This document shows, one piece after another, positions 1 through 64,000 of a stretch of DNA of 64,000 bases. Numbering within the stretch: position 1 is the stretch's first letter; each line of letters starts with the position of its first letter. The position numbers and the translations under genes are program-made. Source of the stretch: Candidatus Nanopelagicales bacterium (GTDB taxonomy: Bacteria; Actinomycetota; Actinomycetes; S36-B12; GCA-2699445); assembly GCA_030700225.1 (NCBI GenBank), contig JAUYJT010000030.1, forward strand, positions 453-64,452, given 5' to 3'. The notes below the pieces were generated by a model that was not told the DNA's origin, did no database searches, and worked only from the letters and a program-made list of their open reading frames with translations.

Positions 1-2
1 GG

Positions 3-233
3 TACATCGTTACGCCCACGCGGGCCGGTCGGCTCGCGACGAGTGACTCTCTGGGTTCCGCGTGGCAGCAAGCCGTAGCCAAGGGCGTTCCGGAGCGGCC
101 GGGTCTGAGACAGCAGTTCATGTGCCACCCGCTGTCCATCGTGGCGCGAGCGAAGCCGACCTGGGATCTGGAGGACTGGCGACCAACGGTTGGCCTGACC
201 AAGACGATGTTGGCAGGGTGCAATCCGTTCTGA
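3..233 (+). CDS. 3' part of a DUF2599-like actinobacterial protein (truncated by window start)
   Basis: Frame 3 from the edge reads ...AWQQAVAKGVPERPGLRQQFMCHPLSIVARAKPTWDLEDWRPTVGLTKTMLAGCNPF*. The QF.CH / W.LE.WRP / GCNP pattern matches my recollection of DUF2599 C-termini. Not in the ORF track. Confidence 0.55.
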   Translation, partial: YIVTPTRAGRLATSDSLGSAWQQAVAKGVPERPGLRQQFMCHPLSIVARAKPTWDLEDWRPTVGLTKTMLAGCNPF

Positions 234-247
234 CCGGTCGTGGCTGA

Positions 248-279
248 CGGTCGCGGGCGGCGGTCGCGGGCGGCGGTCG
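248..279. repeat. 13-bp tandem repeat (CGGTCGCGGGCGG x2.5) between convergent genes
   Basis: Read directly at 248-260, 261-273, 274-279. Confidence 0.8.
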
Positions 280-1269
280 TTACTTCGCTGACGGCGCATC
301 TCCGAAACGGCGGGGCGTTTCGAACCAGCGACTGTACCGCTGCGTGAACAGGGCGGGAATCCCTCCCGAATGCAGGAACACGACAGGCCCATCGGGAAGT
401 TCGCCGGTCCGGCACCACGAGATCAAGGCGGCCATCGCCCTGCCTGTGTAGACGGGGTCCAAGACCAGACCAGTCGTGCGGGCGACGAGCCGGATCGCGT
501 CACGCACCTCCAGCAGGGGAGCTCCGTATGGCGCGCCGGCCTGACTGGCGTCGATCCGAATCTGCCCGCTCGGCGCTGGGCGACCCACAAGGTCCGCCGT
601 CGCACCGAGTAGGCCCAAGACCCGCTCGCTGAGGTCCGGGAGCGCCGCCGCGTCGACACCGATGACGCGATCGCATGAGCCAAGTCCTACCGCCAGGCCG
701 GCCATCGTGCCGCCCGTCCCCGCCGCGCACACAACCGTCGCGCCGGGCACGGCGACCTCAATCTCATCGGCCGCCGTGACGTAGCCCGAGGCGCCGAGCG
801 CGTTCGAGCCACCGAGCGGGATCACGTAAGGCCGATGCCCCGCCGCTTTCAGTTCGCGCTCGACCTCGGCGGCGGTGCCGTCGCGGTCGTCGGGCCCGCA
901 CCACACGACTTGGACCCCGAACAAGTCGTCCAGGATCAGGTTTCCCTCAGGTTGGTGCGGCTGGTGCTGTTCATGCAGCGTTGACATGACGGCGACGCAT
1001 TCGAGGGATTGAGCTCGCGCAGCCGCTGCCGTCGCCCGAATGTGGTTGCTTTGGGCCGCGCCGCTGGTGACCAAAGTGTCAGCGCCAGCGAAGATGGCGT
1101 CGGCGACTAGGTACTCAAGTTTGCGGGCCTTGTTGCCGCCGCCAGTCAGCCCGGTCAAGTCATCGCGCTTGACGAACAGCCGACCCGCGGGGAGCCCGAC
1201 CGCTTCGGCGAGATGATCGATCGGCTGCAGCGGCGTGTTCCTGGCCGCGAAATCGACTCGCTTCGTCAC
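280..1269 (-). CDS. D-cysteine desulfhydrase / ACC deaminase family PLP enzyme
   Basis: Motifs VKRDDLTG..GGNKARKLEY, QSNH, GTGGT and LDPVYTG. Start trimmed to GTG at 1269; the upstream part of the 510-aa ORF is low-complexity read-through. Confidence 0.88.
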   Translation of the reverse strand: MTKRVDFAARNTPLQPIDHLAEAVGLPAGRLFVKRDDLTGLTGGGNKARKLEYLVADAIFAGADTLVTSGAAQSNHIRATAAAARAQSLECVAVMSTLHEQHQPHQPEGNLILDDLFGVQVVWCGPDDRDGTAAEVERELKAAGHRPYVIPLGGSNALGASGYVTAADEIEVAVPGATVVCAAGTGGTMAGLAVGLGSCDRVIGVDAAALPDLSERVLGLLGATADLVGRPAPSGQIRIDASQAGAPYGAPLLEVRDAIRLVARTTGLVLDPVYTGRAMAALISWCRTGELPDGPVVFLHSGGIPALFTQRYSRWFETPRRFGDAPSAK

Positions 1270-1319
1270 GGCCCTATTGTCCCCGCCCAGGGCGCCCTGT
1301 CCACCGGGGGACACCAACG

Positions 1320-2513
1320 TCAACGAAGGTCTTCGATCGATGACTGCCGCGCGACGGTATCCGCGAGGTCCGCCAAAGTGCCCGCTGGATCCGCGAGCGC
1401 GGCCGTGATCGAGCCGCTGTGTTCGACTACCGAGTACGCGGCGGTGATCCCGCTCTTCGAGCACTCGTCCGGACTGACGGTCACTTGGCCTGCGAGCACA
1501 ACGGTCGGCCGGCCAGCGCCTGCGGCCGTGGAGGCGACTCCGCTGACGAGCTTGCCGTGCAGCGACTGCCAGTCGAAACGTCCCTCGCCCGTGATGACGA
1601 GGTCCGCTTCTTGGCACCGATCCGCTAGTCCGATGGCGTCGATCACGGCGGCGGAACCTGGCACGATCTGGGCGCCTATCTGGAGCAAGCCGAAGCCGAG
1701 TCCACCCGCCGCCCCGGCGCCGGGGACGTCGGTGAGATCCGCGCCGTCCGCGGCTCCGGCTCCGGCTCCGGCTCCGACTCCGGCGGCCCCGGCCCCGGCA
1801 GCGTCCGCCCAAGCGGCCATCGCGGCCTCCAGCTCGCGCGCCTCGTCCTCCGAAGCCCCCTTCTGTGCGGCGAACCCGAAGCTCGCGCCTTGGGGGCCGA
1901 GCAGCGGACTGTCGACGTCGGTTGCGGCGACAAGTTCGACTCCGCGCAAGACCTCGCGGGGGCGTGCTAGATCCACCGTCCCCACGTTGCGCAGCGTCAG
2001 ACCTCCGGCACTGAGCAAGGCGGTCGCATCCGATCCGTCGGGCCCAGTCGCTCGCGCGCCAAGCGCGGCCAGCATCCCCGCACCACCGTCCGTGGTGGCC
2101 GAGCCGCCGAGGCCGATCACGATCCAGCGTGCCCCCAGAGACACTGCCTCGCGAATCAACTCACCCACACCGCACGTCGTCGTCAAGCCGGGGTCGCGGA
2201 GGTCGCGCGCCACTAGAGCCAGGCCGCAGGCTTGCGCCGATTCGATATAGGCTTCGGGGCCGGTAGCGCTATGGACTATCAGCACCTGCCCGGCGACAGG
2301 GCCTCGCATTGGGCCGGATACGACAACTTCTCGGATGTCGCCTCCCAGCGCGACGTGCATCACTTCGACAAACCCCGGCCCGCCGTCTGACATGGGCGCG
2401 GTGTCGATCGCGTCCCCCGGACGGGCGTGCGACCAACCGGCCTCGACGGCCGCAGCCGCCTCGCCGGCCGACAAAGTGCCAGCGAACTTGTCCACAGCGA
2501 TGAGCACTCGCAC
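1320..2513 (-). CDS. glxK: glycerate kinase
   Basis: MRVLIAVDKFAGTL, GLGGSAT.DGG.G, GAGAAGGLG and VITGEGRFD.QSL.GK motifs. Start trimmed to GTG at 2513. Confidence 0.9.
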   Translation of the reverse strand: MRVLIAVDKFAGTLSAGEAAAAVEAGWSHARPGDAIDTAPMSDGGPGFVEVMHVALGGDIREVVVSGPMRGPVAGQVLIVHSATGPEAYIESAQACGLALVARDLRDPGLTTTCGVGELIREAVSLGARWIVIGLGGSATTDGGAGMLAALGARATGPDGSDATALLSAGGLTLRNVGTVDLARPREVLRGVELVAATDVDSPLLGPQGASFGFAAQKGASEDEARELEAAMAAWADAAGAGAAGVGAGAGAGAADGADLTDVPGAGAAGGLGFGLLQIGAQIVPGSAAVIDAIGLADRCQEADLVITGEGRFDWQSLHGKLVSGVASTAAGAGRPTVVLAGQVTVSPDECSKSGITAAYSVVEHSGSITAALADPAGTLADLADTVARQSSIEDLR

Positions 2514-2558
2514 CCGTGCGACGATAGCCCCAGGAACGCCCAGCGGGAGGCCCTGGCA

Positions 2559-3020
2559 GTGACTCAACTCGTACCATCGATCTTCGCCGGGCCCGGGCGC
2601 GACGGCGATTTCGCGTGGATGATCAAGCAGCCGCGGTTCTCGGACGCGTTCTTCCTGTTCAACGACGACGAAGGCCGGTTCGCCCATCACCGGCGGAATG
2701 TCGGCACGGACCACACTTGCCCGCGCGGCGCGGGCAACGCCGTGATCCGGCCGTATCAATGCCGCAGACCGCCTCGCGCCGCCGGGATACCGACCGGCGC
2801 GAGGGGTCGGGGATACTCCGCCCTCACGCCAGAGGTTGAGCGCGTCATCGACGAAGCGGTCGCGACCGCCGTCGCCGACGCTCGCGCTTCGGGGGCGCAG
2901 CGGGTGTTCTACAGCGCCGCCGATTCGACCGGGGGTCTGGGCACAGGCATCTTCCAGGTCGCGCCCGAGGTGAAGGAACACATCGTTCAGCGCCTGCGGT
3001 CGGCGTTCGCCGGCGACTAG
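2559..3020 (+). CDS. hypothetical protein (153 aa)
   Basis: GC3-rich globular-looking ORF from GTG 2559, divergent from glycerate kinase. Confidence 0.65.
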   Translation: MTQLVPSIFAGPGRDGDFAWMIKQPRFSDAFFLFNDDEGRFAHHRRNVGTDHTCPRGAGNAVIRPYQCRRPPRAAGIPTGARGRGYSALTPEVERVIDEAVATAVADARASGAQRVFYSAADSTGGLGTGIFQVAPEVKEHIVQRLRSAFAGD

Positions 3021-3127
3021 CCGGTCCAGCGGGATGGTGACCAGAAGACCCGCCCCGGCCCAGGCTCCGGCCCGGCCCGATAGCTCCCTGGGCGCCCCAG
3101 ATCGGCTGCGCAGTCGCGGCGAGCTGT

Positions 3128-3448
3128 TCAGAGCGGGGAGTCCAGGTCGAGCGCCCGGATCACGGCCGAGCCGACCTCCCGGCTGAGTTCGTGAGCGATC
3201 TCGCCGCGACGGGATCTGAAATGCCCCGCCCGCACAGTCTGCAGGTCGGTGACGTTGATGAAGCTGTCGTCGCAGCCTTCCTCGGGCCCAACCGGGATGT
3301 GAGTCGACGCCGGACCCTCAGTGTGGGTGATCACAGCCACCGTGTACGCCCCGAGCCTGGCCAGCAGAATCTGATTGGTCAGCACCAAGCCCGGATGGCG
3401 GCCGATCCGGGGGAAGTCAATGTCCCATATCTCCCCGCGGTTGATCAC
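3128..3448 (-). CDS. mazF: MazF/PemK family endoribonuclease toxin
   Basis: RGEIW.....IGRHPGLVLTN N-terminus, 106 aa, GTGA overlap with the upstream small ORF. Confidence 0.85.
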   Translation of the reverse strand: MINRGEIWDIDFPRIGRHPGLVLTNQILLARLGAYTVAVITHTEGPASTHIPVGPEEGCDDSFINVTDLQTVRAGHFRSRRGEIAHELSREVGSAVIRALDLDSPL

Positions 3449-3660
3449 GGCGAGATTGAGTTGTCCACGACGGCCCTGGGTCCGTAGAAGTCATCGTATT
3501 CATGCGCTAGGTGGCGCTGGCGGGCTTCATGCTCTAGGAAAGGCAACACGTGCCGGATCGCCTCCGACCGGGTCAAGCCAAGCTCACGGCGTGCCTGATC
3601 GTATCTGTCGGAGTCCGTGCCGAGCCTCGCCTGCCACACGTCATTGGTCTTAGTGCTCAC
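3445..3660 (-). CDS. ribbon-helix-helix-type antitoxin (MazE-like)
   Basis: 71 aa from GTG 3660 with LGLTRSEAIR helix, coupled to the toxin by a GTGA overlap. Confidence 0.7.
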   Translation of the reverse strand: MSTKTNDVWQARLGTDSDRYDQARRELGLTRSEAIRHVLPFLEHEARQRHLAHEYDDFYGPRAVVDNSISP

Positions 3661-3666
3661 CTGTGA

Positions 3667-3672
3667 AGTATA
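3667..3672 (-). promoter_or_regulatory. -10 element TATACT, probable leaderless promoter of the mazEF-like operon
   Basis: TATACT lies 6 nt upstream of GTG 3660 on the minus strand. Confidence 0.55.
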
Positions 3673-3790
3673 CAACGCGAATACAGCAGAGTCCGTGTCA
3701 CCGTGGACCCGCCGGAGTGGTGCCCGCAGAATGCGAGGCAGCCCGCTCGAAAGCACCGTGCGTGGCCCGCCGGGAGGGGGGGAGATCACC

Positions 3791-4741
3791 ATGCCCAATC
3801 CGCACGCCTGTGAGACGCGGTTCGGCCCCTATGCGGTCCGCTGGATCGAAGAACGGCCCGGGCTGCGCCCGCGCACGGTCCAGCTGTACGAATGGACCTA
3901 CCGTCGACATCTCGCCCCATCGTTCGAACATGCGCGTGTTCAGGCGATCAGTCTCGCGATGGTGCGCACTTGGCGGGCTGACTTGATCCGGTCCGGTGTG
4001 TCCGGTTCACTCGCCGCCAAGGCCTACCGACTGCTGCGGGCGATCCTTGGCACCGCCGTCGACGACGATCTGATCGAGCGGAATCCATGCCGGATACGCG
4101 GCGCGGGCGTGGAGTCTCCCAACGAGCGACCGGTGCTGACCACCCAGCAGGTCTTCGCGCTCGCGGACCTCATGCCAGCGCGGCTGCGATGCATGGTGCT
4201 CATCGCCACGTTCGCCAGTCTCCGCTACGGCGAGGTGGCCGCGCTGCGGCGCCGGGACCTGGACTTCGGCGCCGGGACCGTCCGGGTCAGCCGCACTCTG
4301 ACCGAGATCCGCGGCCAGGGGCTGGCATTCGGGCCACCCAAGTCTCGCGCCGGGGTACGCACCGTCTCAGTTCCGAATGTGGTCATGGGTGACCTGGCCG
4401 ACCACCTGCACGCCTACATGGAGGAAGATCCTCAGGCCCTGGTGTTCACCGGCCCCAAGGGCGCGCCCATCCGCCGGGGCAACTTCAACTCCCTTGCCAG
4501 GTGGAAGGAGATCGTGCGGACGATCGGCGCCGAGGGGCTCCACTTCCACGATCTGCGCCACACCGGCAACATGTTGGCAGCGGCCGCCGGCGGGTCGACC
4601 CGGGACCTCATGGCGCGCATGGGGCACAGCTCGATGACCGCCGCCCTGCTCTACCAGCACGCCACAGCCCGGGCGGACCGGCACATCGCCGACCAGCTTG
4701 ACAGCCAGGTGCGGGCCGCGCGGCAACGCGGAGACTCCTAG
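3791..4741 (+). CDS. int: tyrosine recombinase / phage-type integrase
   Basis: Catalytic set LRYGE (R), PK (K), HDLRH, MGH and LLYQH (Y). GGAG-rich RBS before ATG 3791. Confidence 0.9.
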   Translation: MPNPHACETRFGPYAVRWIEERPGLRPRTVQLYEWTYRRHLAPSFEHARVQAISLAMVRTWRADLIRSGVSGSLAAKAYRLLRAILGTAVDDDLIERNPCRIRGAGVESPNERPVLTTQQVFALADLMPARLRCMVLIATFASLRYGEVAALRRRDLDFGAGTVRVSRTLTEIRGQGLAFGPPKSRAGVRTVSVPNVVMGDLADHLHAYMEEDPQALVFTGPKGAPIRRGNFNSLARWKEIVRTIGAEGLHFHDLRHTGNMLAAAAGGSTRDLMARMGHSSMTAALLYQHATARADRHIADQLDSQVRAARQRGDS

Positions 4742-4931
4742 GCCCGGCCAGGCCGACACCAAGCCGGGCGTCCTGACAGCGAACCCAGCTGTCACCGCGC
4801 ACCTTCGCCAGGACTTCCGCACCAGATCCGCCCGCCAAGCCGATCGCGGCGACATGCCGAGCCGGGTGTCCCGCCGCGGTTAGCTCATCCGCCAGCCGCC
4901 TTGAAAGACACTCATCGACGAGGAGCTTCAT
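4608..4931 (-). pseudogene. DUF5615 PIN-like toxin, degenerate after about 45 codons
   Basis: Starts MKLLVDECLSRRLADELTAAGH..HV..IGL.G, then loses the expected D.EV and (T/A)D.DF acidic motifs. The tail runs antisense into the integrase. ATGA overlap with the DUF433 gene. Confidence 0.6.
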
Positions 4932-5155
4932 GCACTGGTTGGGAACGGCAGTTCCCGCGTCTCTACCTCAGCCGCCGCGAACCGCAAGGCCTGCTTGATC
5001 GCTTCCGCGTCAAGCTGGGGAAACTCGGCGAGAATCCCGGCGACGTCCCAGCCGGCGGCGACCATGGAAACGACCGTTGCTACGGGGATCCGGGTACCGG
5101 CGATGCGAGGCCGACCAGCCATGATCGCCTGGTCCACGCGGATTCTGTCGAACAT
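4928..5155 (-). CDS. DUF433 family antitoxin (VapB45-like)
   Basis: DRIRVDQAIMAGRPRIAGTRIPV...ILAEFPQL...IKQAL.FAA. A -10 TACCGT lies 6 nt before ATG 5155, suggesting a leaderless start. Confidence 0.85.
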   Translation of the reverse strand: MFDRIRVDQAIMAGRPRIAGTRIPVATVVSMVAAGWDVAGILAEFPQLDAEAIKQALRFAAAEVETRELPFPTSA

Positions 5156-5289
5156 GCCCACACGGTACTTGGGCAGAACAGGCTTGGGGTAGTCCTATGG
5201 AGCCTCAGCGCTCTGGCCCCAGGTGCCTGGACACCCGCTCAGACTCCCCGAGGATGTCAGGTCGCCTTCACCCCAGCCAGGTGATGCGA

Positions 5290-5332
5290 AGGTGAGTAGC
5301 CGGGGGGAGTTGCACCCCCCGGCTACTCACCT
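5290..5332. repeat. perfect 18-bp inverted repeat with 7-nt loop
   Basis: AGGTGAGTAGCCGGGGGG-AGTTGCA-CCCCCCGGCTACTCACCT. Confidence 0.9.
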
Positions 5333-5485
5333 CTGCACCATCCGGCCGCGAGCACACGCTCAGAATCCGCGCGCGCGAGCCTCGCGCAGAGGTCCGTAGC
5401 CGCCGCAGTGCTAGACAAGCGGCCGGATTGGCAGCGTTCGCCCGCGAATTGCCACTGGCCGCTGGCGCGCTGACGGACATAGCGC

Positions 5486-5514
5486 TTGCCGCTAATAACG
5501 CGTGTCGTTACTAT
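5486..5514 (+). promoter_or_regulatory. sigma70-type promoter of higBA with overlapping operator palindrome
   Basis: TTGCCG-17 bp-TACTAT, 7 nt before GTG 5522. TAACG-N5-CGTTA at 5496-5510. Confidence 0.7.
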
Positions 5515-5521
5515 GGTCACG

Positions 5522-5803
5522 GTGATCAGATCGTTTCGCGACACCGCCACGACGCGAGTCTGGACGCGCCAACACGTGCCCCGGTGGAGTCCGCAGCTCC
5601 AACGCGCTGCTCGCCGGAAGCTCGTACAACTCAACAGCGCCGTGACGATTGAGGACCTGCGGGTTCCTCCAGGCAATCGTCTCGAAGCACTCTCGGGAGC
5701 TAGGGCCGGCCAGCACAGCATCCGGATCAACGACCAATGGCGATTGTGCTTCACATGGACTGAAGGCGGACCTGAGAACGCCGAGATCGTTGACTACCAC
5801 TGA
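5522..5803 (+). CDS. higB: HigB (RelE/ParE superfamily) toxin
   Basis: MIRSFRD...RKLVQLNSA...DLRVPPGNRLEALSG.RAGQHSIRINDQWRLCF.W. Confidence 0.92.
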   Translation: MIRSFRDTATTRVWTRQHVPRWSPQLQRAARRKLVQLNSAVTIEDLRVPPGNRLEALSGARAGQHSIRINDQWRLCFTWTEGGPENAEIVDYH

Positions 5804-5822
5804 ACGGAAAGGAGCGCAGCTG

Positions 5823-6128
5823 ATGAACATGGACCATCTGACGCCGATACATCCCGGCGAGGTCTTGCTCGAGGACTTCCTGGGCCCATTGAGCATGAGC
5901 CAGTACCGGCTTGCCAAGGCGATCGGTGTTCACCCCAGGCGGATCAACGAGATCGTGCATGGCACGCGCGGCATCACGGCCGACACTGCTTTGCGGCTGG
6001 CGCGGTTCTTCGGTACGACCCCACAGTTCTGGATGAACATGCAGGACCAGTACGAACTCGATTCCGAAGAAGATCGGCTTGGTGAGTCGCTGAGCCGCAT
6101 CGAGCCAATGCCGCGGCGCGTCGGCTGA
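5823..6128 (+). CDS. higA: HigA XRE-family antitoxin
   Basis: PIHPGEVLLEDFL.PL.MSQY.LA..IGV...RINEIV.G.R.IT.DTALRL.RFFGT..QFW.N.Q. AAGGAG RBS. Confidence 0.92.
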   Translation: MNMDHLTPIHPGEVLLEDFLGPLSMSQYRLAKAIGVHPRRINEIVHGTRGITADTALRLARFFGTTPQFWMNMQDQYELDSEEDRLGESLSRIEPMPRRVG

Positions 6129-6201
6129 CCGAAGTTCGGCCCTGCGCGGGCGGGTCACAAGAGCCGGGCGTTGACCGCGAATGGTGCGATTCGCGAGGAA
6201 A

Positions 6202-6264
6202 TCAGCCTGGAGCGGGTGACTAAGGGACCCCCAGCTCGCGGGGGAGAATCGAACCCGCACTGTC
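6202..6264 (-). repeat. att-like copy of the tRNA-Gly 3' half, interrupted by a 25-bp insert
   Basis: 6202-6220 equals 9845-9863 (19 bp) and 6246-6264 equals 9866-9884 (19 bp). The 2 bp between the blocks in the tRNA are replaced by 25 bp. Confidence 0.85.
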
Positions 6265-6456
6265 GACTTAGCAAGCGCATGGACGTGCTCGTGGGCCGAG
6301 GGATGGGCGAGGACGGGGCGGACCGCAGCCACCGCTGAATCACCGTGATTGACCGCCGCTTGTGGCACGAGGATCGCGCGCCCACGAGTCCTTAGTGTTG
6401 GGGAAGGACGCGACCACGCAAGAGAGCGTCGGACCGCCCGACCGCTGCGATCTAGG

Positions 6457-6497
6457 GGGTACTCTGTCTTTACCTACTAGGTAAAGCCAGAGTACCC
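6457..6497. promoter_or_regulatory. 41-bp near-perfect palindrome upstream of a TA operon (probable operator)
   Basis: GGGTACTCTG-T-CTTTACCTA-C-TAGGTAAAG-C-CAGAGTACCC; 19 of 20 pairs. Confidence 0.7.
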
Positions 6498-6556
6498 TGG
6501 ACAGACCGGGGAGCAGGAGGGTCACGTGAGCCGCGAGGAACGGGGAAGCTTCTGCG

Positions 6557-6901
6557 ATGGACGTCTACTTCCAGACCAAAAGGCTAGCGGACCTGTGCAA
6601 CGACGGAAGGAAGCTGACCAGGAAGTACGGGAAGCGGGTGGCTGAGACGACAGAGGCCCGACTCCAGCAGTTGGAGGCAGTGAGATCACTGGAGGAGCTC
6701 CGCGCCCTGCCTGGTAGATGGCATGAGCTGAGCGCCAACCTCGCTGGCATGTGGGCGGCCGACGTCGCTGGCAAACGAGACAGGCTTCGACTAATTGTGC
6801 GGGAGGAGTCAAGAACAGATACCGACAATGCTGGCCAAGACAATGACCCCGCTGCCTTGGTGGTGGCACTTTCGGATCATTACGACGACCTAGGGAGGTG
6901 A
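6557..6901 (+). CDS. HigB/RelE-like toxin (killer-suppression type)
   Basis: MDVYFQTKRLADLCND.RKL.RKYG...A.....RLQQLEA..SLEEL..LPGRWHEL...LAG.WA.D. Confidence 0.78.
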   Translation: MDVYFQTKRLADLCNDGRKLTRKYGKRVAETTEARLQQLEAVRSLEELRALPGRWHELSANLAGMWAADVAGKRDRLRLIVREESRTDTDNAGQDNDPAALVVALSDHYDDLGR

Positions 6902-6903
6902 CG

Positions 6904-7989
6904 ATGTACAAGTATCGACCGGAGAATGCAGTTCCCGCAGGTAGAGACATCCGCGATTGGGCCGAAGAACACGGCCTACGCCAGGGTGACCTAGCCGCAC
7001 GTCTTGGCCTGTCCGAGAAGGGTCTGTCACAGATTGTTACCGGCAAGGCACCGTTGTCGCGCGCGACGGCTCAGCGCCTTGGACTAGTGACGGGGATTTC
7101 CGCCAGTTACTGGAACAGGCGGGAGCTGGTATATCGAGAACACCTTGATCGCCTCGGCACTCCGAGCTTGGACGCGGAACAGGCAGACTGGGTCGCTTGC
7201 TTCGACACAAATGAACTGAAGAAGCATGGGGCTATCACAGCGACCGGACGTGACAAGCCGTTGCAGTGTCGAGAACTGCTGAGTTTCTTCGCGGTTGCCT
7301 CCCCTGCGGCGTGGGAACGGGTGTGGCAGAAGCCTCAAGCGGCCTTCAGGCGCTCGAGAAGGCTGCAAGCGACCCCCCATATGGCCAGCGCCTGGCTGCG
7401 CTTCGGCGAACGCGAGATCACGACGTGGCCTAGCTTCTACTCCCAGCATGACCTAGAGAGGAGTCTTGAGAGACTGCGCCAGCTGACACGGGAACCAGAC
7501 CCGAAGGCAGCCGCCCGCGCTCTCCACTCTCACTTGTGGGAAGCCGGGGTCTCGCTGGTCTTTGTCCCAGCATTTCGCCGTGTGCCGATCGCCGCAGCCA
7601 CACGCTGGTTCAATGGTCGCCCAGTGATCCAGATGTCGGATAGACATAAGACCGATGACCACTTCTGGTTCTCCTTCTTCCATGAGGTGGGGCACGTTCT
7701 TGAGAGTCCGACGATTGACACATTGGAGGGGACGGAATCCATAGAGATTGAGCGGCAAGCCGACGCTTTCGCCGCACAAGTGCTGATACCGGGTGCACTT
7801 CCAAGGCTCCGAAGACTGTCCGACATCGAAGAGTACGCAGAAGGAGTTGGAGTCAGTGCAGGCATCGCCGTGGGACGGCTTCAACATGAGGGAAAGATCC
7901 GCCGCGACGTGGGTAATCGGCTGAAGAGCAAGGTGTCGGACCTCGTTCGAGAGCTGACCGTGCTGCAGAGGGTTGCCGCCCAGCCTTGA
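6904..7989 (+). CDS. XRE/HigA-type HTH fused to an ImmA/IrrE Zn-metallopeptidase
   Basis: N-terminal GLRQGDLA.RLGLSEK.LSQIV.GK HTH and C-terminal FFHEVGH (HExxH) with E..ADAFA. GGAGG RBS. Confidence 0.88.
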   Translation: MYKYRPENAVPAGRDIRDWAEEHGLRQGDLAARLGLSEKGLSQIVTGKAPLSRATAQRLGLVTGISASYWNRRELVYREHLDRLGTPSLDAEQADWVACFDTNELKKHGAITATGRDKPLQCRELLSFFAVASPAAWERVWQKPQAAFRRSRRLQATPHMASAWLRFGEREITTWPSFYSQHDLERSLERLRQLTREPDPKAAARALHSHLWEAGVSLVFVPAFRRVPIAAATRWFNGRPVIQMSDRHKTDDHFWFSFFHEVGHVLESPTIDTLEGTESIEIERQADAFAAQVLIPGALPRLRRLSDIEEYAEGVGVSAGIAVGRLQHEGKIRRDVGNRLKSKVSDLVRELTVLQRVAAQP

Positions 7990-7994
7990 GCCGT

Positions 7995-8029
7995 CGGCGA
8001 CGTGCGGAGCGTCAGCGAAGCATCTCGCC
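7995..8029 (+). repeat. imperfect 35-bp direct repeat, partner at 8496-8530
   Basis: CGGCGACGTGCGGAGCG is identical at 7995-8011 and 8496-8512; the next 18 bp match at 13 positions. Confidence 0.75.
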
Positions 8030-8461
8030 TTAGGCCGAAGTTACGTGGGGTTGGGCGGGTGTTTCCCCTAGTGGGGCGGGGTTTTCCGGTTTTTCGTGGG
8101 GGTGGGTTCTGGCTACTTTCCCAGTACGAGGGGGATGGGTTGGCCGAGCAGGGCGAAGGCCCGCCGTTGGGTGGGGGTGGGGATGGCCAGGAGATCGAAT
8201 CCGGTGGTGTTGTTCCCGGCGATGCGTATGTGGTTTTGGGTCAGGGTCGCCAGGTGGGCCAGCAGGCCGTTGAAGCTTTGGGCGGGCAGGCCGTCGCCGG
8301 TGGTTTTGGTCGCGGCTTTGCGGTCGGCCGCCTCGGAGCGGCGCGCCGGGGCGACGGGGTTGTCGGGCTGGGGCCGGTGTTCGTCGGTGGGGCCACTTCA
8401 AGCTGGCATTCCCACCCCACTAGGGGAAACACCCGCCCAACCCCAGGTAACTTCGGTTTAG
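8030..8461 (-). mobile_element. internally deleted IS1634-like element (MITE-like remnant)
   Basis: 46-bp inverted repeats at 8035-8080 and 8411-8456 with 2 mismatches. Minus strand 8385-8113 reads DEHRPQPDNPVAPARRSEAADRKAATKTTGDGLPAQSFNGLLAHLATLTQNHIR...PTPTQRRAFALLG, which I recognise as an actinobacterial IS1634 transposase C-terminus. Confidence 0.7.
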
Positions 8462-8608
8462 AGCTAACGCGACTGGCTCGGACAGGCCAGGCTTACGGCG
8501 ACGTGCGGAGCGAAAGCCAAGCACCGCGCCGGAGGTCCGGCAGCGGCGGCGAAGCCGCCGCCTTGATCTTGTATAGGTCAATCCGGAAGTGTCAGTCCAA
8601 GAAGGGGG

Positions 8609-9565
8609 TCACGAGTCGCTATCCGGCCAGAGTTCCCGCCATCCAGATGGGAAGCCCATGGCTTCGTACGACACGGGACCTCCGACGGGAAACTGCGCCA
8701 AGAGGTCGATCATGCTGAGCTCCCAGTCAGGATTCCGTTCGATCGGTCGCAGCAGATGACGAAGGGCCAGGAGTGGCGCGTAGATCCGTGACTGGCCGTG
8801 CACAACGGCGCCGGAAGCAACGAGATGGTCAAAGTCTCGATCATCGCCCCTTGGAGGCACCGCTGGGCGACGATCCATATTGCGGTTCCAAAGCCGGGCG
8901 TGGTGGGCACACACGTTGCGTACATACGTCAGACAATGGAGCCATGAGGCTACAGTGCCTGGTTTGCTGATTCCGAAGCGACGAGCGATCTGCTCTCGAT
9001 CCGAGTACGTCAATCCGCCGTAGAGCCGCGACAGCCGGGCCAGGCTCATGAGCTCCACGGCCATCCATATCGGCAACCCGCCGTCATACTTGCGTCTGAA
9101 GTGCTGAACGAACTCCTCTTTCGACTGTTTGACGTCGCCAAGATACTTGATGTGCCAGTCGTCGTAGGCACCTCCAGCCACCTGCCGACGGGTGAAAGAC
9201 CGGTCCAGGCTGCTCCGGTGTAGATGCCCGTACCTATCCCGCTTCCCCAAGGTGTAGGCCACGCTGAACCGAAACCCGATCTCCATTCGTTCGATCGCGT
9301 CCATCACGGTGAGCTTCAACCGTCGGTCGAAGTCGTAGAGCGCCAGAACCTGGCTTTGGTGCGTTCCTTCCCGGAAGGTGTCCTCCACGACTCCACCAGA
9401 GCTGGTCCGAAACGGGTAGGTGTACCCAGTCAACCGGTAGTAGCCGATGGCCTGGATAGCGTGCGCGAGTTGCTCACGATCCTCGACTACCAAGCCGCGA
9501 GATTCGAGTCGTTCGATCTGCTGCTCTACGGACGTCCACTCCTTCTCGTAGACGACTCTGGTCAT
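8609..9565 (-). CDS. Abi family protein (Abi_2 / AbiD-AbiF-like HEPN RNase)
   Basis: SVEQQIERLESRGL, IGYYRLTGY, LY.FDRRL, LPIWMAVE.MS and the HEPN motif RNVCAH followed by RLWNR. Confidence 0.9.
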   Translation of the reverse strand: MTRVVYEKEWTSVEQQIERLESRGLVVEDREQLAHAIQAIGYYRLTGYTYPFRTSSGGVVEDTFREGTHQSQVLALYDFDRRLKLTVMDAIERMEIGFRFSVAYTLGKRDRYGHLHRSSLDRSFTRRQVAGGAYDDWHIKYLGDVKQSKEEFVQHFRRKYDGGLPIWMAVELMSLARLSRLYGGLTYSDREQIARRFGISKPGTVASWLHCLTYVRNVCAHHARLWNRNMDRRPAVPPRGDDRDFDHLVASGAVVHGQSRIYAPLLALRHLLRPIERNPDWELSMIDLLAQFPVGGPVSYEAMGFPSGWRELWPDSDS

Positions 9566-9574
9566 CGGGCCCCC

Positions 9575-9627
9575 TCACAAGAAAGCCGACCCTTACATCC
9601 GAGGATGCAGCGGGGCCGGGCTTGTTG
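9575..9627 (-). ncRNA. structured leader RNA upstream of the Abi gene (abiF-motif-like candidate)
   Basis: Minus strand AACAAGCCCGGCCCCGC-TGCATCCTCGGATGTA-AGGGTCGGCTTTCTTGTG folds as nested stems with G-U pairs that work on this strand. A -10 TACGCT at 9638-9633 places the start at the stem base. Confidence 0.5.
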
Positions 9628-9699
9628 CTATCAGCGTACCGCGGACACCCGACACGTCTCCAGGCAACACGGGAGGTGAGCCGGTCACTGTGAGCGGGG

Positions 9700-9819
9700 T
9701 CGCCCGCATCGCTCCGCGACTCGATCAATGCCGCGCTGATCAACCAGCACGCGCCCGCCCCGGCCGACCGTCGCATCGCCGACCAGTTGGACGCCCACGT
9801 GCGGGATCAGCGTCAGTAA
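9700..9819 (+). pseudogene. 3' remnant of a second tyrosine integrase
   Basis: 9721-9819 reads SINAALINQHAPAPADRRIADQLDAHVRDQRQ* versus SMTAALLYQHATARADRHIADQLDSQVRAARQR in the intact integrase. Lies about 30 bp from the tRNA 3' end. Confidence 0.8.
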
Positions 9820-9850
9820 CGGCGGGCCTGATTCACCAGGGAAGTCAGCC

Positions 9851-9924
9851 TGGAGCGGGTGACGGGAATCGAACCCGCACTGTCAGCTTGGGAAGCTGAT
9901 GTTCTGCCATTGAACTACACCCGC
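9851..9924 (-). tRNA. tRNA-Gly(CCC)
   Basis: GCGGGTGTAGTTCAATGGCAGAACATCAGCTTCCCAAGCTGACAGTGCGGGTTCGATTCCCGTCACCCGCTCCA: cloverleaf, CCC anticodon, encoded CCA. Confidence 0.97.
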
Positions 9925-9955
9925 GCGACGGCGCCCCCCGCGCCGCGGCTCAGCG

Positions 9956-12118
9956 TCAGCTGTACGTGCCCCCGGACTCGGCGAGCTCGACCAGCGACCG
10001 GGGCGGGGCGAACCTGGCGCCGTAGCGGGTAGCGAGCTCACGCGACCGCTCCACGAATCCGGCCGCACCGCCGACGTAGCCGTTGACGTACTGAAGCACG
10101 CCGCCGCTCCACGGAGGGAACCCGATGCCGAAGATGGACCCGATGTTGGCCTCGGCGACGCTGCGCAGAACGCCCTCGTCGCGGCACTTGATCGTCTCCA
10201 GCGCCTCGATGAACAGCATCCGCTCCTGCATGTCGATGAACGGGATCGTCTGCGCGCCCGCGTACACATCAACGAGCCCTGACCAAAGCCCCTGCCGGGC
10301 TCCCTCGACGTAGTCGTAGAAGCCAGCACCGGCGGCCCGGCCACCGCGTCCGAATTCGATGACCATCTGGTCGATCACGGGGAACGAGGGGTGATCGGGG
10401 AAGTCCACCCCCGCGTCCGCCGCGGCCTTGCTGGCTTCCATGCGGATGCTGCGCGCCAGGGTCAAGCTGACCTCATCGAGCAGAGCCAGGGGCCCCGTCG
10501 GGTAGCCAGCCTGCAGCGCGGCCTGTTCGATCGACGGCGCCGCCAGGCCCTCACCGAGCATCGCGGCGGCCTCGCCCAGGAACGTACCGATGACGCGACT
10601 GGTGAAGAACCCTCGGCTGTCGTTGACAACGATCGGTGTCTTCTTGATCTGCAAGGCGATGTCGATGGCCTTGGCGATCGTGGCGTCGGAGGTCTTCTCA
10701 CCGGCGATGATCTCCAGAAGCGGCATCTTGTCGACAGGGGAGAAGAAGTGCATCCCGATGAAGTCGGCCGGACGGCTGACCGCGCCCGCGAGCCCGGAGA
10801 TCGGCAAAGTGGACGTGTTGGACCCCAGGACCGCGTCCTCGGCCAGCACGGGCTCGATCTCGGCGTAGACCTTCCTCTTCAGGTCCGCGTCCTCGAATAC
10901 CGCCTCGATGAGCAGGTCGGCGCCCTTGGCGTCCTGCGGGTTGTCGGTCGCCACGATCCTGTCCAGGATCTGCGAACGTTGGTCCTGGGTCATCCGCCCG
11001 CGCGAGACGGCTTTGTCCAGGAGCTTGCGGCTGTAGTCCTTGCCCTTCTCGGCGGCTTCGAGGCTGACGTCTTTGAGGACGGCCTCGATGCCGTTGCGGG
11101 CGCACACGTACGCGATGCCGGCGCCCATCATGCCGGCGCCGATGATGGCGACCTTCGATGCGCGATGCTTGGGGATGCCAGCTGGGCGCAGGCCGCCCTT
11201 GGTGATGTGCTGCAGGTCGAAGAAGAACGCCTGGATCATGTTCTTGGACACCTGGCCGGTCGCCAGGTCCGCGAAGTACTGGGTCTCGATCTTCTGCGCG
11301 GTGCCGAAGTCAACCTGTGCGCCCTCAACCGCCGCGGCCATGATGTGGTGCGGAGCGGGCATCGGCGCGCCCTTGATCTGCTTGCGCAGGTTCGCCGGGA
11401 AAGCCGGCAGGACCGCCGCGAGCTTCGGGTTGGACGGAGTGCCGCCGGGGATCTTGTAACCCTTGACGTCCCAAGGCTGAGCCGCCTCGGGGTTGGCCTT
11501 GATCCACGCCTTGGCCGCGTTGAGCATCTCCTCGGGCGTCTCGACGAGTTCGTCGACGACTCCGACTTCGAGCGCCTGGGCGGGCTTGCGCCGCTGCCCT
11601 TGCAGGAGCACCTCCATCAGCGCCTTCTGCAGGCCGAACATCCGCACTGTGCGCGCGACTCCGCCGCCGCCTGGGAGCAGGCCCAGCGTGACTTCCGGCA
11701 GCCCGATCTCGCTGCCCTTGGTGTTCAACGCGACGCGGTGATGACAGGCCAGCGCGATCTCCAGTCCGCCGCCGAGGGCGGCGCCGTTGACCGCGGCGAC
11801 GACCGGGCGGCCCAGCGTCTCCAGGCGGCGCAGGTAGGACTTCAGGACATCGACGCCTTCTTCGAGGGCGGCGGCGTCCGCGGGTGTGGCCTGGATGAGC
11901 AGATGCAGGTCCCCGCCAGCGAAGAACGTCTTCTTCGCGCTGGTCAGGATCACGCCCGTGATCGACTCGCGTTCAGCCTCGAGCCTGGCCACCGTGGCGG
12001 CGAGGCTCGAAGTGAACGTGGCGTTCATCGTGTTGGCGCCCTGATCCGGGTCGTCCATGGTCAAGGTGACGATGCCGTCGGAATCTTGTTCCCACCGGAT
12101 CATGTTCTTCTCGGTCAT
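9956..12118 (-). CDS. fadB: fatty acid oxidation complex alpha subunit (enoyl-CoA hydratase / 3-hydroxyacyl-CoA dehydrogenase)
   Basis: Crotonase domain (GAALGGGLE, GLPEVTLGLLPG) plus GAGMMG, NTSTLPI and GMHFFSPVDKMPLLE. Confidence 0.93.
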   Translation of the reverse strand: MTEKNMIRWEQDSDGIVTLTMDDPDQGANTMNATFTSSLAATVARLEAERESITGVILTSAKKTFFAGGDLHLLIQATPADAAALEEGVDVLKSYLRRLETLGRPVVAAVNGAALGGGLEIALACHHRVALNTKGSEIGLPEVTLGLLPGGGGVARTVRMFGLQKALMEVLLQGQRRKPAQALEVGVVDELVETPEEMLNAAKAWIKANPEAAQPWDVKGYKIPGGTPSNPKLAAVLPAFPANLRKQIKGAPMPAPHHIMAAAVEGAQVDFGTAQKIETQYFADLATGQVSKNMIQAFFFDLQHITKGGLRPAGIPKHRASKVAIIGAGMMGAGIAYVCARNGIEAVLKDVSLEAAEKGKDYSRKLLDKAVSRGRMTQDQRSQILDRIVATDNPQDAKGADLLIEAVFEDADLKRKVYAEIEPVLAEDAVLGSNTSTLPISGLAGAVSRPADFIGMHFFSPVDKMPLLEIIAGEKTSDATIAKAIDIALQIKKTPIVVNDSRGFFTSRVIGTFLGEAAAMLGEGLAAPSIEQAALQAGYPTGPLALLDEVSLTLARSIRMEASKAAADAGVDFPDHPSFPVIDQMVIEFGRGGRAAGAGFYDYVEGARQGLWSGLVDVYAGAQTIPFIDMQERMLFIEALETIKCRDEGVLRSVAEANIGSIFGIGFPPWSGGVLQYVNGYVGGAAGFVERSRELATRYGARFAPPRSLVELAESGGTYS

Positions 12119-12144
12119 GTCTGTTCTCCTATCCGGTCCGGCCC

Positions 12145-13356
12145 TCAGAGTCTTTCGATGATGGTCGCTAGGCCCATGCCGCCGCCGATGCACAACGTCA
12201 CCAGCGCGTAGCGGCCTTGGGTCCGTTCAAGTTCGTCCAGTGCGGTGCCGAAGATCATCGCCCCCGTCGCGCCCAGCGGGTGGCCCATCGCGATCGCTCC
12301 ACCGTTGACGTTGACGTTCTCAAGCGGAACGCCCATCTCGCGCGACCACTTCAAGATGACCGCCGCGAAGGCTTCGTTCAGCTCCCACACGTCGATGTCG
12401 TCCACGCTCAGCCCAGCGGTCGCAAGAGCCTTGCGAGTCGCGGGCACCGGCCCGGTGAGCATGATCGTCGGCTCGGCTCCGGTGATCGCCGTGGCCACGA
12501 CCCGTGCGCGAGGCGTCAGCCCCAGGTCCTTACCCGCCCGCTCGCTGCCGACCAGAACCAGAGAGGATCCGTCGACGATCCCGGAGGAGTTTCCGGGAGT
12601 GTGAACGTGATTGATTGACTCAACCCAGTGGTACTTCTGCAGCGCCACGGCGTCGAACCCGCCCATAGCGCCCATGGCGGTGAAGGACGGCTTGAGCTTG
12701 GCGAGCATGTCCGCGGTCGTCTCGGGCCGCATGTGCTCGTCCTGCTCGGCAAGGATGACGCCGTTGCGGTCGCGGACCGGGATGACCGACTTGGCGAAGT
12801 GCCCGCCAGTCCAAGCTGCTGCTGCGCGCTGCTGCGACATCACGGCGTAAGCGTCGACGTCCTCGCGCGTGAAGCCTTCCATCGTGGCGATGAGGTCAGC
12901 GCTGATGCCCTGCGGAACGAAGTAGGTGTCGTAGGCGGTTTCGGGGTCCATCGCCCAAGCGCCGCCGTCCGACCCCATCGGCACGCGGCTCATGCACTCA
13001 ACCCCGCCAGCCAGGACCAGATCGTCCCACCCGGCCCGGACCTTCTGCGCCGCGATGTTGACCGCCTCCAGCGCGGAGCCGCAGAAGCGGTTGATCTGCG
13101 TGCCGCCGACCGTGTCGGGGTACCCGGCCGCGATGAGCGCGGTCTTGGCGATGTCCGCGCCCTGATCGCCCACCGGTGTGACGCAACCGAGCAACATGTC
13201 GTTGACTCGTTCGGGATCCAACTCGGGGTGGCGGGCCCGCAGTTCGTGGAGCAGTCCGACAACCAGCGAGACGGGCTTGACTCCGTGAAGCGAGCCCCCG
13301 GCCTTGCCCTTGCCCCTCGGAGTGCGGATCGCATCGTAGATGTACGCCTCGGTCAT
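12145..13356 (-). CDS. fadA: acetyl-CoA C-acyltransferase (thiolase)
   Basis: [26 protein letters not shown] and LCIGGGMG. Confidence 0.95.
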
Positions 13357-13492
13357 CAGGACCACTCCCTTCTCAAGCAGCGCCTCCGAGCGACGGTCCC
13401 CCCGGACTGCTGCGTTGAATCAGCGTGTTACGTGATGGTACAAAGCCGGTCCGACAGCGGTTCGCACGGCATGCCCAACGGGTCGCGGGCAC

Positions 13493-13531
13493 GCCTTCCG
13501 CACCTTCCGCGCCTTCCGCGCCTTCCGCGCC
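13493..13531. repeat. 9-bp tandem repeat (GCCTTCCGC x4)
   Basis: Read directly; abuts the 111-bp palindromic element. Confidence 0.8.
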
Positions 13532-13641
13532 GCGGAAACGGCCGTTCCGAACAAACGCGACCGTTCGGGTACAGAAACGGGCGTTGCAACGGGCGCGTCC
13601 TTGCGTAACGGGTGCGTCTGTGCGGAACGGCCGTTTCTGCG
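13531..13641. repeat. 111-bp palindromic REP/MITE-like element, copy 1
   Basis: 35-bp imperfect terminal inverted arms (CGCGGAAACGGCCGTTCCG... / ...CGGAACGGCCGTTTCTGCG). Homologous to 15644-15754. Confidence 0.85.
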
Positions 13642-13710
13642 CGCGGGGCGTGCGCGCCGGGCGTCAGCGCCGTGGACGCCTAAACCCCGACCTCCTGAGG
13701 CACGTGGCCC

Positions 13711-14109
13711 TCATTGATGAAGATGCAGTTCCACTGGGGCGTCCGGGTACGCCTCAGCCAACCTCTGGTCCGAGGTGAGGAACGTCATTCTCCGCGTTCT
13801 GGACTGGGCGATCAGCATCCTGTCGAACGGGTCCTTGTGCGCACCCAGCTCGAGGCTGGAAACCTCGATGGCGTCGTCGGGGGTGATGTCCATGGGTCGA
13901 TAGTCCTTGGCCACCAGCTCTCCCCGCAGCACACGGGCGTCCACGTCCAGCTTGCCTAGGCGGTTCTTGACGACAATCTCCCAGATACTGGCGGCGCTGA
14001 ACCACAGTTCGTTCTCCGGGTTGAGCACCATCTGCCTTACGGCGATGGGCAACCTGGGGGAGTCGTCGGACACCCATAGAAGCAGGTGAGTGTCCAGCAG
14101 GTACCTCAC
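13711..14109 (-). CDS. vapC: VapC PIN-domain toxin
   Basis: YLLDTHLLLW, S..SIWE and HKDPFDRMLIAQ, LTSD. Confidence 0.92.
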   Translation of the reverse strand: MRYLLDTHLLLWVSDDSPRLPIAVRQMVLNPENELWFSAASIWEIVVKNRLGKLDVDARVLRGELVAKDYRPMDITPDDAIEVSSLELGAHKDPFDRMLIAQSRTRRMTFLTSDQRLAEAYPDAPVELHLHQ

Positions 14110-14366
14110 GTGGACTCCCCGAACATCTCCGCGACCTCGGGGTCCCCCAGATGCATGAGCTCCTCGGCGTCTTCCGGGTACTTCAACTTGCCCTTCATGA
14201 ACCCAATTCGGTAGGAGGCGGTTCGTTGCTCCTCGGCGTCAAGGGGGACGATCTTGACAAGTGGACGCCCCGACTTCGCGATGATGAACGGCTCTCCGAA
14301 CTCGATGGCACGAGCGATCAACTGGGAGAGATGGGTCTTCGCGTCGTGCATGTTGACGATCTGCAC
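14106..14366 (-). CDS. Phd/YefM family antitoxin
   Basis: VNMHDAKTHLSQLI...GEPFIIAKSGRPLVKIVP; GTGA overlap with vapC. Confidence 0.9.
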   Translation of the reverse strand: MQIVNMHDAKTHLSQLIARAIEFGEPFIIAKSGRPLVKIVPLDAEEQRTASYRIGFMKGKLKYPEDAEELMHLGDPEVAEMFGEST

Positions 14367-14380
14367 TGATCCTCCATGAC

Positions 14381-14408
14381 TAAACTAAGTGCTACCGGGC
14401 TTAGTTTA
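14381..14408. promoter_or_regulatory. operator palindrome of the phd-vapC operon
   Basis: TAAACTAAG-N10-CTTAGTTTA, a perfect 9-bp inverted repeat just upstream of the antitoxin. Confidence 0.7.
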
Positions 14409-14529
14409 CGCCTCCAAATGGCGTGGAGTACAGGTCGCGATGGACGCCACCTAGGACGCCATCGGGTTACCAGGCGATCGTCTCCAGCTTGAGGAGCGTC
14501 CCATTGGAATGCTCGTTGCGCGCTTGGCA

Positions 14530-14826
14530 CTATGCGGCGACGAACTCCGCGGACACGCTCTCGGTGCGCCAGCCATCCTCCAGGCCCGCCACCACAGCCG
14601 TGCGCACCAGTTCATCCGCTCGCGAAACGGCAGCCTGTGGGGATGCGGACTCCAGGGTCAGGTCAACCTCTAGCAGTCCCTCGCTCAAGGTCGACCCGAT
14701 CGGCCAATCAAGCAGGTCGTCGCGAACTGCCTCCAGCGCGGCCATGTGGTCCATCACTGCCGTGACGGCATCGTCGGTGAGCCCCTGCGCGCCTTGGACT
14801 CTGACGTGAGTGTGGGTGGCGATCAT
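14530..14826 (-). CDS. small acidic hypothetical protein (98 aa)
   Basis: Strong AAGGAGG RBS before the ATG; no family recognised. Confidence 0.6.
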   Translation of the reverse strand: MIATHTHVRVQGAQGLTDDAVTAVMDHMAALEAVRDDLLDWPIGSTLSEGLLEVDLTLESASPQAAVSRADELVRTAVVAGLEDGWRTESVSAEFVAA

Positions 14827-14917
14827 CGGCCAACCTCCTTCTCCCCCGCTCGTTGGGAGTCCCCCAGCATGGCTGCCGCTGGAACCAGCGCGTCACATTC
14901 AACAGTGTGCCTGACCG

Positions 14918-15322
14918 TCACCCCCGCAAGACCTCAACGCGATCGTCGATGCGGCGCCAGCGCTTGTCCGCCGTGTGGATCGAGTGGGCGCCGATCGCTC
15001 GGGCAGTGGCGATGACGAGTGCGTCTGGCAGGCGGATTGAGCTGTGTCGTGCTCGGATCGCCGCGGCCTCTCGCGCGATGACCCGGTCGAGAGGAACGAT
15101 CGAATCGACCAGCAGGTCCACGAACCGCTCCACCCGGTCCATCTCGGCCTGGCCGATTCGGGCAGCGCCGACCAGGGTCTCGGCGACCGCGCTGGCGGGA
15201 CTGTGGACCTGGGCCGCATCTCGTCTCAACTCATCCAGGAGTTGAAGCGCAGCGGCGTGGTGGCTGTCCTGGGGGTCGAGCAGTCCGAGGATCACACTCG
15301 TGTCGAGAACTACCGGTCCCAT
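14918..15322 (-). CDS. vapC: VapC PIN-domain toxin
   Basis: VVLDTSVILG, E.LVG, LPDALVIATA and HTAD..W. Confidence 0.88.
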   Translation of the reverse strand: MGPVVLDTSVILGLLDPQDSHHAAALQLLDELRRDAAQVHSPASAVAETLVGAARIGQAEMDRVERFVDLLVDSIVPLDRVIAREAAAIRARHSSIRLPDALVIATARAIGAHSIHTADKRWRRIDDRVEVLRG

Positions 15323-15582
15323 TCGTCACGCAACTCGTCCAGGCCCGTCGCGGCGGACAACCCGGGGAACTTGCCCAGGAACGGCTCCAAAGGGTCCGCG
15401 GCCCTGACGAGCAGGATGCGGCCCTCTGCTTGCGCCTCGACAACCAGTTCGTCGCCTGTAGCGACGTGCGCGGCCGCCAGTGCGGCGACGGGCAAGGTGA
15501 TCTGGTTCTTGCTCGACACCCGGGTAGTCCGAATGCGCTTGGCTCCAGGCGCAGTCCGCGTGCGCTTTACTTTGTCTCCCAT
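15310..15582 (-). CDS. AbrB/MazE/SpoVT family antitoxin
   Basis: TTRVSSKNQITLP.......V..GDEL.V......ILL. Overlaps the downstream vapC. Start trimmed to ATG 15582. Confidence 0.8.
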   Translation of the reverse strand: MGDKVKRTRTAPGAKRIRTTRVSSKNQITLPVAALAAAHVATGDELVVEAQAEGRILLVRAADPLEPFLGKFPGLSAATGLDELRDEWDR

Positions 15583-15643
15583 ACTGTAAAGGCTACGTCG
15601 GGGCCCGAGTACTGGCAAGCCGGAGGCGGGGCACCCTGGCGGT

Positions 15644-15754
15644 CGCGGAAGCGGCCGTTCCGCACAAACGCGACAGTTGGGGTACAGACGCGCCCGTTGC
15701 AACGCCCGTTTCCTTCCGCAACGGGTGCGTCTGTCGAGAGCGGCCGCTTCTGCG
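15644..15754. repeat. 111-bp palindromic REP/MITE-like element, copy 2
   Basis: Same length and flanks as 13531-13641. Central 15688-15711 is the exact reverse complement of 13575-13598. Confidence 0.85.
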
Positions 15755-15890
15755 CGCGGCCGACCGGGGCTGGGGGCGGCGGCGCACCGAGAGGGCCGGG
15801 GCCGAAGGGCGGAACCGGGCGCCCGCTGGCCCGTGTAGCGTAGGCCACGGCATAATGCGATACCAGATCGAAACTGCGGTTAGGGTGCAG

Positions 15891-15922
15891 ACGTGACGGT
15901 GGACAAAACGTGACTGTGGACA
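15891..15922 (+). promoter_or_regulatory. 15-bp direct repeat (period 17) upstream of the priming glycosyltransferase
   Basis: ACGTGACGGTGGACA at 15891 and ACGTGACTGTGGACA at 15908. CATAAT at 15851. Confidence 0.45.
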
Positions 15923-15942
15923 GAACAGGGGAAATTGGCTCA

Positions 15943-17523
15943 ATGTCGAGCAAGGTCCGGGTATTTCCGGAATCTGAGTCCCCTCACGTACCGGTGCCAC
16001 GTGACTCCCCGCTCGCTCAGCCGCTAGCTCAGCCGCTAGCTCAGCCGCTCTCGCGGCCGACGGAGAGCCCGGTCCCAGCCCAGGCCGACTCCCCCACGGC
16101 GAGCGCCCCGACTGCGGAGCCGGACCGGCAGAGCAACCCCGAACTCACACACCCCAGTGCCGTCCAGCGCAAGCGGACCCGGAAGTTGCTTATAGCGGAT
16201 CTCGCTGTCATATGGACGACTGTCGTTGTGCTGCTGCTCCTGTGGGAGCCGTTCCTGCAGATACCGACCGTCGGGTATCACCCTCAGACGTTCATCGCAA
16301 TCGCTCTGATCGTTCTGTGGCCGCTGACGTTGGCCAAGATGCGGGCCTACGCGTCCTGCATCCTCGGCCACGGGCCCGAGGAGTACCGCAGAGTTCTGAT
16401 CGCCAGCGCGATCACTACCGCCATCGTTGGCGCCAGTGCCTATCTCGCCGAGACGGCTGGGGGGCGCAAGTACTTCGGCGCGACGATGCTGCTCGGAACC
16501 TTGGCCCTGCTGGTCACGCGGCATCTCCTGCGCCGCTCGCTCCTGAGGTGGCTGTCTACCGGAGCCCCTCTGCAGCACGTGTTCATAGTCGCCGACGCAC
16601 AGGACAGCGATCGCATCTTCGACGAGATCGGCGACTCCGACGGGCGATTCGCCACAGTGGGCGGATGGAGTCCCGAGGGCTCGGACCTGGACCCCAAGCG
16701 CGTCGTGGAGGCGGCGATCGAGGCTGGCGCTGACAGCATCATCTACTCACCGTCAAGCCACCTGCCCGCGGGCTGGGTCAGGCGTCTCGGGTGGGCGATG
16801 GAAGACACGGAAATGGATCTGATGGTCAACCCATCGCTGATCGAGATCGCCGGTCCACGCTTGTCGATCGCACCCGTCGAGGGACTGCCGCTGCTACGGG
16901 TGGACATGCCGAAGTTCTCCAGACCGACGCGAACCATCAAGCGGGCCACGGACCTCGTGTGGGCCAGCCTTCTGCTCGCGATTCTCGGGATCCCGATGCT
17001 GATCATCGGCCTCGCCATCCGAATCGACAGCCGTGGGCCCGCGATCTTCAGGCAACAGCGCGCCGGACAGGGCGGTAAGACCTTCATCTGCTGGAAGTTC
17101 CGGACCATGGTCGATGGTGCGGACGCCAAGAGGGACGCGCTGCGCGCCGAATTCGGCGACGGCGGCGCGACGTTCAAGATGCGGGACGACCCGCGGGTCA
17201 CGCGGATCGGGAAGTGGCTACGCCATTTCTCGCTCGACGAGCTTCCTCAGCTGATCAACGTTCTGAGAGGTGACATGAGCCTGGTGGGCCCGCGCCCCCA
17301 CCACCTAGATGACCTGGCCCGCTACAGCGGCGATGCCCACCGGCGTCTGCTGATCAAGCCTGGACTTACAGGGCTATGGCAGGTCTCGGGACGCTCGGAC
17401 CTCGGCTGGGAAGAATCGCTGACGCTGGATCTGCACTACATCGAAACCTGGACCCTGTCGCTGGACCTGGTGATCATGATGCGGACCGCGAAGGTTGTCC
17501 TGCTTGGATCCGGGGCCTACTGA
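15943..17523 (+). CDS. polyprenyl glycosylphosphotransferase (WcaJ/CpsE-like priming sugar transferase)
   Basis: N-terminal TM helices; C-terminal KRATD, WKFRTM, DDPRVTRIGK.LR..SLDELPQL.NVL.GDMSLVGPRP and KPGLTGLWQVSGRS. Confidence 0.93.
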   Translation: MSSKVRVFPESESPHVPVPRDSPLAQPLAQPLAQPLSRPTESPVPAQADSPTASAPTAEPDRQSNPELTHPSAVQRKRTRKLLIADLAVIWTTVVVLLLLWEPFLQIPTVGYHPQTFIAIALIVLWPLTLAKMRAYASCILGHGPEEYRRVLIASAITTAIVGASAYLAETAGGRKYFGATMLLGTLALLVTRHLLRRSLLRWLSTGAPLQHVFIVADAQDSDRIFDEIGDSDGRFATVGGWSPEGSDLDPKRVVEAAIEAGADSIIYSPSSHLPAGWVRRLGWAMEDTEMDLMVNPSLIEIAGPRLSIAPVEGLPLLRVDMPKFSRPTRTIKRATDLVWASLLLAILGIPMLIIGLAIRIDSRGPAIFRQQRAGQGGKTFICWKFRTMVDGADAKRDALRAEFGDGGATFKMRDDPRVTRIGKWLRHFSLDELPQLINVLRGDMSLVGPRPHHLDDLARYSGDAHRRLLIKPGLTGLWQVSGRSDLGWEESLTLDLHYIETWTLSLDLVIMMRTAKVVLLGSGAY

Positions 17524-17808
17524 GGGCAATCGCCAAACTTCACACTCGAGCAGCACTGAGTGCCTCAAATTGGGCTGTCCGAGGTATCGACGTGAAGGTC
17601 GGCTCTGGACCTGCCTAGGGCTGCGGGGGCGCGCCGGGAGCTGGCGAACACAGACCGCCCCCTCACGCACACGCCAATCTCCTGCGTAGACGTCGCGGTC
17701 ACATAGCCCGGGCAAGTCGCTCGACCGGGTGCCCAAGAACGTCTGGCCTGTCCGCAAGAGGAACTAGTCGGCTTCATATCCCCGATCAGTCCGACAGTCG
17801 CTGGTCAC

Positions 17809-18978
17809 TCACCTGATTAGGCGGTTGCGGATCCTAGTCGCATTCCACCGAGCTACCCCCTCCGCGAAAGCTCCGCTGGCCCTCGCCAGGGAGTGCTGCG
17901 GCGCCGCCGACTCGCATCCAAGGCGCAGCGCGTCAAGGCGTTGTTGATCTCCCAGCAGTTGGGCGCAGGCGTCCGCGAACTGGCGCGGGGTCACCGATCC
18001 TGGGAGCCAGACGGAGTTGCCCTCGTCCAGGTACTCAGCCTCAGGGGAGTGAGATGCGCCCGTCCGCGTGACAATCGGCACACCGGCCGTGATCGAATCG
18101 ACAGCGACGAGGCCGATCCAACTGGGGATCAGCATCACGTCCGCTGCGGCGAGGGCGAGCGCCTTTCGATCACCCTCTAGCCTGCCAAGGACGCGTAGTG
18201 GCCACCCTGAGGCTTCCAGCTTCTCGGCGTCGGGTCGGCGAACGCCGTCGCCACCAACCAGGAGGCGGAAGCCAGGGCGAATCCCCGATAGCTCCCTGGC
18301 GGTCTCCATCAGGAAGTCGAACCCCTTGGCGTCATCCACACCGCCCAGGAATAGCCCAGTCAAGCCCGGCAACAGGCCATGTGCCTCCCTGAAATCGGCG
18401 AGCGCTTCGGGAGTCACAGCCGCAAGGTCGCGCTGAAGCGACTCAACGTCGATGGTGTTGTTGACCACGGTCACACGAGAGGCGGGGAAGCCGTGCTGGA
18501 CGACATGCCTGGCCCCACCTTCCGTGTAGGCGAAGAACCAGTCGGTCCGACGAGTGAGCCACTGCTTGAACCACGCCGCAGCGCGCCCCTGGGTCGTGGA
18601 GTAGCTCCGGCCGTGTCCGAACATCGCGACCCTGGGACCGTCGAACGGCATAGCGCACAGCAGTCCGCAGGTTTCAACTTCTGACACGCATTGGTTGACG
18701 ATGATCATGTCAGGGCGTAGGCGTCGCATTGACGGCCGGATTAGCTTCCGGGTGACTGCTCTGCCCCCGAGCGTCAGTCGCTGCGTCCGAACTTCTGTCG
18801 CCCAATCGGATGTTCGGTTCTGGTCGCGCGCTATGGCGGATGGACCCAGCTCACCATGGCACACCCTGAAATCGATGTTCTGCTCGGCCAGACGCTTGTG
18901 AATGTCCTCGAACAGCGCCAGGCGGTACTGCGGGAGCGCGGGTTCTATCAGCAGCAGCCTCGCCGTGTTCTGGCCCAT
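17809..18978 (-). CDS. glycosyltransferase family 4
   Basis: GT-B layout: LFLGGVDDAKG, DVMLIPSWIGLVAVDS..AGVP. Confidence 0.8.
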   Translation of the reverse strand: MGQNTARLLLIEPALPQYRLALFEDIHKRLAEQNIDFRVCHGELGPSAIARDQNRTSDWATEVRTQRLTLGGRAVTRKLIRPSMRRLRPDMIIVNQCVSEVETCGLLCAMPFDGPRVAMFGHGRSYSTTQGRAAAWFKQWLTRRTDWFFAYTEGGARHVVQHGFPASRVTVVNNTIDVESLQRDLAAVTPEALADFREAHGLLPGLTGLFLGGVDDAKGFDFLMETARELSGIRPGFRLLVGGDGVRRPDAEKLEASGWPLRVLGRLEGDRKALALAAADVMLIPSWIGLVAVDSITAGVPIVTRTGASHSPEAEYLDEGNSVWLPGSVTPRQFADACAQLLGDQQRLDALRLGCESAAPQHSLARASGAFAEGVARWNATRIRNRLIR

Positions 18979-19078
18979 CAGGGCTATATCCTGCCGGACT
19001 CCCCAGGGCGAGGATCACACGGTGGGCTTGAGTCTCACTTTGCGAGGAAAGAACACCGGCTGCACGCGATGTGTAGGT

Positions 19079-20200
19079 TCAGAACAAGACTTGCTCATAG
19101 AGTGGAATCACACGGTCTTCAGCGTGCTCGCCGAGCGGGTAGCTCGTGGTTCGGGGCCAGCCCTCGCGCCCGAGCTTCGTGAGGTGCGCGGAGAGCTCAG
19201 CCTCGGTCGGCGGATCGCACACTGCGGCTGGCGCGTGCGCTTCAAACTCAGGGATTCCGGGTGGCAGCACGACGCAGCCGTTGGCGCCCATCGCCTCCAG
19301 CGAGGCCCTTGGCATCCCTTCCGACGGTGACACGTTCACGCAACAAGCAGCCTCTTCCATGAGCCCGAGCGCAACCCGGTGCGGAACCGCGCCGACACGC
19401 TTGACCCGGGTGTTCTTCATCAGGGCTCTGGACTCACGCCGGACCCTCTTCATGGGTCCCGCCAGGACAAGATCGTAGCCAGCCAGATCCGTGTCCTGAA
19501 GCCGGTGAAAACTCTTGAGGATTGTGCTGACGCCCTTGTCGTCCTTCAGGGCACCCACATACAACAGGAACGGCCCATGACAACCAACGCGGGCCAAGGC
19601 CCGGGCCGCTCTCTCACGGTCTGGCTTGGGTAGATCAAACATGACCGGGATGTGGTGAGCCGCACTGCGCTGCGCGAGGCCCGCCTCAATCCGATTCACC
19701 ACATTGAGCGAGCAGCACACGACCTCATCGAAGCAATCGAGGAGTGGTATCTGCTCTTCAGGCAGCAGATTGTCCCGAGCATCCGCGACAAGCTTGATCC
19801 CGTCGTCGCGGCACGTCTGCGCATACTTCGGCAGGTACATCCGGAACGGGCCGGCCCTGTTCAGCAAGCCGGTGTGAATGAGCACCGAGCGCGGCATGAC
19901 CCTTCGCGTGACGTGACCCAGTCGAAGTAGCTCCAAGTTGTTCAGGGCGTAGAGCGGCGCGTTCCTAGCTACACCCAATTCCACGCTGGACCTGGGAGTG
20001 AGCAGCCCAATGTACTCACTTCCGGGCAAGCCGCTAGCGCCTCTCGGCAGCCGCTCGGACACCACCGTTACTCGGTACCCGCAGTTCACGAGGGCCTTGG
20101 TGAGCAGCGTGTAGTACACGGCGCAACCCCCGCTCCCGAACAGCATCGGGGTCACGACCAGCAGATCGGGACGGCCCGGCCGCTCAGAGAACGCTGTCAC
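19079..20200 (-). CDS. glycosyltransferase family 4
   Basis: LYVGALKDDKG and SPSEGMPRASLEAM (EX7E). Start estimated at GTG 20200. Confidence 0.8.
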   Translation of the reverse strand: MTAFSERPGRPDLLVVTPMLFGSGGCAVYYTLLTKALVNCGYRVTVVSERLPRGASGLPGSEYIGLLTPRSSVELGVARNAPLYALNNLELLRLGHVTRRVMPRSVLIHTGLLNRAGPFRMYLPKYAQTCRDDGIKLVADARDNLLPEEQIPLLDCFDEVVCCSLNVVNRIEAGLAQRSAAHHIPVMFDLPKPDRERAARALARVGCHGPFLLYVGALKDDKGVSTILKSFHRLQDTDLAGYDLVLAGPMKRVRRESRALMKNTRVKRVGAVPHRVALGLMEEAACCVNVSPSEGMPRASLEAMGANGCVVLPPGIPEFEAHAPAAVCDPPTEAELSAHLTKLGREGWPRTTSYPLGEHAEDRVIPLYEQVLF

Positions 20201-21182
20201 GATTCCGCGAGAACCACCCCACGGTTGCGTCAATCCCCTCGGACAGACCAACCTCCGGCTTCCACCCCGTGAGTTGCCGAATCCGAGCGCTGTCCGCAGA
20301 ATTGCGCAAAACCTCTCCTGGGTTCGCGGCAATGCTCGTTAGCTGAGCTCCCCAACCGACGGCAGCACACGCCCCAACCAGCGTCTCCATGATCTGGCGG
20401 ACTTGCGTCTCGACTCCGGTAGACACGTGAAACAACGCCGGGACTTGCCCGCTCGGCAGAGCCATCATCGCGACCAGGGCTGCCACAACATCGTCAACGA
20501 AAATGAAGTCCCGCGTCTGGCTTCCTGAACCGGTGACCCGGATTGGCTCTCCGCTAGCCGCGGCGAGGATTGACCGGGCAACGACGCTGCGCTTGCGATG
20601 GGACCCTGGGCCGTAGATGTTGCTGAACCGAAGCGCCACCGCTCGCATGCCAAATGAGTGGTGGTAGGCGCTGCAGTAGCCCTCGATGGCGAGCTTCGCG
20701 GCACCGTAGGGCGACTCCGGCCTCGGTGTGCTGTCCTCGTCGTAGGGTGGTTCCTGTGTTCCCACCGGGGCTCCGCTGGACGCGCAGAGCACGAGGCCAG
20801 CTCCCACGCTTCGGCCGACTTCGAGCACCTTGACGGCACCCACGACGTTCTCGACGGCGTTGCCAACCGGGTCCGAAATCGAGTCGGCAACTCCTGGAAC
20901 ACCGGCCAAATGCACGATGACATCCGCCGAGTCAGCGCAGCCCCGGAGCCACCCTGCATCGGCAATGTCGCCAACAGCCAGTGAGAGACCACCACTTGCG
21001 GGCCAGTCCGCAGATGCGCCCGAGGGCAACAGGTCGTACTCCAGCCCGCGCAAGTCGAGGTCCCCCGGCTGCCCGACTCGCAGATCATCGATCAGCTTCA
21101 CTGAGAAACCGCCACGTTGGCTCAGCGCGTCAGCAAGCGCGGCTCCAACGAAACCGCATCCCCCGGTAACGAGCACTCTCAC
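20184..21182 (-). CDS. NAD-dependent epimerase/dehydratase (extended SDR)
   Basis: TGGCGFVG, YGAAK, LRFSNIYGP and QTRDFIFVDD. Confidence 0.88.
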   Translation of the reverse strand: MRVLVTGGCGFVGAALADALSQRGGFSVKLIDDLRVGQPGDLDLRGLEYDLLPSGASADWPASGGLSLAVGDIADAGWLRGCADSADVIVHLAGVPGVADSISDPVGNAVENVVGAVKVLEVGRSVGAGLVLCASSGAPVGTQEPPYDEDSTPRPESPYGAAKLAIEGYCSAYHHSFGMRAVALRFSNIYGPGSHRKRSVVARSILAAASGEPIRVTGSGSQTRDFIFVDDVVAALVAMMALPSGQVPALFHVSTGVETQVRQIMETLVGACAAVGWGAQLTSIAANPGEVLRNSADSARIRQLTGWKPEVGLSEGIDATVGWFSRNRDSVL

Positions 21183-21216
21183 GGACTAGCCGACACCTTC
21201 CCTGGTGAGCGAATGA

Positions 21217-22380
21217 TCAGGCTCCGCCATCCCACCGGATGCGCGGCAAGATCGCCGCCCGACTCACCTGAATCCGTTCCCTATTCTCTACGAGTCTACG
21301 AAGAGCAATCTGGACGGTTGGACCGATGTCTGGCGTGGGCTTGTAGCCGAGTTCTCTTAGGCGGTCTGTGTCCGGCTTGTAGTAGTGCTCTTGAGCTTCG
21401 ATTCGTGGGTCCTCGATGCTATTGATCTTCACGTCGAGGCCGATCGCCGCCGCCTGTTCCTGCACGATCCCGGCGAGCTCGTTGACCCCAAACACTTGAT
21501 CGAATTGATTGATCACTCGGTACTCGCCCCGCGATGGCGGGTTGTTGATCACCAGGGTCAGGCACTGCATGACATCCTGGAGGGGAAGGAACCCGCGCTT
21601 CTGGTGTCCGGAGCCGTACGGAGTCAGTGGCTGTGAGATCGCGGCTTGAGCGCAGAAGCGGTTGATCACCGTTCCAAAAGCCTCATCGAAATCGAGGCGC
21701 GTGTACAGTCTCTCGTCACCGCCGACCCATTCCGTGTTGGTCCCAAACACAACTCCTTGCATGATGTCTGTGGACCTCAGCCCCCAGATCCGGCACGCGA
21801 AGTTCACGTTGTTGGAGTCGTGGACCTTTGTCTGGTGGTACCAGCTGCCCGCCTCGCGCGGGAACGACAGTGTTGCCTTCCGACCCCGGAACTCGACTTC
21901 GAAGAACCCCTCCGGGATGTCGACGTTAGGCGTCCCGTACTCACCCATCGTTCCCAGCTTCACCAAGTGCGCGTTGGGCACCACGTCCCGCATCGCCCAC
22001 AAGAGGTTGAGGTTGCCGATAACGTTGTTCTGGTGAGTCAGCAAACAATGCTCGCGATCGATCATGCTGAATGGCGCTGAAGGCATCTGGCCCAGCTGAA
22101 CAACGGCTTCTGGCTTGAAATCAGCGAGACATGACTCAACGAACCCATAGTCCTGAAGATCGCCCTCACGGAACGTGATCGAATCCCCTGTCAGTTCCTT
22201 GGCGCCCTGGATTCGCTCTTCCATAGTTGCGATCGGAATAGCTGATTGTGACCCCATCTCAGCCACCAGCCTGCGGCGCAAGAACGAGTCGCAGCCGAAC
22301 ACCTCGTGGCCCGCCGATGTCAGGTGGAGCGCAAGCGGCCACCCAAGATAGCCGTCCAATCCCGATATGAAGATTCTCAT
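21217..22380 (-). CDS. sqdB: UDP-sulfoquinovose synthase
   Basis: GLDGYLGWP, PSAPFSM, HLVKLGTMGEYGTPN.DI.EG, SWYH.TKVHDS, TD.MQGVVFG and RLD.D..FGT.INRF..QA, all SqdB/SQD1 hallmarks. Confidence 0.92.
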   Translation of the reverse strand: MRIFISGLDGYLGWPLALHLTSAGHEVFGCDSFLRRRLVAEMGSQSAIPIATMEERIQGAKELTGDSITFREGDLQDYGFVESCLADFKPEAVVQLGQMPSAPFSMIDREHCLLTHQNNVIGNLNLLWAMRDVVPNAHLVKLGTMGEYGTPNVDIPEGFFEVEFRGRKATLSFPREAGSWYHQTKVHDSNNVNFACRIWGLRSTDIMQGVVFGTNTEWVGGDERLYTRLDFDEAFGTVINRFCAQAAISQPLTPYGSGHQKRGFLPLQDVMQCLTLVINNPPSRGEYRVINQFDQVFGVNELAGIVQEQAAAIGLDVKINSIEDPRIEAQEHYYKPDTDRLRELGYKPTPDIGPTVQIALRRLVENRERIQVSRAAILPRIRWDGGA

Positions 22381-22523
22381 CCTGGCATCGCCTCCCGCCG
22401 TCCTCGTACCTGCCAACTCACGTAGCCAAAGTGCGCTAGGCGGCCAGCCTAGAACATCGACCTGGCCCGGCCACGTCGGGGACGAAGTTGGATTGGAGAC
22501 GCAGGACGTGGCGAACGACTACG

Positions 22524-23381
22524 TCAGCGGTGGCTAGCCCCGTAGTCTGTCCCAGCAAGCACACCGCGCACGGCTCCGTAGATGAAGTAGGCAGGCCACT
22601 CTGGTCCGCCGTGCCGCTTCATGAATCTCGCTTGACTGCCGAGCGGCAGCCCCTTGGGTGACGTGAGCCATTTCCAGCGCTGTGTGATCTTCATCGCGCG
22701 CGTGTCGGGGGCAACGTTCGCGCGGCATTCTCCGACACTGCCAGCCACTTGGATGATCTCAACGCCGAGCTTTCTAGCTCGAAGACCATAGTCCGTGTCA
22801 GCGTAGGCGTGGGCGAACTCGCCATCGATCGGGCCAACTACATGTCGCGCCGACCAGGGCACCAGCACGACATTACCGTTGAACGTGTCTACCCGGACCG
22901 GGGAGGAACGAACCGGAACGGGTGTGAAACGCATCGGGTGGCGCCCTGTCCGGCGCTTCCCACCGTAGCTGCACCTGCCACTTTCCGGATCGACCGTCGC
23001 GCCGACGAGGATCGCCTCCGGGCGCTCCAAGTGAGCTTTCCAGAGTCTCGCGACTGCGTCTGGGGCAAGAGTCACATCATCGTTCAGCCACAAGAGCACC
23101 TCAGAACCCATTCGGTGTGCGTGGTGCTCAGCCAGAGCCATGGACTTGGCCCAGTAGTAGTCGCCCGGCGTGCGCACGATATCGACATTCGGGAATCTCC
23201 GGGCGACGGCCTCCCCCGTCCCGTCGGTGGACCCATCATCGATCAGGACCACAGCCACGTCAGCCTCGCCGAATCGCTGATCCTCCAGGCTAGCCAGACA
23301 CTTAAGAGTCACTTCCCGGCGGTTGTGGCAGGCCAGAATCGCGACCAGTCGACGACAGTGTTCGATCTGAAGGATTTCCAA
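22524..23381 (-). CDS. glycosyltransferase family 2
   Basis: CHNRRE.TL.CL, DDGSTDG, LWLNDD, DTFNGN and D.DYGLRA. Confidence 0.87.
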   Translation of the reverse strand: MEILQIEHCRRLVAILACHNRREVTLKCLASLEDQRFGEADVAVVLIDDGSTDGTGEAVARRFPNVDIVRTPGDYYWAKSMALAEHHAHRMGSEVLLWLNDDVTLAPDAVARLWKAHLERPEAILVGATVDPESGRCSYGGKRRTGRHPMRFTPVPVRSSPVRVDTFNGNVVLVPWSARHVVGPIDGEFAHAYADTDYGLRARKLGVEIIQVAGSVGECRANVAPDTRAMKITQRWKWLTSPKGLPLGSQARFMKRHGGPEWPAYFIYGAVRGVLAGTDYGASHR

Positions 23382-23474
23382 GTCAGCACTCCAAACACAT
23401 CGCTACTGTATGGGCGGCACGCCTCGAGTCTCGCAGGGGCGCTGATGCCGGTCCGCAGCAGCCAACCCGCATGG

Positions 23475-24344
23475 CTATCGCGCATCCTCCCCCCGGAGAT
23501 CACCTCCCAGGAGGCCAATGTCAATCCTAAGTTGCCGCTGGAACGTTGCGCTCATTCCGACAGAGAGAGACTTCCAGGGCGCACTGTGGGCGTCGCAGAG
23601 GTCGCGCAAGGCGCTGTTCCACGCCCCATTCGACATCACGACCAGCTGATCAGCCATGTGCTGAATGGCTGTACTCAGTTCGAAATGCGTCGTCCCATAG
23701 TCCGGGACAGAGTCGCTCACGAAGAAGCCGACTCGCTCGCCCGCGATGACGCCTGGCAGAGCATCGTCGCTGCGCTTGACCGAGCGCGTCCACCGGGCCG
23801 CCCCCTTGGCGTCGACCAACCAACACGAGTCCGGGTCGGGATCGATCGTGATCAAGTGACCGTCGTGCCCTTCCTCAGCGTTCCGTTCGAGTGCGCGAAG
23901 CATGACCATTGTGCCCAGTCCGTGCTTCGCGCCAGACTCAATCGCGAGCTGGGGCCGCGTGGCGCGCAGGGCCAGATACCTCGCCGCGTGCCGACCAAGC
24001 GGTGGCCTTGAAAGGGCGTGCGGCTGCCAGCGTGAACGCCGATAGATCCGAGCAGCGAGCTCGGAATCACCGTCAAGCTCCGACAGCCACCCCATCATCC
24101 GCTCCTCGGGGACTCCGAACAGCTGCGAGATCGGAACGACAATGTCCCGAGGATCGGCAAGTTCGAAACTGAACGTGTCCAGCTCTGGGTGTGTTGCAAC
24201 GTATCGGATGACCAAGGTCGGGTGGTCCGAGATACGGACGCCAGAGCGTCGAACGATCCGAGTCTTCTTCATCCACCGAAGCCTGTTCACGCGGCGGCCA
24301 ACGTACTTGACGGCCGAGTTCACGACTGTGGATCCTTCTCCCAT
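23475..24344 (-). CDS. class I SAM-dependent methyltransferase (Methyltransf_24-like)
   Basis: RP..AIESGAKHGLGT, LITID and FVSDS. Start trimmed to ATG 24344. Confidence 0.65.
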   Translation of the reverse strand: MGEGSTVVNSAVKYVGRRVNRLRWMKKTRIVRRSGVRISDHPTLVIRYVATHPELDTFSFELADPRDIVVPISQLFGVPEERMMGWLSELDGDSELAARIYRRSRWQPHALSRPPLGRHAARYLALRATRPQLAIESGAKHGLGTMVMLRALERNAEEGHDGHLITIDPDPDSCWLVDAKGAARWTRSVKRSDDALPGVIAGERVGFFVSDSVPDYGTTHFELSTAIQHMADQLVVMSNGAWNSALRDLCDAHSAPWKSLSVGMSATFQRQLRIDIGLLGGDLRGEDAR

Positions 24345-25816
24345 ACGCCCGAACCGCAGTCGGCCCCCGCTGGCGCACAGATCCGATGATGAGCCCGCTC
24401 CCTCATTCGCCAATAGGCGGACAGTGGGTGCGGGAACCTCCACCAACCGTCCACGACAATGAAGGAGGCATCCGGTGTCCAGGCCAAAGTGTGGACACCC
24501 AACGGCGACGCGAGCTGTTGCCGCTCGTCGACAAGTGAAGTCGGCTCAAGCCTCCGCAACCTTGACTGCGTGGAGTCCGCGAGCCCTGGAGGGGATTCGA
24601 TCAACGAGACCGCCATCCCGTAGTTGCCGGCACAGTCCTGAACCGCGCGCACATTCCGCCGAAGGTCGAGGCTGCCGCCGCTGCGAGCGTACCGGATGTC
24701 GACGTACGATCCGCTGGGCTCAAGCATCCAGTCCTGCGGGGAACCACCGCCCCGCCGCCAAACCCGCGCAACGGATTGCCCGTCGTAGCGACGGTCCGTG
24801 CCGGCGACTACCCAGCCACTTGGGCCGTCCGCCAGTTGCGGGTCGACGACGCCTGTGGGCAGATAGCGCCCCGGCATCTTGCGCCACTGGGCACCGGGAT
24901 GCGTGAAAGTGAAGAGGGGCGTCGGGGACTCGCAGGTGTCTGCGGTGGCGACCCATCCGCCACCCGATCGCATAGCCTGCGGGAAGGCCAGATGGTGCTC
25001 GGTCTGGAGGACGACGATCCGCTCAGCGACTCGTCGACTTTCGATTCGAAGCGCCGCAATCTGACCCAAGCCCCTGGTCCGCTCATACTCCTCGACGAAG
25101 ACCCAGGTGCGTCCATCGTCATCTATCACGGGAAAGGGATCCGCCCAGAACAGACCGATGCTGCCCGCTTCGATCCACGAGACGGGCAACGGGCCGCTTC
25201 CCCCAACGTCCTCTAGGGACGCACCATCCAAGACGCCGACGCGCCACATCCGACTGAAGCCGAACCCACGCAGGATCCTTCCGCCGCGCCGAGCCACTCC
25301 GGCCGCGCTCATGCCAGCTGAGCTAATCTTCCGTCCCTGCACACCGCCCGCAGAGATCGCGTCGGCTCGGACCCCAGCATTCCCCGCGCCGACTTCGATA
25401 GTGGCCGCGAACGCCGCCATCGCGTTGCGCATCGTCGACCTCACCGTCATGCCGACGGCGATGAACACTGGCGTCGCTGCGGCTCCGTCCGGACCAGTGA
25501 CAACCAGGTCAAGTTCCGCTGGAGCCTGTCGGGCGGCACTGCGCAGACGAGTCGAACGGCCCAGCGACGAACCGTCGCTGTCAGCGATGGACCAGCATGG
25601 AATACCGAGTTGCTCGCATCTGGCTCTAAGCCCTCGCTCGGGACCGAGCAGAACGACCGCCCCCGGCCGGGCATCGATAGGCCGATCGAACACTTCGGCC
25701 ATCACCACGGGTGTGTAGAACTCAGCCCGTGCTTGAAGGGTGCGCCTCAGGTAGTTGGCTGCGCAGAGGCTCAAGCGGCAAGCTGATTGTGGCAAAACAA
25801 TGGCGACGGGCGTCAC
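24320..25816 (-). CDS. protein with a GINT1-like (glucosamine inositolphosphorylceramide transferase / GH43-like beta-propeller) domain
   Basis: FWADPF, WVFVEEY..RG.G.I, HHLAFP, VDP and R.VQDC...YG. Start uncertain. Confidence 0.6.
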   Translation of the reverse strand: MTPVAIVLPQSACRLSLCAANYLRRTLQARAEFYTPVVMAEVFDRPIDARPGAVVLLGPERGLRARCEQLGIPCWSIADSDGSSLGRSTRLRSAARQAPAELDLVVTGPDGAAATPVFIAVGMTVRSTMRNAMAAFAATIEVGAGNAGVRADAISAGGVQGRKISSAGMSAAGVARRGGRILRGFGFSRMWRVGVLDGASLEDVGGSGPLPVSWIEAGSIGLFWADPFPVIDDDGRTWVFVEEYERTRGLGQIAALRIESRRVAERIVVLQTEHHLAFPQAMRSGGGWVATADTCESPTPLFTFTHPGAQWRKMPGRYLPTGVVDPQLADGPSGWVVAGTDRRYDGQSVARVWRRGGGSPQDWMLEPSGSYVDIRYARSGGSLDLRRNVRAVQDCAGNYGMAVSLIESPPGLADSTQSRLRRLEPTSLVDERQQLASPLGVHTLAWTPDASFIVVDGWWRFPHPLSAYWRMRERAHHRICAPAGADCGSGVWEKDPQS

Positions 25817-25910
25817 AGGCTGCTCCTGCCGCGCAAGAGCGAACTCCACGTCCGGTAGCTTGCTGGCATCACCCGAATCTACTCTGGAGCCTCAGGTGGA
25901 TCTCTCCCGC

Positions 25911-26588
25911 GTGGCACAGCGGAAGTTGGCTGGCGTCCGTTGGCGGCTTTTGCGCGCGCTCTCCAACCGAGCCATCTCACGCCCGCACGACACCAGGCTA
26001 GTCCGATTCGGCAGCGACTACGGCGGCTGGTGGATACCGGACACACTGCTGCACGAAGACTCCGTCGTGTACAGCGCAGGCGTCGGCGAGGACACGACTT
26101 TCGATGAAGCCATTGTCAAGCGATTCGGATGCGTCGTTCACGCCTTCGACCCAACCCCCCGGGCCGTGCAACACGCATCAACCATCACCGACCCTCGTTT
26201 CGTCATGCATCCAGTCGGTATCTGGAAATCCGATACGACCCTCAAGCTGTTCGCCCCTGCCAACCGTTCATTCGTGTCGCATTCATACGACGACCGGGAC
26301 GGGACCGGGGTTGCGATCGAAGCGCGTTGTCAGACTCTCAGCTCGATCATGGCCGAGTTAGGACACGACCACATTGACCTGCTCAAGATGGACATCGAGG
26401 GAGCGGAAGCACCTGTTATCGATGATCTGCTTGAGGATCGGCGCGTGCGCCCTCGCTGCATCGCGGTCGAGATGGAAGCGCGCGAGCCAGTCCTTGAGTC
26501 TCGTCGACGCATCTCCAGGCTGATCGGCGCGGGATACTCCCTGCTTCACGTCGAAGATCGTTGCTACGTGTTCTTGAAGACCGCCTGA
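25911..26588 (+). CDS. FkbM family methyltransferase
   Basis: GSDYGGWW, VYSAGVGED.TFD, FDPTP and IDLLKMDIEGAE. Start uncertain (25896 or 25911). Confidence 0.85.
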   Translation: MAQRKLAGVRWRLLRALSNRAISRPHDTRLVRFGSDYGGWWIPDTLLHEDSVVYSAGVGEDTTFDEAIVKRFGCVVHAFDPTPRAVQHASTITDPRFVMHPVGIWKSDTTLKLFAPANRSFVSHSYDDRDGTGVAIEARCQTLSSIMAELGHDHIDLLKMDIEGAEAPVIDDLLEDRRVRPRCIAVEMEAREPVLESRRRISRLIGAGYSLLHVEDRCYVFLKTA

Positions 26589-26660
26589 GTCCGGTCACCG
26601 TGCATCCACCGATGGCGCCTCTCCGCCGACGCGGGCAGACAAGCCGCTGGTCCCCCAGGC

Positions 26661-27599
26661 CTACGCGTACCTGCCCCTGAACCACTCGATCGTTGACGGC
26701 AGGCCCTGCTCCAAGTCGACTTCGGGCTTCCACGCCAGAACTGCCGCCGCCTGGGTAATGTCAGGCTGCCGCTGCCGAGGATCGTCCTCTGGCAGGGGCA
26801 AATACCGAACCGACTGATCAGGGTCGATGAGAGCGGTGACGCGTTCGGCCAGTTCGCGGACGGCGATCTCGTTCGGATTCCCAAGGTTGATCGGACCGAT
26901 GACGTCGTGTTCTGTGCTCATCATCCGGACCAGGCCGTCCACCAGATCGTCCACGTAGCAGAACGACCTCGTCTGAGAGCCGTCACCGTAGACGGTGAGC
27001 TGCTCCCCGCGCAGCGCCTGCATGATGAAGTTGCTCACGACCCGCCCGTCATTGGGCTGCATGCGCGGGCCGTAGGTGTTGAAGATCCGCACAACCTTGA
27101 TCGGCAGGTCGTGCTGGCGCCGGTAGTCGAAGAACAGAGTCTCGGCGCAGCGTTTGCCCTCGTCGTAGCAGGACCGCACTCCTATGGGATTGACATGACC
27201 CCAATAGTCCTCGCTCTGCGGATGCACGCTCGGGTCCCCGTAGACCTCCGAAGTGGAGCTGAGCAGGATCTTGGCCCCCGTGCGTTTGGCCAGCCCCAGC
27301 ATGTTGATCGATCCGTGGACTGATGTCTTCGTCGTCTGGACCGGATCGCGCTGGTAGTGGATCGGGGAAGCCGGGCACGCGAGGTGGTAGATCTCGTCCA
27401 CTTCGACGTAGAGGGGGAACGTCACGTCGTGGCGCAGGACCTCGAAGCGCGGATGAGTCAGCAGATGCTCGATGTTCTGTTTGGAAGTCGAGTAGTAGTT
27501 ATCCACGCAGAGCACTTCGTGACCGTCACCAAGGAGCCGCTCGCAAAGGTGGCTGCCGATGAATCCGGCACCCCCGGTGACCAGAACACGTCGTCTCAT
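26661..27599 (-). CDS. uxs: UDP-glucuronate decarboxylase (UDP-xylose synthase)
   Basis: [52 protein letters not shown]. Confidence 0.93.
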
Positions 27600-27673
27600 G
27601 TGACTCCTGTTTCGCTCGGTCGCCGCACGGCCAGGCAGAGCGATGGACCCCAACATACGCGCGGGAAGTGCCA

Positions 27674-28510
27674 CTACCGACGGCGAGTTCGGGATTGGCG
27701 AGGCGTCCTGGCAGCGGCGATGAGGAATCGAGGGTTGCCCCAGAGGTAGCGACGCCACAGCCGTCGGGGCTCCGTGCCAAGCCGGTACGCCCACTCCAGC
27801 CCCGAGGCGCGCATCCATTTGGGCGCCTGCGGTTTCGCCCCAGCTATGAAGTCGAACGCCGCCCCAGTAGCTATGGCTACGACCGGGAGGGACCTTGACA
27901 ACCGGGCCACTTCCCAATCCTGCTTCGGAGTGCCAAGCCCCACCCACACGATCTGTGCACCCGAATCGGCGATTCGCTTGTCCTGAGCGAACTGCTCCTC
28001 GTGGGACTGCGCTCGGAATGGTGGGCTTTCAACGCCGACAATGTCAGCGTTCGGGAACCTGAGTCTAATCACAGACGATAACCTGTCCACTGTCTCGCGA
28101 GTGCCGCCGAGCAGGTAGTGCCGCGGGCCGATAGTGGACGAGGCCGCGAGGACTGCCTCCATTACGTCAGACCCACGCACCTGCTGCCACTCGTCGGACG
28201 ACCGCCTATGCAATCTCCTGCCCGCCCAAACAACAGGAACTCCATCGGAGAAGACGGCTGAGTCCCTGCCACGCAGGACCCGAGCGTATTCATCATCAGC
28301 GTCCGCGAGAGCGACCGTGTAGGCGTTCGCGAAATGAACAGCGATCCCCCGGACCTGGGGGCGCCGCCCGCCCGCCGTCAGGCGGGTGGGGGAAGGCCCG
28401 GGTTCCTGACTCGCGTCCAGAACAGCTGACACGACCTGCGACATGGGTGCCACACGGAAGGGAACGCGACCTACTTCGGCGCACGGCAGCTCCAGAAGAG
28501 GATTGGTCAT
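27674..28510 (-). CDS. WecB/TagA/CpsF family glycosyltransferase
   Basis: [35 protein letters not shown]...[21 protein letters not shown]. Confidence 0.92.
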
Positions 28511-29454
28511 CGCCGCGCCTGGTTTTCGACGTACCACTGGTAGGTCGCCGCGATGCCCTCCCGGAGTCCGACCTTCGGCTCCCATCCAAGAGACCGCAGC
28601 CGCGAGACGTCCAGAAGCTTGCGACGCACGCCGTCGGGCTTGGATGAGTCCCACTTGATGGCTCCACTGAACCCGACGACCTCAGCCACGATCGCAGCCA
28701 ACTCCGCGACCGTCATGTCCGTCCCGGTCCCGACGTTGATTGTCTCGTCGGAGTCGTAGTGCCGGAGTAGATGCTCAACCGCCGAGGCGACATCGTCGGT
28801 GTGCAGGAATTCCCTCCTCGGGGAGCCGGTCCCCCAGAGCTCCACTTCAGAATCGCCCGCCGCCGCCGCGTCGTGCAACTTGCGAATCAAAGCGGGCAGC
28901 ACATGCGAGGTCTGCGGATCGAAGTTGTCCCCGGGACCGTAGAGGTTCGTCGGCATAGCGGAAATCCAATGCACGCCGAACTGATGCCGATACGACTTCA
29001 CGGCGATGATCCCGGAGATCTTCGCGATGGCGTAGGCATCGTTGGTGGGCTCGAGTGGACCGGTCAGCAGGGCCGACTCCGGAATCGGCTGCGGGGCCAG
29101 CTTGGGGTAGATGCAGGACGACCCGAGGAAGAGCAACCGGTCCACTCCGGCTGAGAACGCCGCTTCGAACAGGTTGGTCTGAATGCGCAGGTTGTCGTTC
29201 AGGAAGTCGACTGGTGACGACGAATTTGCAAGGATGCCGCCGACTTTCGCCGCCGCCACCACAACGACCTCCGGCCGCGCGGTCGTGACGGCGTCGAACG
29301 TGGCGTCGCGGTCTCGTAGATCGACCTCGGGCGACCGGAAGCCGATGAGGTTCGTGAATCCCTGGCCCTCAAGACGCCGCCAGACTGCCGAACCGACCAG
29401 GCCGCTGTGTCCTGCGATGTAGACGGGCAGGTCAGGCGGCAGGCGATAGGACAT
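28507..29454 (-). CDS. fcl: GDP-L-fucose synthase
   Basis: [44 protein letters not shown] and REFLH.DD. Confidence 0.95.
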
Positions 29455-29565
29455 GGGCTCCCTCGGTACATTCGCGCGGGCGGGACACCGTATCTTCGAT
29501 GCAGGCGATCACAACTATGCCCACCGCGTGGCAACATAGACTATCCCGGAGCGAGGTACCACACG

Positions 29566-30549
29566 ATGGGGACTTCAGGTCGGCGAGCCCTGATCACCGG
29601 CATCACTGGCCAGGACGGGTCGTACCTGGCGGAACTACTCTTGGAGAAGGGCTACGAGGTACACGGGCTCATCCGTCGCGCTTCAACGTTCAACACCGCG
29701 CGGATAGATCACCTGTACACCGACCCACACGACCCGGAATCCAGACTGTTCCTCCACTACGGCGATCTGACCGACGCATCGCGCCTTGTGACGCTGTTGC
29801 GGAAACTGGAGCCGAGCGAGGTGTACCACCTGGCTGCTCAGTCTCACGTCCGGGTGTCGTTCGACGAGCCAGAATTCACCGGTGACGTCACTGGGCTCGC
29901 CACTACGCGTCTGCTGGAGGCAATTCGCGCGGCCGACGTGCCTGTGCGGTTCTACCAGGCTTCCAGCTCGGAGATGTTCGGGGCTTCGCCGCCCCCTCAG
30001 TCGGAGGACACACCGTTCTATCCACGTTCTCCGTACGGGGCCGCGAAGGTGTACTCGTACTGGATGGCCCGCAACTACCGGGAAGCGTACGGCCTGTTCG
30101 CGGTGAACGGGATCCTGTTCAACCACGAGTCTCCCCGCCGGGGGGAGACGTTCGTGACGAGGAAGATCTCGATGGCGGCGGCTCGGATCGCCGCCGGGCT
30201 GCAGGACGAACTTTGGCTGGGGAATCTGCACGCGGCGCGTGACTGGGGCTACGCCAAGGAGTACGTCGAAGCCATGTGGCGAATGCTTCAGGTTGATGAT
30301 CCAGACGACTACGTGGTGGCGACGGGCACGAGCCACACCGTCAGGGACTTCGTGGAGTTTGCGTTCGAGCACGCCGGTCTCGACTGGGAGAAGCACGTCA
30401 GGTTCGACGACCGGTACCTGCGTCCCACGGAGGTCGACTACTTGGTGGGTGACGCTTCAAAGGCCGAGACAGTGCTGGGGTGGAAGCCGAAGACCATGGC
30501 GCCGGACTTAGCGAAGCTAATGGTGGACGCAGACCTGGCTGCCCTCTAG
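29566..30549 (+). CDS. gmd: GDP-mannose 4,6-dehydratase
   Basis: [53 protein letters not shown] and RDWG.A. Confidence 0.96.
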
Positions 30550-30660
30550 CCGGCTTCCGCAGGCGGTCGTCGACACTCAGACGAGACATACTGCGGCTCC
30601 CCGCGACAACTGCTCGCATTCACGTCTACGCAGACCTTGTAGCCTACGCAGAGCACGGCC

Positions 30661-31902
30661 GTGCGATCATTGTCTGCACTTTCGGAGCACGCGACGCTGC
30701 GGCACCAGGTTCAGCCGCCAGCCGACTCGCTCGGTCCGTGGAAGGGCCTGCCCGCGCTGAGGCCGTCCGGCAAGGGCCTGCCCGCGCACGAGGATTGGAC
30801 CGAGCACTTGGGAACCGGGGCGCGACTACTGCTGCTGACTAACGACAGGGAGGAAGGGCTGGCGCTCGGGCCAGTCGAAGGCTTCGAGGCGCTAGCCGAC
30901 AGCGGCCAGCTCGGATCAGTTAGCGCCATCAGCCATGCGGCCGGAAACTCAAGAGCCGCCACCCATGCTCGCGTCATCGCCGCTTTGAAGGACCAGTGCC
31001 CAGATGTGATCCTTGTGTGGACGGGCACGATGTACCCCGCAACGGCTCAACAGGAAGAGGAGCTTGCGCCACTGCTCTCGTCAAGAAGAGTGCTCTTCTG
31101 GGAGGGCGATGCGTGGGGCGGGAGGAAGGTGCACACACAGGCGTCGAAGTGGTGGCTTCGGAGAACGGATTTGGCCTTCTCTGTCGCTGGCGAACCACAA
31201 CTGAGCATGCTCGCCTCAATGGGCGCACGGCAAGTGCAGCTCATTCCACACACCTACAGTCACATCCAGTTTGCGGCTGCCGAAGACGCACCGCCCCCGC
31301 CGCCTGACTTGTGTCGTCTCGACGCTGTGCTGATGGGTGGCAACTACGCCCGGATCCCAGGTATCACCGGACTGCCCGGTTCAGCTGCCCGCTACAGGCT
31401 GGCGGCGTGGATGCGCCTGGCTCTTGGAGACCGCTTCAGAGCCTACGGAGTAGGTTGGCCCCGGTGGCTGTCAAACGGAAGCATCCCCTACTCGAGACAG
31501 ATTGACTGCCTGCGAAGCGCGAGACTCTCCGTCAACTGGGACCATTACCCATCACATGAGGGGTATGCCAGCGACAGGCTTGCGATTTCTCTGCTGTCCG
31601 GCCGACCCCAAGTCACTACACTCCATCCCAAGATGGATTGGGCCCCGGATGAGTCTCTTGGGCTCTTCCAGGAACCGAGCGTACGAGCAGTTCGGAGACG
31701 AGCGCTCGGCCTCCTCGCCGACGACCCCGAAGCGCTGCACATGAAGGCACTCGATGGGTGGAAGTGGGTGAGGAACCGCATGAGCAACAAACAAGGTGCC
31801 CAGTTCATGATGTCCATGGCGGTCGACACGGTGCCAGCGCTGCCGTTCGAACCCTGGACCAGACTACCCAAGCCTCTAGTCGCAACCTCGTCAAAGGGCT
31901 AG
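30661..31902 (+). CDS. CgeB/YkvP-like (Glyco_trans_1_2) glycosyltransferase
   Basis: C-terminal SVNWDH....YASDRL..SL.SG pattern. Start uncertain. Confidence 0.6.
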   Translation: MRSLSALSEHATLRHQVQPPADSLGPWKGLPALRPSGKGLPAHEDWTEHLGTGARLLLLTNDREEGLALGPVEGFEALADSGQLGSVSAISHAAGNSRAATHARVIAALKDQCPDVILVWTGTMYPATAQQEEELAPLLSSRRVLFWEGDAWGGRKVHTQASKWWLRRTDLAFSVAGEPQLSMLASMGARQVQLIPHTYSHIQFAAAEDAPPPPPDLCRLDAVLMGGNYARIPGITGLPGSAARYRLAAWMRLALGDRFRAYGVGWPRWLSNGSIPYSRQIDCLRSARLSVNWDHYPSHEGYASDRLAISLLSGRPQVTTLHPKMDWAPDESLGLFQEPSVRAVRRRALGLLADDPEALHMKALDGWKWVRNRMSNKQGAQFMMSMAVDTVPALPFEPWTRLPKPLVATSSKG

Positions 31903-31908
31903 GCATAG

Positions 31909-33708
31909 ATGTGCGGAGTCTGCGGAGCGACAGGTCGTGACGACGCGGCACGGGCATACGTCGCCGACGCCGCCAGCCTGCTCCGCCACCGGGGCCCGGA
32001 CGGGGAGTCGTATTCAGCCGAGCCCTACGCGTTTCTCGGGCACACGCGACTTGCGATCATCGACATTGCTGGAGGAGCGCAGCCATTCGTTTCTCGAGAT
32101 GGCAGGTTTTCCGTCGTCTACAACGGCGAGATCTACAACCACAAGTCACTTCGCCGCACTCTCGATCTGGAATGCACGGCGTGTGACGGCGCGGTGCTGC
32201 CCGCCCTATGGGCAAGGTTCGGCACGAGCTCCCTCGATCTGCTGCGCGGTATGTTCGCGATCTGCGTCAGCGATCGTCAGGACGGGACCCTGACACTGGC
32301 AGTCGACCCACTGGGCTTGAAGCCGCTGTACTGGTGCCGTGCAGGCGATGGGTCGCTCCGGTTCGCATCCGAGATGCTCGCTGTGGCCCGCTCCCTGCCT
32401 TCCGTGACAATCGACCGGCCCGCGCTCAGCGCCTACCTCGACACGGGCAGGTTCCCCCTCGGGTCTTCGGGAGTGAGCGAGATCCGGCGCATGCTTCCAG
32501 GCGAATGGTTGCGGTTCTCGGCCGATGGCGCACTTGTTGGGCGCGGCCAGGCGCGAATCCCAATCACTCAGGGCCCTTCGACGTGGAAGGCAGTTGTCGA
32601 CGAGTTCATTCGCTCGGTCGAACTGCACCTTGAGGCAGACGTTCCCACCGGGCTCATGCTGTCCTCAGGTGTGGATTCGGCAGCGATCGCTTGGGCAGCC
32701 AGCCAGCTCGACATGCGCGTAGAAAGCTTCACCGTCGCGATGTCCGGCACGAACCCCGAGAGCGAGCTAGCTTGCCGGATAGCCCGGCGCTTCGGCCACG
32801 CGCACACCGTCCTTGCCGCCGATCCCGATCAAGCTCTTGTTGATGACTTCCTGCAATCGATCGACAGACCGACAACGGACGGACTCAACACGTTCCTGGT
32901 GTGCCGAGCCGCCGCGCGGGCCGGCCTGAAAGTGATCCTCGCGGGCACAGGGGGCGATGAACTGCTCCTCGGCTATCCTCACCACCTCCGAGCAACCAGG
33001 GTCGACTGGCCCCGCCGGCCGAGCAGTCACGTCTCTCGGGCCGCGGCGCGGACACTGGCCACACTGCCCCTTCCCCGCGGCCGGGCACGCGCCCGGCGCT
33101 ACGGGGAGTATGGTGCACCCCGCAGTTGCGAAGATGTGGTCCGGCTGGCTCGGGCCGCCATCCCCCCCTCGCTTCGCACCCGCCTGCTCCAGGCGCAGCC
33201 ACTGCCGGACCCAACGGGAACGCCAGTCCAAGCCCTGGTCGATGGGACTGCCGCATCTCGGGTGACTGCGGCCGAGTTTGACCAGTATCTGATGCCGATG
33301 CTGCTGGCTGATGCCGACACGTTCTCGATGGCGAACAGCGTCGAGGAGCGAACTCCCCTCGTCGACGCAGGCTTCGTTTCGGCAATCGCTGCGCTCCCGC
33401 AGCGCCAGGTCGGCAAGGGCGACTTCGTAGCTGAAACCGCTGATCCCGAGCTGATGGCGGCCCTGACCCGCCCGAAAGTCGGATTCGTCCTCCCAATGAA
33501 CCAATGGATGAGATCTGGACCGCTCGCCCCATCGGTGCAGGGGGCGTTTGGGGAGCGAAGCCAAGTGCGCGGACTCCTAGATCGGCGAGCACTGGAGGCC
33601 GTGCACCGACAGTGGCTCTCGGGGCGATCTGCATGGCAATCGCCCTGGGCGATTGTGGTGCTGGATCGGTGGCTCGAGAAGATTGCCGACGTGACGGCAT
33701 GGCAGTGA
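31909..33708 (+). CDS. asnB: asparagine synthase (glutamine-hydrolysing)-like amidotransferase
   Basis: N-terminal MCGVCG, HRGPD, HTRLAIID, NGEIYN, LSSGVDS and GTGGDEL..GY. Cluster context suggests sugar amidation. Confidence 0.88.
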   Translation: MCGVCGATGRDDAARAYVADAASLLRHRGPDGESYSAEPYAFLGHTRLAIIDIAGGAQPFVSRDGRFSVVYNGEIYNHKSLRRTLDLECTACDGAVLPALWARFGTSSLDLLRGMFAICVSDRQDGTLTLAVDPLGLKPLYWCRAGDGSLRFASEMLAVARSLPSVTIDRPALSAYLDTGRFPLGSSGVSEIRRMLPGEWLRFSADGALVGRGQARIPITQGPSTWKAVVDEFIRSVELHLEADVPTGLMLSSGVDSAAIAWAASQLDMRVESFTVAMSGTNPESELACRIARRFGHAHTVLAADPDQALVDDFLQSIDRPTTDGLNTFLVCRAAARAGLKVILAGTGGDELLLGYPHHLRATRVDWPRRPSSHVSRAAARTLATLPLPRGRARARRYGEYGAPRSCEDVVRLARAAIPPSLRTRLLQAQPLPDPTGTPVQALVDGTAASRVTAAEFDQYLMPMLLADADTFSMANSVEERTPLVDAGFVSAIAALPQRQVGKGDFVAETADPELMAALTRPKVGFVLPMNQWMRSGPLAPSVQGAFGERSQVRGLLDRRALEAVHRQWLSGRSAWQSPWAIVVLDRWLEKIADVTAWQ

Positions 33709-33725
33709 TTTGTTCTGATCGCTAG

Positions 33726-34733
33726 CTAGGCGCCAGGATTACCGGACTTGTCCACCTTCGTCCAATGCTCATTGGCGGGCAGTGGATGCCAGAAGTGATC
33801 GGGCATCAGAACCTTGCCCCTATTTACCATTCCGGCTAGGTAGGAGAAACCGCTTGGGCTTCCGAGCATGACCTGCGCGCCAGCGAGCGAATCGAACGCT
33901 TCGATCGGGTCGTCGCTGACGAGCCAACTGACCGGAAGGCCGAGCAGTTCCAGGCCCCGATCGATCTCGCCATCGAACTCCTGCCCGCTGACGACGACCT
34001 CGGTTATGGGGTGCTGAGTCGATCGCCGCTCCTCTACACACCTTCCGGCCACCCTAGTGAACCACTCGCCATCCATCCACGCTTGGTCGCCGGAAGCGGT
34101 TCCCAGAAGTCCCCTGATGTCACCGCGCCTCACATGTATCGCCAAACGCCCGTTGTCCACCGCCTGTCCTGACCGCGAGGGGCTCTGCCAGAAGGCATTA
34201 CGGAGGGCCTCCTCGGCCGGGCGCATGTCCCACCAATGCTGGTCATAGGCCAGGATGAAGACGGGGCGCTCGTCCCGATATCTAGTCACTATGGCGTCGA
34301 GCAGTCCGAGGCCTGCTGGGTCCTGGTCGCCGCCGATTGGTGGCAGTCGGACACGTCTGGCTCGATCTGGCGGATGCGGGCCATAGAGCGCTCTCAGGTT
34401 CAGGTAGTCGGCCCAGCGCGGGTCGATCGAGGCCGGGAGCAGGCTCAGCCCGTAGCGCTCCGCCAGGATGTAGCCAGCGATCCATGTCGACATCTGGTGG
34501 CCAGTCCCTGCATACCTGTGAGGTCTCGCGAGGAGCCATCCGCTGGGCGCTGACGAGAGGCAAGCTCGTGGCTCGGGAAGAAGAGGAGCACCTGACCGCG
34601 ACGCGCTCACTCGCCACGCGCTGGGCCACAGACGCCGGAATCGCGGATCGCTGTTGGCCACTATGTTCAGACGGTGCTCCGCGTGTGAACGAGCCCTCCC
34701 CCAGATCCCCGATGGAGTGTGCTTGTCCTGCAA
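33726..34733 (-). CDS. fucosyltransferase-like protein (GT11/GT23-like)
   Basis: AIHVRRGD GDP-fucose-binding motif, G.GHQ near the N-terminus and S.FS..A. gmd/fcl are nearby. Confidence 0.6.
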   Translation of the reverse strand: MQDKHTPSGIWGRARSHAEHRLNIVANSDPRFRRLWPSAWRVSASRSGAPLLPEPRACLSSAPSGWLLARPHRYAGTGHQMSTWIAGYILAERYGLSLLPASIDPRWADYLNLRALYGPHPPDRARRVRLPPIGGDQDPAGLGLLDAIVTRYRDERPVFILAYDQHWWDMRPAEEALRNAFWQSPSRSGQAVDNGRLAIHVRRGDIRGLLGTASGDQAWMDGEWFTRVAGRCVEERRSTQHPITEVVVSGQEFDGEIDRGLELLGLPVSWLVSDDPIEAFDSLAGAQVMLGSPSGFSYLAGMVNRGKVLMPDHFWHPLPANEHWTKVDKSGNPGA

Positions 34734-34967
34734 GTCTCCACCGCTCCTTTCTCAACCCAGCGCTCGGAACTGATCCTGTTCAGTAGATCGAAAGACAGTT
34801 CCGCTCCGGGCGGATCCTACCCGCAGGCGCTGCCTCCAATCCACGTGCCGACTGGATGCGGCCCAGCCCAACGCGAAGGGACCCCGCGAGATGACTCTGA
34901 CCCGAGCCGGAGGCGGGCGAGGGAGTTCGACTACCATGGGCGATCATCGGCCAACGGAAGAGACGCC

Positions 34968-35630
34968 ATGCAGCTTTCTGGCGGGACCTGGCTCAAGCGC
35001 ACAGCGAGGATGCCCACGCTCCAGCGAGCTAGGGAGGCGGCCCTGCTGCCGCGAGAACTCGCGAGAGATCGCCGCCGAGTCGCTGCTGGGAGTCCTGTGC
35101 CTCCGGATCGGGTCAAGCACAAGATGATCGAGGCTGCAGCGCGCAGCGCCGGTTCGCGCGTCATCGTCGAAACCGGTACGTACTACGGTGACACGGCTGC
35201 CTACTTCGCTGTTCGCAGATATGACGTGCACTCGATTGAGCTCTCACCGGAGTTGACGGAACTGGCGAGACAGCGGTTCAAGTATCGGAACAACGTACAG
35301 ATCCACATGGGCGACTCCGGAGAGATACTCGGGCAGGTGATCGCAGGTATCGACGTGCCGATCTGTTTCTGGCTCGACGGGCACTACAGCGGTGGCGTTA
35401 CCGCCGGAGATTCGATGAGGCCGCCGATCCTGAGGGAGATCGAAGCGATTGGTCGGCATCCCGTGCGTAGCCACGTGATCGTGATCGATGACATGAACGC
35501 ATTCGACGGCATCGACTACCCCGCAGTCGATGCTGTTGTCGACGCCGCACACCGCAACGGATTCAACGAGTCCAGTCTTGAATCGAATTTGCTCGTGCTT
35601 CGCAGTCTGCCGGTCGCGCAGCACCGGTAG
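34968..35630 (+). CDS. methyltransferase-like protein
   Basis: VIVETGTYYGD, SIELS, GDSG, FWLDGH.SGG and VIVIDD. Confidence 0.65.
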   Translation: MQLSGGTWLKRTARMPTLQRAREAALLPRELARDRRRVAAGSPVPPDRVKHKMIEAAARSAGSRVIVETGTYYGDTAAYFAVRRYDVHSIELSPELTELARQRFKYRNNVQIHMGDSGEILGQVIAGIDVPICFWLDGHYSGGVTAGDSMRPPILREIEAIGRHPVRSHVIVIDDMNAFDGIDYPAVDAVVDAAHRNGFNESSLESNLLVLRSLPVAQHR

Positions 35631-35658
35631 CGGAACTGGCGAACGGTTGGGAATCATC

Positions 35659-36531
35659 ATGAAGAAGTCTGTTGATCCGTTGACGATCACAGGATCGACA
35701 CAGGCCGACAACCAGGCATGGTGGGAACGCCACCCAATGACTTATGAGGATTGGGGGAGTTCCAACGAGTTTGATGAGAATGATCCTGCCTCGTACAAAC
35801 GCGTCGATGAGATCTTCTTCGAGCGCTCTCGGCACTTCGCGCATCCGGGACCTGGGCAATCCCCGTTTGGCGCTTTGATTGACCAGGAGGATGTCGAGGG
35901 GAAGAGAGTCCTGGAAATCGGTTGTGGAATGGGCAGCCACGCCGAGCTGCTTGCCCGGGGTGGGGCTCAGCTCACGGCGGTTGATCTGACTGAAACGGCT
36001 GTGCGGAGGACCAGCAAGCGACTCCGTCTCAGCGGGCTGGACGGGACGGTTCTTCAGGTCGACGCTTCCACCCTTCCCTTCCCCGATTGCAGCTTCGACG
36101 TCGTTTGGTCATGGGGTGTGATCCACCACTCGGTCGACCCGGCGGCGATTGTCACAGAGATCTACAGGGTTCTGGAACCTGGCGGAAGGGCGAAGCTCAT
36201 GGTGTACCACCGGCGCAGTCTTCGCTACTTCGTTCGAGGCGGACTTCAGGAGGGGATTCTCCGGCGGCGCCTCAGGCGCGAATCCCTGCATGACATCAAC
36301 ATGTCGTTTACTGATGGCGCAATCGCTCACCACTACACGAGGCGTGAGGCGCGCGACATGTTCGGGAAGTTCCGCGATGTCAGGACTGCGGTGTACGACG
36401 GCGAGGAAGCTGCCTACCTGCCTGGCGTCGGCAAGCGGCTGCGTCGGATCGCACCGCGGCAGATGATGCGCGTGGATGAATGGCTGCAAAAGCGCTGCGG
36501 ATGGTTCCTCTTCATAGACGCGACGAAGTGA
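35659..36531 (+). CDS. class I SAM-dependent methyltransferase
   Basis: VLEIGCGMG, LTAVD, LPF.D.SFDVVWSWGVIHH and VL.PGG. Confidence 0.88.
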   Translation: MKKSVDPLTITGSTQADNQAWWERHPMTYEDWGSSNEFDENDPASYKRVDEIFFERSRHFAHPGPGQSPFGALIDQEDVEGKRVLEIGCGMGSHAELLARGGAQLTAVDLTETAVRRTSKRLRLSGLDGTVLQVDASTLPFPDCSFDVVWSWGVIHHSVDPAAIVTEIYRVLEPGGRAKLMVYHRRSLRYFVRGGLQEGILRRRLRRESLHDINMSFTDGAIAHHYTRREARDMFGKFRDVRTAVYDGEEAAYLPGVGKRLRRIAPRQMMRVDEWLQKRCGWFLFIDATK

Positions 36532-36593
36532 CGTGGAGGACGAACACGCCGGGGCTGATTAGGTGGCCCCGAGCGCCTGTCTAGGGAGGTCTT

Positions 36594-37883
36594 ATGCTAT
36601 CCAGCGCCAGCGAGGCTGTCTACCTAGCACTCGACTTGGGTGTGCTGGCTTCGATCGTCGTTGCGTTGCTCCTCATTGTCTCAAAGGCTCCGCGTCTGGC
36701 GCTAACGATCTTCCTAGCAGCGATGCTGCTGGAGAACAACCAGCACTTCTACTTGCTAGTGCGTTTGGAGTTCGGTCCCATCAACGTGTACCCAAGCGAC
36801 GTGTTTGCGGTCGCCTTTCTCGTTGTCGGCCTGTCACGCCTCCATCACGCCCAGGTTCGGGCTTGGGCCCGGCGAATCGGACTGGCGTTGACTGCCATGG
36901 TGGGTGTGGGTGTGTTGTCGTGGGTTACCACAGTGGGCCTTGAGGCCGGGGTGAACCAGTGGCGCCCTTGGATCCTCTCCGTAGCGGTCTTCTGGTGGTC
37001 CGCGACAATGCCAGGCGGCTGGTCGTGGGCGAAGTTGCGACCAATCGTCTGGATGGGCTTCATTGCTAGCGGCCTTCAAGCTTACGGGTTGGCCACGGAG
37101 GGCCTCGGCTCTGCCACCGTGATCTACTCTCGACCGTTGTTCTCAAGTGCAGCTCTGCTGATGCTGGTGGCACTGTTCGTGCTCGCCCATACGCCGGACG
37201 TGGCGATTTCAGTCCGAACCGTTGGAGTTGTCTGGCTGGGGGCTGCCGTCCTGCTGGCACAGCACCGCTCGGTCTGGCTTGGCGCACTCGTCATGACGGC
37301 AGTCGCCGCCCTCGAGATGATTCAACACAACCGCAAGAAGCTGGAACTGGTGACCCTCGGCGCCTTCATGGCAATGTGCGCCATCCTTATCCTTGCGTAC
37401 TTGGTGTCGACCCAACCCGAGCTGGGAGCCTCAGCCACCAACACTGGAAATCTCGACTGGCGGAATGACCAATGGTCGACCCTTCTGGAAATCCCACGAT
37501 CAATGTTGGAGTGGCTCCTGGGAAGCACGTTTGGGCCGACAAACGTCACAGACGTGTCGAGTTTGTACTACGTGCAACGTTCTGCGCACAGTATGTACGT
37601 AGAAGCCATCACAGCAGTGGGAATCATCGGCGCTTTGCTGCTTGTCGCAATGCTCATCGTCGGCTTGACATCGCGGGGGATGAGGCTCTCGACGTGGACG
37701 ACGATCGTCGCTGCCGGGTTGGGGGCCTTTGGATTCGTCTATCAGTGGCCAGGCTGGTCATGGCTGATTTTCGGGATCGCCGCTTCCACTGCGCGACCGC
37801 AGGCGGCAACATCGGCGCCTGGGCCTGGCGATCAGATCCATCGGACTCCGAGCCGCGTGACTTCACGGACCAACGGTTCCTAG
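36594..37883 (+). CDS. O-antigen ligase / Wzy polymerase-like membrane protein
   Basis: About 11-12 hydrophobic segments, QHRSVWLG and SAHSMYVE.....GIIG motifs. Confidence 0.75.
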   Translation: MLSSASEAVYLALDLGVLASIVVALLLIVSKAPRLALTIFLAAMLLENNQHFYLLVRLEFGPINVYPSDVFAVAFLVVGLSRLHHAQVRAWARRIGLALTAMVGVGVLSWVTTVGLEAGVNQWRPWILSVAVFWWSATMPGGWSWAKLRPIVWMGFIASGLQAYGLATEGLGSATVIYSRPLFSSAALLMLVALFVLAHTPDVAISVRTVGVVWLGAAVLLAQHRSVWLGALVMTAVAALEMIQHNRKKLELVTLGAFMAMCAILILAYLVSTQPELGASATNTGNLDWRNDQWSTLLEIPRSMLEWLLGSTFGPTNVTDVSSLYYVQRSAHSMYVEAITAVGIIGALLLVAMLIVGLTSRGMRLSTWTTIVAAGLGAFGFVYQWPGWSWLIFGIAASTARPQAATSAPGPGDQIHRTPSRVTSRTNGS

Positions 37884-38863
37884 CTGTCCAGTTCGTCGAC
37901 CATCGTCCGCAGTTTCGGGACATCGAGCCAGATGTCGTTGTTGTCCGACCGGTAGGAGAAGCCTTCAGCTACTGGCTCGCCGGCGGCGGACCGGAACCCC
38001 CACTCCGCCAGCGCAGGCGTCACGACATACCGGTCCTTGAGGAAGACCGTTCTCCGGGCATCGTCTGTTGAGATCATCTCCTCATGAAGTTTCTCGCCTG
38101 GGCGGATTCCGATCTCGTAGACGTCCGATTCGGGCGCGATGGCAGCGGCTAGATCAACGACACGCATGCTGGGAATGCGCGGCACGTAGAGCTCACCCCC
38201 CTCCATCGCATCGAAGGAGTCCACCACGAACTGAACCGCTTGGGGAAGGGTAATCCAGAACCGCGTCATCCGAGAATCAGTTACCGGGATCTTCTCTCCG
38301 CGCGCCGCGAGGTCGCGGAAGAAGGGGATCACCGATCCGCGGCTTCCGACGACGTTGCCGTAGCGGACGACCGAGAACCGCGTGCCATATGCGTATCCGT
38401 AGTTGTTCGCGGCGACGAGGAGCTTGTCGGACGTGAGCTTGGTAGCGCCGTACAGGTTCACCGGGGACGAGGCCTTGTCCGTCGAGAGGGCGACGACCTT
38501 AGCGACTCCGGCGTCGATCGCCGCCTCAACTACGTTCTGCGAGCCGAGAACGTTCGTGCGCACGTACTCGAACGGGTTGTACTCAGCAGTGTCAACTTGC
38601 TTCAAGGCCGCAGCGTGCACAACGTAGTCAACGCCGTGCAAGGCGCGTGTCAATCGATCGCGGTCCCGAATGTCGCCGATGAAGAAGCGCAGGCGTTCAT
38701 CGCCGTCGAACTGAGCTCGCATCTCGTACTGCTTGAGTTCGTCACGCGAAAAGATTGCGAGTCGCTCAGGCTCCAGATTGTCCAGCGCGTATCGAGTGAA
38801 GGCTCTTCCGAACGATCCAGAACCGCCAGTAATCAGAATACGAGCACCGATCAGACCACTCAT
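37880..38863 (-). CDS. pseB: UDP-N-acetylglucosamine 4,6-dehydratase (inverting)
   Basis: TGGSGSFG, FSRDELKQ, HAAALKQVD.AEYNP.E, STDKA..P.NLYGATK, GSRGSVIP and GIRPGEKLHE. Confidence 0.93.
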   Translation of the reverse strand: MSGLIGARILITGGSGSFGRAFTRYALDNLEPERLAIFSRDELKQYEMRAQFDGDERLRFFIGDIRDRDRLTRALHGVDYVVHAAALKQVDTAEYNPFEYVRTNVLGSQNVVEAAIDAGVAKVVALSTDKASSPVNLYGATKLTSDKLLVAANNYGYAYGTRFSVVRYGNVVGSRGSVIPFFRDLAARGEKIPVTDSRMTRFWITLPQAVQFVVDSFDAMEGGELYVPRIPSMRVVDLAAAIAPESDVYEIGIRPGEKLHEEMISTDDARRTVFLKDRYVVTPALAEWGFRSAAGEPVAEGFSYRSDNNDIWLDVPKLRTMVDELDS

Positions 38864-38947
38864 GCTCTCCCCTTGTGTTCGGTCCGGGATCACCGTCAAG
38901 ACATCACGATGCTAGTTGCTGAGTCCAGGCGCAGCTCCGCAGGGACC

Positions 38948-40786
38948 TCAGAGCCCGAGCAGCTCTGCCTGGCGGTCGAAGCGCGGCACGGCGCGGCGCA
39001 CCTCTTTGAAAGTGCCGCGAGCCAGAACCCGGCCGTGCTCCAGGTAGATGACTTCGTCGGCATGCCTGATGGTCGCCAGACGGTGAGCGACTGTAACTAG
39101 GGTCACCTCCCCCTCGAGGGATTCGAAGGTCTCCGCGATTGCCTGCTCGGTCTCGGCGTCGAGTGCGCTCGTCGCCTCGTCGAGGACCAGCAGTCGAGGC
39201 CCCGTATACAGAGCACGGGCGATTCCGAGTCGCTGCCGCTGACCGCCGCTCAGGCGTACACCATGCTCACCTATCCGAGTGTCCAGCCCCTCTCGGGATG
39301 ATCGAAGGAACTCCGCGATGTGAGCGCTGTCCAAAGCTCGCCAAACGCGCTCATCATCGATTGCCGCACGTGGAAGACCGAGCGCCACGTTGTCCCGCAC
39401 CGTGCCGTTGGAAAGCGCGACCTCCTGTGGTACGTAGCCAATGCCGCCGGGCCACTTCACCACCGCCTGCTCGGGCGCGAGCCCGCCGATCGTGACAGAG
39501 CCACTTTCAGGGCGCAGCACCCCGAGAATGACATCCGCCAATGTCGACTTGCCCGACCCCGTCGCGCCGACCAGCGCCAGCGATGAGCCTGCGTCGACCG
39601 TGATACTCACGCTGTGCAGCGCTGCCGCCCCTGCTCCGGGGTAGTTCAGCGTCACTTCCGAGACTTCCAAGTTCGGCACAAGGTCGCGGCTCTCCCGCTG
39701 GATCTGCTCTCGGATGGCCTGCGGCTCCGGCGAATGCACTTCCGGCTGGGTCGCCCACTCTAGTGAGGCCGCCAGCGCGTAGGTTGTCTCGGCTGACCCT
39801 GACGCAGCCCGAATGCCAGTCGTCGATGCCTGCAGACGCATGATCGACGGCATCACCCGAGTACCCGCCGCCAGGAACAACGCTAGGGTTCCGACAGCCG
39901 TCATGGCGTCCTGCATCAGGAACTGCGTCACTGCCAGAGCAGTGGCCCCAAACACGAGCGCGGCCTCAAGCACGTACTTCGGAAGCTGCACGATGAACTG
40001 CCCATCGGAATTGCCACGGGCCGACTCCTGCCGGAGTTCGCGGAATCTGTCGCTGTAGAAGCTCCGTCGATTAGAGACCGACACTTCGCGGTACGAATTG
40101 ATGGCCTCCTGAACGGTCGCTGTGGAGGCGATGTCGGCTGCGGCGACCATTCGTCCGACGCGAGCCGCCCACGTTCCGAGTAGACGCTGCAGGAGAATCG
40201 CGACTAGCGCGAAATATCCAATCGCGGCCAAGGCGACCAACGGACTCACGATGAGAAGGGCACCACCAAGCAGTATCAGCAGAGTCGCTTCGGTTATCAC
40301 GATTACGCTGTTACCCAGAATCCCGCTGATGGCAGCGATCACGCCAGCGCTCAGCGCATAGGCGATCTCCTGGCTCGGTCGCGCCTGGACCTCCAGTATC
40401 GGGCGAGCCAGCAACGTGGCGCCCAATCGAGCCGACACTGCGGCGCAGCGGCTAGCCAGGAATCGAAGAACTCGGCGGATGATGAGGATCGAGACTCCGC
40501 TCTTCAGGAGCAGCAGCGCGGCAGCTGTCAAGCCAGCTATCGCCGTCAGGGTGTCGGTGCTGGCATCGACCAGCCCAAGGGAGTTCGCGACATTCTCAAC
40601 GTAAGAGGGCGGAGGCGATCCCTGAACGCTCGATGCCGCCAGAATCCCGACGAGACCGAAGAGCAGCACTCCCAGTAGATCGAGAATCGACGTTGCCATC
40701 TGAAGGCCCGCAGCCACTGCCAGTAGCCGTCGATCCCTGTGCGAGAGCAGTCGCAGGGAAGAGCGGATTGCCTCCCAGACGGTCAC
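38948..40786 (-). CDS. ABC exporter, fused TMD-NBD (MsbA/PglK-like)
   Basis: TM domain plus Walker A GATGSGKST, LSGGQRQ and LVLDEATSALD. Start estimated. Confidence 0.88.
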   Translation of the reverse strand: MTVWEAIRSSLRLLSHRDRRLLAVAAGLQMATSILDLLGVLLFGLVGILAASSVQGSPPPSYVENVANSLGLVDASTDTLTAIAGLTAAALLLLKSGVSILIIRRVLRFLASRCAAVSARLGATLLARPILEVQARPSQEIAYALSAGVIAAISGILGNSVIVITEATLLILLGGALLIVSPLVALAAIGYFALVAILLQRLLGTWAARVGRMVAAADIASTATVQEAINSYREVSVSNRRSFYSDRFRELRQESARGNSDGQFIVQLPKYVLEAALVFGATALAVTQFLMQDAMTAVGTLALFLAAGTRVMPSIMRLQASTTGIRAASGSAETTYALAASLEWATQPEVHSPEPQAIREQIQRESRDLVPNLEVSEVTLNYPGAGAAALHSVSITVDAGSSLALVGATGSGKSTLADVILGVLRPESGSVTIGGLAPEQAVVKWPGGIGYVPQEVALSNGTVRDNVALGLPRAAIDDERVWRALDSAHIAEFLRSSREGLDTRIGEHGVRLSGGQRQRLGIARALYTGPRLLVLDEATSALDAETEQAIAETFESLEGEVTLVTVAHRLATIRHADEVIYLEHGRVLARGTFKEVRRAVPRFDRQAELLGL

Positions 40787-41236
40787 GATGAACCGCTCCG
40801 AGCAACCCGAGGCGACACTTTCTCTCCCACTCTCGAACTCAGTGAACCTGTTCGCCAGGTTATGCTCATTGCCGGTGGGCACTGCTGCCGGGCCTGATCA
40901 GCCTATCGTGCAAGGTACGCAACAAGACCTCAGCCAACACGGGCACCCCAGAGCCCCCGATTTGTCAGGGAGATGCGGCTTTGTGGCACAGTCGAGACCG
41001 CTTCGCACCCTCCGCACGTGCCATTCCGCTGGCGGAAGCGTCTTTGGAGCATGCGTGACTACGCGTAGAGGGCAGTCCGCGCGAAGAACCTCTGAGCGCG
41101 ACCGAAGCCCCTTCCGACGAGGTGGGCGAGGCTCGACCAAACCAACACGCTCCTGTCTGAAGAGCTCCAGTCCTGCGAGATCCTGCGATCTCGGCGGCCG
41201 GTTTCCCGAAGCGACCACCGAGTGGTCGTTGGCAGC

Positions 41237-42382
41237 GTGAGGATCACGCTCGTCGGGCCGACTGAGCCACGACTCCTCCTCGATCGAACTGATGCACCGC
41301 CGGGGCAACGAGCACCCGCAGTTGCCCAACTGGCTCTCGGTCTCCTGGCCGCGGGCGCCGACGTCACGGTGGTCACCCTTTGCCCGTCTGTCAAAGCGCC
41401 ATGGGTCAGATCGAGCGGGCACATGACTGTGCGGGTCGCCCCAAGCAGGTTCCGGGCGCGCGACCTGGTTTCCAATGCTTGGCGACCCGAACGGGCAGCG
41501 CTGGCACGCGAAATACGCTTGTCTGATCCAGACGTCGTACACGCACACTGGACATACGAATTCGCGCTCGCAGCGCAGGACACGGGGCTGCGGCGGGTCA
41601 TCACCATCAGGGACGCCCCCGGAACGATCTTCCGCTACTTCCGGGACCCGTACCGAGCGGCACGGTGGGCGATTGCCGGCATTGTCGCCCGAAGAGGCGG
41701 CGTGTTCATCGCTAACTCACCCTATGTCGCCAAGGCGTTCAGCCGCCAGGTCTGGTATCGGAAGGAGATCCATGTAATCCCCAACGGGTTGACCGACGGC
41801 CTTCTGCTCGAGTGTCGGCCATACCAGGCGCGCGATTCGATGGACCTGCTCGTCATTGCCGATCAGAGCCGGCGCAAGAACGTCGTTTCGGCGCTACATG
41901 CCCAACACTTGCTCGAGCAGCGCGGATCGAACTCAACGCTGACCGTCATCGGCGATGGCTTGGACCAGGGATTCCTTGATCTCATGGCGGCAGAAGCCAG
42001 GCCTAGAAGCGTGCGCATGTTGGCTCGCCAGCCACGGCCTGCCGTGCGAGACGCGATCAAGAGCTGCGACGTAATCATCCACCCAGCCCTTGAGGAGTCG
42101 TTCGGGAACGTCCTCCTCGAAGGCATGGCCGCAGGACGGCCGATCGTGGCTGGGGAGCGCTCAGGTGGGGCGCCATGGGTGGTCGGACCCGCAGGGCTCC
42201 TGGTCGATGTACGTCGCCCGGAGGAGATCGCGAATGCCGTGGAGCACCTGCAAGCGAACCCATCGATGGCAGCACAGATGGGCCATCGTGGCCGGTCGCG
42301 AGTACTGGAACGGTTCACGTCCGAGCGGATCACGGCAGAACATCTCGCTCTCTACGGGCGACTACTGGAGCGCCAATCGTGA
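41237..42382 (+). CDS. glycosyltransferase family 4
   Basis: DVVHAHW, KNV..AL and HPALEESFGNVLLEGMAAGRP. Confidence 0.88.
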   Translation: MRITLVGPTEPRLLLDRTDAPPGQRAPAVAQLALGLLAAGADVTVVTLCPSVKAPWVRSSGHMTVRVAPSRFRARDLVSNAWRPERAALAREIRLSDPDVVHAHWTYEFALAAQDTGLRRVITIRDAPGTIFRYFRDPYRAARWAIAGIVARRGGVFIANSPYVAKAFSRQVWYRKEIHVIPNGLTDGLLLECRPYQARDSMDLLVIADQSRRKNVVSALHAQHLLEQRGSNSTLTVIGDGLDQGFLDLMAAEARPRSVRMLARQPRPAVRDAIKSCDVIIHPALEESFGNVLLEGMAAGRPIVAGERSGGAPWVVGPAGLLVDVRRPEEIANAVEHLQANPSMAAQMGHRGRSRVLERFTSERITAEHLALYGRLLERQS

Positions 42383-42475
42383 AGTGCCATCGCCTTCAAG
42401 TCCCAGACGCGATCCACTCCATCATCCGCCCACGCGTCTCACCGAGAAGACGACGAATTCTCGACAGCTGCCGAG

Positions 42476-43244
42476 TCAGTCAGCCACGGTCAGCTCAGGA
42501 ACCACAACCGTGGGCAGAGACGGCGGTTCACCTGCCATCGCCGCCAGAGAGTAGCACCTGAGGCCGCAAACCGACGCGAGGTACAAAGCGTAGCTCGTGA
42601 ACCCAAGCACGATGTCAGCCCAAGCGAGATCAAGAGCAAGCGGCCGGTCTTTAGCACCGACGACGGAACTGCGCAGATCCCACTGAGCAGCGACATCTTC
42701 GTACTTCCCAGCGATCTCTGATGGATGTCGTCGAACCCGGACTTCCGTTTGCCCCGCTGGAAGTTCGAGCGCCCGGAGCAGTTCGGGAAGGCGCAGCAGC
42801 ACACGCCCCTCCGGCTGGTCCGTCTCCGAGTCAACTCGTTCACCAAGCGGCTCCCCGAGTACGAGAAGCCGCCTGGCGCGTCCGGTCAGTCCGTCGCCGG
42901 TGGGCTGCCCAGCCCGCAGCCGCCTCGTGGCCCCGACCACGGACTCCGCGACACGGTTAGGCCACTCTGCCAGCGCGCAGCGCATCGCGTTCGAGGTCAG
43001 ATTGCCAGCCAGTTCCAACCAGGAGCCAATCACTCGCCTCGACGAGAGCGCCCGTGTCTCGAACGCGCGGACCAGTTTTCACCGCCCCAAGCGACCCCGC
43101 CGGCCCGTCAGCGAGGATGGCCGAGACGTGTGGGAGATCAGGGATCCACTCCGCGACATGCAACGAGCTACCAGCATCGTGGATGGCGATGCCACATCGG
43201 CCCAGTGCACCAGCGTCTGATGGTTCGAGAATCGACTCGTACAC
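42476..43244 (-). pseudogene. frameshifted, internally deleted paralogue of 50590-51495
   Basis: ORFs 42957-43244 and 42476-43033 align with the N and C parts of the 50590 protein (DAGS..HV..W.P, WLLVG.GW, EWPN, RLP..L, R.HP.E..KY, WAD.V.GF.SYALYLAS.CGL). The VLDHWVNY segment is missing at the frame junction. Confidence 0.75.
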
Positions 43245-43248
43245 GGCG

Positions 43249-43800
43249 CTAGCTGGGTTCTTCTCGGCTGTCTGTCGCCTTGGTCGAGAAGTAGAGGGTC
43301 TCGCAACCGGAATCAGCGTCCGACCTGCCTACATCTAGCCCAAGACCACGCCGGGGGCTCATTCCGCATGCGTCTATCAGCCTGCGCATCGCCAGGTTCC
43401 CCGCGGCAGTTCCCGCGGTCACCTCCGAGATTCGCATAGACCTCATCAGTTCATGGATCACGAGACGCCAAGCGTCGGTCCCGACTCCAGTCCCCGATCG
43501 GCGCGGGAAGACCAGAATCCCGATGTCAGCAGTCCTCGTGTCAGGATCGACGTAGGCAGTGATGGTCCCGACCAGATCCCCTGACGAACGATCTTCCACG
43601 GCCAGGAACAAGTTCGGCGTCCCGTCGAAGGACGCCAGATACCGTCGACAACTGGCTGCGTCATGACGCAGAAGGCGCTGGTCACTAAACTTCATGTGCT
43701 CTCGGTCGTTCAGAGCCCCCAGATACTCCTCGCTGATGTCCAGCACAGTGAAGTTCCTAACCCAGACACGAGGGCTTCCAACCGGCTCCCAATGCGCCAT
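43249..43800 (-). CDS. GNAT N-acetyltransferase (PseH/RimL-like)
   Basis: YLGALND, VGTITA, ADIGIL, G.G.DAW and N.AM.RL...CGM. Confidence 0.78.
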   Translation of the reverse strand: MAHWEPVGSPRVWVRNFTVLDISEEYLGALNDREHMKFSDQRLLRHDAASCRRYLASFDGTPNLFLAVEDRSSGDLVGTITAYVDPDTRTADIGILVFPRRSGTGVGTDAWRLVIHELMRSMRISEVTAGTAAGNLAMRRLIDACGMSPRRGLGLDVGRSDADSGCETLYFSTKATDSREEPS

Positions 43801-45065
43801 CAGTCAGCCCTGAGTTCATCGAGGTGGTCCCAGACTTTCGCGAAGGCCTGAGCCACGAGATCTGTCTGGTGCTCACCAAACTCGTGCGTGCACAAGCCCA
43901 GACACAGGATCTGCTCATGGAGACGCTCCGCCACAGGGCAGGGGTCAGCGCGTGAGCCGGGATCGTAAGGAAACCCCCGGCTGCCGTATGCGAGGTGTTC
44001 GACGAAGAGCGGCAAGCGGTGGATGTTCTGATAGCCCTCGAACAGGCCAGTGACGCCCTCCGCCGTGAGCGCCTCGAAAACGCGAGAGCGCGAGACCCCG
44101 AGTTCGAGAGGGTCGAGGATCAGCGGATAGATGTAGTAAACGTGTGTGTTCCCGTCATCGACATATGGGGTTTGGAGTCCACGAAGCTGGTTGAGGGTCT
44201 TCGTGAGCCTCTCAGCGGCGGCTTGCCTGCTCGCGACTTGGCCCGGAATCTTCGTCAGCTGGATTCCAGCGATTGCCGCCTCGATCTCTCCCAGCCGGAA
44301 GTTGTAGCCCATGATTCCGTGTCGTGGGACTGGCCGCACACCACGGCCTAGCAGTACCTCGCCGTGGTTGCGTATGAGCGCCATGCGCTCGGCGGCGGCG
44401 TCGTCCCCGGTGACGATCAGCCCACCCTCGCCGCAGGTAACGTGCTTGAAGTGGTTGAGGCTGTATCCCCCGATGTCGGTCATTGTCCCGGCAAGGCGCC
44501 CCCGCCTGGTCGCGAGCGGAGCCTGGGCCGTGTCACTTAGCAGTCGCAAGCCGTGATCCTCGGCGAGACGCCTTAGCGCCTCGATGTCCGCCGATTGGCC
44601 GAAGATGTCAGGCACCAAAACCGCCCGGGTCCTGGCAGTGATCCGCTGAGCTACTGACGCAGGGTCGAGGTTGAACGTCCGGCAGTCGATATCAGCGAAC
44701 ACGGGAACCGCGCTTGAGTGCAAGACGGAGGTTGCGGTTGCAGCCATTGTCCAAGGACTGGTGATGACTTCATCGCCAGGCTCCAGCCCGAGCGCACCGA
44801 CGGCGCATATGAGCCCAGACGTCCACGAGTTCACCGCTAGGCAGTGCTTCACCCCAAACAGTGCGGCGGCCTGGGCTTCGAGGGCCTTCACGCGGCGCCC
44901 ACCCATAAACCCAGGCCCGGCGTCACCCACGTAGCCTGACAGCTCGCCCGATCGAACGACGCTTGCCGCCGCGAGCGCCTCCTCTTCACCTAGTGATGAG
45001 TAGGGCGGAAACCGCTCTCCGACCACTGGGCACCCACCGAACAGAGCCAGGTCCGAAGCACCCAT
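43800..45065 (-). CDS. DegT/DnrJ/EryC1/StrS sugar aminotransferase
   Basis: VNSWTSGL, VFADID..TFNLDP, D.AQ and YSLNHFKHVTCGEGG. Confidence 0.9.
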   Translation of the reverse strand: MGASDLALFGGCPVVGERFPPYSSLGEEEALAAASVVRSGELSGYVGDAGPGFMGGRRVKALEAQAAALFGVKHCLAVNSWTSGLICAVGALGLEPGDEVITSPWTMAATATSVLHSSAVPVFADIDCRTFNLDPASVAQRITARTRAVLVPDIFGQSADIEALRRLAEDHGLRLLSDTAQAPLATRRGRLAGTMTDIGGYSLNHFKHVTCGEGGLIVTGDDAAAERMALIRNHGEVLLGRGVRPVPRHGIMGYNFRLGEIEAAIAGIQLTKIPGQVASRQAAAERLTKTLNQLRGLQTPYVDDGNTHVYYIYPLILDPLELGVSRSRVFEALTAEGVTGLFEGYQNIHRLPLFVEHLAYGSRGFPYDPGSRADPCPVAERLHEQILCLGLCTHEFGEHQTDLVAQAFAKVWDHLDELRAD

Positions 45066-45066
45066 C

Positions 45067-46035
45067 TCACGAAACCTGTTCCATGAGTCGCAGCGTCATG
45101 ATTGCGTCATCGAGCCCAGACACGAGCGGGCCGCCGTCAATGAGGATCCGCGAAATGTGCCGGTAGACGTCACACTGATACGAACTCAACGGATCCCTCC
45201 ACTCCTGGGCGTCCGGGCGGGGCGGTTGCGATTGCGGACCGCGCTGCCGAGCCCTCCAGCTGATGTTTGTCCCCCCGAGCTGGTACGTGAGCAAGCCCCC
45301 GCTGAACGCCAGGGACACCTCCGCCAGTCTCAGCCCGCCTTCAGCTCCCCCATGAAAAAAGACACTACCCGCGTTCTCGAACGACATCACAAAGCTGGGG
45401 GTGAGGCCAGACGCAGGAGCCACGTCCGCAACGCGCCGAATGGACGAAGGCTGCCCGATCCAGCCAGTCACTAGGTTCACGAAGTGGCAGCCGTTCACCC
45501 AGAGCCCGTGACTGTACTGCACAACTCCGGAAACGAGTTGGCCAGCAACCGGCGAACTAATCAGTGCCCCTATCTCGGCCGTTTGAGGCAGATAGCGCCT
45601 GAAGTAGTTCACGCTCACGCGCGTCCCCATACTCTCGGCTACGGAAGCGAGGCGCTCAGCCTCGCGCGCGCTCATAGCGCACGGCTTCTCGCACAGAAGC
45701 ATGCGCGGCGCCCAACGCCGGATTGCATCTGTAGCGAGCCTGACATGATGCTCCGTCGGCGTCGCGATCACAACCAGATCGACCCGCGTGTCAGGGACCT
45801 CCCGCAGCGTTGCCCAAGTCGGCAGGTCATACAAGAGGCCGAATGTTTCTCTGGCTCTGGGGTCTGGATCCACACTTCCGATGAGCCTGAAAGCGTCGTT
45901 GGTCGTGAGCGCGCGTGCGTGAGTCGCGCAGGAGCCAACAACCTGCCGTGGGACATCCTGATCCAGATCAACATCGTAACCAAGCCCGATGCGGCCCAGC
46001 CCAACCAGAAGTGCGGTGAAAGGCGGGCTCCCCAT
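45067..46035 (-). CDS. Gfo/Idh/MocA family oxidoreductase
   Basis: VGLGRIG, VIATPT..H, LCEKP and VNY.RRY. Start trimmed to ATG 46035. Confidence 0.82.
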   Translation of the reverse strand: MGSPPFTALLVGLGRIGLGYDVDLDQDVPRQVVGSCATHARALTTNDAFRLIGSVDPDPRARETFGLLYDLPTWATLREVPDTRVDLVVIATPTEHHVRLATDAIRRWAPRMLLCEKPCAMSAREAERLASVAESMGTRVSVNYFRRYLPQTAEIGALISSPVAGQLVSGVVQYSHGLWVNGCHFVNLVTGWIGQPSSIRRVADVAPASGLTPSFVMSFENAGSVFFHGGAEGGLRLAEVSLAFSGGLLTYQLGGTNISWRARQRGPQSQPPRPDAQEWRDPLSSYQCDVYRHISRILIDGGPLVSGLDDAIMTLRLMEQVS

Positions 46036-46502
46036 CAGCTTCGCTCTTGCGCGAGCATCACGGTGTGCATCAGCTGAGCGCGCTCCCAGTCGTCCTGCGT
46101 GTCGATGTCTTGCACGCGCCACGACGGGAGGGCATAGCCGAGTGCCCGCCGAAAGATCGGAAGACCATCTGACCAAGCGAGGGACCTTCCCCGGTAGAGT
46201 TGCCCAGCATCGTGAAACCGGTCTGCGTAGAACTGCGTCGGAGTCACATCTTCCCTCATGGACACGGGCCTTCGGAATTGTACTGGGACGCTTGCCGCCT
46301 CCGCGATCACGGCGATCTCCTCATCCTAAGTCGACACACGACCTGCTCGAAGACTCCACTCGCGAGTGCAACATCCATCGTCCAGGTAGTCAATGGCCGC
46401 CCGGACATCAGCCGGATGTTCTTGCGTGGTGTCCGCTTCGATCCGCCCGTGCCGGGGTTATTGCGACAGCGCCGCCCTGGGCGCGCCCGCTGGGCGCGGC
46501 AT
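46035..46502 (-). pseudogene. pseF: pseF-like cytidylyltransferase pseudogene
   Basis: Minus strand gives AVAITPAR/(frameshift)SKRTPRKNIRLMSGRPLTTW..ALASGVF, a frameshift and stop, then after a large deletion RFHDAGQLY...WRVQDIDTQDDWERA. Collinear with 49846-50586. Confidence 0.8.
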
Positions 46503-46589
46503 CGGGGTCGGTCACAGTATTCGCTGCCTTCACATCAAGGTCACGGACGCAAAACAGATGCTAGTTCCAGCGCTGGCGGTTATGTTCGA

Positions 46590-46800
46590 TGGGTGGTGTG
46601 CAAACGGGAGTGTTCATGACGCTCAGGTGATTGGATGCTGGGCGCCAAGGACTAGTGTTGCCACCCCTCGATGCTGGAGGCGGCGGCTTCGCCATCGATG
46701 ATTCCCAGGCGGGCCCGGGACAGGATGTCCCGACCGATGTAGCTGCGCATTTCGGTCCATTCGTCATGTTGTTCGACCGTCCCCGCTACGACACGCCACC
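46590..46800 (-). mobile_element. IS256-family transposase 3' remnant
   Basis: RVVAGTVEQHDEWTEMRSYIGRDILSRARL..IDG resembles the actinobacterial IS256 C-terminus (EQ.DEW.E.RRY.G.D.L..AR). Confidence 0.55.
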
Positions 46801-46943
46801 CCACGCTTCTCCGAAGCGTCGGATTGTGGGATGACTCTGTCCAGCCGGATGCCAACCGAGGCGGTGTGCGCGGACAGTCATGCCGAGGCGACCGTTCTCC
46901 GCTTCTCAACGAATGCGGAGCGGATCGCGACGGGGCGCGGCAG

Positions 46944-48254
<1,311 letters not shown>

Positions 48255-48267
48255 GGTCAGAACCTCT

Positions 48268-49173
48268 CTACAGTCGCGCGCGGTCAGGCCATCGCCTGGG
48301 ATCGCGGATTCGCGTGTCGTTGATGCCGAAGCTCATCCAGTCAACGCTTCCCGCGCCACCCTCGGCGGCTCCGCACGCCTGCTCAACCTCGGATGCGGTC
48401 GTGGTTCCCACGACGATGCGGGCGATGCCGGGAACCTGGAGTGCAAAGGCCACGCACGCCTGCTGGGGAGTCATACCAGCTGCGCGGCAATTACTGTGAA
48501 ACCGGTCCTGATGAGCAGCGAGGGGCCGGAACATACCTGACAGGCGATCAGGCTCCAGCAGGATGAGCCCCTGCAAGTAGACGCTGCGCGCATGGACCTC
48601 GACACCTTCAGCAGCGAGCTCCTGTATTGGCCCTTGCGTGAGGGTCTGGTCATACACGCTGGCCGGCACTTGAACAACCTCCGGGCGGAAGGCCTGCACG
48701 GCCCTATCGATCTCCTCGCGGTCATACGCGGAGAATCCGATCCTGCGAACGAGGCCGAGTTCCCTGGCGCCGTCGAGGGCTTCGGCGATTGCATCCGCAT
48801 CGCTACTCCATAAGTCTGCGGCTCGGTGAACAAGTAGCACGTCGATGGGCTGGCGGCCCAGTCTCGCCACCGACTGCCGGATGCCAGCGTGGACAGCTGC
48901 GATCACGTCCCCGCCTAGCGGACGAAGCGAGGAGAGAGGGGCCAGCTTGGAAATAACCTGCAGCTCGCAGTGCCTGGAGAGCGGCGCGCGAAGCGCCGAC
49001 TCGGCCCCCCCGTACTCGGCTGCGGTATCGACCCAGCGAACTCCAAGCTCCACACCACGGTTGAGCACGATCGCCGCGTCCGCCTCAGACACACGGCCCT
49101 GTGCATTGGAGATGCCGTAGTCCAGCCCGAATTGAGCAGTTCCGAGCACGAGCCGCTCACAGGCACCGTTCAT
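48268..49173 (-). CDS. aldo/keto reductase
   Basis: LVLGTAQFGLDYGISN, DTAAEYG, LLVH, IGFSAY and ARSVYLQGL. Confidence 0.88.
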   Translation of the reverse strand: MNGACERLVLGTAQFGLDYGISNAQGRVSEADAAIVLNRGVELGVRWVDTAAEYGGAESALRAPLSRHCELQVISKLAPLSSLRPLGGDVIAAVHAGIRQSVARLGRQPIDVLLVHRAADLWSSDADAIAEALDGARELGLVRRIGFSAYDREEIDRAVQAFRPEVVQVPASVYDQTLTQGPIQELAAEGVEVHARSVYLQGLILLEPDRLSGMFRPLAAHQDRFHSNCRAAGMTPQQACVAFALQVPGIARIVVGTTTASEVEQACGAAEGGAGSVDWMSFGINDTRIRDPRRWPDRARL

Positions 49174-49763
49174 TCGCGTTGGCTGGCTGGATAGGTGGGG
49201 TCTGCCAGCCAGGGTGCAATCCGCCCAAGGCGGACCACGTCACACCGCTGGCCTGCGATGTCGCAGGCGTCGGCTGGCAGGAGAGCTTCTATGCGAAAGC
49301 CAGCTGCCTGGAATGCGCGGATCGATGCGACGTTCACGGAAGCAGCTCCGGCGAAGAGCTTCTCGATCCTGATCTCGGAGAAGGCGAAAGCACTCAGCGC
49401 CGCGATAGCCTCAGTTGCGAAGCCGCGACCCCAATACCCGCGGTCGCCGATCATGATCCCGACCTCTGCGCGCCGGTGCAGACTGTTGGTCGGCCCGAGC
49501 TTGATGTTGCCGATGTGGCGACCGTCCGCCACGACGGTGATTGCGCACGCCAGCGTGTTCTCGTCCGCAGTCACCCCCCGGACGTACCCGGCGACGCTGG
49601 AAAGCGTGTGGTCTCCGGACCGCGTATCCAAGTACTTGAACACGTCTGGATCGTTGAGCCAGGCTACATAGTCACTCGTCACGTGGTGCTCATCTAGTCT
49701 CAGAAGACGCAAGCGTTTGGTGCCGATGACGAGCAGCGGATCCTGAAGACTGCTCGTGTTCAC
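49170..49763 (-). CDS. GNAT N-acetyltransferase
   Basis: YVAWLNDP, HIGNIKLG, AEVGIMIGD..YWGRGFATEA and N.ASIRAF...GF. Confidence 0.85.
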   Translation of the reverse strand: MNTSSLQDPLLVIGTKRLRLLRLDEHHVTSDYVAWLNDPDVFKYLDTRSGDHTLSSVAGYVRGVTADENTLACAITVVADGRHIGNIKLGPTNSLHRRAEVGIMIGDRGYWGRGFATEAIAALSAFAFSEIRIEKLFAGAASVNVASIRAFQAAGFRIEALLPADACDIAGQRCDVVRLGRIAPWLADPTYPASQRE

Positions 49764-49845
49764 GGATGTAACCTTACGTGAGACGCATCGAGGCGGGTTC
49801 GCTGCTCAGGGGGGCACCACGCGCACACCGGGAGAGACCCAAGAG

Positions 49846-50586
49846 ATGGCATCACAGGTTCCAGCTCCCTACGGCCGTTCCGTAGGCTCCGCTGTGGCGA
49901 TCATTCCGGCGCGCGGGGGCTCGAAGCGGATACCTCGGAAGAACATCCGCATGATGTCGGGGCGTCCGCTTATCACGTGGGCTGTTGAAGCCGCGCTCGC
50001 GAGCGGGGTCTTCGATGACGTGGTGGTTACAACAGACGATGACGAGATCGCGTCGATAGCGGGTGACGCTGGCGCATCGATTCCCTTCATTCGGCCCCCC
50101 GAGCTCAGCGACGACTACACGCCGACGGTGCCGGTCATCGCGCACGCCGTGGCCGCCCTAGACCAGCTAGGCGCGAGCTACGAGTTCGCATGCTGCCTGT
50201 ACCCAGCCGCGATCTTCCTCGTTCCAGAGGACTTTGCCGCGTCGCTCGAGCTACTCAAGCGCAACCCCCGGCACAAATACGCAGCGACTGTGACACGGTA
50301 CGCGGCTCCAGTTCAGGAAGCCATGGAACTTGGCCCCGACGGGACGATCCGCTTCCTTTGGCCAGAGCACTATGGCACCCGTACGCAGGAGTTCGCGGAG
50401 CGGTGGCACGACGCGGGCCAGCTGTACTGGGGGCGACGGGAGGCCTGGACCGAACATCACTCGATCTTCGACCTTGCAGTTGGCTATTCCCTTCCCCCGT
50501 GGCGCGTCCAAGACATCGACGACGAAGATGATTGGAGGCGCGCAGAGGTAATGCACACCCTGTTCCTGATGGAGCAGCAGCGATAG
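49846..50586 (+). CDS. pseF: pseudaminic acid cytidylyltransferase (CMP-Pse synthetase)
   Basis: IIPARGGSKRIPRKNI, RP.ELSDD.TPT, CLYP, HDAGQLYWG and VQDID..DDW.RAE. Confidence 0.9.
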   Translation: MASQVPAPYGRSVGSAVAIIPARGGSKRIPRKNIRMMSGRPLITWAVEAALASGVFDDVVVTTDDDEIASIAGDAGASIPFIRPPELSDDYTPTVPVIAHAVAALDQLGASYEFACCLYPAAIFLVPEDFAASLELLKRNPRHKYAATVTRYAAPVQEAMELGPDGTIRFLWPEHYGTRTQEFAERWHDAGQLYWGRREAWTEHHSIFDLAVGYSLPPWRVQDIDDEDDWRRAEVMHTLFLMEQQR

Positions 50587-50589
50587 GGA

Positions 50590-51495
50590 TCACAACGGGA
50601 CAGCAATCCCGACCGGCAGCGTAGTTTCAACCCCGGCGCGACGCGCCAGCGTGTACGTTGGCAGCCCGCAGTGGGACGCAAGGTACAACGCATATGAGTT
50701 GAAGCCGACGACGGCGTCCGCCCACGCAAACTGCTCCGCCAGCGGGGAATCGCGGGCGGACGCAACAGAAACGGTGCTCGGCCATTCCGCCCGGATTGAG
50801 TCATACTTGTCGTCCGCCTCGATCGGGTGCAGTCGCAAAGCGATGTGGACGTTAGAGGCGCCAGGGTTGAGGGGACCAAGCACGTCAGGCAACCGCGCTA
50901 GCACCGAGCGCTCTGGCCCGTGCCCGCCCCCAGCGGCAAGCGGCTCGGCGATGACCAGGACGCGCCAGGCCCCGGCTGGATCGCGCGCCTGGCGGAGTGA
51001 CGCCGTCGCGGACCCGATGTCGTCCGCCAGAGTGTTCGGCCACTCAAGGACCGCCACTCCAGGAAGAGAACTCCCGGCGATCTCGCGCGCGTAGGGGTCC
51101 GTCACGATCACAGCGTCGGGCAAGTCCAGCGGATCCGGGCCGAATCGGACTCTGTAGTTCACCCAGTGGTCGAGCACTGAGAGCACCAGCCGATCGGCTC
51201 GACGCGCGGCGCGCACCGAGTCCGCCAGTTGCGGCGTCCACCCCGACCCAACGAGCAGCCATTCGCACGCATCGATCACGGAGGCTGCGTCTTGGAACTG
51301 CCTCAGCTCACCTGCGGCAGGAATACCCCGTGCCCATCCCGTCGAGAAGACGCCAACCACATCAGTCAGGTGCGGCAACCACGCCACGACGTGAGCAGCA
51401 CTGCCGGCATCAGCGATCACGATCCCGCAGTCACCCAGCCGACCCGCTTCTGCTGGGGACGGAACATGGTTCAGGTCCTCAACGAGGGAGCTCAT
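50590..51495 (-). CDS. uncharacterised glycan-cluster protein, GT-B-like
   Basis: VLDHWVNY..RF, RLHP.E and WAD.VVG.NS.ALY.A. Translationally coupled (TGATG) to the amidotransferase operon. Confidence 0.7.
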   Translation of the reverse strand: MSSLVEDLNHVPSPAEAGRLGDCGIVIADAGSAAHVVAWLPHLTDVVGVFSTGWARGIPAAGELRQFQDAASVIDACEWLLVGSGWTPQLADSVRAARRADRLVLSVLDHWVNYRVRFGPDPLDLPDAVIVTDPYAREIAGSSLPGVAVLEWPNTLADDIGSATASLRQARDPAGAWRVLVIAEPLAAGGGHGPERSVLARLPDVLGPLNPGASNVHIALRLHPIEADDKYDSIRAEWPSTVSVASARDSPLAEQFAWADAVVGFNSYALYLASHCGLPTYTLARRAGVETTLPVGIAVPL

Positions 51496-52754
51496 CAGTA
51501 GGGGTAACCGCGGCCGACTGTGATGAAGCGGTCGGCCCTGTCGAGATTGAGGCTCGAAGTCGGCTCGTCGCCGATCCATGCCGACTCGTCGACCGAAGCA
51601 TCGCCCAGCTCTGCGCTCCACCCTTGGAAGCTCCAATCACGCAAGTCTCTGGCGCGCCACGACTTCGGGCTGCGGAAGCGATCGGCAACGAGCCATAGGG
51701 CGGAAGTCTGAGCACCGAGCCAATCCGCGAGTAGATCCATGTGCGGAGGCGCTACGAATTCGTACTTGCGAACGAGGGCGATGGCGGACTGGCGGCTAAG
51801 GCGCTTGTGGCGGATTTCGCGACATGCATGGTCCAGGACGCGCGAGTATCCGCGCTTGCACATCTTCAACCAATCGTGGAATCCGCCGTAGACATACGAC
51901 TCAACGTGATCGTAGGCATCGAATGTTCGTGCCAGCCGGGCCGACTTGAAGCCCCTTTCTCGCACCATGAACCTGTGCTGGGCGGTCGGATCCCACCTGA
52001 CGAAGTTGCTCAGGTAGATACCTCGCACCCCGATGCGGTGGAGCTCCCGATCCTCCGGATACCGGAACTGCCAGACATCCTGGTCTCTCAGGTCACTGAA
52101 TGACTGGAGCAGGTCGCCGGCCTCGTGGCCCATGAGGTCGTGCTCTTTCCGATACCGCCGACTCATCTCGACATTGTCGAGGTGGGAGTACATCCCCACT
52201 TGTTCAACACCCTGGTGCGGGCCCCAGATGATGAGGGGAATGTTCATCCGAACGGCGGTCTGGACCGGGAACACCGTGTGGCCGGCGAGCGCTTGCCAGT
52301 AGACACTCCCCAGTTGTTTGAGCGTCTGCCGCGTCAGGCGCTTGACGCTGACCGGGTTGACGTGCTGAGTGAGCATATCTACATCGAAACGGTCGCGGAG
52401 GTGAGCGAGATTCCGAATGCCAAGCGGGGTGTTGTAGTAGGTGTTGTAGCTGACGACCAATGGGTTCATCTGAAGCCGCTCCCGAACCAGATGGATCAGG
52501 AAGTACGAATCGTACGCGCCTGTGACAGGGACGATGCAGTCGTAGGTTGCGCCGGAAGGGCTCCTGTAGGGCTTGACCAGGAGTTCCAACTCCCGCCAGC
52601 GCTCACCCCAGTCCAAGAAATCCTTCTCTTCGTGCACGCGGCAGCCCGAACAGACTCCCTCGGAATCGAACGTAATCCCGAGCGGGTGGTCGCTCCCGTA
52701 CAGGCATCGGGTGCAAAACGTTCGGCCAGTCATTCCGGTACCGTCGCTTCCCAT
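51495..52754 (-). CDS. N-acetyl sugar amidotransferase (WbuX/PseA/WbpG-like), variant PP-loop
   Basis: CTRC....HPLGITFD..GVC.GC, DCIVPVTGAYDS, WDP..QH and WLK..KRGY....DHAC.EIRH. Confidence 0.85.
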   Translation of the reverse strand: MGSDGTGMTGRTFCTRCLYGSDHPLGITFDSEGVCSGCRVHEEKDFLDWGERWRELELLVKPYRSPSGATYDCIVPVTGAYDSYFLIHLVRERLQMNPLVVSYNTYYNTPLGIRNLAHLRDRFDVDMLTQHVNPVSVKRLTRQTLKQLGSVYWQALAGHTVFPVQTAVRMNIPLIIWGPHQGVEQVGMYSHLDNVEMSRRYRKEHDLMGHEAGDLLQSFSDLRDQDVWQFRYPEDRELHRIGVRGIYLSNFVRWDPTAQHRFMVRERGFKSARLARTFDAYDHVESYVYGGFHDWLKMCKRGYSRVLDHACREIRHKRLSRQSAIALVRKYEFVAPPHMDLLADWLGAQTSALWLVADRFRSPKSWRARDLRDWSFQGWSAELGDASVDESAWIGDEPTSSLNLDRADRFITVGRGYPY

Positions 52755-53497
52755 GGGCGGACAGGTGTCGTGAGCCGCAGCTTCACTGAGGGAACCGCCA
52801 GCTCGGTGTGGTGAAGGAAGTTGCCGATGGCAACGCCCATGACGCGATCATGACGGATCACACGGTCAGCCAACTCAGGATCGCCTATCCCCCCAGTCGC
52901 GATCAGGTTGACTGCGGGGATCTTGGGCAGCGCCTTCTCAAGCCGCTCCAGGCTGAAGCCTCCGTGCATTCCGTCCCCCGCGACATCTTGATAGAGGATC
53001 TCGCCGCCCCATCCGGATGGCAGTGCCGCAGATAGGTCGGCGACCGGGCGGGTTGCTCCGGAGGTCGGTTCAAGCCAGGCGAGAGTGTCGCCATCTTCGA
53101 CGACGGGCGCACTCAAGACGACAGCCTGGTCACCGAGAGCGTCGGACACGTCAGCCACCAGGCGTGGGTTGGCCAGCACGCCGCGGCCCAACACGACTCT
53201 CTCCGCCCCAGCACGGGCCACCGCGACCGCATCGGCACGCGACATTAGTCCCCCGCCGAAGGTCAGTGGCGTGGAGAGCGTGTGCTCCACAAGATCCGAG
53301 ATCATGTCCAGTGCCGACCATTCGCCTCGGGGTCGTCGCGAAATGTCGAGCAGGCAGATCTCGTCAACTTGCCAACGCTGGAGCTCCTCCACGATGAACC
53401 GCGGACGACCGACGGGCAGCCAACGCGAGAACTGGTAGCTGTTGACCACCCAGCCATTCCGAACCGTGACCAGCCCAATGATCCGCTTGAGCGCCAT
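52730..53497 (-). CDS. HisF-like cyclase-fold subunit (WbuZ-like)
   Basis: KRII, VDEI..LDIS, PLTFGGG, DV..DG...GF and A.GG.G. Confidence 0.8.
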   Translation of the reverse strand: MALKRIIGLVTVRNGWVVNSYQFSRWLPVGRPRFIVEELQRWQVDEICLLDISRRPRGEWSALDMISDLVEHTLSTPLTFGGGLMSRADAVAVARAGAERVVLGRGVLANPRLVADVSDALGDQAVVLSAPVVEDGDTLAWLEPTSGATRPVADLSAALPSGWGGEILYQDVAGDGMHGGFSLERLEKALPKIPAVNLIATGGIGDPELADRVIRHDRVMGVAIGNFLHHTELAVPSVKLRLTTPVRPWEATVPE

Positions 53498-54129
53498 CAC
53501 TCATCAAGACCGCTCTGCCCGGAAAAGAGGCGTTGAAGGAATCGGGCTCCCGCTATCTGGCTCTTCTCTGGATGAAACTGTACGCCGATGAGATTCTGGC
53601 TTCGGACAAGAGCTGGCGTTCTTTGCTCGTCCACTGTCTCAAGTTCGATGACTTCGGCATCATCGGGAACCACCTGGAAGTTGTGGTTGAAGAACACGCA
53701 CGAGCCAGCCAGTTCCGTCGCGCGCTGAACACGAGCGTGTCTAACCCGGACCGGCACGTCGACGGTCTGCCATCCAATCCTCGGGGTCCGGCTTTCCAGG
53801 GGCTGCACGCTTCCCCGTATGAGTCCAAGGCCCCGCGTGGACTCGTGTTCGCTGGATTCGTCGAACATCAGCTGGAGTCCAAGGCACACTCCGAGGAGCG
53901 GCTTGCCCGTAGCGCTGAATCTCGTGATTGCTTCGTCCAAACCCCTAGAACGCAGTACCTGCATGGCCGGCGGGAACGCCCCTACACCTGGCAGGATAAG
54001 CCAATCGGCTGTCTCGATTCTTTCAGGTGAGGCAGCTGCCATAACGCTCACGCCCGCCCTCTCCAGGGCCCGAGCTAGACCGTCGAGGTTCCCGAGCCCG
54101 AAATCGACCAGAACCGCTGCCTTCCTCAT
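53497..54129 (-). CDS. HisH-like glutamine amidotransferase (WbuY-like)
   Basis: DFGLGNL, LILPGVGAF, LGVCLG.Q and GVQFHPEKS (Cys-His-Glu triad). Confidence 0.88.
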   Translation of the reverse strand: MRKAAVLVDFGLGNLDGLARALERAGVSVMAAASPERIETADWLILPGVGAFPPAMQVLRSRGLDEAITRFSATGKPLLGVCLGLQLMFDESSEHESTRGLGLIRGSVQPLESRTPRIGWQTVDVPVRVRHARVQRATELAGSCVFFNHNFQVVPDDAEVIELETVDEQRTPALVRSQNLIGVQFHPEKSQIAGARFLQRLFSGQSGLDE

Positions 54130-54130
54130 G

Positions 54131-55255
54131 TCAATGGCCCACAACAAAGCGGGGACAAGGTCGGCCCGACGGCGGCACCTCGAACAAGTCAGCGTTCGTG
54201 TTGGCGCGTACCTGTTCCCAGAAGTCGGCAATGTCGATGTCGATAAAGTCACAGAACTGCTCGATGTAGTCATCGCTGCAGGCACCGTCGTACGTCGCGA
54301 CGATTTCGCAGGCGTCATCCCGCGTGATGCGACCTTGTCTGATTTCCTCATTCATGTAATCGGTCGCCCGTCCGAAGCCGAACTTGTAGTACTTGATCAT
54401 CTGGTTGAGGGTTACCCAATCCTCATCGAGCGCCGTAACTCCGAACAGGTCACCGGTGTTCTCCGGACCATCGTCGCGGAATTCGAGCCCGTTCAGACCC
54501 GACACGATCGCGTTGTTCACCAATGACCAATCACCCAGGGCCCAGCCCATGTAGAAGAGCTCGATATTCGCGTCTTCGAATTCCTGGAGTGATGGATATC
54601 GATACGAGATGAGCTGGTCGTCCGTGAAGCCCGCATCTCGCAGCCAGGCGTCCGCCCCTCCAGAGAGGGTGTTGGCGTTGCGCAGATTGCTTCCGTCGTA
54701 CCCAGTCTGGCCAAGGGTTCCCATGTCTCCAAGTTGCAGCGCTGGGTTCTCCCCCCAGAGGATCAACGAAATGCCGTAGTCGATCGCCAGTCGAGGTACG
54801 CCGCTGAACAGGGCCAGCTCTGTCGACCTGGCCCAATTCGTGAACTTCGCGAATGACACCTTCATCATCTGCCGCCAGGTTTCTGGCGCAGGGTTGATGC
54901 TGACCACATCGAAGCCCAGATCGATGAGATTCCCGAGATTCTCGGCTCCCCGGTCGGAGAGCTGTCGCGGCGGATACCCGACGCAAACCAGCAGTGGCTG
55001 GAGCTCCAGCTTATCGCGGACCCAGAGGGACTGCCGCGTACTGTCCTTGCCGCCGCTGACGCCCACGATGCAGTCGAATCCGCTCTTGCCTCGTCGCCTG
55101 TGCGGCGCGATGGCGGCCTGAAGCTCCTCACGCCGAGCGTTCCAATCCACCTTGCCGAGGCTCACCGAATAAGTGCATGCTGGACAGACGCCGTCCGGGC
55201 CAAACTCGATGGCCGGGCGGGTATCGGGCTGGAGGCAGCGCAGGCAATACCTCAT
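54131..55255 (-). CDS. N-acetyl sugar amidotransferase (WbuX/PseA-like)
   Basis: MRYCLRC..PDTRP, DCIVGVSGGKDS, WGEN and KYYKFGFGRATD....EIR.G.ITR. Confidence 0.9.
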   Translation of the reverse strand: MRYCLRCLQPDTRPAIEFGPDGVCPACTYSVSLGKVDWNARREELQAAIAPHRRRGKSGFDCIVGVSGGKDSTRQSLWVRDKLELQPLLVCVGYPPRQLSDRGAENLGNLIDLGFDVVSINPAPETWRQMMKVSFAKFTNWARSTELALFSGVPRLAIDYGISLILWGENPALQLGDMGTLGQTGYDGSNLRNANTLSGGADAWLRDAGFTDDQLISYRYPSLQEFEDANIELFYMGWALGDWSLVNNAIVSGLNGLEFRDDGPENTGDLFGVTALDEDWVTLNQMIKYYKFGFGRATDYMNEEIRQGRITRDDACEIVATYDGACSDDYIEQFCDFIDIDIADFWEQVRANTNADLFEVPPSGRPCPRFVVGH

Positions 55256-55634
55256 CGCTCGGTTCGGCCGACCGTTCTCGTCGTAGCCAGCGAAGAAGAC
55301 ATGATTGTCAATCGCCCGCAGTGTTCCGCTGTTTCGAGGTGACCACTACTGTCGATCACTCAACGAGTCCCTTCCGTGACAGCTCGTTCCGAATCGGGTG
55401 ATCCGTCGTACCCTCGCACGATTCCCTTGATGGAATGCCTCGGGACATCATACTGCGCGGACTGGCGACAGTTTGAGCCTCCAGCAGTTGACATGCTCTC
55501 CCCTAGCGCCGAGCGCCCCTCTCGACCGCCTCAGCCTTCAGCGCCAACACCAGGACTGCAACTCCTTGAGCCCCGCTGCTTCGGTGATCACCGCACGCCT
55601 GCAGGGCTCTGGCGCCCTACGCCCCAGTCCACAC

Positions 55635-56645
55635 CTACCCGATCGCGATCATGCCCGGCCGCACCCGCACCAGACGCTGCAAATCCTGACGCGTTCGCAG
55701 GCTGGGCCACCCGAGCGCGTCGGCGAGCTCCGCTCGGTGGTCGTGCGGGTCAGCGCCAGGCTTCTGCATCCACGGGTGTTCCTGATAGAGGCAGCCGCCA
55801 GCGCACTCCTGTCCGTGTTCCCTGTCGCAATCGGTCTCCCGGTGCCCTTCATCGAAGGAGAGTCCGGGAATCACCTGTACGAGCTTCCCAAGCGAAGCCG
55901 CATAGATGAGGGCTGTCGACACCGCATCCGCAATGACCAAGTCGTGAGCCTCAATCAGCGCCAACACGTTTGGGAGCACCCTCGTACGGTCTCCTGCTGT
56001 GGAGCCTGGCGCGTGACTCGTCCCCCGGTATCCGGCGCACTCGACTGCGAAACCGTGAGACTCGAAGCCCAGGCGTGTTTCGCGGCATAGGAAGTCCTGC
56101 CAAGCCAAACAGACAGTCGTCCTGGATGGATCGAAGAGATCAGCCACCTTGCGCGGCATGGACGCGAACGTGATGACGTCATCTTCGCAGGAATGTACGG
56201 GGAAGAGCAGGGTCCTGCCACTGCCAGCCAACGAGTTGTTGGCCTGCACTGAGCCAGTCTCCCAAATCGTGGATCGGTTCCTCATCCGCAGGAGATAGAG
56301 CCAGGGAGCGCCAATCGCGATGACTTTGCGGGCGCCCGCCGCACGCGCTGACTGAACCCATGCCTCATTCCACATCCATTGGGGCAGCTCCCGGGCTATC
56401 GGGTCCAGCACCTTGCGTTGGGGGATCGTCTCCGCGCGCGTCCATCCACCGTGTGGGATACGCCCGAGGATCAGGCATGACATGTCGTAACCAGCGGCCT
56501 GGAGAATCAGCTCGCGGTGGCCATAAGCGAACTGTTCACTGTAGCAATCGATACGCGCGTCGCCTTGGCCGAACAAATACGTCGCGGCGCGAACCGCCCC
56601 TGCCGTGCTCACGCGGCGCCCTGCAATGGTCAACCGAGCACCCAA
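55635..56645 (-). CDS. uncharacterised glycan-cluster protein
   Basis: YGHR, HG.W, IGAPWLY, LFP.HS, LH/WQD-like segment and STALIYAA.LG, suggesting a GT-B-like fold. Confidence 0.6.
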   Translation of the reverse strand: MGARLTIAGRRVSTAGAVRAATYLFGQGDARIDCYSEQFAYGHRELILQAAGYDMSCLILGRIPHGGWTRAETIPQRKVLDPIARELPQWMWNEAWVQSARAAGARKVIAIGAPWLYLLRMRNRSTIWETGSVQANNSLAGSGRTLLFPVHSCEDDVITFASMPRKVADLFDPSRTTVCLAWQDFLCRETRLGFESHGFAVECAGYRGTSHAPGSTAGDRTRVLPNVLALIEAHDLVIADAVSTALIYAASLGKLVQVIPGLSFDEGHRETDCDREHGQECAGGCLYQEHPWMQKPGADPHDHRAELADALGWPSLRTRQDLQRLVRVRPGMIAIG

Positions 56646-56797
56646 TGGACAGCTCCTGATTCTAGACCGTTTGATTGGTGCAAGATCCTACCTGCGGTCG
56701 ATGCGATGCGGTCTCGATCGTGAGGTCGGCCCTTGTCCGCGAGTGTAGCCAAGGCTTCGTCCGAGCGTGGATCGGCTCGACGGTATGCTTGGGCGCC

Positions 56798-57628
56798 ATG
56801 GCAACGCTCAAGTCGATCAGGAACAAGATCGTCGACAATAGGCCCGCCCAGGCAGCACTCAGGAAGGCGTCTCGAGCACGGGTCATCCCGCCGCGCGTCT
56901 ACGAGAAGATCCCGCCGCTCGGCAGCCACCCCGTCATCACACCGGAGGGGAACACAATCGCCTATGTTGCCGACCTGAGCGACATGATGGCGCGGCAAGT
57001 CGTGTGGGGGAATCTCCAGGTCTGGGAAGCCACCAGTCTCCAGATCTTCTCCAAGCTTGCCCGATCCTCGGTACGCTTCCTGGACGTCGGAGCCTACACG
57101 GGGATCTACAGCCTTATCGCTTGCGCTGACGGCCCAGGCGAGGCTATCGCGTTTGAGCCGAATCCAGCCGTCCGACCACTTCTTGCGAGGAACATCAGGG
57201 CCAACAACTTCGATCACCGAGTGACGGTTATCCCAAAGGCCGCATCGGATACCCCTGGCACCGCCACCATGACCATCCCGTTCGACACCACCGCTGCCAG
57301 GCTGGATGCAAGCGGAACCGGGCCGTGCGTCGAAGTCACAACAGTCGACGACGTACTGGCTGGCAGAAGAGTGGACATAATGAAGATTGACGTAGAACGG
57401 CTGGAGCCGCAGGTGCTGAAGGGGGCTGCCAACTCGCTCTCGCAGTACCATCCGGCGCTCATTATCGAATGCCTAGACCAGGAATCGTTCGTTGCGGTCG
57501 ATGAGCTCGTTCGCGGCTTCGGCTACGACAACTGCCAGCACCTTGGTCAACGCGGGGTCGCGTCGACCACGTCCTTCGTCGAAGAGCCAGCATTCGCCAA
57601 CTTCCTCTGGCAAACCACTCACAGGTAG
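56798..57628 (+). CDS. FkbM family methyltransferase
   Basis: FLDVGAYTGIYS, AFEPNP and VDIMKIDVE..E..VL.GA. Confidence 0.88.
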   Translation: MATLKSIRNKIVDNRPAQAALRKASRARVIPPRVYEKIPPLGSHPVITPEGNTIAYVADLSDMMARQVVWGNLQVWEATSLQIFSKLARSSVRFLDVGAYTGIYSLIACADGPGEAIAFEPNPAVRPLLARNIRANNFDHRVTVIPKAASDTPGTATMTIPFDTTAARLDASGTGPCVEVTTVDDVLAGRRVDIMKIDVERLEPQVLKGAANSLSQYHPALIIECLDQESFVAVDELVRGFGYDNCQHLGQRGVASTTSFVEEPAFANFLWQTTHR

Positions 57629-57693
57629 CAGCGAATCACCCTCCGGTACGTTTGCCTCTCTCGTCGGGTGAGATCGCGAGGCTGGCGTCCTTG

Positions 57694-58467
57694 CTAAGGC
57701 CGATTCGCGCGCATGACCCCAGGTTTCTCAGCGAGTAACGAAACCAGAAGACCGGCGATCGATTCGTGGCCCACCGCACTCAAGTGCGCTCCATCCCGCG
57801 CGAAGTCGGCGGGCGATAGGACCGCTCCCGGGTCCAGGACGGCAACCCGGCCTGCGGCACGACGGGCCAAGTCGCAAGCAGCCGACCTATTGCTTGCCAA
57901 GGCCCCGGGACTCCATGGATAGGTCGCCATCCGATGGAACTGGGGCAAGAGCAGAATGAGCTGGGCATCAGTTTCAGCTTCAAGGCGATCGACCAGCACG
58001 CTCAGATTTTCGCGATACAGCTGGGGCGCCATGAACGGTCGGATTCGGAGAGCTTCGGAGACCCGGTCGCCCAGTGCGCTTCCGGCGACTCGCAAGTAGG
58101 AACGGTAAACCGCACGCCGAGCCCACTGGATCACGCGGAGAAGCCAGCTCCGGTCAGTCACGGGCAGCTCACCATCTGGATGAACACGAAACCTTCGCAG
58201 CGCACGCGGGAACATCAGCATCGCCTCACGCGTCCCGTGGGCGAGAACAACGACGTCCGGCACAAGTGCTTTGACCTCGCTCAATCGGTCAAGGGTGACG
58301 GTGACCATTGCCCCACCGAATACCAGCGCCTCGACTTCCCAACCGACAGGGCCAAGACGAGAACGCGCGATCTCCGGGTATGGATGAGCGCCAACAGCTG
58401 GGTCAATGCCGAACGTTGTAGCGATCGAGTCACCGCAGATTACGAGTCGATTCGGTCGGCCATCCAC
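57694..58467 (-). CDS. SGNH/GDSL hydrolase-fold protein (possible O-acyl esterase or transferase)
   Basis: Block I GDS near the N-terminus and DGAH (DxxH) near the C-terminus. Confidence 0.7.
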   Translation of the reverse strand: MDGRPNRLVICGDSIATTFGIDPAVGAHPYPEIARSRLGPVGWEVEALVFGGAMVTVTLDRLSEVKALVPDVVVLAHGTREAMLMFPRALRRFRVHPDGELPVTDRSWLLRVIQWARRAVYRSYLRVAGSALGDRVSEALRIRPFMAPQLYRENLSVLVDRLEAETDAQLILLLPQFHRMATYPWSPGALASNRSAACDLARRAAGRVAVLDPGAVLSPADFARDGAHLSAVGHESIAGLLVSLLAEKPGVMRANRP

Positions 58468-58612
58468 AGCACCAGGCTAGAGCCACAAACCCTCGCTCGC
58501 GCAGTCGCCACCTTGGATTACGGCCGCACGGCGACCCCGTGCTGACCCGCCCGAAGGAGCAATGCCCACGAGATCCGTGCGTGCTCAGTCCCCCTTCGCG
58601 CCGCGCTTGTGC

Positions 58613-59374
58613 TCAGGATCGACTGCCATGGATGGAATCCCGGGAATCCTGGTCATCGTCTCGGCAAAGGACGGCATCGAACTGCAGCATCACCCCTGTC
58701 GAGCTGTCACAGAACCCGGGTTCGAGGCCGCGCAACCGATAACCTTCGGCCTCCAACCACTCAATAGCCTCCTGCCAATCCCACGCCCCCGCGTATAGCG
58801 GCTCCACTGAGAGCTCTAGCTGAACTGCGACGATTCGGTTCAGCAGCCTTCCGCAACCCGCAAGAACCTGGCGCTCATATCCTTGGACGTCAATCTTCAA
58901 CACTGGCCTGTTGAGGACAAGTTCTCCTGCCGCGACGATCGAATCGAGCCTTCGAACCCTAACGCTCTCCCGTTTGACAACTTTCGCGTCGGGAGCCGCC
59001 TCCACATGGCGGTCCAGCATGTCCACCAGCGAACTGCTCGCGCCCGCGTTCGCCGTGACGTTCAGGTCGGCCGAGCCGTCAAAATCTCCGAGCGCCTCGC
59101 CGCGCACATTCCACTTCTCATCTGTCTCTGCCGAGAGCACGAGATCGCGGCGCGCGGCCTCCCCGGGTTCGAACGACACGATGTCGCCTCCGTACCCGAA
59201 ACTCCTCAGAGTCCGGGCGAATCCACCGTTGTTGGCACCGATGTCGAGCACCATGCCCGGACGGGCCGAGAGCAGCGCGCGGAACAGCACATTGCCTTGC
59301 GTGTCCTGCGGGAACCTGCCTACCTCGAGCCCAACCTTCCGCAAGCGACTCCTCAATCTGGACTTGACTGACAC
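58613..59374 (-). CDS. FkbM family methyltransferase
   Basis: VLDIGANNG.F, SFEP, LKIDVQGYE..VL.G and QFDA. Confidence 0.9.
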   Translation of the reverse strand: MSVKSRLRSRLRKVGLEVGRFPQDTQGNVLFRALLSARPGMVLDIGANNGGFARTLRSFGYGGDIVSFEPGEAARRDLVLSAETDEKWNVRGEALGDFDGSADLNVTANAGASSSLVDMLDRHVEAAPDAKVVKRESVRVRRLDSIVAAGELVLNRPVLKIDVQGYERQVLAGCGRLLNRIVAVQLELSVEPLYAGAWDWQEAIEWLEAEGYRLRGLEPGFCDSSTGVMLQFDAVLCRDDDQDSRDSIHGSRS

Positions 59375-59560
59375 GGCTCACCTTGATCGCACTCTGGGGG
59401 GACGACTACACCCAGGGACCGTATCACCCAGACAACGGGCTCTCGGAGTTCAGGCGGCTCGGAAACAGCCTCCGACACAGCGGACCGTTCGGGACCAATT
59501 AGAGTGGGGCGACGAACCCCCCGGGGCTTGTCCAGCACACAGTGGGGAAACCAAGCCGAA

Positions 59561-60700
59561 GTGATTCCTTACGGACGTCAGTCAGTAGACGAAGAAGACG
59601 TTGCGGCTGTCTCGTCAGTCCTGCGCAGCGCCTGGCTGACGACTGGACCCGCAGTCGAGGAGTTCGAATCCGAGCTCGCACGGCAAGTCGGCGCCGCGCA
59701 ATGTGTATCCGTGACATCAGGCACGGCGGCGCTCCACTGCGCGTACACCGCAGGAGCCATCGGTCCGGGCGATGAGGTAATCACGCCACCCCTAACGTTT
59801 GTTGCCACGCAGGCCGCAGCAGCTGCGCTCGGCGCCAAGATCAAGTTCGCAGACGTTGAGCCTGATACCGGAAACATCGACCCAGCAGCCGCCGCCGCAC
59901 TCGTTACTCCGCAGACCCGAGCGATCGTTGCAGTCGACTACGCCGGCCATCCGGCGGAGCTCGATGACCTGCGGTCCATCGCCCGCGAGCATGGAATCCT
60001 TCTCATAGAGGACGCAGCACATTCGATCGGATCCTGCTATCGCGGTCGGCCCGTCGGGTCGATCGCGGACCTCACGACGTTCTCGTTCTTCCCGACCAAG
60101 AACATCACAACGGGGGAGGGAGGTGCGGTCGCTACGGCTGATCCGACGCTCGCCCAGCGAGCGAGGTTGTTCCGGAATCACGGCCTGGTGCGGGACTCCA
60201 AGGCTCAGCGCTACCCAGACGAAGGACCATGGCATCAGGAGGTGCATGATTTCGGCCTCAACTACCGGCTGCCGGACATTCTCGCGGCCCTGGGCCTGAG
60301 CCAACTGGACCGCATGGCCGAGTTCAAGAGGCGCCGCGCGGAGATCTTCGGGCTCTACGCGGCGCTGCTCGGCGGCATTGACGACCTAGCTCTCCCGACG
60401 GTTCGGGACCATGTCGACCCAATGTGGCATCTCTTTCCGCTCAGAGTCCCGGCCAGCGAGCGCGCCCGAATCTTCCAAAGTCTGCGTAAGCGTGGCATCG
60501 GCGTGCAAGTGAACTACATGCCTGCGTACTGGCATCCGGTATTCGAGGATCTCGGCTACAAACGTGGGACGTGCCCCAACGCTGAGGCGTACTACCGGGA
60601 GGAGATCTCGCTCCCAATGTTCCCGGGTCTTCGTGATGACGAAGTGCACCGGGTGGCCGACGCTGTCGTCAGCAGCCTAGGAAGACCGGGCGCGTCATGA
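59561..60700 (+). CDS. pseC: UDP-4-amino-4,6-dideoxy-N-acetyl-beta-L-altrosamine transaminase
   Basis: IPYGRQS..EED, LTTGP, DAAHS.G, FSFFPTKNITTGEGG, G.NYRLPD, GVQV.Y.P and ISLPMFP. Confidence 0.85.
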   Translation: MIPYGRQSVDEEDVAAVSSVLRSAWLTTGPAVEEFESELARQVGAAQCVSVTSGTAALHCAYTAGAIGPGDEVITPPLTFVATQAAAAALGAKIKFADVEPDTGNIDPAAAAALVTPQTRAIVAVDYAGHPAELDDLRSIAREHGILLIEDAAHSIGSCYRGRPVGSIADLTTFSFFPTKNITTGEGGAVATADPTLAQRARLFRNHGLVRDSKAQRYPDEGPWHQEVHDFGLNYRLPDILAALGLSQLDRMAEFKRRRAEIFGLYAALLGGIDDLALPTVRDHVDPMWHLFPLRVPASERARIFQSLRKRGIGVQVNYMPAYWHPVFEDLGYKRGTCPNAEAYYREEISLPMFPGLRDDEVHRVADAVVSSLGRPGAS

Positions 60701-61479
60701 GCAAGCCTAGGCAGCGCATCGCGGTCTTCGCAAACAACCGGCTCGGTTTGCGCGTGGTCCGTCATCTCGCCGCTGACCCAGGCACCGAGATCCGCTTGTT
60801 GGTGCTCAATAGCAGACGCCGGGCGTTTGCCAGCGAGATTGCTGAAGCGGCAGGCGCGCATCATCCAGAGGTCTGGGCCGGAGACGAATTGGGCGATCCC
60901 GGCAAGACTGACCAACTCACAAGCATGGGCCTTGACTTCGGCGTTTCCGTATACTTCGGTCATCTGCTCTCGCGCGGCTCCATCCGTGCCTTCCAGAGGG
61001 GCGTCCTGAACCTTCATCCCGCGCTTCTCCCCTTCAACCGCGGTTCGCACCCCGCAGTGTGGGCGATATGGGACGGGACTCCGAATGGGGTGAGCATCCA
61101 CGTCATCGACGAGGGCATCGACACGGGACCAGTCGTAGCTCAGGTGCCCGTTCGCGTCCGCCCGACTGACACGGCTGGCTCGCTCTACCTAAGGAACGAA
61201 GATCGGCTCTTCGATCTGTTCGCCGAGACCTATCCCGCATGGTGCGAAGGCCGAGTGCGGAATGCGAGGGTTTCAGGAGCTGGCAGCTACCACCGGCTCG
61301 CGGATTTCGATCAAGTTGCTAGGGTCACGATGGATGAAGCCACAACCGTTGGGGACTTGATACGGCGGATGCGTGCCGCGACATTTGACGTCGGTGGCGG
61401 GCTGATAATCACTGGGGATCACGGGTGTCGGTATCGGGCCCGGATCTCTATCGCCGAGGAAGAGGATCCGGATGAGTGA
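60697..61479 (+). CDS. sugar N-formyltransferase (N10-formyl-THF dependent)
   Basis: NLHPALLPFNRG.HP, GVSIH.ID..IDTGP, and a short C-terminal domain like VioF/Rv3404c-type formyltransferases. ATGA overlap with pseC. Confidence 0.82.
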   Translation: MSKPRQRIAVFANNRLGLRVVRHLAADPGTEIRLLVLNSRRRAFASEIAEAAGAHHPEVWAGDELGDPGKTDQLTSMGLDFGVSVYFGHLLSRGSIRAFQRGVLNLHPALLPFNRGSHPAVWAIWDGTPNGVSIHVIDEGIDTGPVVAQVPVRVRPTDTAGSLYLRNEDRLFDLFAETYPAWCEGRVRNARVSGAGSYHRLADFDQVARVTMDEATTVGDLIRRMRAATFDVGGGLIITGDHGCRYRARISIAEEEDPDE

Positions 61480-62563
61480 AATAGGGCGTCGGCAAACCAC
61501 CGAAACCGAGGACCCGCCCCTCATCGTTGCCGAGATTTCTGCCAACCACAACGGAAGCAAGAAGTGCTTCCTGGACTTGATCAGGGCAGCCGCAGACAGC
61601 GGAGCTGATCTGGTCAAGTTCCAGACCTACACCGCCGACACGATGACTCTGCCCCTAGACACGCCCCGGTTCCGGATAAGTGATGACCATGGCCTCTGGG
61701 GTGGCATGCGCCTGTACGACCTCTACGAGGCAGCTCACACACCCTGGGAATGGCACGCGGAAGGATTCGAGTTGGCCCGAAGCCTCGGGATCGACGCCTT
61801 CAGTTCGCCATTTGACAAGACCGCGATCGACTTCCTCGAACAATTCGGCCCTTTCGCGTACAAGATCGCATCGATGGAGATCTCTGATCTGCCACTTATC
61901 TCCTACGCCGCCGGACTGGGTAAGCCAATCGTCATCTCCTCCGGAACGGCCCACACCTCCGAAGTCGCAAGGGCAGTCGAAGTTGCCAGATCGGCTGGCT
62001 CACGCGACATCACGCTGCTCCTGTGCACGAGCTCCTATCCAGCGTCACCAGAAGATGCGAATCTGGTCACGCTTGAGGCATGGCGCGAGGCGTTCGGCGT
62101 CAAGACGGGCCTTTCCGACCACACACTCGGACTCGGCACTTCAATTGCCGCAGTCGCCCTGGGCGCGCGCCTGATCGAGCGTCACGTCACAATCTCCAGA
62201 GCAGAGGGCGGCTTCGACAGTGCCTTCTCACTCGAGCCTCATGAACTGGCGCAGTTGGTATCCGAGTGCCGTGACGCCTGGCTGGCCCTCGGATCTGTGC
62301 GCACCGGGCCTACGAAGTCCGAGTCCGAGTCTCTGCGCCTACGGAGGTCGCTCAACGTCGCAGCCGACGTTAGGGCTGGAGATGCTGTGACCGACTCGGT
62401 TGTGCGCGCTGTTAGGCCTGGTGGAGGGCTCGGGCCTGGTTCCTTGGCCGACATCTTGGGTAGGCGTTTCGCCGTCGATGTTTCTGCGGGTACGCCGATG
62501 TCCTGGGATCTCCTATCCCCCAGGGACAGCGGCCCCGTGCCTCAGATGGACGCGGCTACCTGA
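61472..62563 (+). CDS. pseI: pseudaminic acid synthase (NeuB family)
   Basis: IVAEISANHNGS, VKFQTYT.DT, LY..A.TP.EWH, KIAS.E, C.SSYP, GLSDHTLG, IERH and C-terminal SAF domain. Confidence 0.92.
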   Translation: MSEIGRRQTTETEDPPLIVAEISANHNGSKKCFLDLIRAAADSGADLVKFQTYTADTMTLPLDTPRFRISDDHGLWGGMRLYDLYEAAHTPWEWHAEGFELARSLGIDAFSSPFDKTAIDFLEQFGPFAYKIASMEISDLPLISYAAGLGKPIVISSGTAHTSEVARAVEVARSAGSRDITLLLCTSSYPASPEDANLVTLEAWREAFGVKTGLSDHTLGLGTSIAAVALGARLIERHVTISRAEGGFDSAFSLEPHELAQLVSECRDAWLALGSVRTGPTKSESESLRLRRSLNVAADVRAGDAVTDSVVRAVRPGGGLGPGSLADILGRRFAVDVSAGTPMSWDLLSPRDSGPVPQMDAAT

Positions 62564-63705
62564 GCGCTGAAGGCGTCAGCAACTCGTTCACGCCCGGCAC
62601 CGTCAACGACCCCATACGCGGCGTTGGCCAGGCGATCTCGAAGCTTACCGTTCGAGATGAAGTGCGCAATGCGCTCCGCTAGTGGCCCGAGCTCCGGCTT
62701 GGATCCAGAGTAGTCACCAAGGCCGAAGACCACGCCCGCTGAAGCCAAGGCAGCGTAGGCACCGACCTGATTGTCTGCCAGGGCGAGAGAAGCAGCGGGC
62801 TTCCCGAGACAGCAGATCTCCCAAAGCGTCGTCCCCGCAGCGCTTATCACAGCGTCGGCGCTGGCCAGAAGTGCAGGGAAGTCGAGATCCGGCTCCACGC
62901 ATTCGACTCTCACTGAGCCTGTCTGGACGACGTGCCCAGAGATCTGATCGGATCCGGGAGAAACGACGAGCGCGTCGACGCCCATGTCGCATGCCATGAC
63001 GGCATCAACGACGTGCTTGGTAAGACCTGCGGCGTCGGTTCCACCCAGAGAGATCACGACGCGGGAGGCAGACTCGGCGCACGAAACGTTGGCAGGGCGC
63101 AGCGAGCGAACCGCGTCGGCAACGATCGCGAAGTCCGTGCCGGCCAGCACTTGAGCTAGGGGTTCGGGTACCTCCGGCCACGGCCATGACCGTGCCTCGG
63201 CGCCGAAATTCTGATCGACATACAGGGAGGCAGACTGGCCCCGCGCGGAACCGTCAACGAAAGCCAGAACCGGGACCCGACGAAGGATGGATGCTGAGAC
63301 ATCACTGGGCAGGCTGTACGAGTCGATCACGACCGCATCAAGCTCGGAGCTGCGCATCCATGCCAGGTGATCCGCAGCCGACACCAACCCCGCCACGACC
63401 CGGCAACTCAGCTGCCTGAGCCTGGATCGCGCAAGCGGCACGGCCTCAGCGCTACAGGCAAACTCAACATGCCAGCCCCGAGATATCAGCTCCTCCGCCA
63501 TGCTGGCGCTCCGAAAGGCGTGCCCGACACCGACGTGCGGTCCGACATCGCAGATGACGCCAGCTCTCCCGGCGAAGTGCCCAACCCGCGTGGTCAACCG
63601 GCCCTCCTGGCAACTCCGAGTCGGCCTCAACGCTACCCTGCCGCTCCTCTCGACCCGCGACACCCTGGTAATGCCGTTCCGTGATTGATTTGGCCCGCTG
63701 CTCAA
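62542..63705 (-). CDS. pseG: UDP-2,4-diacylamido-2,4,6-trideoxy-beta-L-altropyranose hydrolase
   Basis: D.G..VG.GH..R, VVIDSY, VDQN, SLGGTD, ISAAGTTLWE, ADNQ and VDG.G..RV. True start probably near 63597. Confidence 0.8.
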   Translation of the reverse strand: MSSGPNQSRNGITRVSRVERSGRVALRPTRSCQEGRLTTRVGHFAGRAGVICDVGPHVGVGHAFRSASMAEELISRGWHVEFACSAEAVPLARSRLRQLSCRVVAGLVSAADHLAWMRSSELDAVVIDSYSLPSDVSASILRRVPVLAFVDGSARGQSASLYVDQNFGAEARSWPWPEVPEPLAQVLAGTDFAIVADAVRSLRPANVSCAESASRVVISLGGTDAAGLTKHVVDAVMACDMGVDALVVSPGSDQISGHVVQTGSVRVECVEPDLDFPALLASADAVISAAGTTLWEICCLGKPAASLALADNQVGAYAALASAGVVFGLGDYSGSKPELGPLAERIAHFISNGKLRDRLANAAYGVVDGAGRERVADAFSAQVAASI

Positions 63706-63810
63706 GCTGCCTTCTGCCCGAGACGCACGAAACCATCACGTTCGACGCCGAGGGAGTATGCAGCGTCTGCTGCAACGCCGGGGTCAAGAACAGGGTCGAC
63801 TGGGACGCCC
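63681..63810 (+). pseudogene. 5' remnant of a third N-acetyl sugar amidotransferase
   Basis: GTG 63681 gives MIDLARCSSCLLPETHETITFDAEGVCSVCCNAGVKNRVDWDA, the CxxC..PE...I.FD..GVC..C...DW N-terminus. Homology is lost afterwards. Not in the ORF track. Confidence 0.6.
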
Positions 63811-64000
63811 CGCCTGGACACCATCGTGCACGTCTATGGGCGAGTGCTGGCGACCCTCTCCCAAGCCAGCCAATCCGGCGTCGTCGATTCGTACCTGTGC
63901 GGGCGCAAGCTGGAACCGCTCTTCCAGCTTCGGTAGTCCCCGGCTTCCGACCGGGGCTCCTCGAGGCTCGGGGGCTTCGGCGTGGCTGCCAGAGGCACGC

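What the first reader, a model, noticed from the sequence alone, without database searches (positions are those of the whole stretch)
19079..23381. UDP-sulfoquinovose synthase embedded among glycan glycosyltransferases
sqdB normally serves sulfolipid (SQDG) synthesis, and in Sulfolobales (Agl3) an N-glycan. Here it is co-oriented with a GT2, an SDR epimerase and two GT4s inside a polysaccharide locus. This suggests sulfoquinovose or an epimer is built into a cell-wall or capsular glycan, with one GT4 as a new sulfoquinovosyltransferase.
Basis: partly seen in the sequence, partly recalled or inferred. Interest (0 to 1): 0.65.

Follow-up and report, generated by a model that had tools for sequence, protein, structure and literature searches.

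The report
Sulfosugar gene module in surface-glycan locus
An uncultured actinobacterium (probably order Nanopelagicales) carries, inside a roughly 47-kb cell-surface sugar-chain locus, a horizontally acquired gene set headed by the enzyme that makes the sulfonated sugar sulfoquinovose, with a partner epimerase and a coupled glycosyltransferase; this points to a sulfonated sugar in a bacterial surface glycan, known so far only from archaea, but it rests on gene context alone.

Summary
On the minus strand lie GT4b (17809-18978), GT4a (19079-20200), a GalE/PelX-type SDR (20184-21182), an SqdB/SQD1-family enzyme (21217-22380) and a GT2 (22524-23381). They sit in a large glycan locus with a priming transferase, a WecG-type GT, GDP-fucose genes, a Wzy_C protein, an ABC flippase and pseudaminic-acid genes.

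SqdB aligns full length to Arabidopsis SQD1 and keeps the TMG...YHxxK fingerprint. It is single-copy and absent from 40 of 40 relatives. Its GC3 is lower than that of core genes, and its nearest relatives lie outside the class.

One metagenomic sister locus keeps eight genes of the module, including the 17-nt SDR/GT4a overlap. SDR332 is not the housekeeping GalE. Six of eight blindly picked relatives sit next to an SqdB-family gene.

Best reading: UDP-glucose plus sulfite gives UDP-sulfoquinovose. SDR332 possibly epimerises it to UDP-sulfofucose, whose biosynthesis is unknown, and GT4a transfers it to a lipid-linked glycan.

Not shown: enzyme activities, the acceptor, and a comparison with SqdX (no reference sequence could be obtained). 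I found no paper describing this. This scan has noted similar loci in at least 59 genomes.

The parts
21217..22380 (-). SqdB/SQD1-family enzyme, predicted UDP-sulfoquinovose synthase (387 aa; the listed ORF extends to 22416 from a TTG)
   Evidence: NF041015 scores 532 bits, E 7.5e-160, over the full model. The match to SQD1 1qrr is 387 bits over residues 2-383. GxxGxxG, T145-M146-G147, Y182-H183, K186, Q209 and R327 are kept. It is single-copy in the genome. dN/dS against the sister locus is about 0.05.
20184..21182 (-). SDR332, a GalE/PelX-type extended SDR and predicted nucleotide-sugar 4-epimerase partnered with SqdB; candidate UDP-sulfoquinovose 4-epimerase
   Evidence: Pfam Epimerase, E 2.4e-49. 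The best solved relatives are PelX 6wjb and a UDP-glucose 4-epimerase 7ys8. The Ser-Tyr-Lys triad aligns and there is no dehydratase D/E pair. It scores only 98.5 bits on the galE model, while a canonical GalE (352 bits) lies elsewhere in the genome. Homologues lie next to SqdB-family genes in 25 of 80 loci and in 6 of 8 blind picks.
19079..20200 (-). GT4a, a GT-B glycosyltransferase whose start overlaps the SDR332 stop by 17 nt; candidate transferase for the sulfosugar
   Evidence: Only the C-terminal Glycos_transf_1 domain is detected, E 6.6e-12. It is 57% identical to the gene in the same position, with the same 17-nt overlap, in L084. The subfamily is small: 82 representatives at E<=1e-30 among 1.84 billion. 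It is absent from 40 relatives.
17809..18978 (-). GT4b, a second GT4 glycosyltransferase and last gene of the co-oriented run
   Evidence: Pfam Glyco_trans_1_4, Glyco_transf_4 and Glycos_transf_1. It is 44.5% identical to the C-terminal half of a 684-aa fusion protein in L084.
22524..23381 (-). GT2 glycosyltransferase upstream of sqdB
   Evidence: Pfam Glycos_transf_2, E 2.2e-15. The best NCBIfam match is EpsD-like; it is not PpgS/ArnC-like. It is 48% identical to a GT2 in L084.
23475..24323 (-). Methyltransf_24-family methyltransferase
   Evidence: Pfam PF13578, E 2.4e-9. It is about 40% identical to a gene in L084.
24320..25816 (-). ORF of unknown function; the conserved part is the C-terminal ~310 aa (24320-25249), a beta-propeller domain
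   Evidence: No Pfam or NCBIfam match. Residues 199-464 are 39% identical to the N-terminal half of the L084 fusion with GT4b. The AlphaFold model is all-beta (pLDDT 67, pTM 0.76). Foldseek hits are GH43, GH117, GH130 and sialidase/pseudaminidase propellers at TM 0.44-0.49.
25896..26588 (+). FkbM-family methyltransferase, divergent from the operon
   Evidence: Pfam Methyltransf_21, E 3.7e-13. It is 50% identical to a gene in L084.
15910..17523 (+). Priming polyprenyl-phosphate sugar-phosphate transferase (Bac_transf)
   Evidence: Pfam PF02397, E 3.9e-64.
26661..30549 (.). UXS/ArnA-like SDR, WecG/TagA-family GT and GDP-fucose synthase (minus strand), plus GDP-mannose 4,6-dehydratase (plus strand)
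   Evidence: Pfam and NCBIfam: WecG E 1.2e-47, Fcl NF047922 446 bits, Gmd PF16363 E 1.2e-137.
36594..40882 (.). Wzy_C-domain membrane protein (36594-37883, +), PseB-like dehydratase (37880-38899, -) and fused ABC transporter (38948-40882, -): candidate export and transfer machinery
   Evidence: Pfam Wzy_C E 2.5e-7 (31.0 bits, just under the 31.7-bit gathering score), Polysacc_synt_2 E 5.8e-96, ABC_tran E 6.9e-30.

Best explanation
A horizontally acquired sulfosugar module sits inside the large variable surface-glycan locus of a Nanopelagicales-type actinobacterium. It runs from 17809 to 26588 and comprises a beta-propeller protein, an MT24 methyltransferase, GT2, SqdB, SDR332, GT4a and GT4b, plus a divergent FkbM methyltransferase.

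Proposed pathway:
1. [quoted passage not shown] This is inferred from full-length homology and an intact fingerprint. The sulfite would come from the genome's own assimilatory sulfate-reduction genes.
2. The coupled GalE/PelX-type SDR332 acts on that product, most plausibly as a C4 epimerase giving UDP-6-deoxy-6-sulfo-D-galactose (UDP-sulfofucose). This is inferred from conserved pairing; my odds are about 45%. Otherwise sulfoquinovose itself is used.
3. GT4a, whose start codon overlaps the SDR gene, transfers the sulfosugar onto a polyprenyl-diphosphate-linked oligosaccharide started by the Bac_transf enzyme (inferred).
4. The other GTs and the two methyltransferases extend and O-methylate the chain.
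5. The ABC flippase and the Wzy_C protein export it and polymerise or ligate it to the wall, or to protein (inferred).

Shown here: gene identities, synteny, phyletic pattern and purifying selection. No enzymatic step is shown.
For: SqdB identity:
- NF041015 scores 532 bits over the full model.
- The match to SQD1 1qrr is 387 bits over residues 2-383.
- The family fingerprint [ST]MG...Yx3K (PMC8987622) and H183, Q209 and R327 are kept.
- Only one of the two control genomes that ring (Synechococcus elongatus, Sulfolobus acidocaldarius) passes the 575-bit cut-off. Scoring below it is therefore not disqualifying.

Glycan rather than core-lipid role:
- sqdB sits in one co-oriented run with short gaps and overlaps, between a priming transferase and WecG, fcl, gmd, Wzy_C and ABC genes.
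- It is absent from 40 of 40 genomes of the same family and order. So are orthologues of SDR332 (at most 35% identity) and of GT4a.
- Other SqdB-like genes of the class are only 36-47% identical, against 60-63% for Desulfobacterota and Chloroflexota sequences.
- sqdB is 58.5% GC against 64.8% for the genome. Module GC3 is 0.71-0.76 against 0.85-0.88 in core genes.

Module conservation:
- The only closer SqdB in 5.8 billion proteins (77%) lies in L084.
- L084 also holds the SDR (65%), GT4a (57%, same 17-nt overlap), GT2 (48%), FkbM (50%) and MT24 (40%).
- L084 also has a fusion of the propeller domain with GT4b.
- dN/dS is 0.05-0.17.

SDR coupling:
- 25 of 80 GTDB sqdB loci have the SDR within 1.3 kb, and 22 within about 100 nt. 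None of these is in the Anaerolineae asd-sqdB-hisD arrangement.
- 6 of 8 SDR332 homologues chosen without regard to context lie next to an SqdB-family gene. These include divergent SqdB types only 36-44% identical to this one.
- Three minimal cassettes hold only an SqdB-like gene, a PpgS-like GT2, the SDR and in two cases a Wzx. Two of the three (L108, L110) also hold a GT-C (PMT_2/TMEM260) gene. One lipid-linked sugar is transferred, so both enzymes should serve that one sugar.
- The genome has a separate canonical GalE.

Other support:
- Sulfofucose exists in nature and no biosynthetic route is known (PMC12421959).
- Sulfite supply: a PAPS/APS reductase lies between two sulfite-reductase-like genes.
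- S. meliloti SqdD has no hit in the genome, and SqdC does not match SDR332.
Against: - No biochemical or expression data could be obtained.
- No SqdX/SQD2 reference could be obtained, so a cyanobacterial-type sulfolipid transferase role for GT4a or GT4b is not excluded by phylogeny.
- The SqdB here, together with its sister, carries six substitutions at otherwise near-invariant positions: H96Q, E99Q, Y105F, S/T271V, E296Q and N325D (SQD1 numbering). H96 corresponds to Agl3 His95, whose alanine mutant is inactive (PMC4388408). The chemistry could therefore differ.
- Two of eight SDR332 homologues are not next to sqdB. One sits in a galactolipid-type cluster with UDP-galactopyranose mutase, which shows that the subfamily can be an ordinary UDP-hexose 4-epimerase.
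- The subfamily motif YGPxSx[HR]KxSVV does not separate linked from unlinked members.
- The GT4a family is not found beside sqdB in the other fetched loci, apart from L084.
- The GT4a structure model was poor (pLDDT 56).
Confidence: 0.55

Rival explanations
1. Sulfolipid pathway. SqdB makes UDP-sulfoquinovose, and GT4a or GT4b is an SqdX-like enzyme that transfers it to diacylglycerol or another lipid, giving SQDG or a related sulfoglycolipid as a phosphate-sparing membrane lipid. On this reading the position inside the glycan locus is incidental.
For: SqdX and SQD2 are GT4 enzymes (established knowledge). Two GT4 genes follow sqdB. An accessory, horizontally acquired sulfolipid operon would also be absent from relatives. 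No SqdX reference could be compared.
Against: - The module kept in the sister locus includes two methyltransferases, a GT2 and a propeller-GT4 fusion, which a two-step lipid pathway does not need.
- GT4a and GT4b give no match at E<=1e-3 to the NCBIfam diacylglycerol glycosyltransferase models (Mgs, Dgs, IagA/BgsA). An sqdB-adjacent GT4 from a Planctomycetes MAG does match them.
- No GT4 next to sqdB in 80 other loci resembles GT4a at E<=1e-5.
- SqdD is absent.
- A dedicated epimerase partner is not part of any known SQDG pathway.
Confidence: 0.15
2. Sulfoquinovose itself, not its epimer, enters the glycan. SDR332 is a UDP-hexose or UDP-HexNAc 4-epimerase that supplies a second sugar of the same repeat unit (galactose or GalNAc), or balances the UDP-Glc pool.
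For: The closest solved relatives are UDP-GlcNAc and UDP-Glc 4-epimerases. One homologue at 42% identity sits with MGDG-synthase-like genes and UDP-galactopyranose mutase and without sqdB, where UDP-Gal supply is the obvious role. The family motif is the same in linked and unlinked members.
Against: The genome already has a canonical GalE. The pairing holds across two deeply diverged SqdB clades and many kinds of glycan locus. It also holds in minimal one-sugar cassettes, where a second sugar is not needed. Gaps of 0-30 nt are typical.
Confidence: 0.3
3. The enzyme has shifted in substrate or chemistry. The divergent SqdB pair (window plus L084) acts on another UDP-sugar such as UDP-GlcNAc, or adds another nucleophile. 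It would then feed a different sulfonated or modified sugar, possibly linked to the nonulosonic-acid genes of the same locus.
For: - The pair sits on a long stem (0.68 substitutions per site) as sister to all 80 other bacterial sequences.
- The combination of six substitutions at near-invariant positions is unique among 210 other family members. N325D lies next to R327.
- Pse-type genes lie in the same locus here and within 6 kb in L084.
- Earlier scan notes raise a sulfonated nonulosonic acid for related loci (unchecked).
Against: - All residues of the catalytic fingerprint and the other conserved substrate-site residues checked are kept.
- H96Q, E99Q and Y105F each occur singly in other family members, so those positions tolerate change.
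- Strong purifying selection fits a conserved function.
- No residue-level evidence for a different substrate could be obtained, because the SQD1 structure paper was not available.
Confidence: 0.1
4. The genes are decaying or non-functional passengers in a variable island.
For: The genes are of foreign origin and lie on a long branch.
Against: The reading frames are intact. dN/dS is 0.05 for SqdB, the most conserved gene of the module, and 0.15-0.17 for SDR332 and GT4a. The overlap architecture is conserved in L084.
Confidence: 0.02

Closest known systems
SqdB-SqdX (cyanobacteria) and SQD1-SQD2 (plants): the sulfolipid SQDG pathway
   Same: The first enzyme is the same. The window protein aligns full length to SQD1 (387 bits) and keeps the TMG...YHxxK fingerprint. 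A GT4-family transferase lies downstream, as SqdX does in Synechococcus elongatus (PMC13436972).
   Different: The genes sit in a polysaccharide locus. There is a dedicated 4-epimerase-type SDR between sqdB and the GT4, and two methyltransferases, a GT2 and a second GT4 are conserved with it. The organism is a non-phototroph and its relatives lack the genes. GT4a belongs to a small separate subfamily. Orthology to SqdX could not be tested.
Agl3 pathway of Sulfolobus acidocaldarius (sulfoquinovose in an N-glycan)
   Same: UDP-sulfoquinovose synthase serves a lipid-linked surface glycan rather than a membrane lipid (PMC4388408). The NCBIfam model, which appears to be centred on Agl3, scores the window protein at 532 bits.
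   Different: The known pathway is archaeal, uses a dolichol carrier and AglB, and has no epimerase partner that I know of. The residue equivalent to the essential Agl3 His95 is Gln here, and the Arg101 equivalent is Pro, as in all 80 bacterial homologues.
Sulfofucose (6-deoxy-6-sulfo-D-galactose) in the Thermoplasma acidophilum N-glycan and in Fucaceae glycolipids
   Same: Sulfofucose is the C4 epimer of sulfoquinovose, which is the product expected if a GalE-type enzyme acts on UDP-sulfoquinovose. It occurs in a surface glycan (PMC12421959).
   Different: No biosynthetic genes are known for sulfofucose, so there is nothing to compare at sequence level. I could not reach the Thermoplasma genome to see whether its sqdB homologue has an SDR332-type neighbour.
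sqdB-sqdD-sqdC operon of Sinorhizobium meliloti and Rhodobacter sphaeroides
   Same: It is a bacterial operon headed by SqdB that also contains an SDR-type protein, SqdC.
   Different: S. meliloti SqdB is only 39% identical. SqdD (GT8) has no hit anywhere in this genome, and SqdC does not match SDR332.
PelX (Pseudomonas protegens UDP-GlcNAc 4-epimerase, PDB 6WJB) and GalE-type 4-epimerases
   Same: These are the best solved relatives of SDR332. The Ser, Tyr and Lys catalytic residues align and there is no dehydratase acid/base pair.
   Different: SDR332 scores only 98.5 bits on the galE model, whose cut-off is 262. It belongs to a subfamily with the loop motif YGPxSx[HR]KxSVV, which is mostly found next to SqdB-family genes.
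Lipid-carrier sugar systems (ArnC/ArnT, GtrB/GtrC, mycobacterial PpgS/Rv3779)
   Same: Related loci from other phyla combine an SqdB-like gene and the SDR with a PpgS-like GT2. Two add a Wzx-like flippase and two add a GT-C enzyme.
   Different: The window has no PpgS-like GT2 and no GT-C. Here the sulfosugar would be added in the cytoplasm by a GT-B enzyme (GT4a).

Membership tests
UDP-sulfoquinovose synthase (SqdB/SQD1/Agl3; EC 3.13.1.1) | Full-length homology to characterised members | tested here: met
   SQD1 1qrr: 387 bits, E 7.5e-115, residues 2-383 against 3-382. NF041015: E 7.5e-160, model positions 1-383 of 384. It is 39% identical to S. meliloti SqdB.
UDP-sulfoquinovose synthase (SqdB/SQD1/Agl3; EC 3.13.1.1) | Score at or above the curated NCBIfam cut-off (575 bits) | tested here: not met
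   The score is 532 bits. Only one of the two control genomes that ring (Synechococcus elongatus, Sulfolobus acidocaldarius) passes the cut-off. None of 401 genomes of the class passes it. The cut-off is therefore narrower than the enzyme family.
UDP-sulfoquinovose synthase (SqdB/SQD1/Agl3; EC 3.13.1.1) | Fingerprint [ST]MG...Yx3K, with His after the Tyr and GxxGxxG for NAD+ | tested here: met
   GLDGYLG, GTMGEYG and SWYHQTK are present. T145, M146, G147, Y182, H183 and K186 are identical to SQD1 and to at least 209 of 210 other members. The fingerprint is taken from PMC8987622.
UDP-sulfoquinovose synthase (SqdB/SQD1/Agl3; EC 3.13.1.1) | Residues whose alanine mutants inactivate Agl3 (His95, Arg101, Met145, Tyr182, Lys186) | tested here: inconclusive
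   Met, Tyr and Lys are kept. The His95 equivalent (SQD1 H96) is Gln here and in L084, against His in 208 of 210 others. The Arg101 equivalent is Pro, as in all 80 closest bacterial homologues.
UDP-sulfoquinovose synthase (SqdB/SQD1/Agl3; EC 3.13.1.1) | Conversion of UDP-glucose plus sulfite to UDP-sulfoquinovose | not testable with these tools
   This needs an enzyme assay. Sulfite supply is plausible, because PAPS/APS reductase and sulfite-reductase-like genes lie on contig C68.
SQDG sulfolipid pathway, cyanobacterial/plant type | An SqdX/SQD2-orthologous sulfoquinovosyltransferase | not testable with these tools
   No SqdX or SQD2 sequence could be obtained. There is no NCBIfam model, no PDB entry and no cyanobacterial locus among those fetched. 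Indirect evidence only: GT4a and GT4b have no relatives next to sqdB in 80 loci and no match to diacylglycerol-GT models.
SQDG sulfolipid pathway, alphaproteobacterial type (sqdBDC) | SqdD (GT8) and SqdC present | tested here: not met
   tblastn of S. meliloti SqdD against the whole genome gives no hit at E<=1e-3. SqdC hits only fcl and galE weakly and does not hit SDR332.
GalE-type UDP-hexose 4-epimerase (for SDR332) | Extended-SDR fold with a Ser/Thr-Tyr-Lys triad and no dehydratase acid/base pair | tested here: met
   The sequence has ASSG...YGAAK, and the Ser aligns with the PelX residue that is Ala in PDB entry 6wj9. There is no D/E after the Ser.
GalE-type UDP-hexose 4-epimerase (for SDR332) | Equivalog-level match to galE (TIGR01179, cut-off 262 bits) | tested here: not met
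   The score is 98.5-103 bits. The genome's real GalE scores 352 bits on contig C75.
Lipid-carrier-dependent surface glycan locus (Wzy- or Pgl-like) | Priming phosphoglycosyl transferase, several GTs, nucleotide-sugar genes, a flippase and a Wzy_C-type polymerase or ligase in one locus | tested here: met
   Present in the locus are Bac_transf, WecG, three GT4 genes, a GT2, a GT1-like gene, fcl and gmd. Also present are a UXS-like SDR, Pse-type genes, a fused ABC transporter and a Wzy_C protein. No Wzx was found in the window. The Wzy_C match (31.0 bits) lies just under Pfam's gathering score of 31.7.

The most novel reading that the evidence does not exclude
The conserved SqdB plus GalE-like SDR pair is the missing biosynthetic route to UDP-sulfofucose, the C4 epimer of sulfoquinovose. 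GT4a is then the first bacterial sulfofucosyl or sulfoquinovosyl transferase acting on a lipid-linked glycan. On this reading non-phototrophic bacteria, including relatives of abundant freshwater Actinomycetota, display C-sulfonated sugars on their surface. That would be an unrecognised source of sulfosugars in the organosulfur cycle.
Probability: 0.4. Interest if true: 0.8.

Novelty: new variant of a known kind. Interest (0 to 1): 0.6.

Why it matters
Sulfoquinovose is treated in current reviews as coming from the sulfolipid SQDG of phototrophs (PMC13436972). Outside lipids, the only documented uses I found are archaeal N-glycans.

A 2025 paper states that no biosynthetic pathway for the epimer sulfofucose is known, and that the sugar has been reported only twice (PMC12421959).

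If this module works as proposed, three things follow:
- It names candidate genes for UDP-sulfofucose synthesis, which can be tested with two recombinant enzymes.
- It adds a permanently anionic, sulfatase-resistant sugar to the repertoire of bacterial surface glycans.
- It identifies heterotrophic bacteria as producers of sulfosugars that feed sulfoglycolytic and sulfofucolytic degraders.

For this genome specifically, it marks the sulfosugar genes as strain-variable, horizontally acquired surface decoration, the kind of trait expected to matter for phage and grazer recognition.

Tried and rejected
1. GT4 against SqdX/SQD2 phylogeny: not possible.
- The one genome-contig scan went on SqdB.
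- The only locus labelled cyanobacterial (L025, 'Pleurocapsa') nests among Anaerolineae and has their asd-sqdB-hisD synteny.
- NCBIfam has no SqdX model that any sqdB-adjacent GT4 hit.
- PDB gave only weak generic GT4 hits.
- The plasmid collection gave sqdBDC-type loci only.

2. Word-indexed search with GT4a found only itself. The full HMMER search then showed a small family, but those hits cannot be looked up for genomic context.

3. GT4a-family HMM against all fetched loci: only L084 is a true member. L060 and L061 are weak. A general link between the GT4a family and sqdB is therefore not supported.

4. A clade-specific basic residue in SDR332 that could bind the sulfonate: K197 and S199 looked specific against PelX and GalE. 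They are also present in the two homologues not linked to sqdB, so I rejected them as a marker.

5. Thermoplasma test of the sulfofucose idea: no handle to that genome, and the genome search by locus handles failed.

6. SQD1 structure paper, for the roles of H96, E99, Y105, E296 and N325: not held.

7. Structure of GT4a: poor model (pLDDT 56, pTM 0.46), not used.

8. Promoter and terminator scan and Rfam scan: nothing informative in the module.

10. Pseudogene or decay reading: rejected by dN/dS.

11. SDR332 as housekeeping GalE: rejected.

12. SDR332 as SqdC: rejected.

Full report
**Observation.** The minus strand between 17.8 and 25.8 kb carries a co-oriented run of genes:

| Gene | Coordinates | Note |
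|---|---|---|
| ORF of unknown function | 24320-25816 | conserved part is 24320-25249 |
| Methyltransf_24 methyltransferase | 23475-24323 | |
| GT2 | 22524-23381 | |
| SqdB/SQD1-family enzyme | 21217-22380 | |
| Extended SDR (SDR332) | 20184-21182 | |
| GT4a | 19079-20200 | |
| GT4b | 17809-18978 | |
| FkbM methyltransferase | 25896-26588 | divergent, plus strand |

Gaps are short. MT24 overlaps the upstream ORF by 4 nt, and GT4a overlaps SDR332 by 17 nt. The TTG-started ORFs for SqdB and GT4a are longer than the gene calls found in public assemblies.

Around the run lies a glycan locus of about 47 kb. It holds:
- a Bac_transf priming transferase (15910-17523)
- a UXS-like SDR, a WecG/TagA-family GT, fcl and gmd
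- a GT1-like gene, an AsnB-like gene and further methyltransferases
- a Wzy_C protein, a PseB-like dehydratase, a fused ABC transporter and another GT4
- pseudaminic-acid-type genes

**Organism.** The window is almost all of contig C3 of a 2.6-Mb, 96%-complete MAG with 64.8% GC. A protein at least 90% identical to its Fcl is deposited from 'Candidatus Nanopelagicales bacterium'. I therefore take it to be a monoderm actinobacterium of that order. This is the only basis for the name.

**Is the SqdB real?**
- It aligns over its full length to the Arabidopsis SQD1 crystal sequence (387 bits) and to NCBIfam NF041015 (532 bits).
- It falls below the 575-bit cut-off. Only one of the two control genomes that ring passes that cut-off, and no genome of the class does.
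- The neighbouring model number belongs to a Sulfolobus Agl protein, so the model seems centred on archaeal Agl3. That last point is my inference.
- The family fingerprint [ST]MG...Yx3K (PMC8987622), GxxGxxG, H183, Q209 and R327 are intact.
- S. meliloti SqdB, from an established sulfolipid operon, is 39% identical. The family's proven members therefore bracket this protein.
- The genome has a PAPS/APS reductase flanked by two sulfite-reductase-like genes, so sulfite is available.

**A caveat on the enzyme.** In a tree of 94 family members, the window protein and its only close relative form a 100%-supported pair. The pair sits on a long stem as sister to all 80 other bacterial sequences.

Together they carry H96Q, E99Q, Y105F, S/T271V, E296Q and N325D (SQD1 numbering). 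Among 210 other members N325 is invariant and position 271 is never Val. H96Q occurs once, and E99Q and Y105F occur seven or eight times each, separately. H96 corresponds to Agl3 His95, whose alanine mutant is inactive (PMC4388408).

Between the two loci SqdB is the most conserved gene of the module (dN 0.17, dN/dS about 0.05, with dS saturated). It is therefore a working enzyme, but an altered substrate or mechanism cannot be excluded.

**Origin.**
- sqdB is single-copy and absent from all 40 sampled genomes of the same family and order.
- In the class, 21 of 401 genomes have an SqdB-like gene, but those are only 36-47% identical. The best matches (60-63%) are from Desulfobacterota, Chloroflexota and other phyla.
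- Orthologues of SDR332 and GT4a are likewise missing from relatives.
- sqdB has 58.5% GC, and the module genes have GC3 of 0.71-0.76 against 0.85-0.88 for fadB and thiolase.

The module is a horizontal acquisition in a variable surface-glycan locus.

**Sister locus.** Among 5.8 billion proteins only one is closer than 65% (P0003, 77%). Its 15-kb contig (L084, 63% GC) carries these genes:
- SDR, 65% identical
- GT4a, 57%, with the same 17-nt overlap with the SDR gene
- GT2, 48%
- FkbM methyltransferase, 50%
- MT24 methyltransferase, 40%
- one 684-aa protein that fuses the conserved C-terminal domain of the window's unknown ORF (39%) to GT4b (44.5%)
- PseI- and PseC-type genes, about 70%

Gene order differs, so the set of eight functions is kept by selection rather than by recent common descent of a block. 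The unknown domain models as an all-beta propeller. It has weak similarity to GH43, GH117, GH130 and sialidase/pseudaminidase folds (TM 0.44-0.49).

**The SDR partner.** SDR332 has the Ser-Tyr-Lys triad of 4-epimerases and no dehydratase acid/base pair. Its best solved relatives are PelX (a UDP-GlcNAc 4-epimerase, by my recollection of that entry) and a UDP-glucose 4-epimerase. It is not the housekeeping GalE, which lies on contig C75 and scores 352 bits against 98.5 for SDR332.

Starting from sqdB:
- 25 of the 80 closest GTDB loci have an SDR332 homologue within 1.3 kb, and 22 within about 100 nt.
- None of the 25 has the Anaerolineae arrangement asd-sqdB-hisD, which accounts for about 25 of the other 55.
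- The 25 are enriched for PpgS-like GT2 genes (10 of 25 against 6 of 55) and for Wzx genes.

- Six lie directly beside an SqdB-family gene. Three of these partner genes are of the divergent type, about 36% identical to the window's, close to the identity seen for S. meliloti SqdB.
- Three of the six (L107, L108, L110) are minimal cassettes. Each holds an SqdB-like gene, a GT2-DUF2304 (PpgS-like) gene and the SDR.
- L107 and L108 also have a Wzx, and L108 and L110 also have a GT-C (PMT_2/TMEM260) gene. Such a cassette should transfer a single sugar, so both nucleotide-sugar enzymes most simply act in series on that one sugar.
- Two picks are exceptions. One is in Sneathiella chinensis. The other sits in a cluster with MGDG-synthase-like genes and UDP-galactopyranose mutase, which shows that the subfamily can also be a plain UDP-hexose 4-epimerase.
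- The loop motif YGPxSx[HR]KxSVV is common to all of them and does not mark the linked ones.

**Link to the literature.** The C4 epimer of sulfoquinovose, sulfofucose, is known from the Thermoplasma acidophilum N-glycan and from Fucaceae lipids. A 2025 paper states that no biosynthetic pathway for it has been identified (PMC12421959).

A 2026 review of sulfoquinovose cycling treats SQDG made by SqdB-SqdX as the source and does not mention bacterial glycans (PMC13436972). Full-text searches found no paper that describes sulfoquinovose in a bacterial polysaccharide locus.

An SqdB plus 4-epimerase pair is the obvious candidate route to UDP-sulfofucose. I could not test it against the Thermoplasma genome.

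**Which transferase?** GT4a is the best candidate because its start overlaps the SDR gene in both loci. It has a recognisable GT-B C-terminal domain with an EX7E motif (direct reading).

It belongs to a small subfamily of its own: 82 representatives at E<=1e-30 and 286 at E<=1e-10 among 1.84 billion. The few members that carry a name are called 'glycosyltransferase involved in cell wall biosynthesis' by JGI.

Neither GT4 matches NCBIfam's diacylglycerol glycosyltransferase models, whereas an sqdB-adjacent GT4 from a Planctomycetes MAG does. S. meliloti SqdD has no homologue in the genome, and SqdC does not match SDR332. A comparison with SqdX itself could not be made, and this is the main gap.

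**Mechanism proposed.**
1. UDP-Glc plus sulfite gives UDP-sulfoquinovose, by SqdB.
2. UDP-sulfoquinovose gives UDP-sulfofucose, by SDR332 (about 45%). Otherwise sulfoquinovose is used directly.
3. GT4a transfers the sulfosugar to a polyprenyl-diphosphate-linked oligosaccharide primed by the Bac_transf enzyme.
4. GT2, GT4b with its propeller partner and the other GTs extend the chain. The MT24 and FkbM enzymes O-methylate it.
5. The fused ABC transporter flips it, and the Wzy_C protein polymerises or ligates it.

No Wzx is present, and Wzy_C domains also occur in O-oligosaccharyltransferases (established knowledge). The acceptor could therefore be a wall polymer, an exopolysaccharide or a protein. 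All steps are inferred. What is shown is gene identity, linkage, phyletic pattern and selection.

**Earlier notes of this scan.** At least 59 other genomes have been flagged with sqdB in glycan loci, and several agents independently proposed the UDP-sulfofucose idea and lipid-carrier variants. These are unchecked AI notes and I do not count them as evidence.

They do show that this window is one instance of a recurrent, apparently undescribed pattern. What is particular here:
- an actinobacterial host
- a cytoplasmic GT4-coupled form
- an eight-gene conserved module
- the unusual substitutions in SqdB

**Verdict.** I rate it a new variant of a known kind, with interest 0.6.

Tools that could not be used: the look-up of sequencing runs and therefore read laying (closed), and a second genome-contig scan (cap reached).

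Noticed in passing
window 24320-25816 (-); L084 4459-6513: The 498-aa ORF has no family match. Only its C-terminal ~310 aa are conserved (motifs WADPF, QDC..YG, HTL), and they model as a glycosidase-like beta-propeller. In L084 this domain is fused to the GT4b homologue in one 684-aa protein, which suggests the two act together. The Ala/Gly-rich N-terminal 190 aa of the window ORF are probably not translated; a Met lies at 25249.
   Followed up: partly
window 21217-22380 (-): SqdB and its sister share six substitutions at near-invariant family positions (H96Q, E99Q, Y105F, S/T271V, E296Q, N325D in SQD1 numbering). The combination is unique among 210 other members, yet the gene is the most conserved of the module.
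   Followed up: partly
L107 4271-10625; L108 4227-12676; L110 4371-12826: These are minimal cassettes from metagenomes and one NCBI assembly. Each holds a divergent SqdB-like gene, GT2-DUF2304 (PpgS-like) and the SDR, flanked by PF00884 'sulfatase'-family genes. L107 and L108 add a Wzx, and L108 and L110 add a GT-C (TMEM260_N/PMT_2). They look like a lipid-carrier system that places one sulfosugar on an extracytoplasmic target.
   Followed up: partly
L113 3596-10500: An SDR332 homologue (42% identical) lies without sqdB among three MGDG-synthase-like GT28 genes, two LPG_synthase_TM genes and a UDP-galactopyranose mutase. This looks like a galactofuranose glycolipid cluster.
   Followed up: no
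window 36594-40882: There is a fused ABC transporter (PglK/MsbA-like) and a Wzy_C protein, but no Wzx in the window. The locus could be a block-transfer (Pgl-like, possibly protein O-glycosylation) system rather than a Wzx/Wzy polysaccharide system.
   Followed up: no
L008, L014, L017, L025 and about 25 other loci, around position 8000-15000: In Anaerolineae-type genomes sqdB sits in a conserved housekeeping block: pheA, asd, sqdB, hisD, an APH-like kinase and hisG. No glycosyltransferase or SDR partner is nearby. The MAG labelled 'uncultured Pleurocapsa sp.' (L025) shares this block and nests among Anaerolineae in the SqdB tree, so its label is doubtful.
   Followed up: partly
NCBIfam NF041015, control genomes: The curated cut-off of the UDP-sulfoquinovose synthase model (575 bits) is passed in only one of the two control genomes that ring, and in none of 401 genomes of the class. 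Bacterial SqdB proteins will therefore usually be named only 'NAD-dependent epimerase/dehydratase'.
   Followed up: partly
L115 (Pseudonocardia autotrophica plasmid pPA12743CP, 281945-283093): A mobilizable 289-kb actinobacterial plasmid carries an SqdB-like gene (46% identical). It lies divergent from a GT2 and near a MurJ-like flippase, a GNAT and a cysteine-synthase-family gene.
   Followed up: no
genome contig C68:7886-11441: Two sulfite-reductase-like genes flank a PAPS/APS reductase, forming a compact assimilatory sulfate-reduction cluster. A second PAPS_reduct gene lies on C41.
   Followed up: no

Follow-up and report, generated by a model that had tools for sequence, protein, structure and literature searches.

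Pseudaminic acid (Pse) is a sugar of cell surfaces and flagella, and its N-acyl groups set antigenicity as well as recognition by phages, antibodies and lectins. The C4 amine installed by PseC later becomes N7 of Pse, and the usual acyltransferase at the PseC product is PseH, with acetyl-CoA as donor. In the window analysed here, a 64,000-nucleotide stretch of DNA from a Candidatus Nanopelagicales bacterium, a gene for a predicted formyltransferase lies between pseC and pseI, which raises the question of whether the Pse made by this organism carries a formyl group at N7. An earlier note on the same DNA, whose premise about the fate of the C4 amine agrees with established pathway knowledge, had predicted such a 7-formamido product, Pse5Ac7Fo, or Pse5Am7Fo if the amidotransferase also acts.

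Formylation at this position has a precedent in the PseJ route, where a formyltransferase acts instead of PseH to give Pse5Ac7Fo (Reimer et al. 2018, ACS Chem Biol 13:3161, as cited in PMC11040635), and structures of PseJ from Anoxybacillus kamchatkensis are available (PDB 6ci2, 6ci4, 6ci5 and 6edk). The earlier note was unaware that this enzyme class had already been characterised in 2018. Its statement that N7-formyl Pse is known in Pseudomonas is borne out, since Pse5Ac7Fo is documented for Pseudomonas aeruginosa as well as for Pseudoalteromonas distincta. The note knew of no case in actinobacteria, and our literature search likewise found no report of N7-formyl Pse from that group. The host of the window is an uncultured actinobacterium of freshwater type, with an RpoB 88% identical to that of a 'Candidatus Nanopelagicales' MAG.

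Gene order around the formyltransferase

The three genes at the centre of the question are:

59561..60700, + strand: pseC, UDP-4-amino-4,6-dideoxy-N-acetyl-beta-L-altrosamine transaminase (TIGR03588 424.9 bits, cut-off 423.5; PF01041 E = 6e-121)
60697..61479, + strand: fmt, long-form sugar N-formyltransferase, 260 aa (PF00551 E = 4e-23)
61472..62563, + strand: pseI, pseudaminic acid synthase (TIGR03586 421 bits, cut-off 340.25; PF03102 and SAF domain)

All three lie on the same strand, and the fmt reading frame is intact. The TGA of pseC overlaps the ATG of fmt (60697) as ATGA, and the stop of fmt overlaps the ATG of pseI (61472) as ATGAGTGA, so the proposal that the genes are translationally coupled holds at both junctions. 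A consensus scan of the + strand inside pseC, fmt and pseI found no promoter-like or terminator-like sites, with nothing above chance. PseC exceeds the TIGR03588 cut-off by only 1.4 bits. The longest pseC frame is 59504-60700 (+), and translation probably begins at its GTG at 59561. The PseC profile match begins approximately there (residue 21 of the longer frame); this start gives the N-terminus VIPYGRQ and has GGGGAA upstream, as read directly at the junction.

Other pathway and accessory genes in the window are:

62542..63705, - strand: pseG-like UDP-sugar hydrolase (TIGR03590 126 bits, below the cut-off of 153.55)
49756..50586, + strand: pseF, CMP-pseudaminic acid synthetase (TIGR03584 263.7 bits, cut-off 205.7)
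37880..38899, - strand: pseB, inverting UDP-GlcNAc 4,6-dehydratase (TIGR03589 479.9 bits, cut-off 407.75)
51495..55255, - strand: amidotransferase block (WbuX-type 54131-55255, HisH-like 53497-54351, HisF-like 52730-53500, second WbuX-type 51495-52754)
46944..49763, - strand: accessory operon (class III aminotransferase 46944-48254, PF00202; aldo/keto reductase 48268-49173, PF00248; GNAT 49170-49763, PF13302)
43249..43800: second GNAT, adjoining the second DegT aminotransferase
43800..45065: second DegT aminotransferase, within the roughly 47-kb glycan locus

The gene set corresponds to that of a PseJ-type pathway: PseB, PseC, PseI and PseF score above their cut-offs, a formyltransferase is linked and no PseH in the genome reaches its cut-off; the PseG-like protein falls below its own. 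The pseG-like gene is convergent with pseI, with a 22-nt overlap of the 3′ ends. The true start of pseF is probably near 49890, as the family match begins at residue 47. Both WbuX-type proteins score above the TIGR03573 cut-off of 203 bits (249 and 290 bits), the HisH-like protein scores 164 bits against TIGR01855 and the HisF-like protein matches PF00977; this block could possibly provide an acetamidino or other amidino modification of some target. The window holds two GNATs, 49170-49763 and 43249-43800.

Acyltransferases available at the PseC step

The earlier note placed the formyltransferase where pseH is expected. This position is confirmed, with a PF00551 gene between pseC and pseI and no gene in the whole genome reaching the PseH cut-off (TIGR03585, 93.1 bits); the best score, 24 bits, belongs to the GNAT at 49170-49763. 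The absence is weak evidence, however, as the same model exceeds its cut-off in only one of ten PseI-bearing relatives of the order. Relatives in the order use other acyltransferases that TIGR03585 misses, and we therefore did not rely on the argument that the formyltransferase replaces PseH because PseH is absent. We place weight instead on what occupies the same slot in a related cluster and on minimal operons elsewhere.

The related cluster is in a genome of the same order (G060), which shares PseB (66% identity), PseC (62%), PseI (54%) and both WbuX proteins (about 50%), as well as the second DegT aminotransferase, HisH and HisF. Exactly between its pseC and pseI lies a gene for a 192-aa hexapeptide acyltransferase (NeuD/PglB/VioB-like), a protein without a homologue in the genome that holds the window (best match 19.6 bits). 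Close orthologues of the formyltransferase were absent from 200 same-order genomes, where the best match scored 73 bits and nearly all matches were proteins of roughly 200 or 310 aa, taken to be housekeeping PurN and Fmt. PseI exceeds its cut-off in 11 of 201 same-order genomes and in none of the 15 from the same family. Given this distribution and the lack of close fmt orthologues, the pse cluster appears sporadic in the order, possibly through horizontal acquisition.

We then surveyed the neighbours within 3.5 kb of the best 80 relatives of the formyltransferase in species genomes. A pseI gene, a pseG gene or both were present at 64 of the 80 loci, with the pse-linked relatives spanning more than 20 bacterial and two archaeal phyla, and a pseG homologue was directly upstream of fmt at 60 loci. 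One locus is a contiguous pseB-pseC-pseF-pseG-fmt-pseI operon (L039); three others are contiguous pseB-C-G-fmt-I operons with no space for an acetyltransferase (L011, L050 and L051), and PseH was above cut-off in none of five genomes with such minimal operons. The same pseG-fmt-pseI arrangement occurs in another actinobacterial genome, from the Solirubrobacterales (L014), and the closest homologues from metagenomes, at 41-45% identity, are flanked in the order pseG-fmt-pseI-HisH-HisF. Homologues of the second WbuX and of HisH follow pseI at five loci (L007, L018, L028, L040 and L061) and lie upstream of pseG at another (L027), and one relative keeps the amidotransferase block (L128).

The strongest alternative is that one of the GNATs, with 49170-49763 as the main candidate over 43249-43800, is the real PseH and that the organism makes Pse5Ac7Ac, in which case the formyltransferase would acylate another amine, such as one from the class III aminotransferase, or give a minor second product. 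The main candidate is an Acetyltransf_3-type protein that, besides its weak match to the PseH model, shares 26% identity with the true PseH found in a relative (G167); related GNATs lie directly 3′ of pseC at three loci (L036, L054 and L070), and clusters that combine an aminotransferase, a GNAT and a formyltransferase could require two N-acyl transferases. Several lines of evidence argue against this assignment. The best PDB matches of this GNAT are AAC(6′) and SpeG, the 43249-43800 protein has no match to the PseH model, and sequence searches at E ≤ 0.01 linked neither GNAT to a PseH of known structure. Ten similar GNATs from fmt loci score 28-62 bits with the PseH model, all short of 93.1, and for seven of them the SpeG model gives the better score. 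All ten co-occur with this class III aminotransferase rather than being paired with an aminotransferase of the second DegT type, and no such GNAT lies within 6 kb at the remaining 54 of the 64 fmt loci with pse context, so the GNAT seems to belong with the class III aminotransferase module (homologues of this aminotransferase are present at 21 of the 80 loci) rather than with PseC. Finally, in the window it sits in a separate operon about 10 kb from fmt, which is itself coupled to pseC and pseI, and in the minimal operons the formyltransferase is the sole acyl transferase. Together, these observations make a GNAT acting as PseH unlikely.

Family membership and phylogeny of the formyltransferase

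With PF00551 at 82.5 bits (cut-off 26.1), the 260-aa protein belongs to the Formyl_trans_N superfamily, where it is a long-branch member no more than 45% identical to any database sequence. Its best PDB sequence matches are the F domain of linear gramicidin synthetase LgrA (1.2e-24, residues 78-223) and PseJ (1e-21). A close PseJ orthologue (P0052; 9e-65) that adjoins pseI and pseG shares 35% identity with its core over 135 residues. The window protein falls outside the short PseJ orthologous group of about 190 aa, both by clustering and by length (260 versus 192 aa), and the short PseJ-like forms, P0052 included, separate from all long forms (SH-aLRT 99). By sequence, it is a member of a longer sister subfamily with WbtJ architecture, distinct from short PseJ.

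Not all long forms are associated with Pse genes, as some clades lie outside this context, in Streptosporangiaceae loci and in a group beside genes for a PglC-like sugar transferase and GT4 enzymes (L074/L059). A quick free tree placed the window protein next to the latter group (SH-aLRT 95), as would be expected if the enzyme acted on another amino sugar of the glycan locus, such as a bacillosamine-type UDP-sugar or the compound made by the second DegT aminotransferase, and its position between pseC and pseI were incidental. We rejected that placement, as constraining the tree to keep the window protein with its relatives in pse context raised the log-likelihood by 44.7 units (p-AU 0.867), both branches concerned being long. 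The highest identities are also to pse-context proteins, the start/stop overlaps at both ends of fmt point to co-translation with pseC and pseI, G060 has an acyltransferase in the same slot, and the second DegT gene has a GNAT of its own next to it. We consider action on a different amino sugar very unlikely.

Active site and predicted fold

The Asn105/His107/Asp142 triad is invariant among 15 long-form homologues, as is the folate-binding stretch L111-P112-x-N114-R115-G116 (the HPALLPFNRG motif, of the HxSLLPxxRG type). An AF2 model has high confidence along its whole length (pLDDT 92.4, pTM 0.89), and its top Foldseek matches are WbtJ, Rv3404c and VioF (TMq 0.79-0.84, E about 1e-21); for WbtJ (4nv1), about 252 columns superpose at TMq 0.84 and TMt 0.90. 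Model and matches agree on the two-domain architecture of these enzymes, a Rossmann-like core followed by a small C-terminal dimerisation domain. The C-terminal family PF18216 was recorded for homologues P0002-P0012, whereas the window protein itself gave no hit to it at E ≤ 0.001. Together with a terminal branch of 1.4-1.46 changes per column, this could hint that formyl transfer has been lost, leaving a folate-binding relic or an enzyme with another acyl donor, but this seems barely credible for a protein that keeps every catalytic and folate-motif residue, superposes at full length on active enzymes and is encoded by an intact frame coupled to its neighbours.

Intact residues, a predicted 4-N-formyltransferase fold, linkage to pseG and pseI in many phyla and the acyltransferase in the G060 slot lend good support to the 7-formamido prediction of the earlier note. 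From sequence, the protein is predicted to be a UDP-4-amino-4,6-dideoxy-L-AltNAc 4-N-formyltransferase with a function analogous to that of PseH and of PseJ.

Proposed pathway and comparison with known systems

We think it likely that fmt encodes an active N10-formyl-tetrahydrofolate-dependent enzyme that formylates the C4 amine of the PseC product, leading to CMP-Pse5Ac7Fo. The enzyme would take UDP-4-amino-4,6-dideoxy-beta-L-AltNAc from PseC and carry out, with N10-formyl-tetrahydrofolate, the step that normally falls to PseH with acetyl-CoA. PseG would then strip the UDP, leaving a 2-acetamido-4-formamido sugar for PseI to condense with PEP; activation by PseF would give CMP-Pse5Ac7Fo, which the amidotransferases and the aminotransferase/GNAT module may modify further. 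Gene order, coupling, catalytic residues, fold and conserved context are shown by the analysis; we infer the substrate and product, and that the enzymes further along the pathway accept a formyl group. In other species, C. jejuni PseI makes Pse5Ac7Fm (PMC13576459), and the kinetics of PseF on Pse5Ac7Fo are similar to those on Pse5Ac7Ac (PMC11040635).

The window protein shares with PseJ its superfamily, catalytic triad, position in a pse cluster without PseH, and predicted reaction and product. It differs from the 192-aa PseJ in being longer by about 38 residues at the N-terminus and in ending with a beta-hairpin/helix domain, and also in its host, an actinobacterium as opposed to a member of the Bacillota. 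The settings also differ for the orthologue P0052, which is encoded in a flagellin-glycosylation (Maf) island, whereas fmt is part of a large cell-surface glycan locus.

The best whole-chain structural matches are WbtJ (4nv1), Rv3404c (4pzu and 5vyq), VioF (4yfv) and enzymes from Shewanella (6v2t) and P. congelans (6v33). These are dTDP-4-amino-4,6-dideoxyglucose 4-N-formyltransferases, and all formylate a C4 amine within the same two-domain architecture, but sequence identity to the window protein is only 17-23%. With the model for that activity (NF005755, cut-off 238) the protein scores 90.5 bits, over residues 103-252 only, and fmt is not coupled to dTDP-sugar genes, its neighbours instead making a UDP-linked L-altro sugar. 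The LgrA F domain shares the catalytic core, but it serves in NRPS tailoring, where it formylates valine held by a carrier protein, and the window offers no NRPS context. PseH, a GNAT, and the G060 hexapeptide N-acetyltransferase would act at the same step and in the same slot, capping the C4 amine ahead of the PseG and PseI reactions; they differ from the window protein in their unrelated folds, in using acetyl-CoA rather than N10-formyl-tetrahydrofolate, and in leaving an acetyl rather than a formyl group at N7.

We also speculate, tentatively and with more doubt than confidence, that the long-form formyltransferases form a lineage of their own, separate from PseJ, through which environmental bacteria and archaea mainly obtain N7-formyl Pse, and that in this actinobacterial lineage a hexapeptide acetyltransferase gave way in situ to one of them. 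Under this proposal the cluster, with two WbuX proteins sharing one HisH/HisF pair and an aminotransferase/reductase/GNAT module, would make an undescribed nonulosonic acid, such as 7-formamido-5-acetamidino Pse or a further aminated derivative.

Significance

The chemistry has been known since PseJ (2018); what is new is the long WbtJ-architecture subfamily, here in an actinobacterium, and the gain is incremental. If the assignment is correct, 7-N-formyl Pse extends to planktonic actinobacteria, and the widespread long-form family, found beside pseG and pseI in more than 20 phyla, would be the usual environmental counterpart of PseJ, a single characterised enzyme. It would also aid re-annotation, as at least some homologues carry the label "methionyl-tRNA formyltransferase" in JGI records. 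Together, the window and G060 form a clean natural experiment: their clusters are homologous apart from one slot, which holds a formyltransferase in the former and an acetyltransferase in the latter.

The formyltransferase gene occupies the place of pseH

The window carries a gene for a 260-aa predicted sugar formyltransferase between pseC and pseI, and every remaining pathway gene is also located within the window:

59504/59561-60700, +, pseC (TIGR03588, 424.9 bits, just above the cut-off of 423.5)
60697-61479, +, formyltransferase (Formyl_trans_N domain, PF00551, E = 4e-23)
61472-62563, +, pseI (TIGR03586, 421 bits, cut-off 340)
37880-38899, pseB (479.9 bits)
49756-50586, pseF (263.7 bits)
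62542-63705, pseG-like gene, convergent with pseI (126 bits, under its cut-off)

If pseC starts at the GTG at 59561, its protein begins VIPYGRQ, at about the residue where the match to the PseC profile sets in. When the junctions were read directly, the pseC stop and the formyltransferase ATG were found to overlap as ATGA, and the formyltransferase stop and the pseI ATG as ATGAGTGA, which bears out the claim of the earlier note that the three genes are translationally coupled. A search with consensus motifs turned up nothing resembling a promoter or terminator on the + strand within this unit. The claim that the formyltransferase sits where PseH is expected also stood, with no PseH above cut-off in the 2.6-Mb genome; the top score, 24 bits, belonged to a GNAT at 49170-49763. 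The absent match is weak evidence by itself, since among the ten other genomes of the order that carry PseI, a single one has PseH above cut-off. The majority of PseI-bearing genomes in the order lack a TIGR03585 match, and non-GNAT enzymes in the PseH role may be common there.

The sequence comes from an uncultured actinobacterium whose RpoB shares 88% identity with a homologue in a 'Candidatus Nanopelagicales' MAG; the remaining named RpoB hits were all Actinomycetota. The pse cluster is sporadic in the host's lineage, with PseI above cut-off in 11 of 201 genomes of the order and in none of 15 from the same family. Among 200 sampled genomes of the order there was no close orthologue of the formyltransferase (best match 73 bits), and nearly all matches were sized like housekeeping Fmt or PurN. 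One genome of the order, G060, has a window-like cluster (locus L128; PseB 66%, PseC 62%, PseI 54% and both WbuX genes about 50% versus the window) that also includes HisH, HisF, a second DegT aminotransferase and a GFO oxidoreductase. Its operon reads pseB-pseC-X-pseI-pseF, where X encodes a hexapeptide-repeat acyltransferase (192 aa, NeuD/PglB/VioB type; L128:11779-12357, -) that has no homologue in the window genome. Whereas canonical pse clusters encode a GNAT PseH, G060 has this hexapeptide (LbH) enzyme between pseC and pseI. Because X holds that same position, we read a single slot filled by an acetyltransferase-type enzyme in the G060 lineage and by the formyltransferase in that of the window. 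No other single line of evidence argues as strongly that the formyltransferase would cap the amine of the PseC product.

Relatives are linked to pse genes across phyla

With one genome scanned for each species, 280 relatives were found, and locus figures refer to the best 80 of these. In 64 of the 80, pseI and/or pseG lies within 3.5 kb of the formyltransferase gene, usually in the order pseB-pseC-...-pseG-fmt-pseI, where fmt is the formyltransferase gene. The pse-linked relatives span more than 20 bacterial and two archaeal phyla, with one other actinobacterium (L014, Solirubrobacterales). Contiguous operons occur at L039 (pseB-pseC-pseF-pseG-fmt-pseI) and at L011, L050 and L051 (pseB-C-G-fmt-I), leaving no space for another acyl transferase, and no PseH above cut-off was found anywhere in five genomes with such compact operons. 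The closest homologues in a large protein collection are only 41-45% identical. All four metagenomic contigs checked (P0002, P0003, P0004 and P0007) place the gene directly upstream of pseI, and in P0004 and P0007 HisH and HisF follow, resembling the gene content of the window.

The earlier note had set its reading against one in which a GNAT of the window acts as PseH. We consider this unlikely and keep it at that level because a GNAT homologue lies directly 3′ of pseC in three formyltransferase loci. The GNAT at 49170-49763 is an Acetyltransf_3-type protein that scores 24 bits on the PseH model and is closer to AAC(6′) and SpeG. Homologues occur in 14 of the best 80 loci. In four of these the partner is a DegT2-type aminotransferase; in each of the other ten the locus also has a homologue of the class III aminotransferase of the window (46944-48254), and none of these ten GNATs reaches the PseH cut-off (28-62 bits). 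This co-occurrence, with the sub-cut-off scores, makes the GNAT look like a member of a separate accessory module of aminotransferase, aldo/keto reductase and GNAT.

The module lies at 46944-49763 (-) in the window and also in loci L007, L018, L028, L053 and L056. Class III aminotransferase homologues are present in 21 of the best 80 loci, many at 47-57% identity and often lying immediately 5′ of pseG; several loci have them as the C-terminal portion of a longer ORF (665-1047 aa). Aminotransferase and SpeG-like GNAT occur together and look like a conserved accessory module.

Long forms with and without pse genes

Short PseJ-like proteins (~190 aa) split cleanly from all long forms (support 99). 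Within the long forms, non-pse clades appear to branch off from a radiation that is mostly linked to pse genes; one is in Streptosporangiaceae and another adjoins a PglC-like transferase. That the window enzyme acts on another sugar of the glycan locus is improbable, more so than the GNAT alternative. The branch of the window protein is long, and a quick unconstrained tree search put it with one non-pse clade; constraining it to the pse-context relatives gave a tree that scored 44.7 log-likelihood units higher and that the AU test did not reject (p-AU 0.867), so its position, still provisional, is compatible with the pse-linked group.

The clade of L074:5887-6777 and L059:5836-6768, with relatives L069, L071 and L075, belongs to the same long-form family but has no pse genes around it. 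It neighbors a PglC-like Bac_transf phosphoglycosyl transferase, GT4 glycosyltransferases and a GNAT, which suggests that another glycan carries a formylated, bacillosamine-type sugar at its reducing end. The Streptosporangiaceae homologues (L009, L024, L025, L029, L032, L038 and L047) form a tight clade from cultured Streptosporangium, Planomonospora, Microtetraspora and Sphaerisporangium strains. They adjoin a DegT-type aminotransferase or SDR dehydratase, lack pseI, and probably serve formylated 4-amino-6-deoxyhexose pathways, a prediction testable in culturable actinomycetes.

The protein resembles sugar 4-N-formyltransferases

Across 15 aligned long-form homologues (250-266 aa), Asn105, His107 and Asp142, which match the superfamily catalytic triad, are invariant, as is the folate-motif stretch L111-P112-x-N114-R115-G116; that the protein is an inactive relic is highly improbable. 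The AlphaFold model is confident (pLDDT 92.4), and its top structural matches (TMq 0.79-0.84) are WbtJ, the Shewanella and P. congelans enzymes, Rv3404c and VioF, all sugar 4-N-formyltransferases sharing its two-domain architecture. The best PDB sequence matches, over the catalytic core, are the linear gramicidin synthetase F domain (1e-24) and "formyltransferase PseJ" (1e-21).

PseJ reportedly formylates UDP-4-amino-4,6-dideoxy-L-AltNAc in vitro. P0052, a metagenomic protein of 189 aa, is closely orthologous to PseJ (9e-65); its gene adjoins pseI and pseG, and a few kb away lie pseF and a gene for a Maf-type flagellin glycosyltransferase. With 35% identity to P0052 over 135 core residues, the window protein is related to PseJ yet longer at both ends. 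Unlike PseJ, it has the long, WbtJ/VioF-like architecture and falls outside the PseJ orthologous group.

Downstream steps and further modification

Tolerance of the 7-formamido group downstream is documented for enzymes of other species, and by analogy may extend to those here: C. jejuni PseI produces Pse5Ac7Fm (PMC13576459), and PseF takes Pse5Ac7Fo with kinetics similar to Pse5Ac7Ac (PMC11040635).

At 51495-55255 (-), two WbuX-type N-acetyl-sugar amidotransferases (TIGR03573, 249 and 290 bits) surround one HisH/HisF pair. This four-gene block is kept in G060 (L128:6428-10090), and other formyltransferase-type pse clusters repeatedly carry one WbuX homologue next to the pse genes, together with HisH and in some cases HisF. 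This makes an amidino modification plausible, with the N5-acetyl (giving Pse5Am7Fo), the formyl group or another sugar as candidate sites; two amidotransferases on one ammonia-supplying pair suggest two different targets.

Divergent from pseC are genes for an FkbM-family methyltransferase (58613-59374, -) and a GDSL-like acylhydrolase (57694-58467, -), which may O-methylate, or O-acetylate/deacetylate, the same glycan. Five glycan-locus ORFs of 185-348 aa (55635-56645, 56630-57451, 50590-51636, 33726-34733 and 42476-43033, all -) had no Pfam match, and the first three had none in an NCBIfam scan. The 50590-51636 product, whose homologue is fused to a GNAT in G060 (L128:5095-6435), is a candidate pseudaminyl transferase or modifier. 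Unannotated proteins of 322-335 aa are encoded beside pseF on the P0002, P0003 and P0007 contigs.

Discussion

The observation of a formyltransferase in place of PseH is confirmed, and its interpretation, a predicted 7-formamido pseudaminic acid (Pse5Ac7Fo, or perhaps Pse5Am7Fo with the amidotransferase), is supported by the residues, the fold, the pseG/pseI linkage of relatives and the G060 slot. As the earlier note stated, N7-formyl Pse is known in Pseudomonas: Pse5Ac7Fo occurs in P. aeruginosa (PMC11040635) and, according to a reference in PMC7281560, in Pseudoalteromonas distincta. The PseJ route dates from 2018, and PseJ is credited with completing the Pse5Ac7Fo biosynthetic map (Reimer et al. 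2018, as cited in PMC11040635). For actinobacteria we found no report of N7-formyl Pse in the searchable literature, whose coverage is partial. The present case is set apart by the long-form enzyme lineage, by a host among the actinobacteria and by the evident exchange of a hexapeptide acyltransferase and the formyltransferase in one slot.
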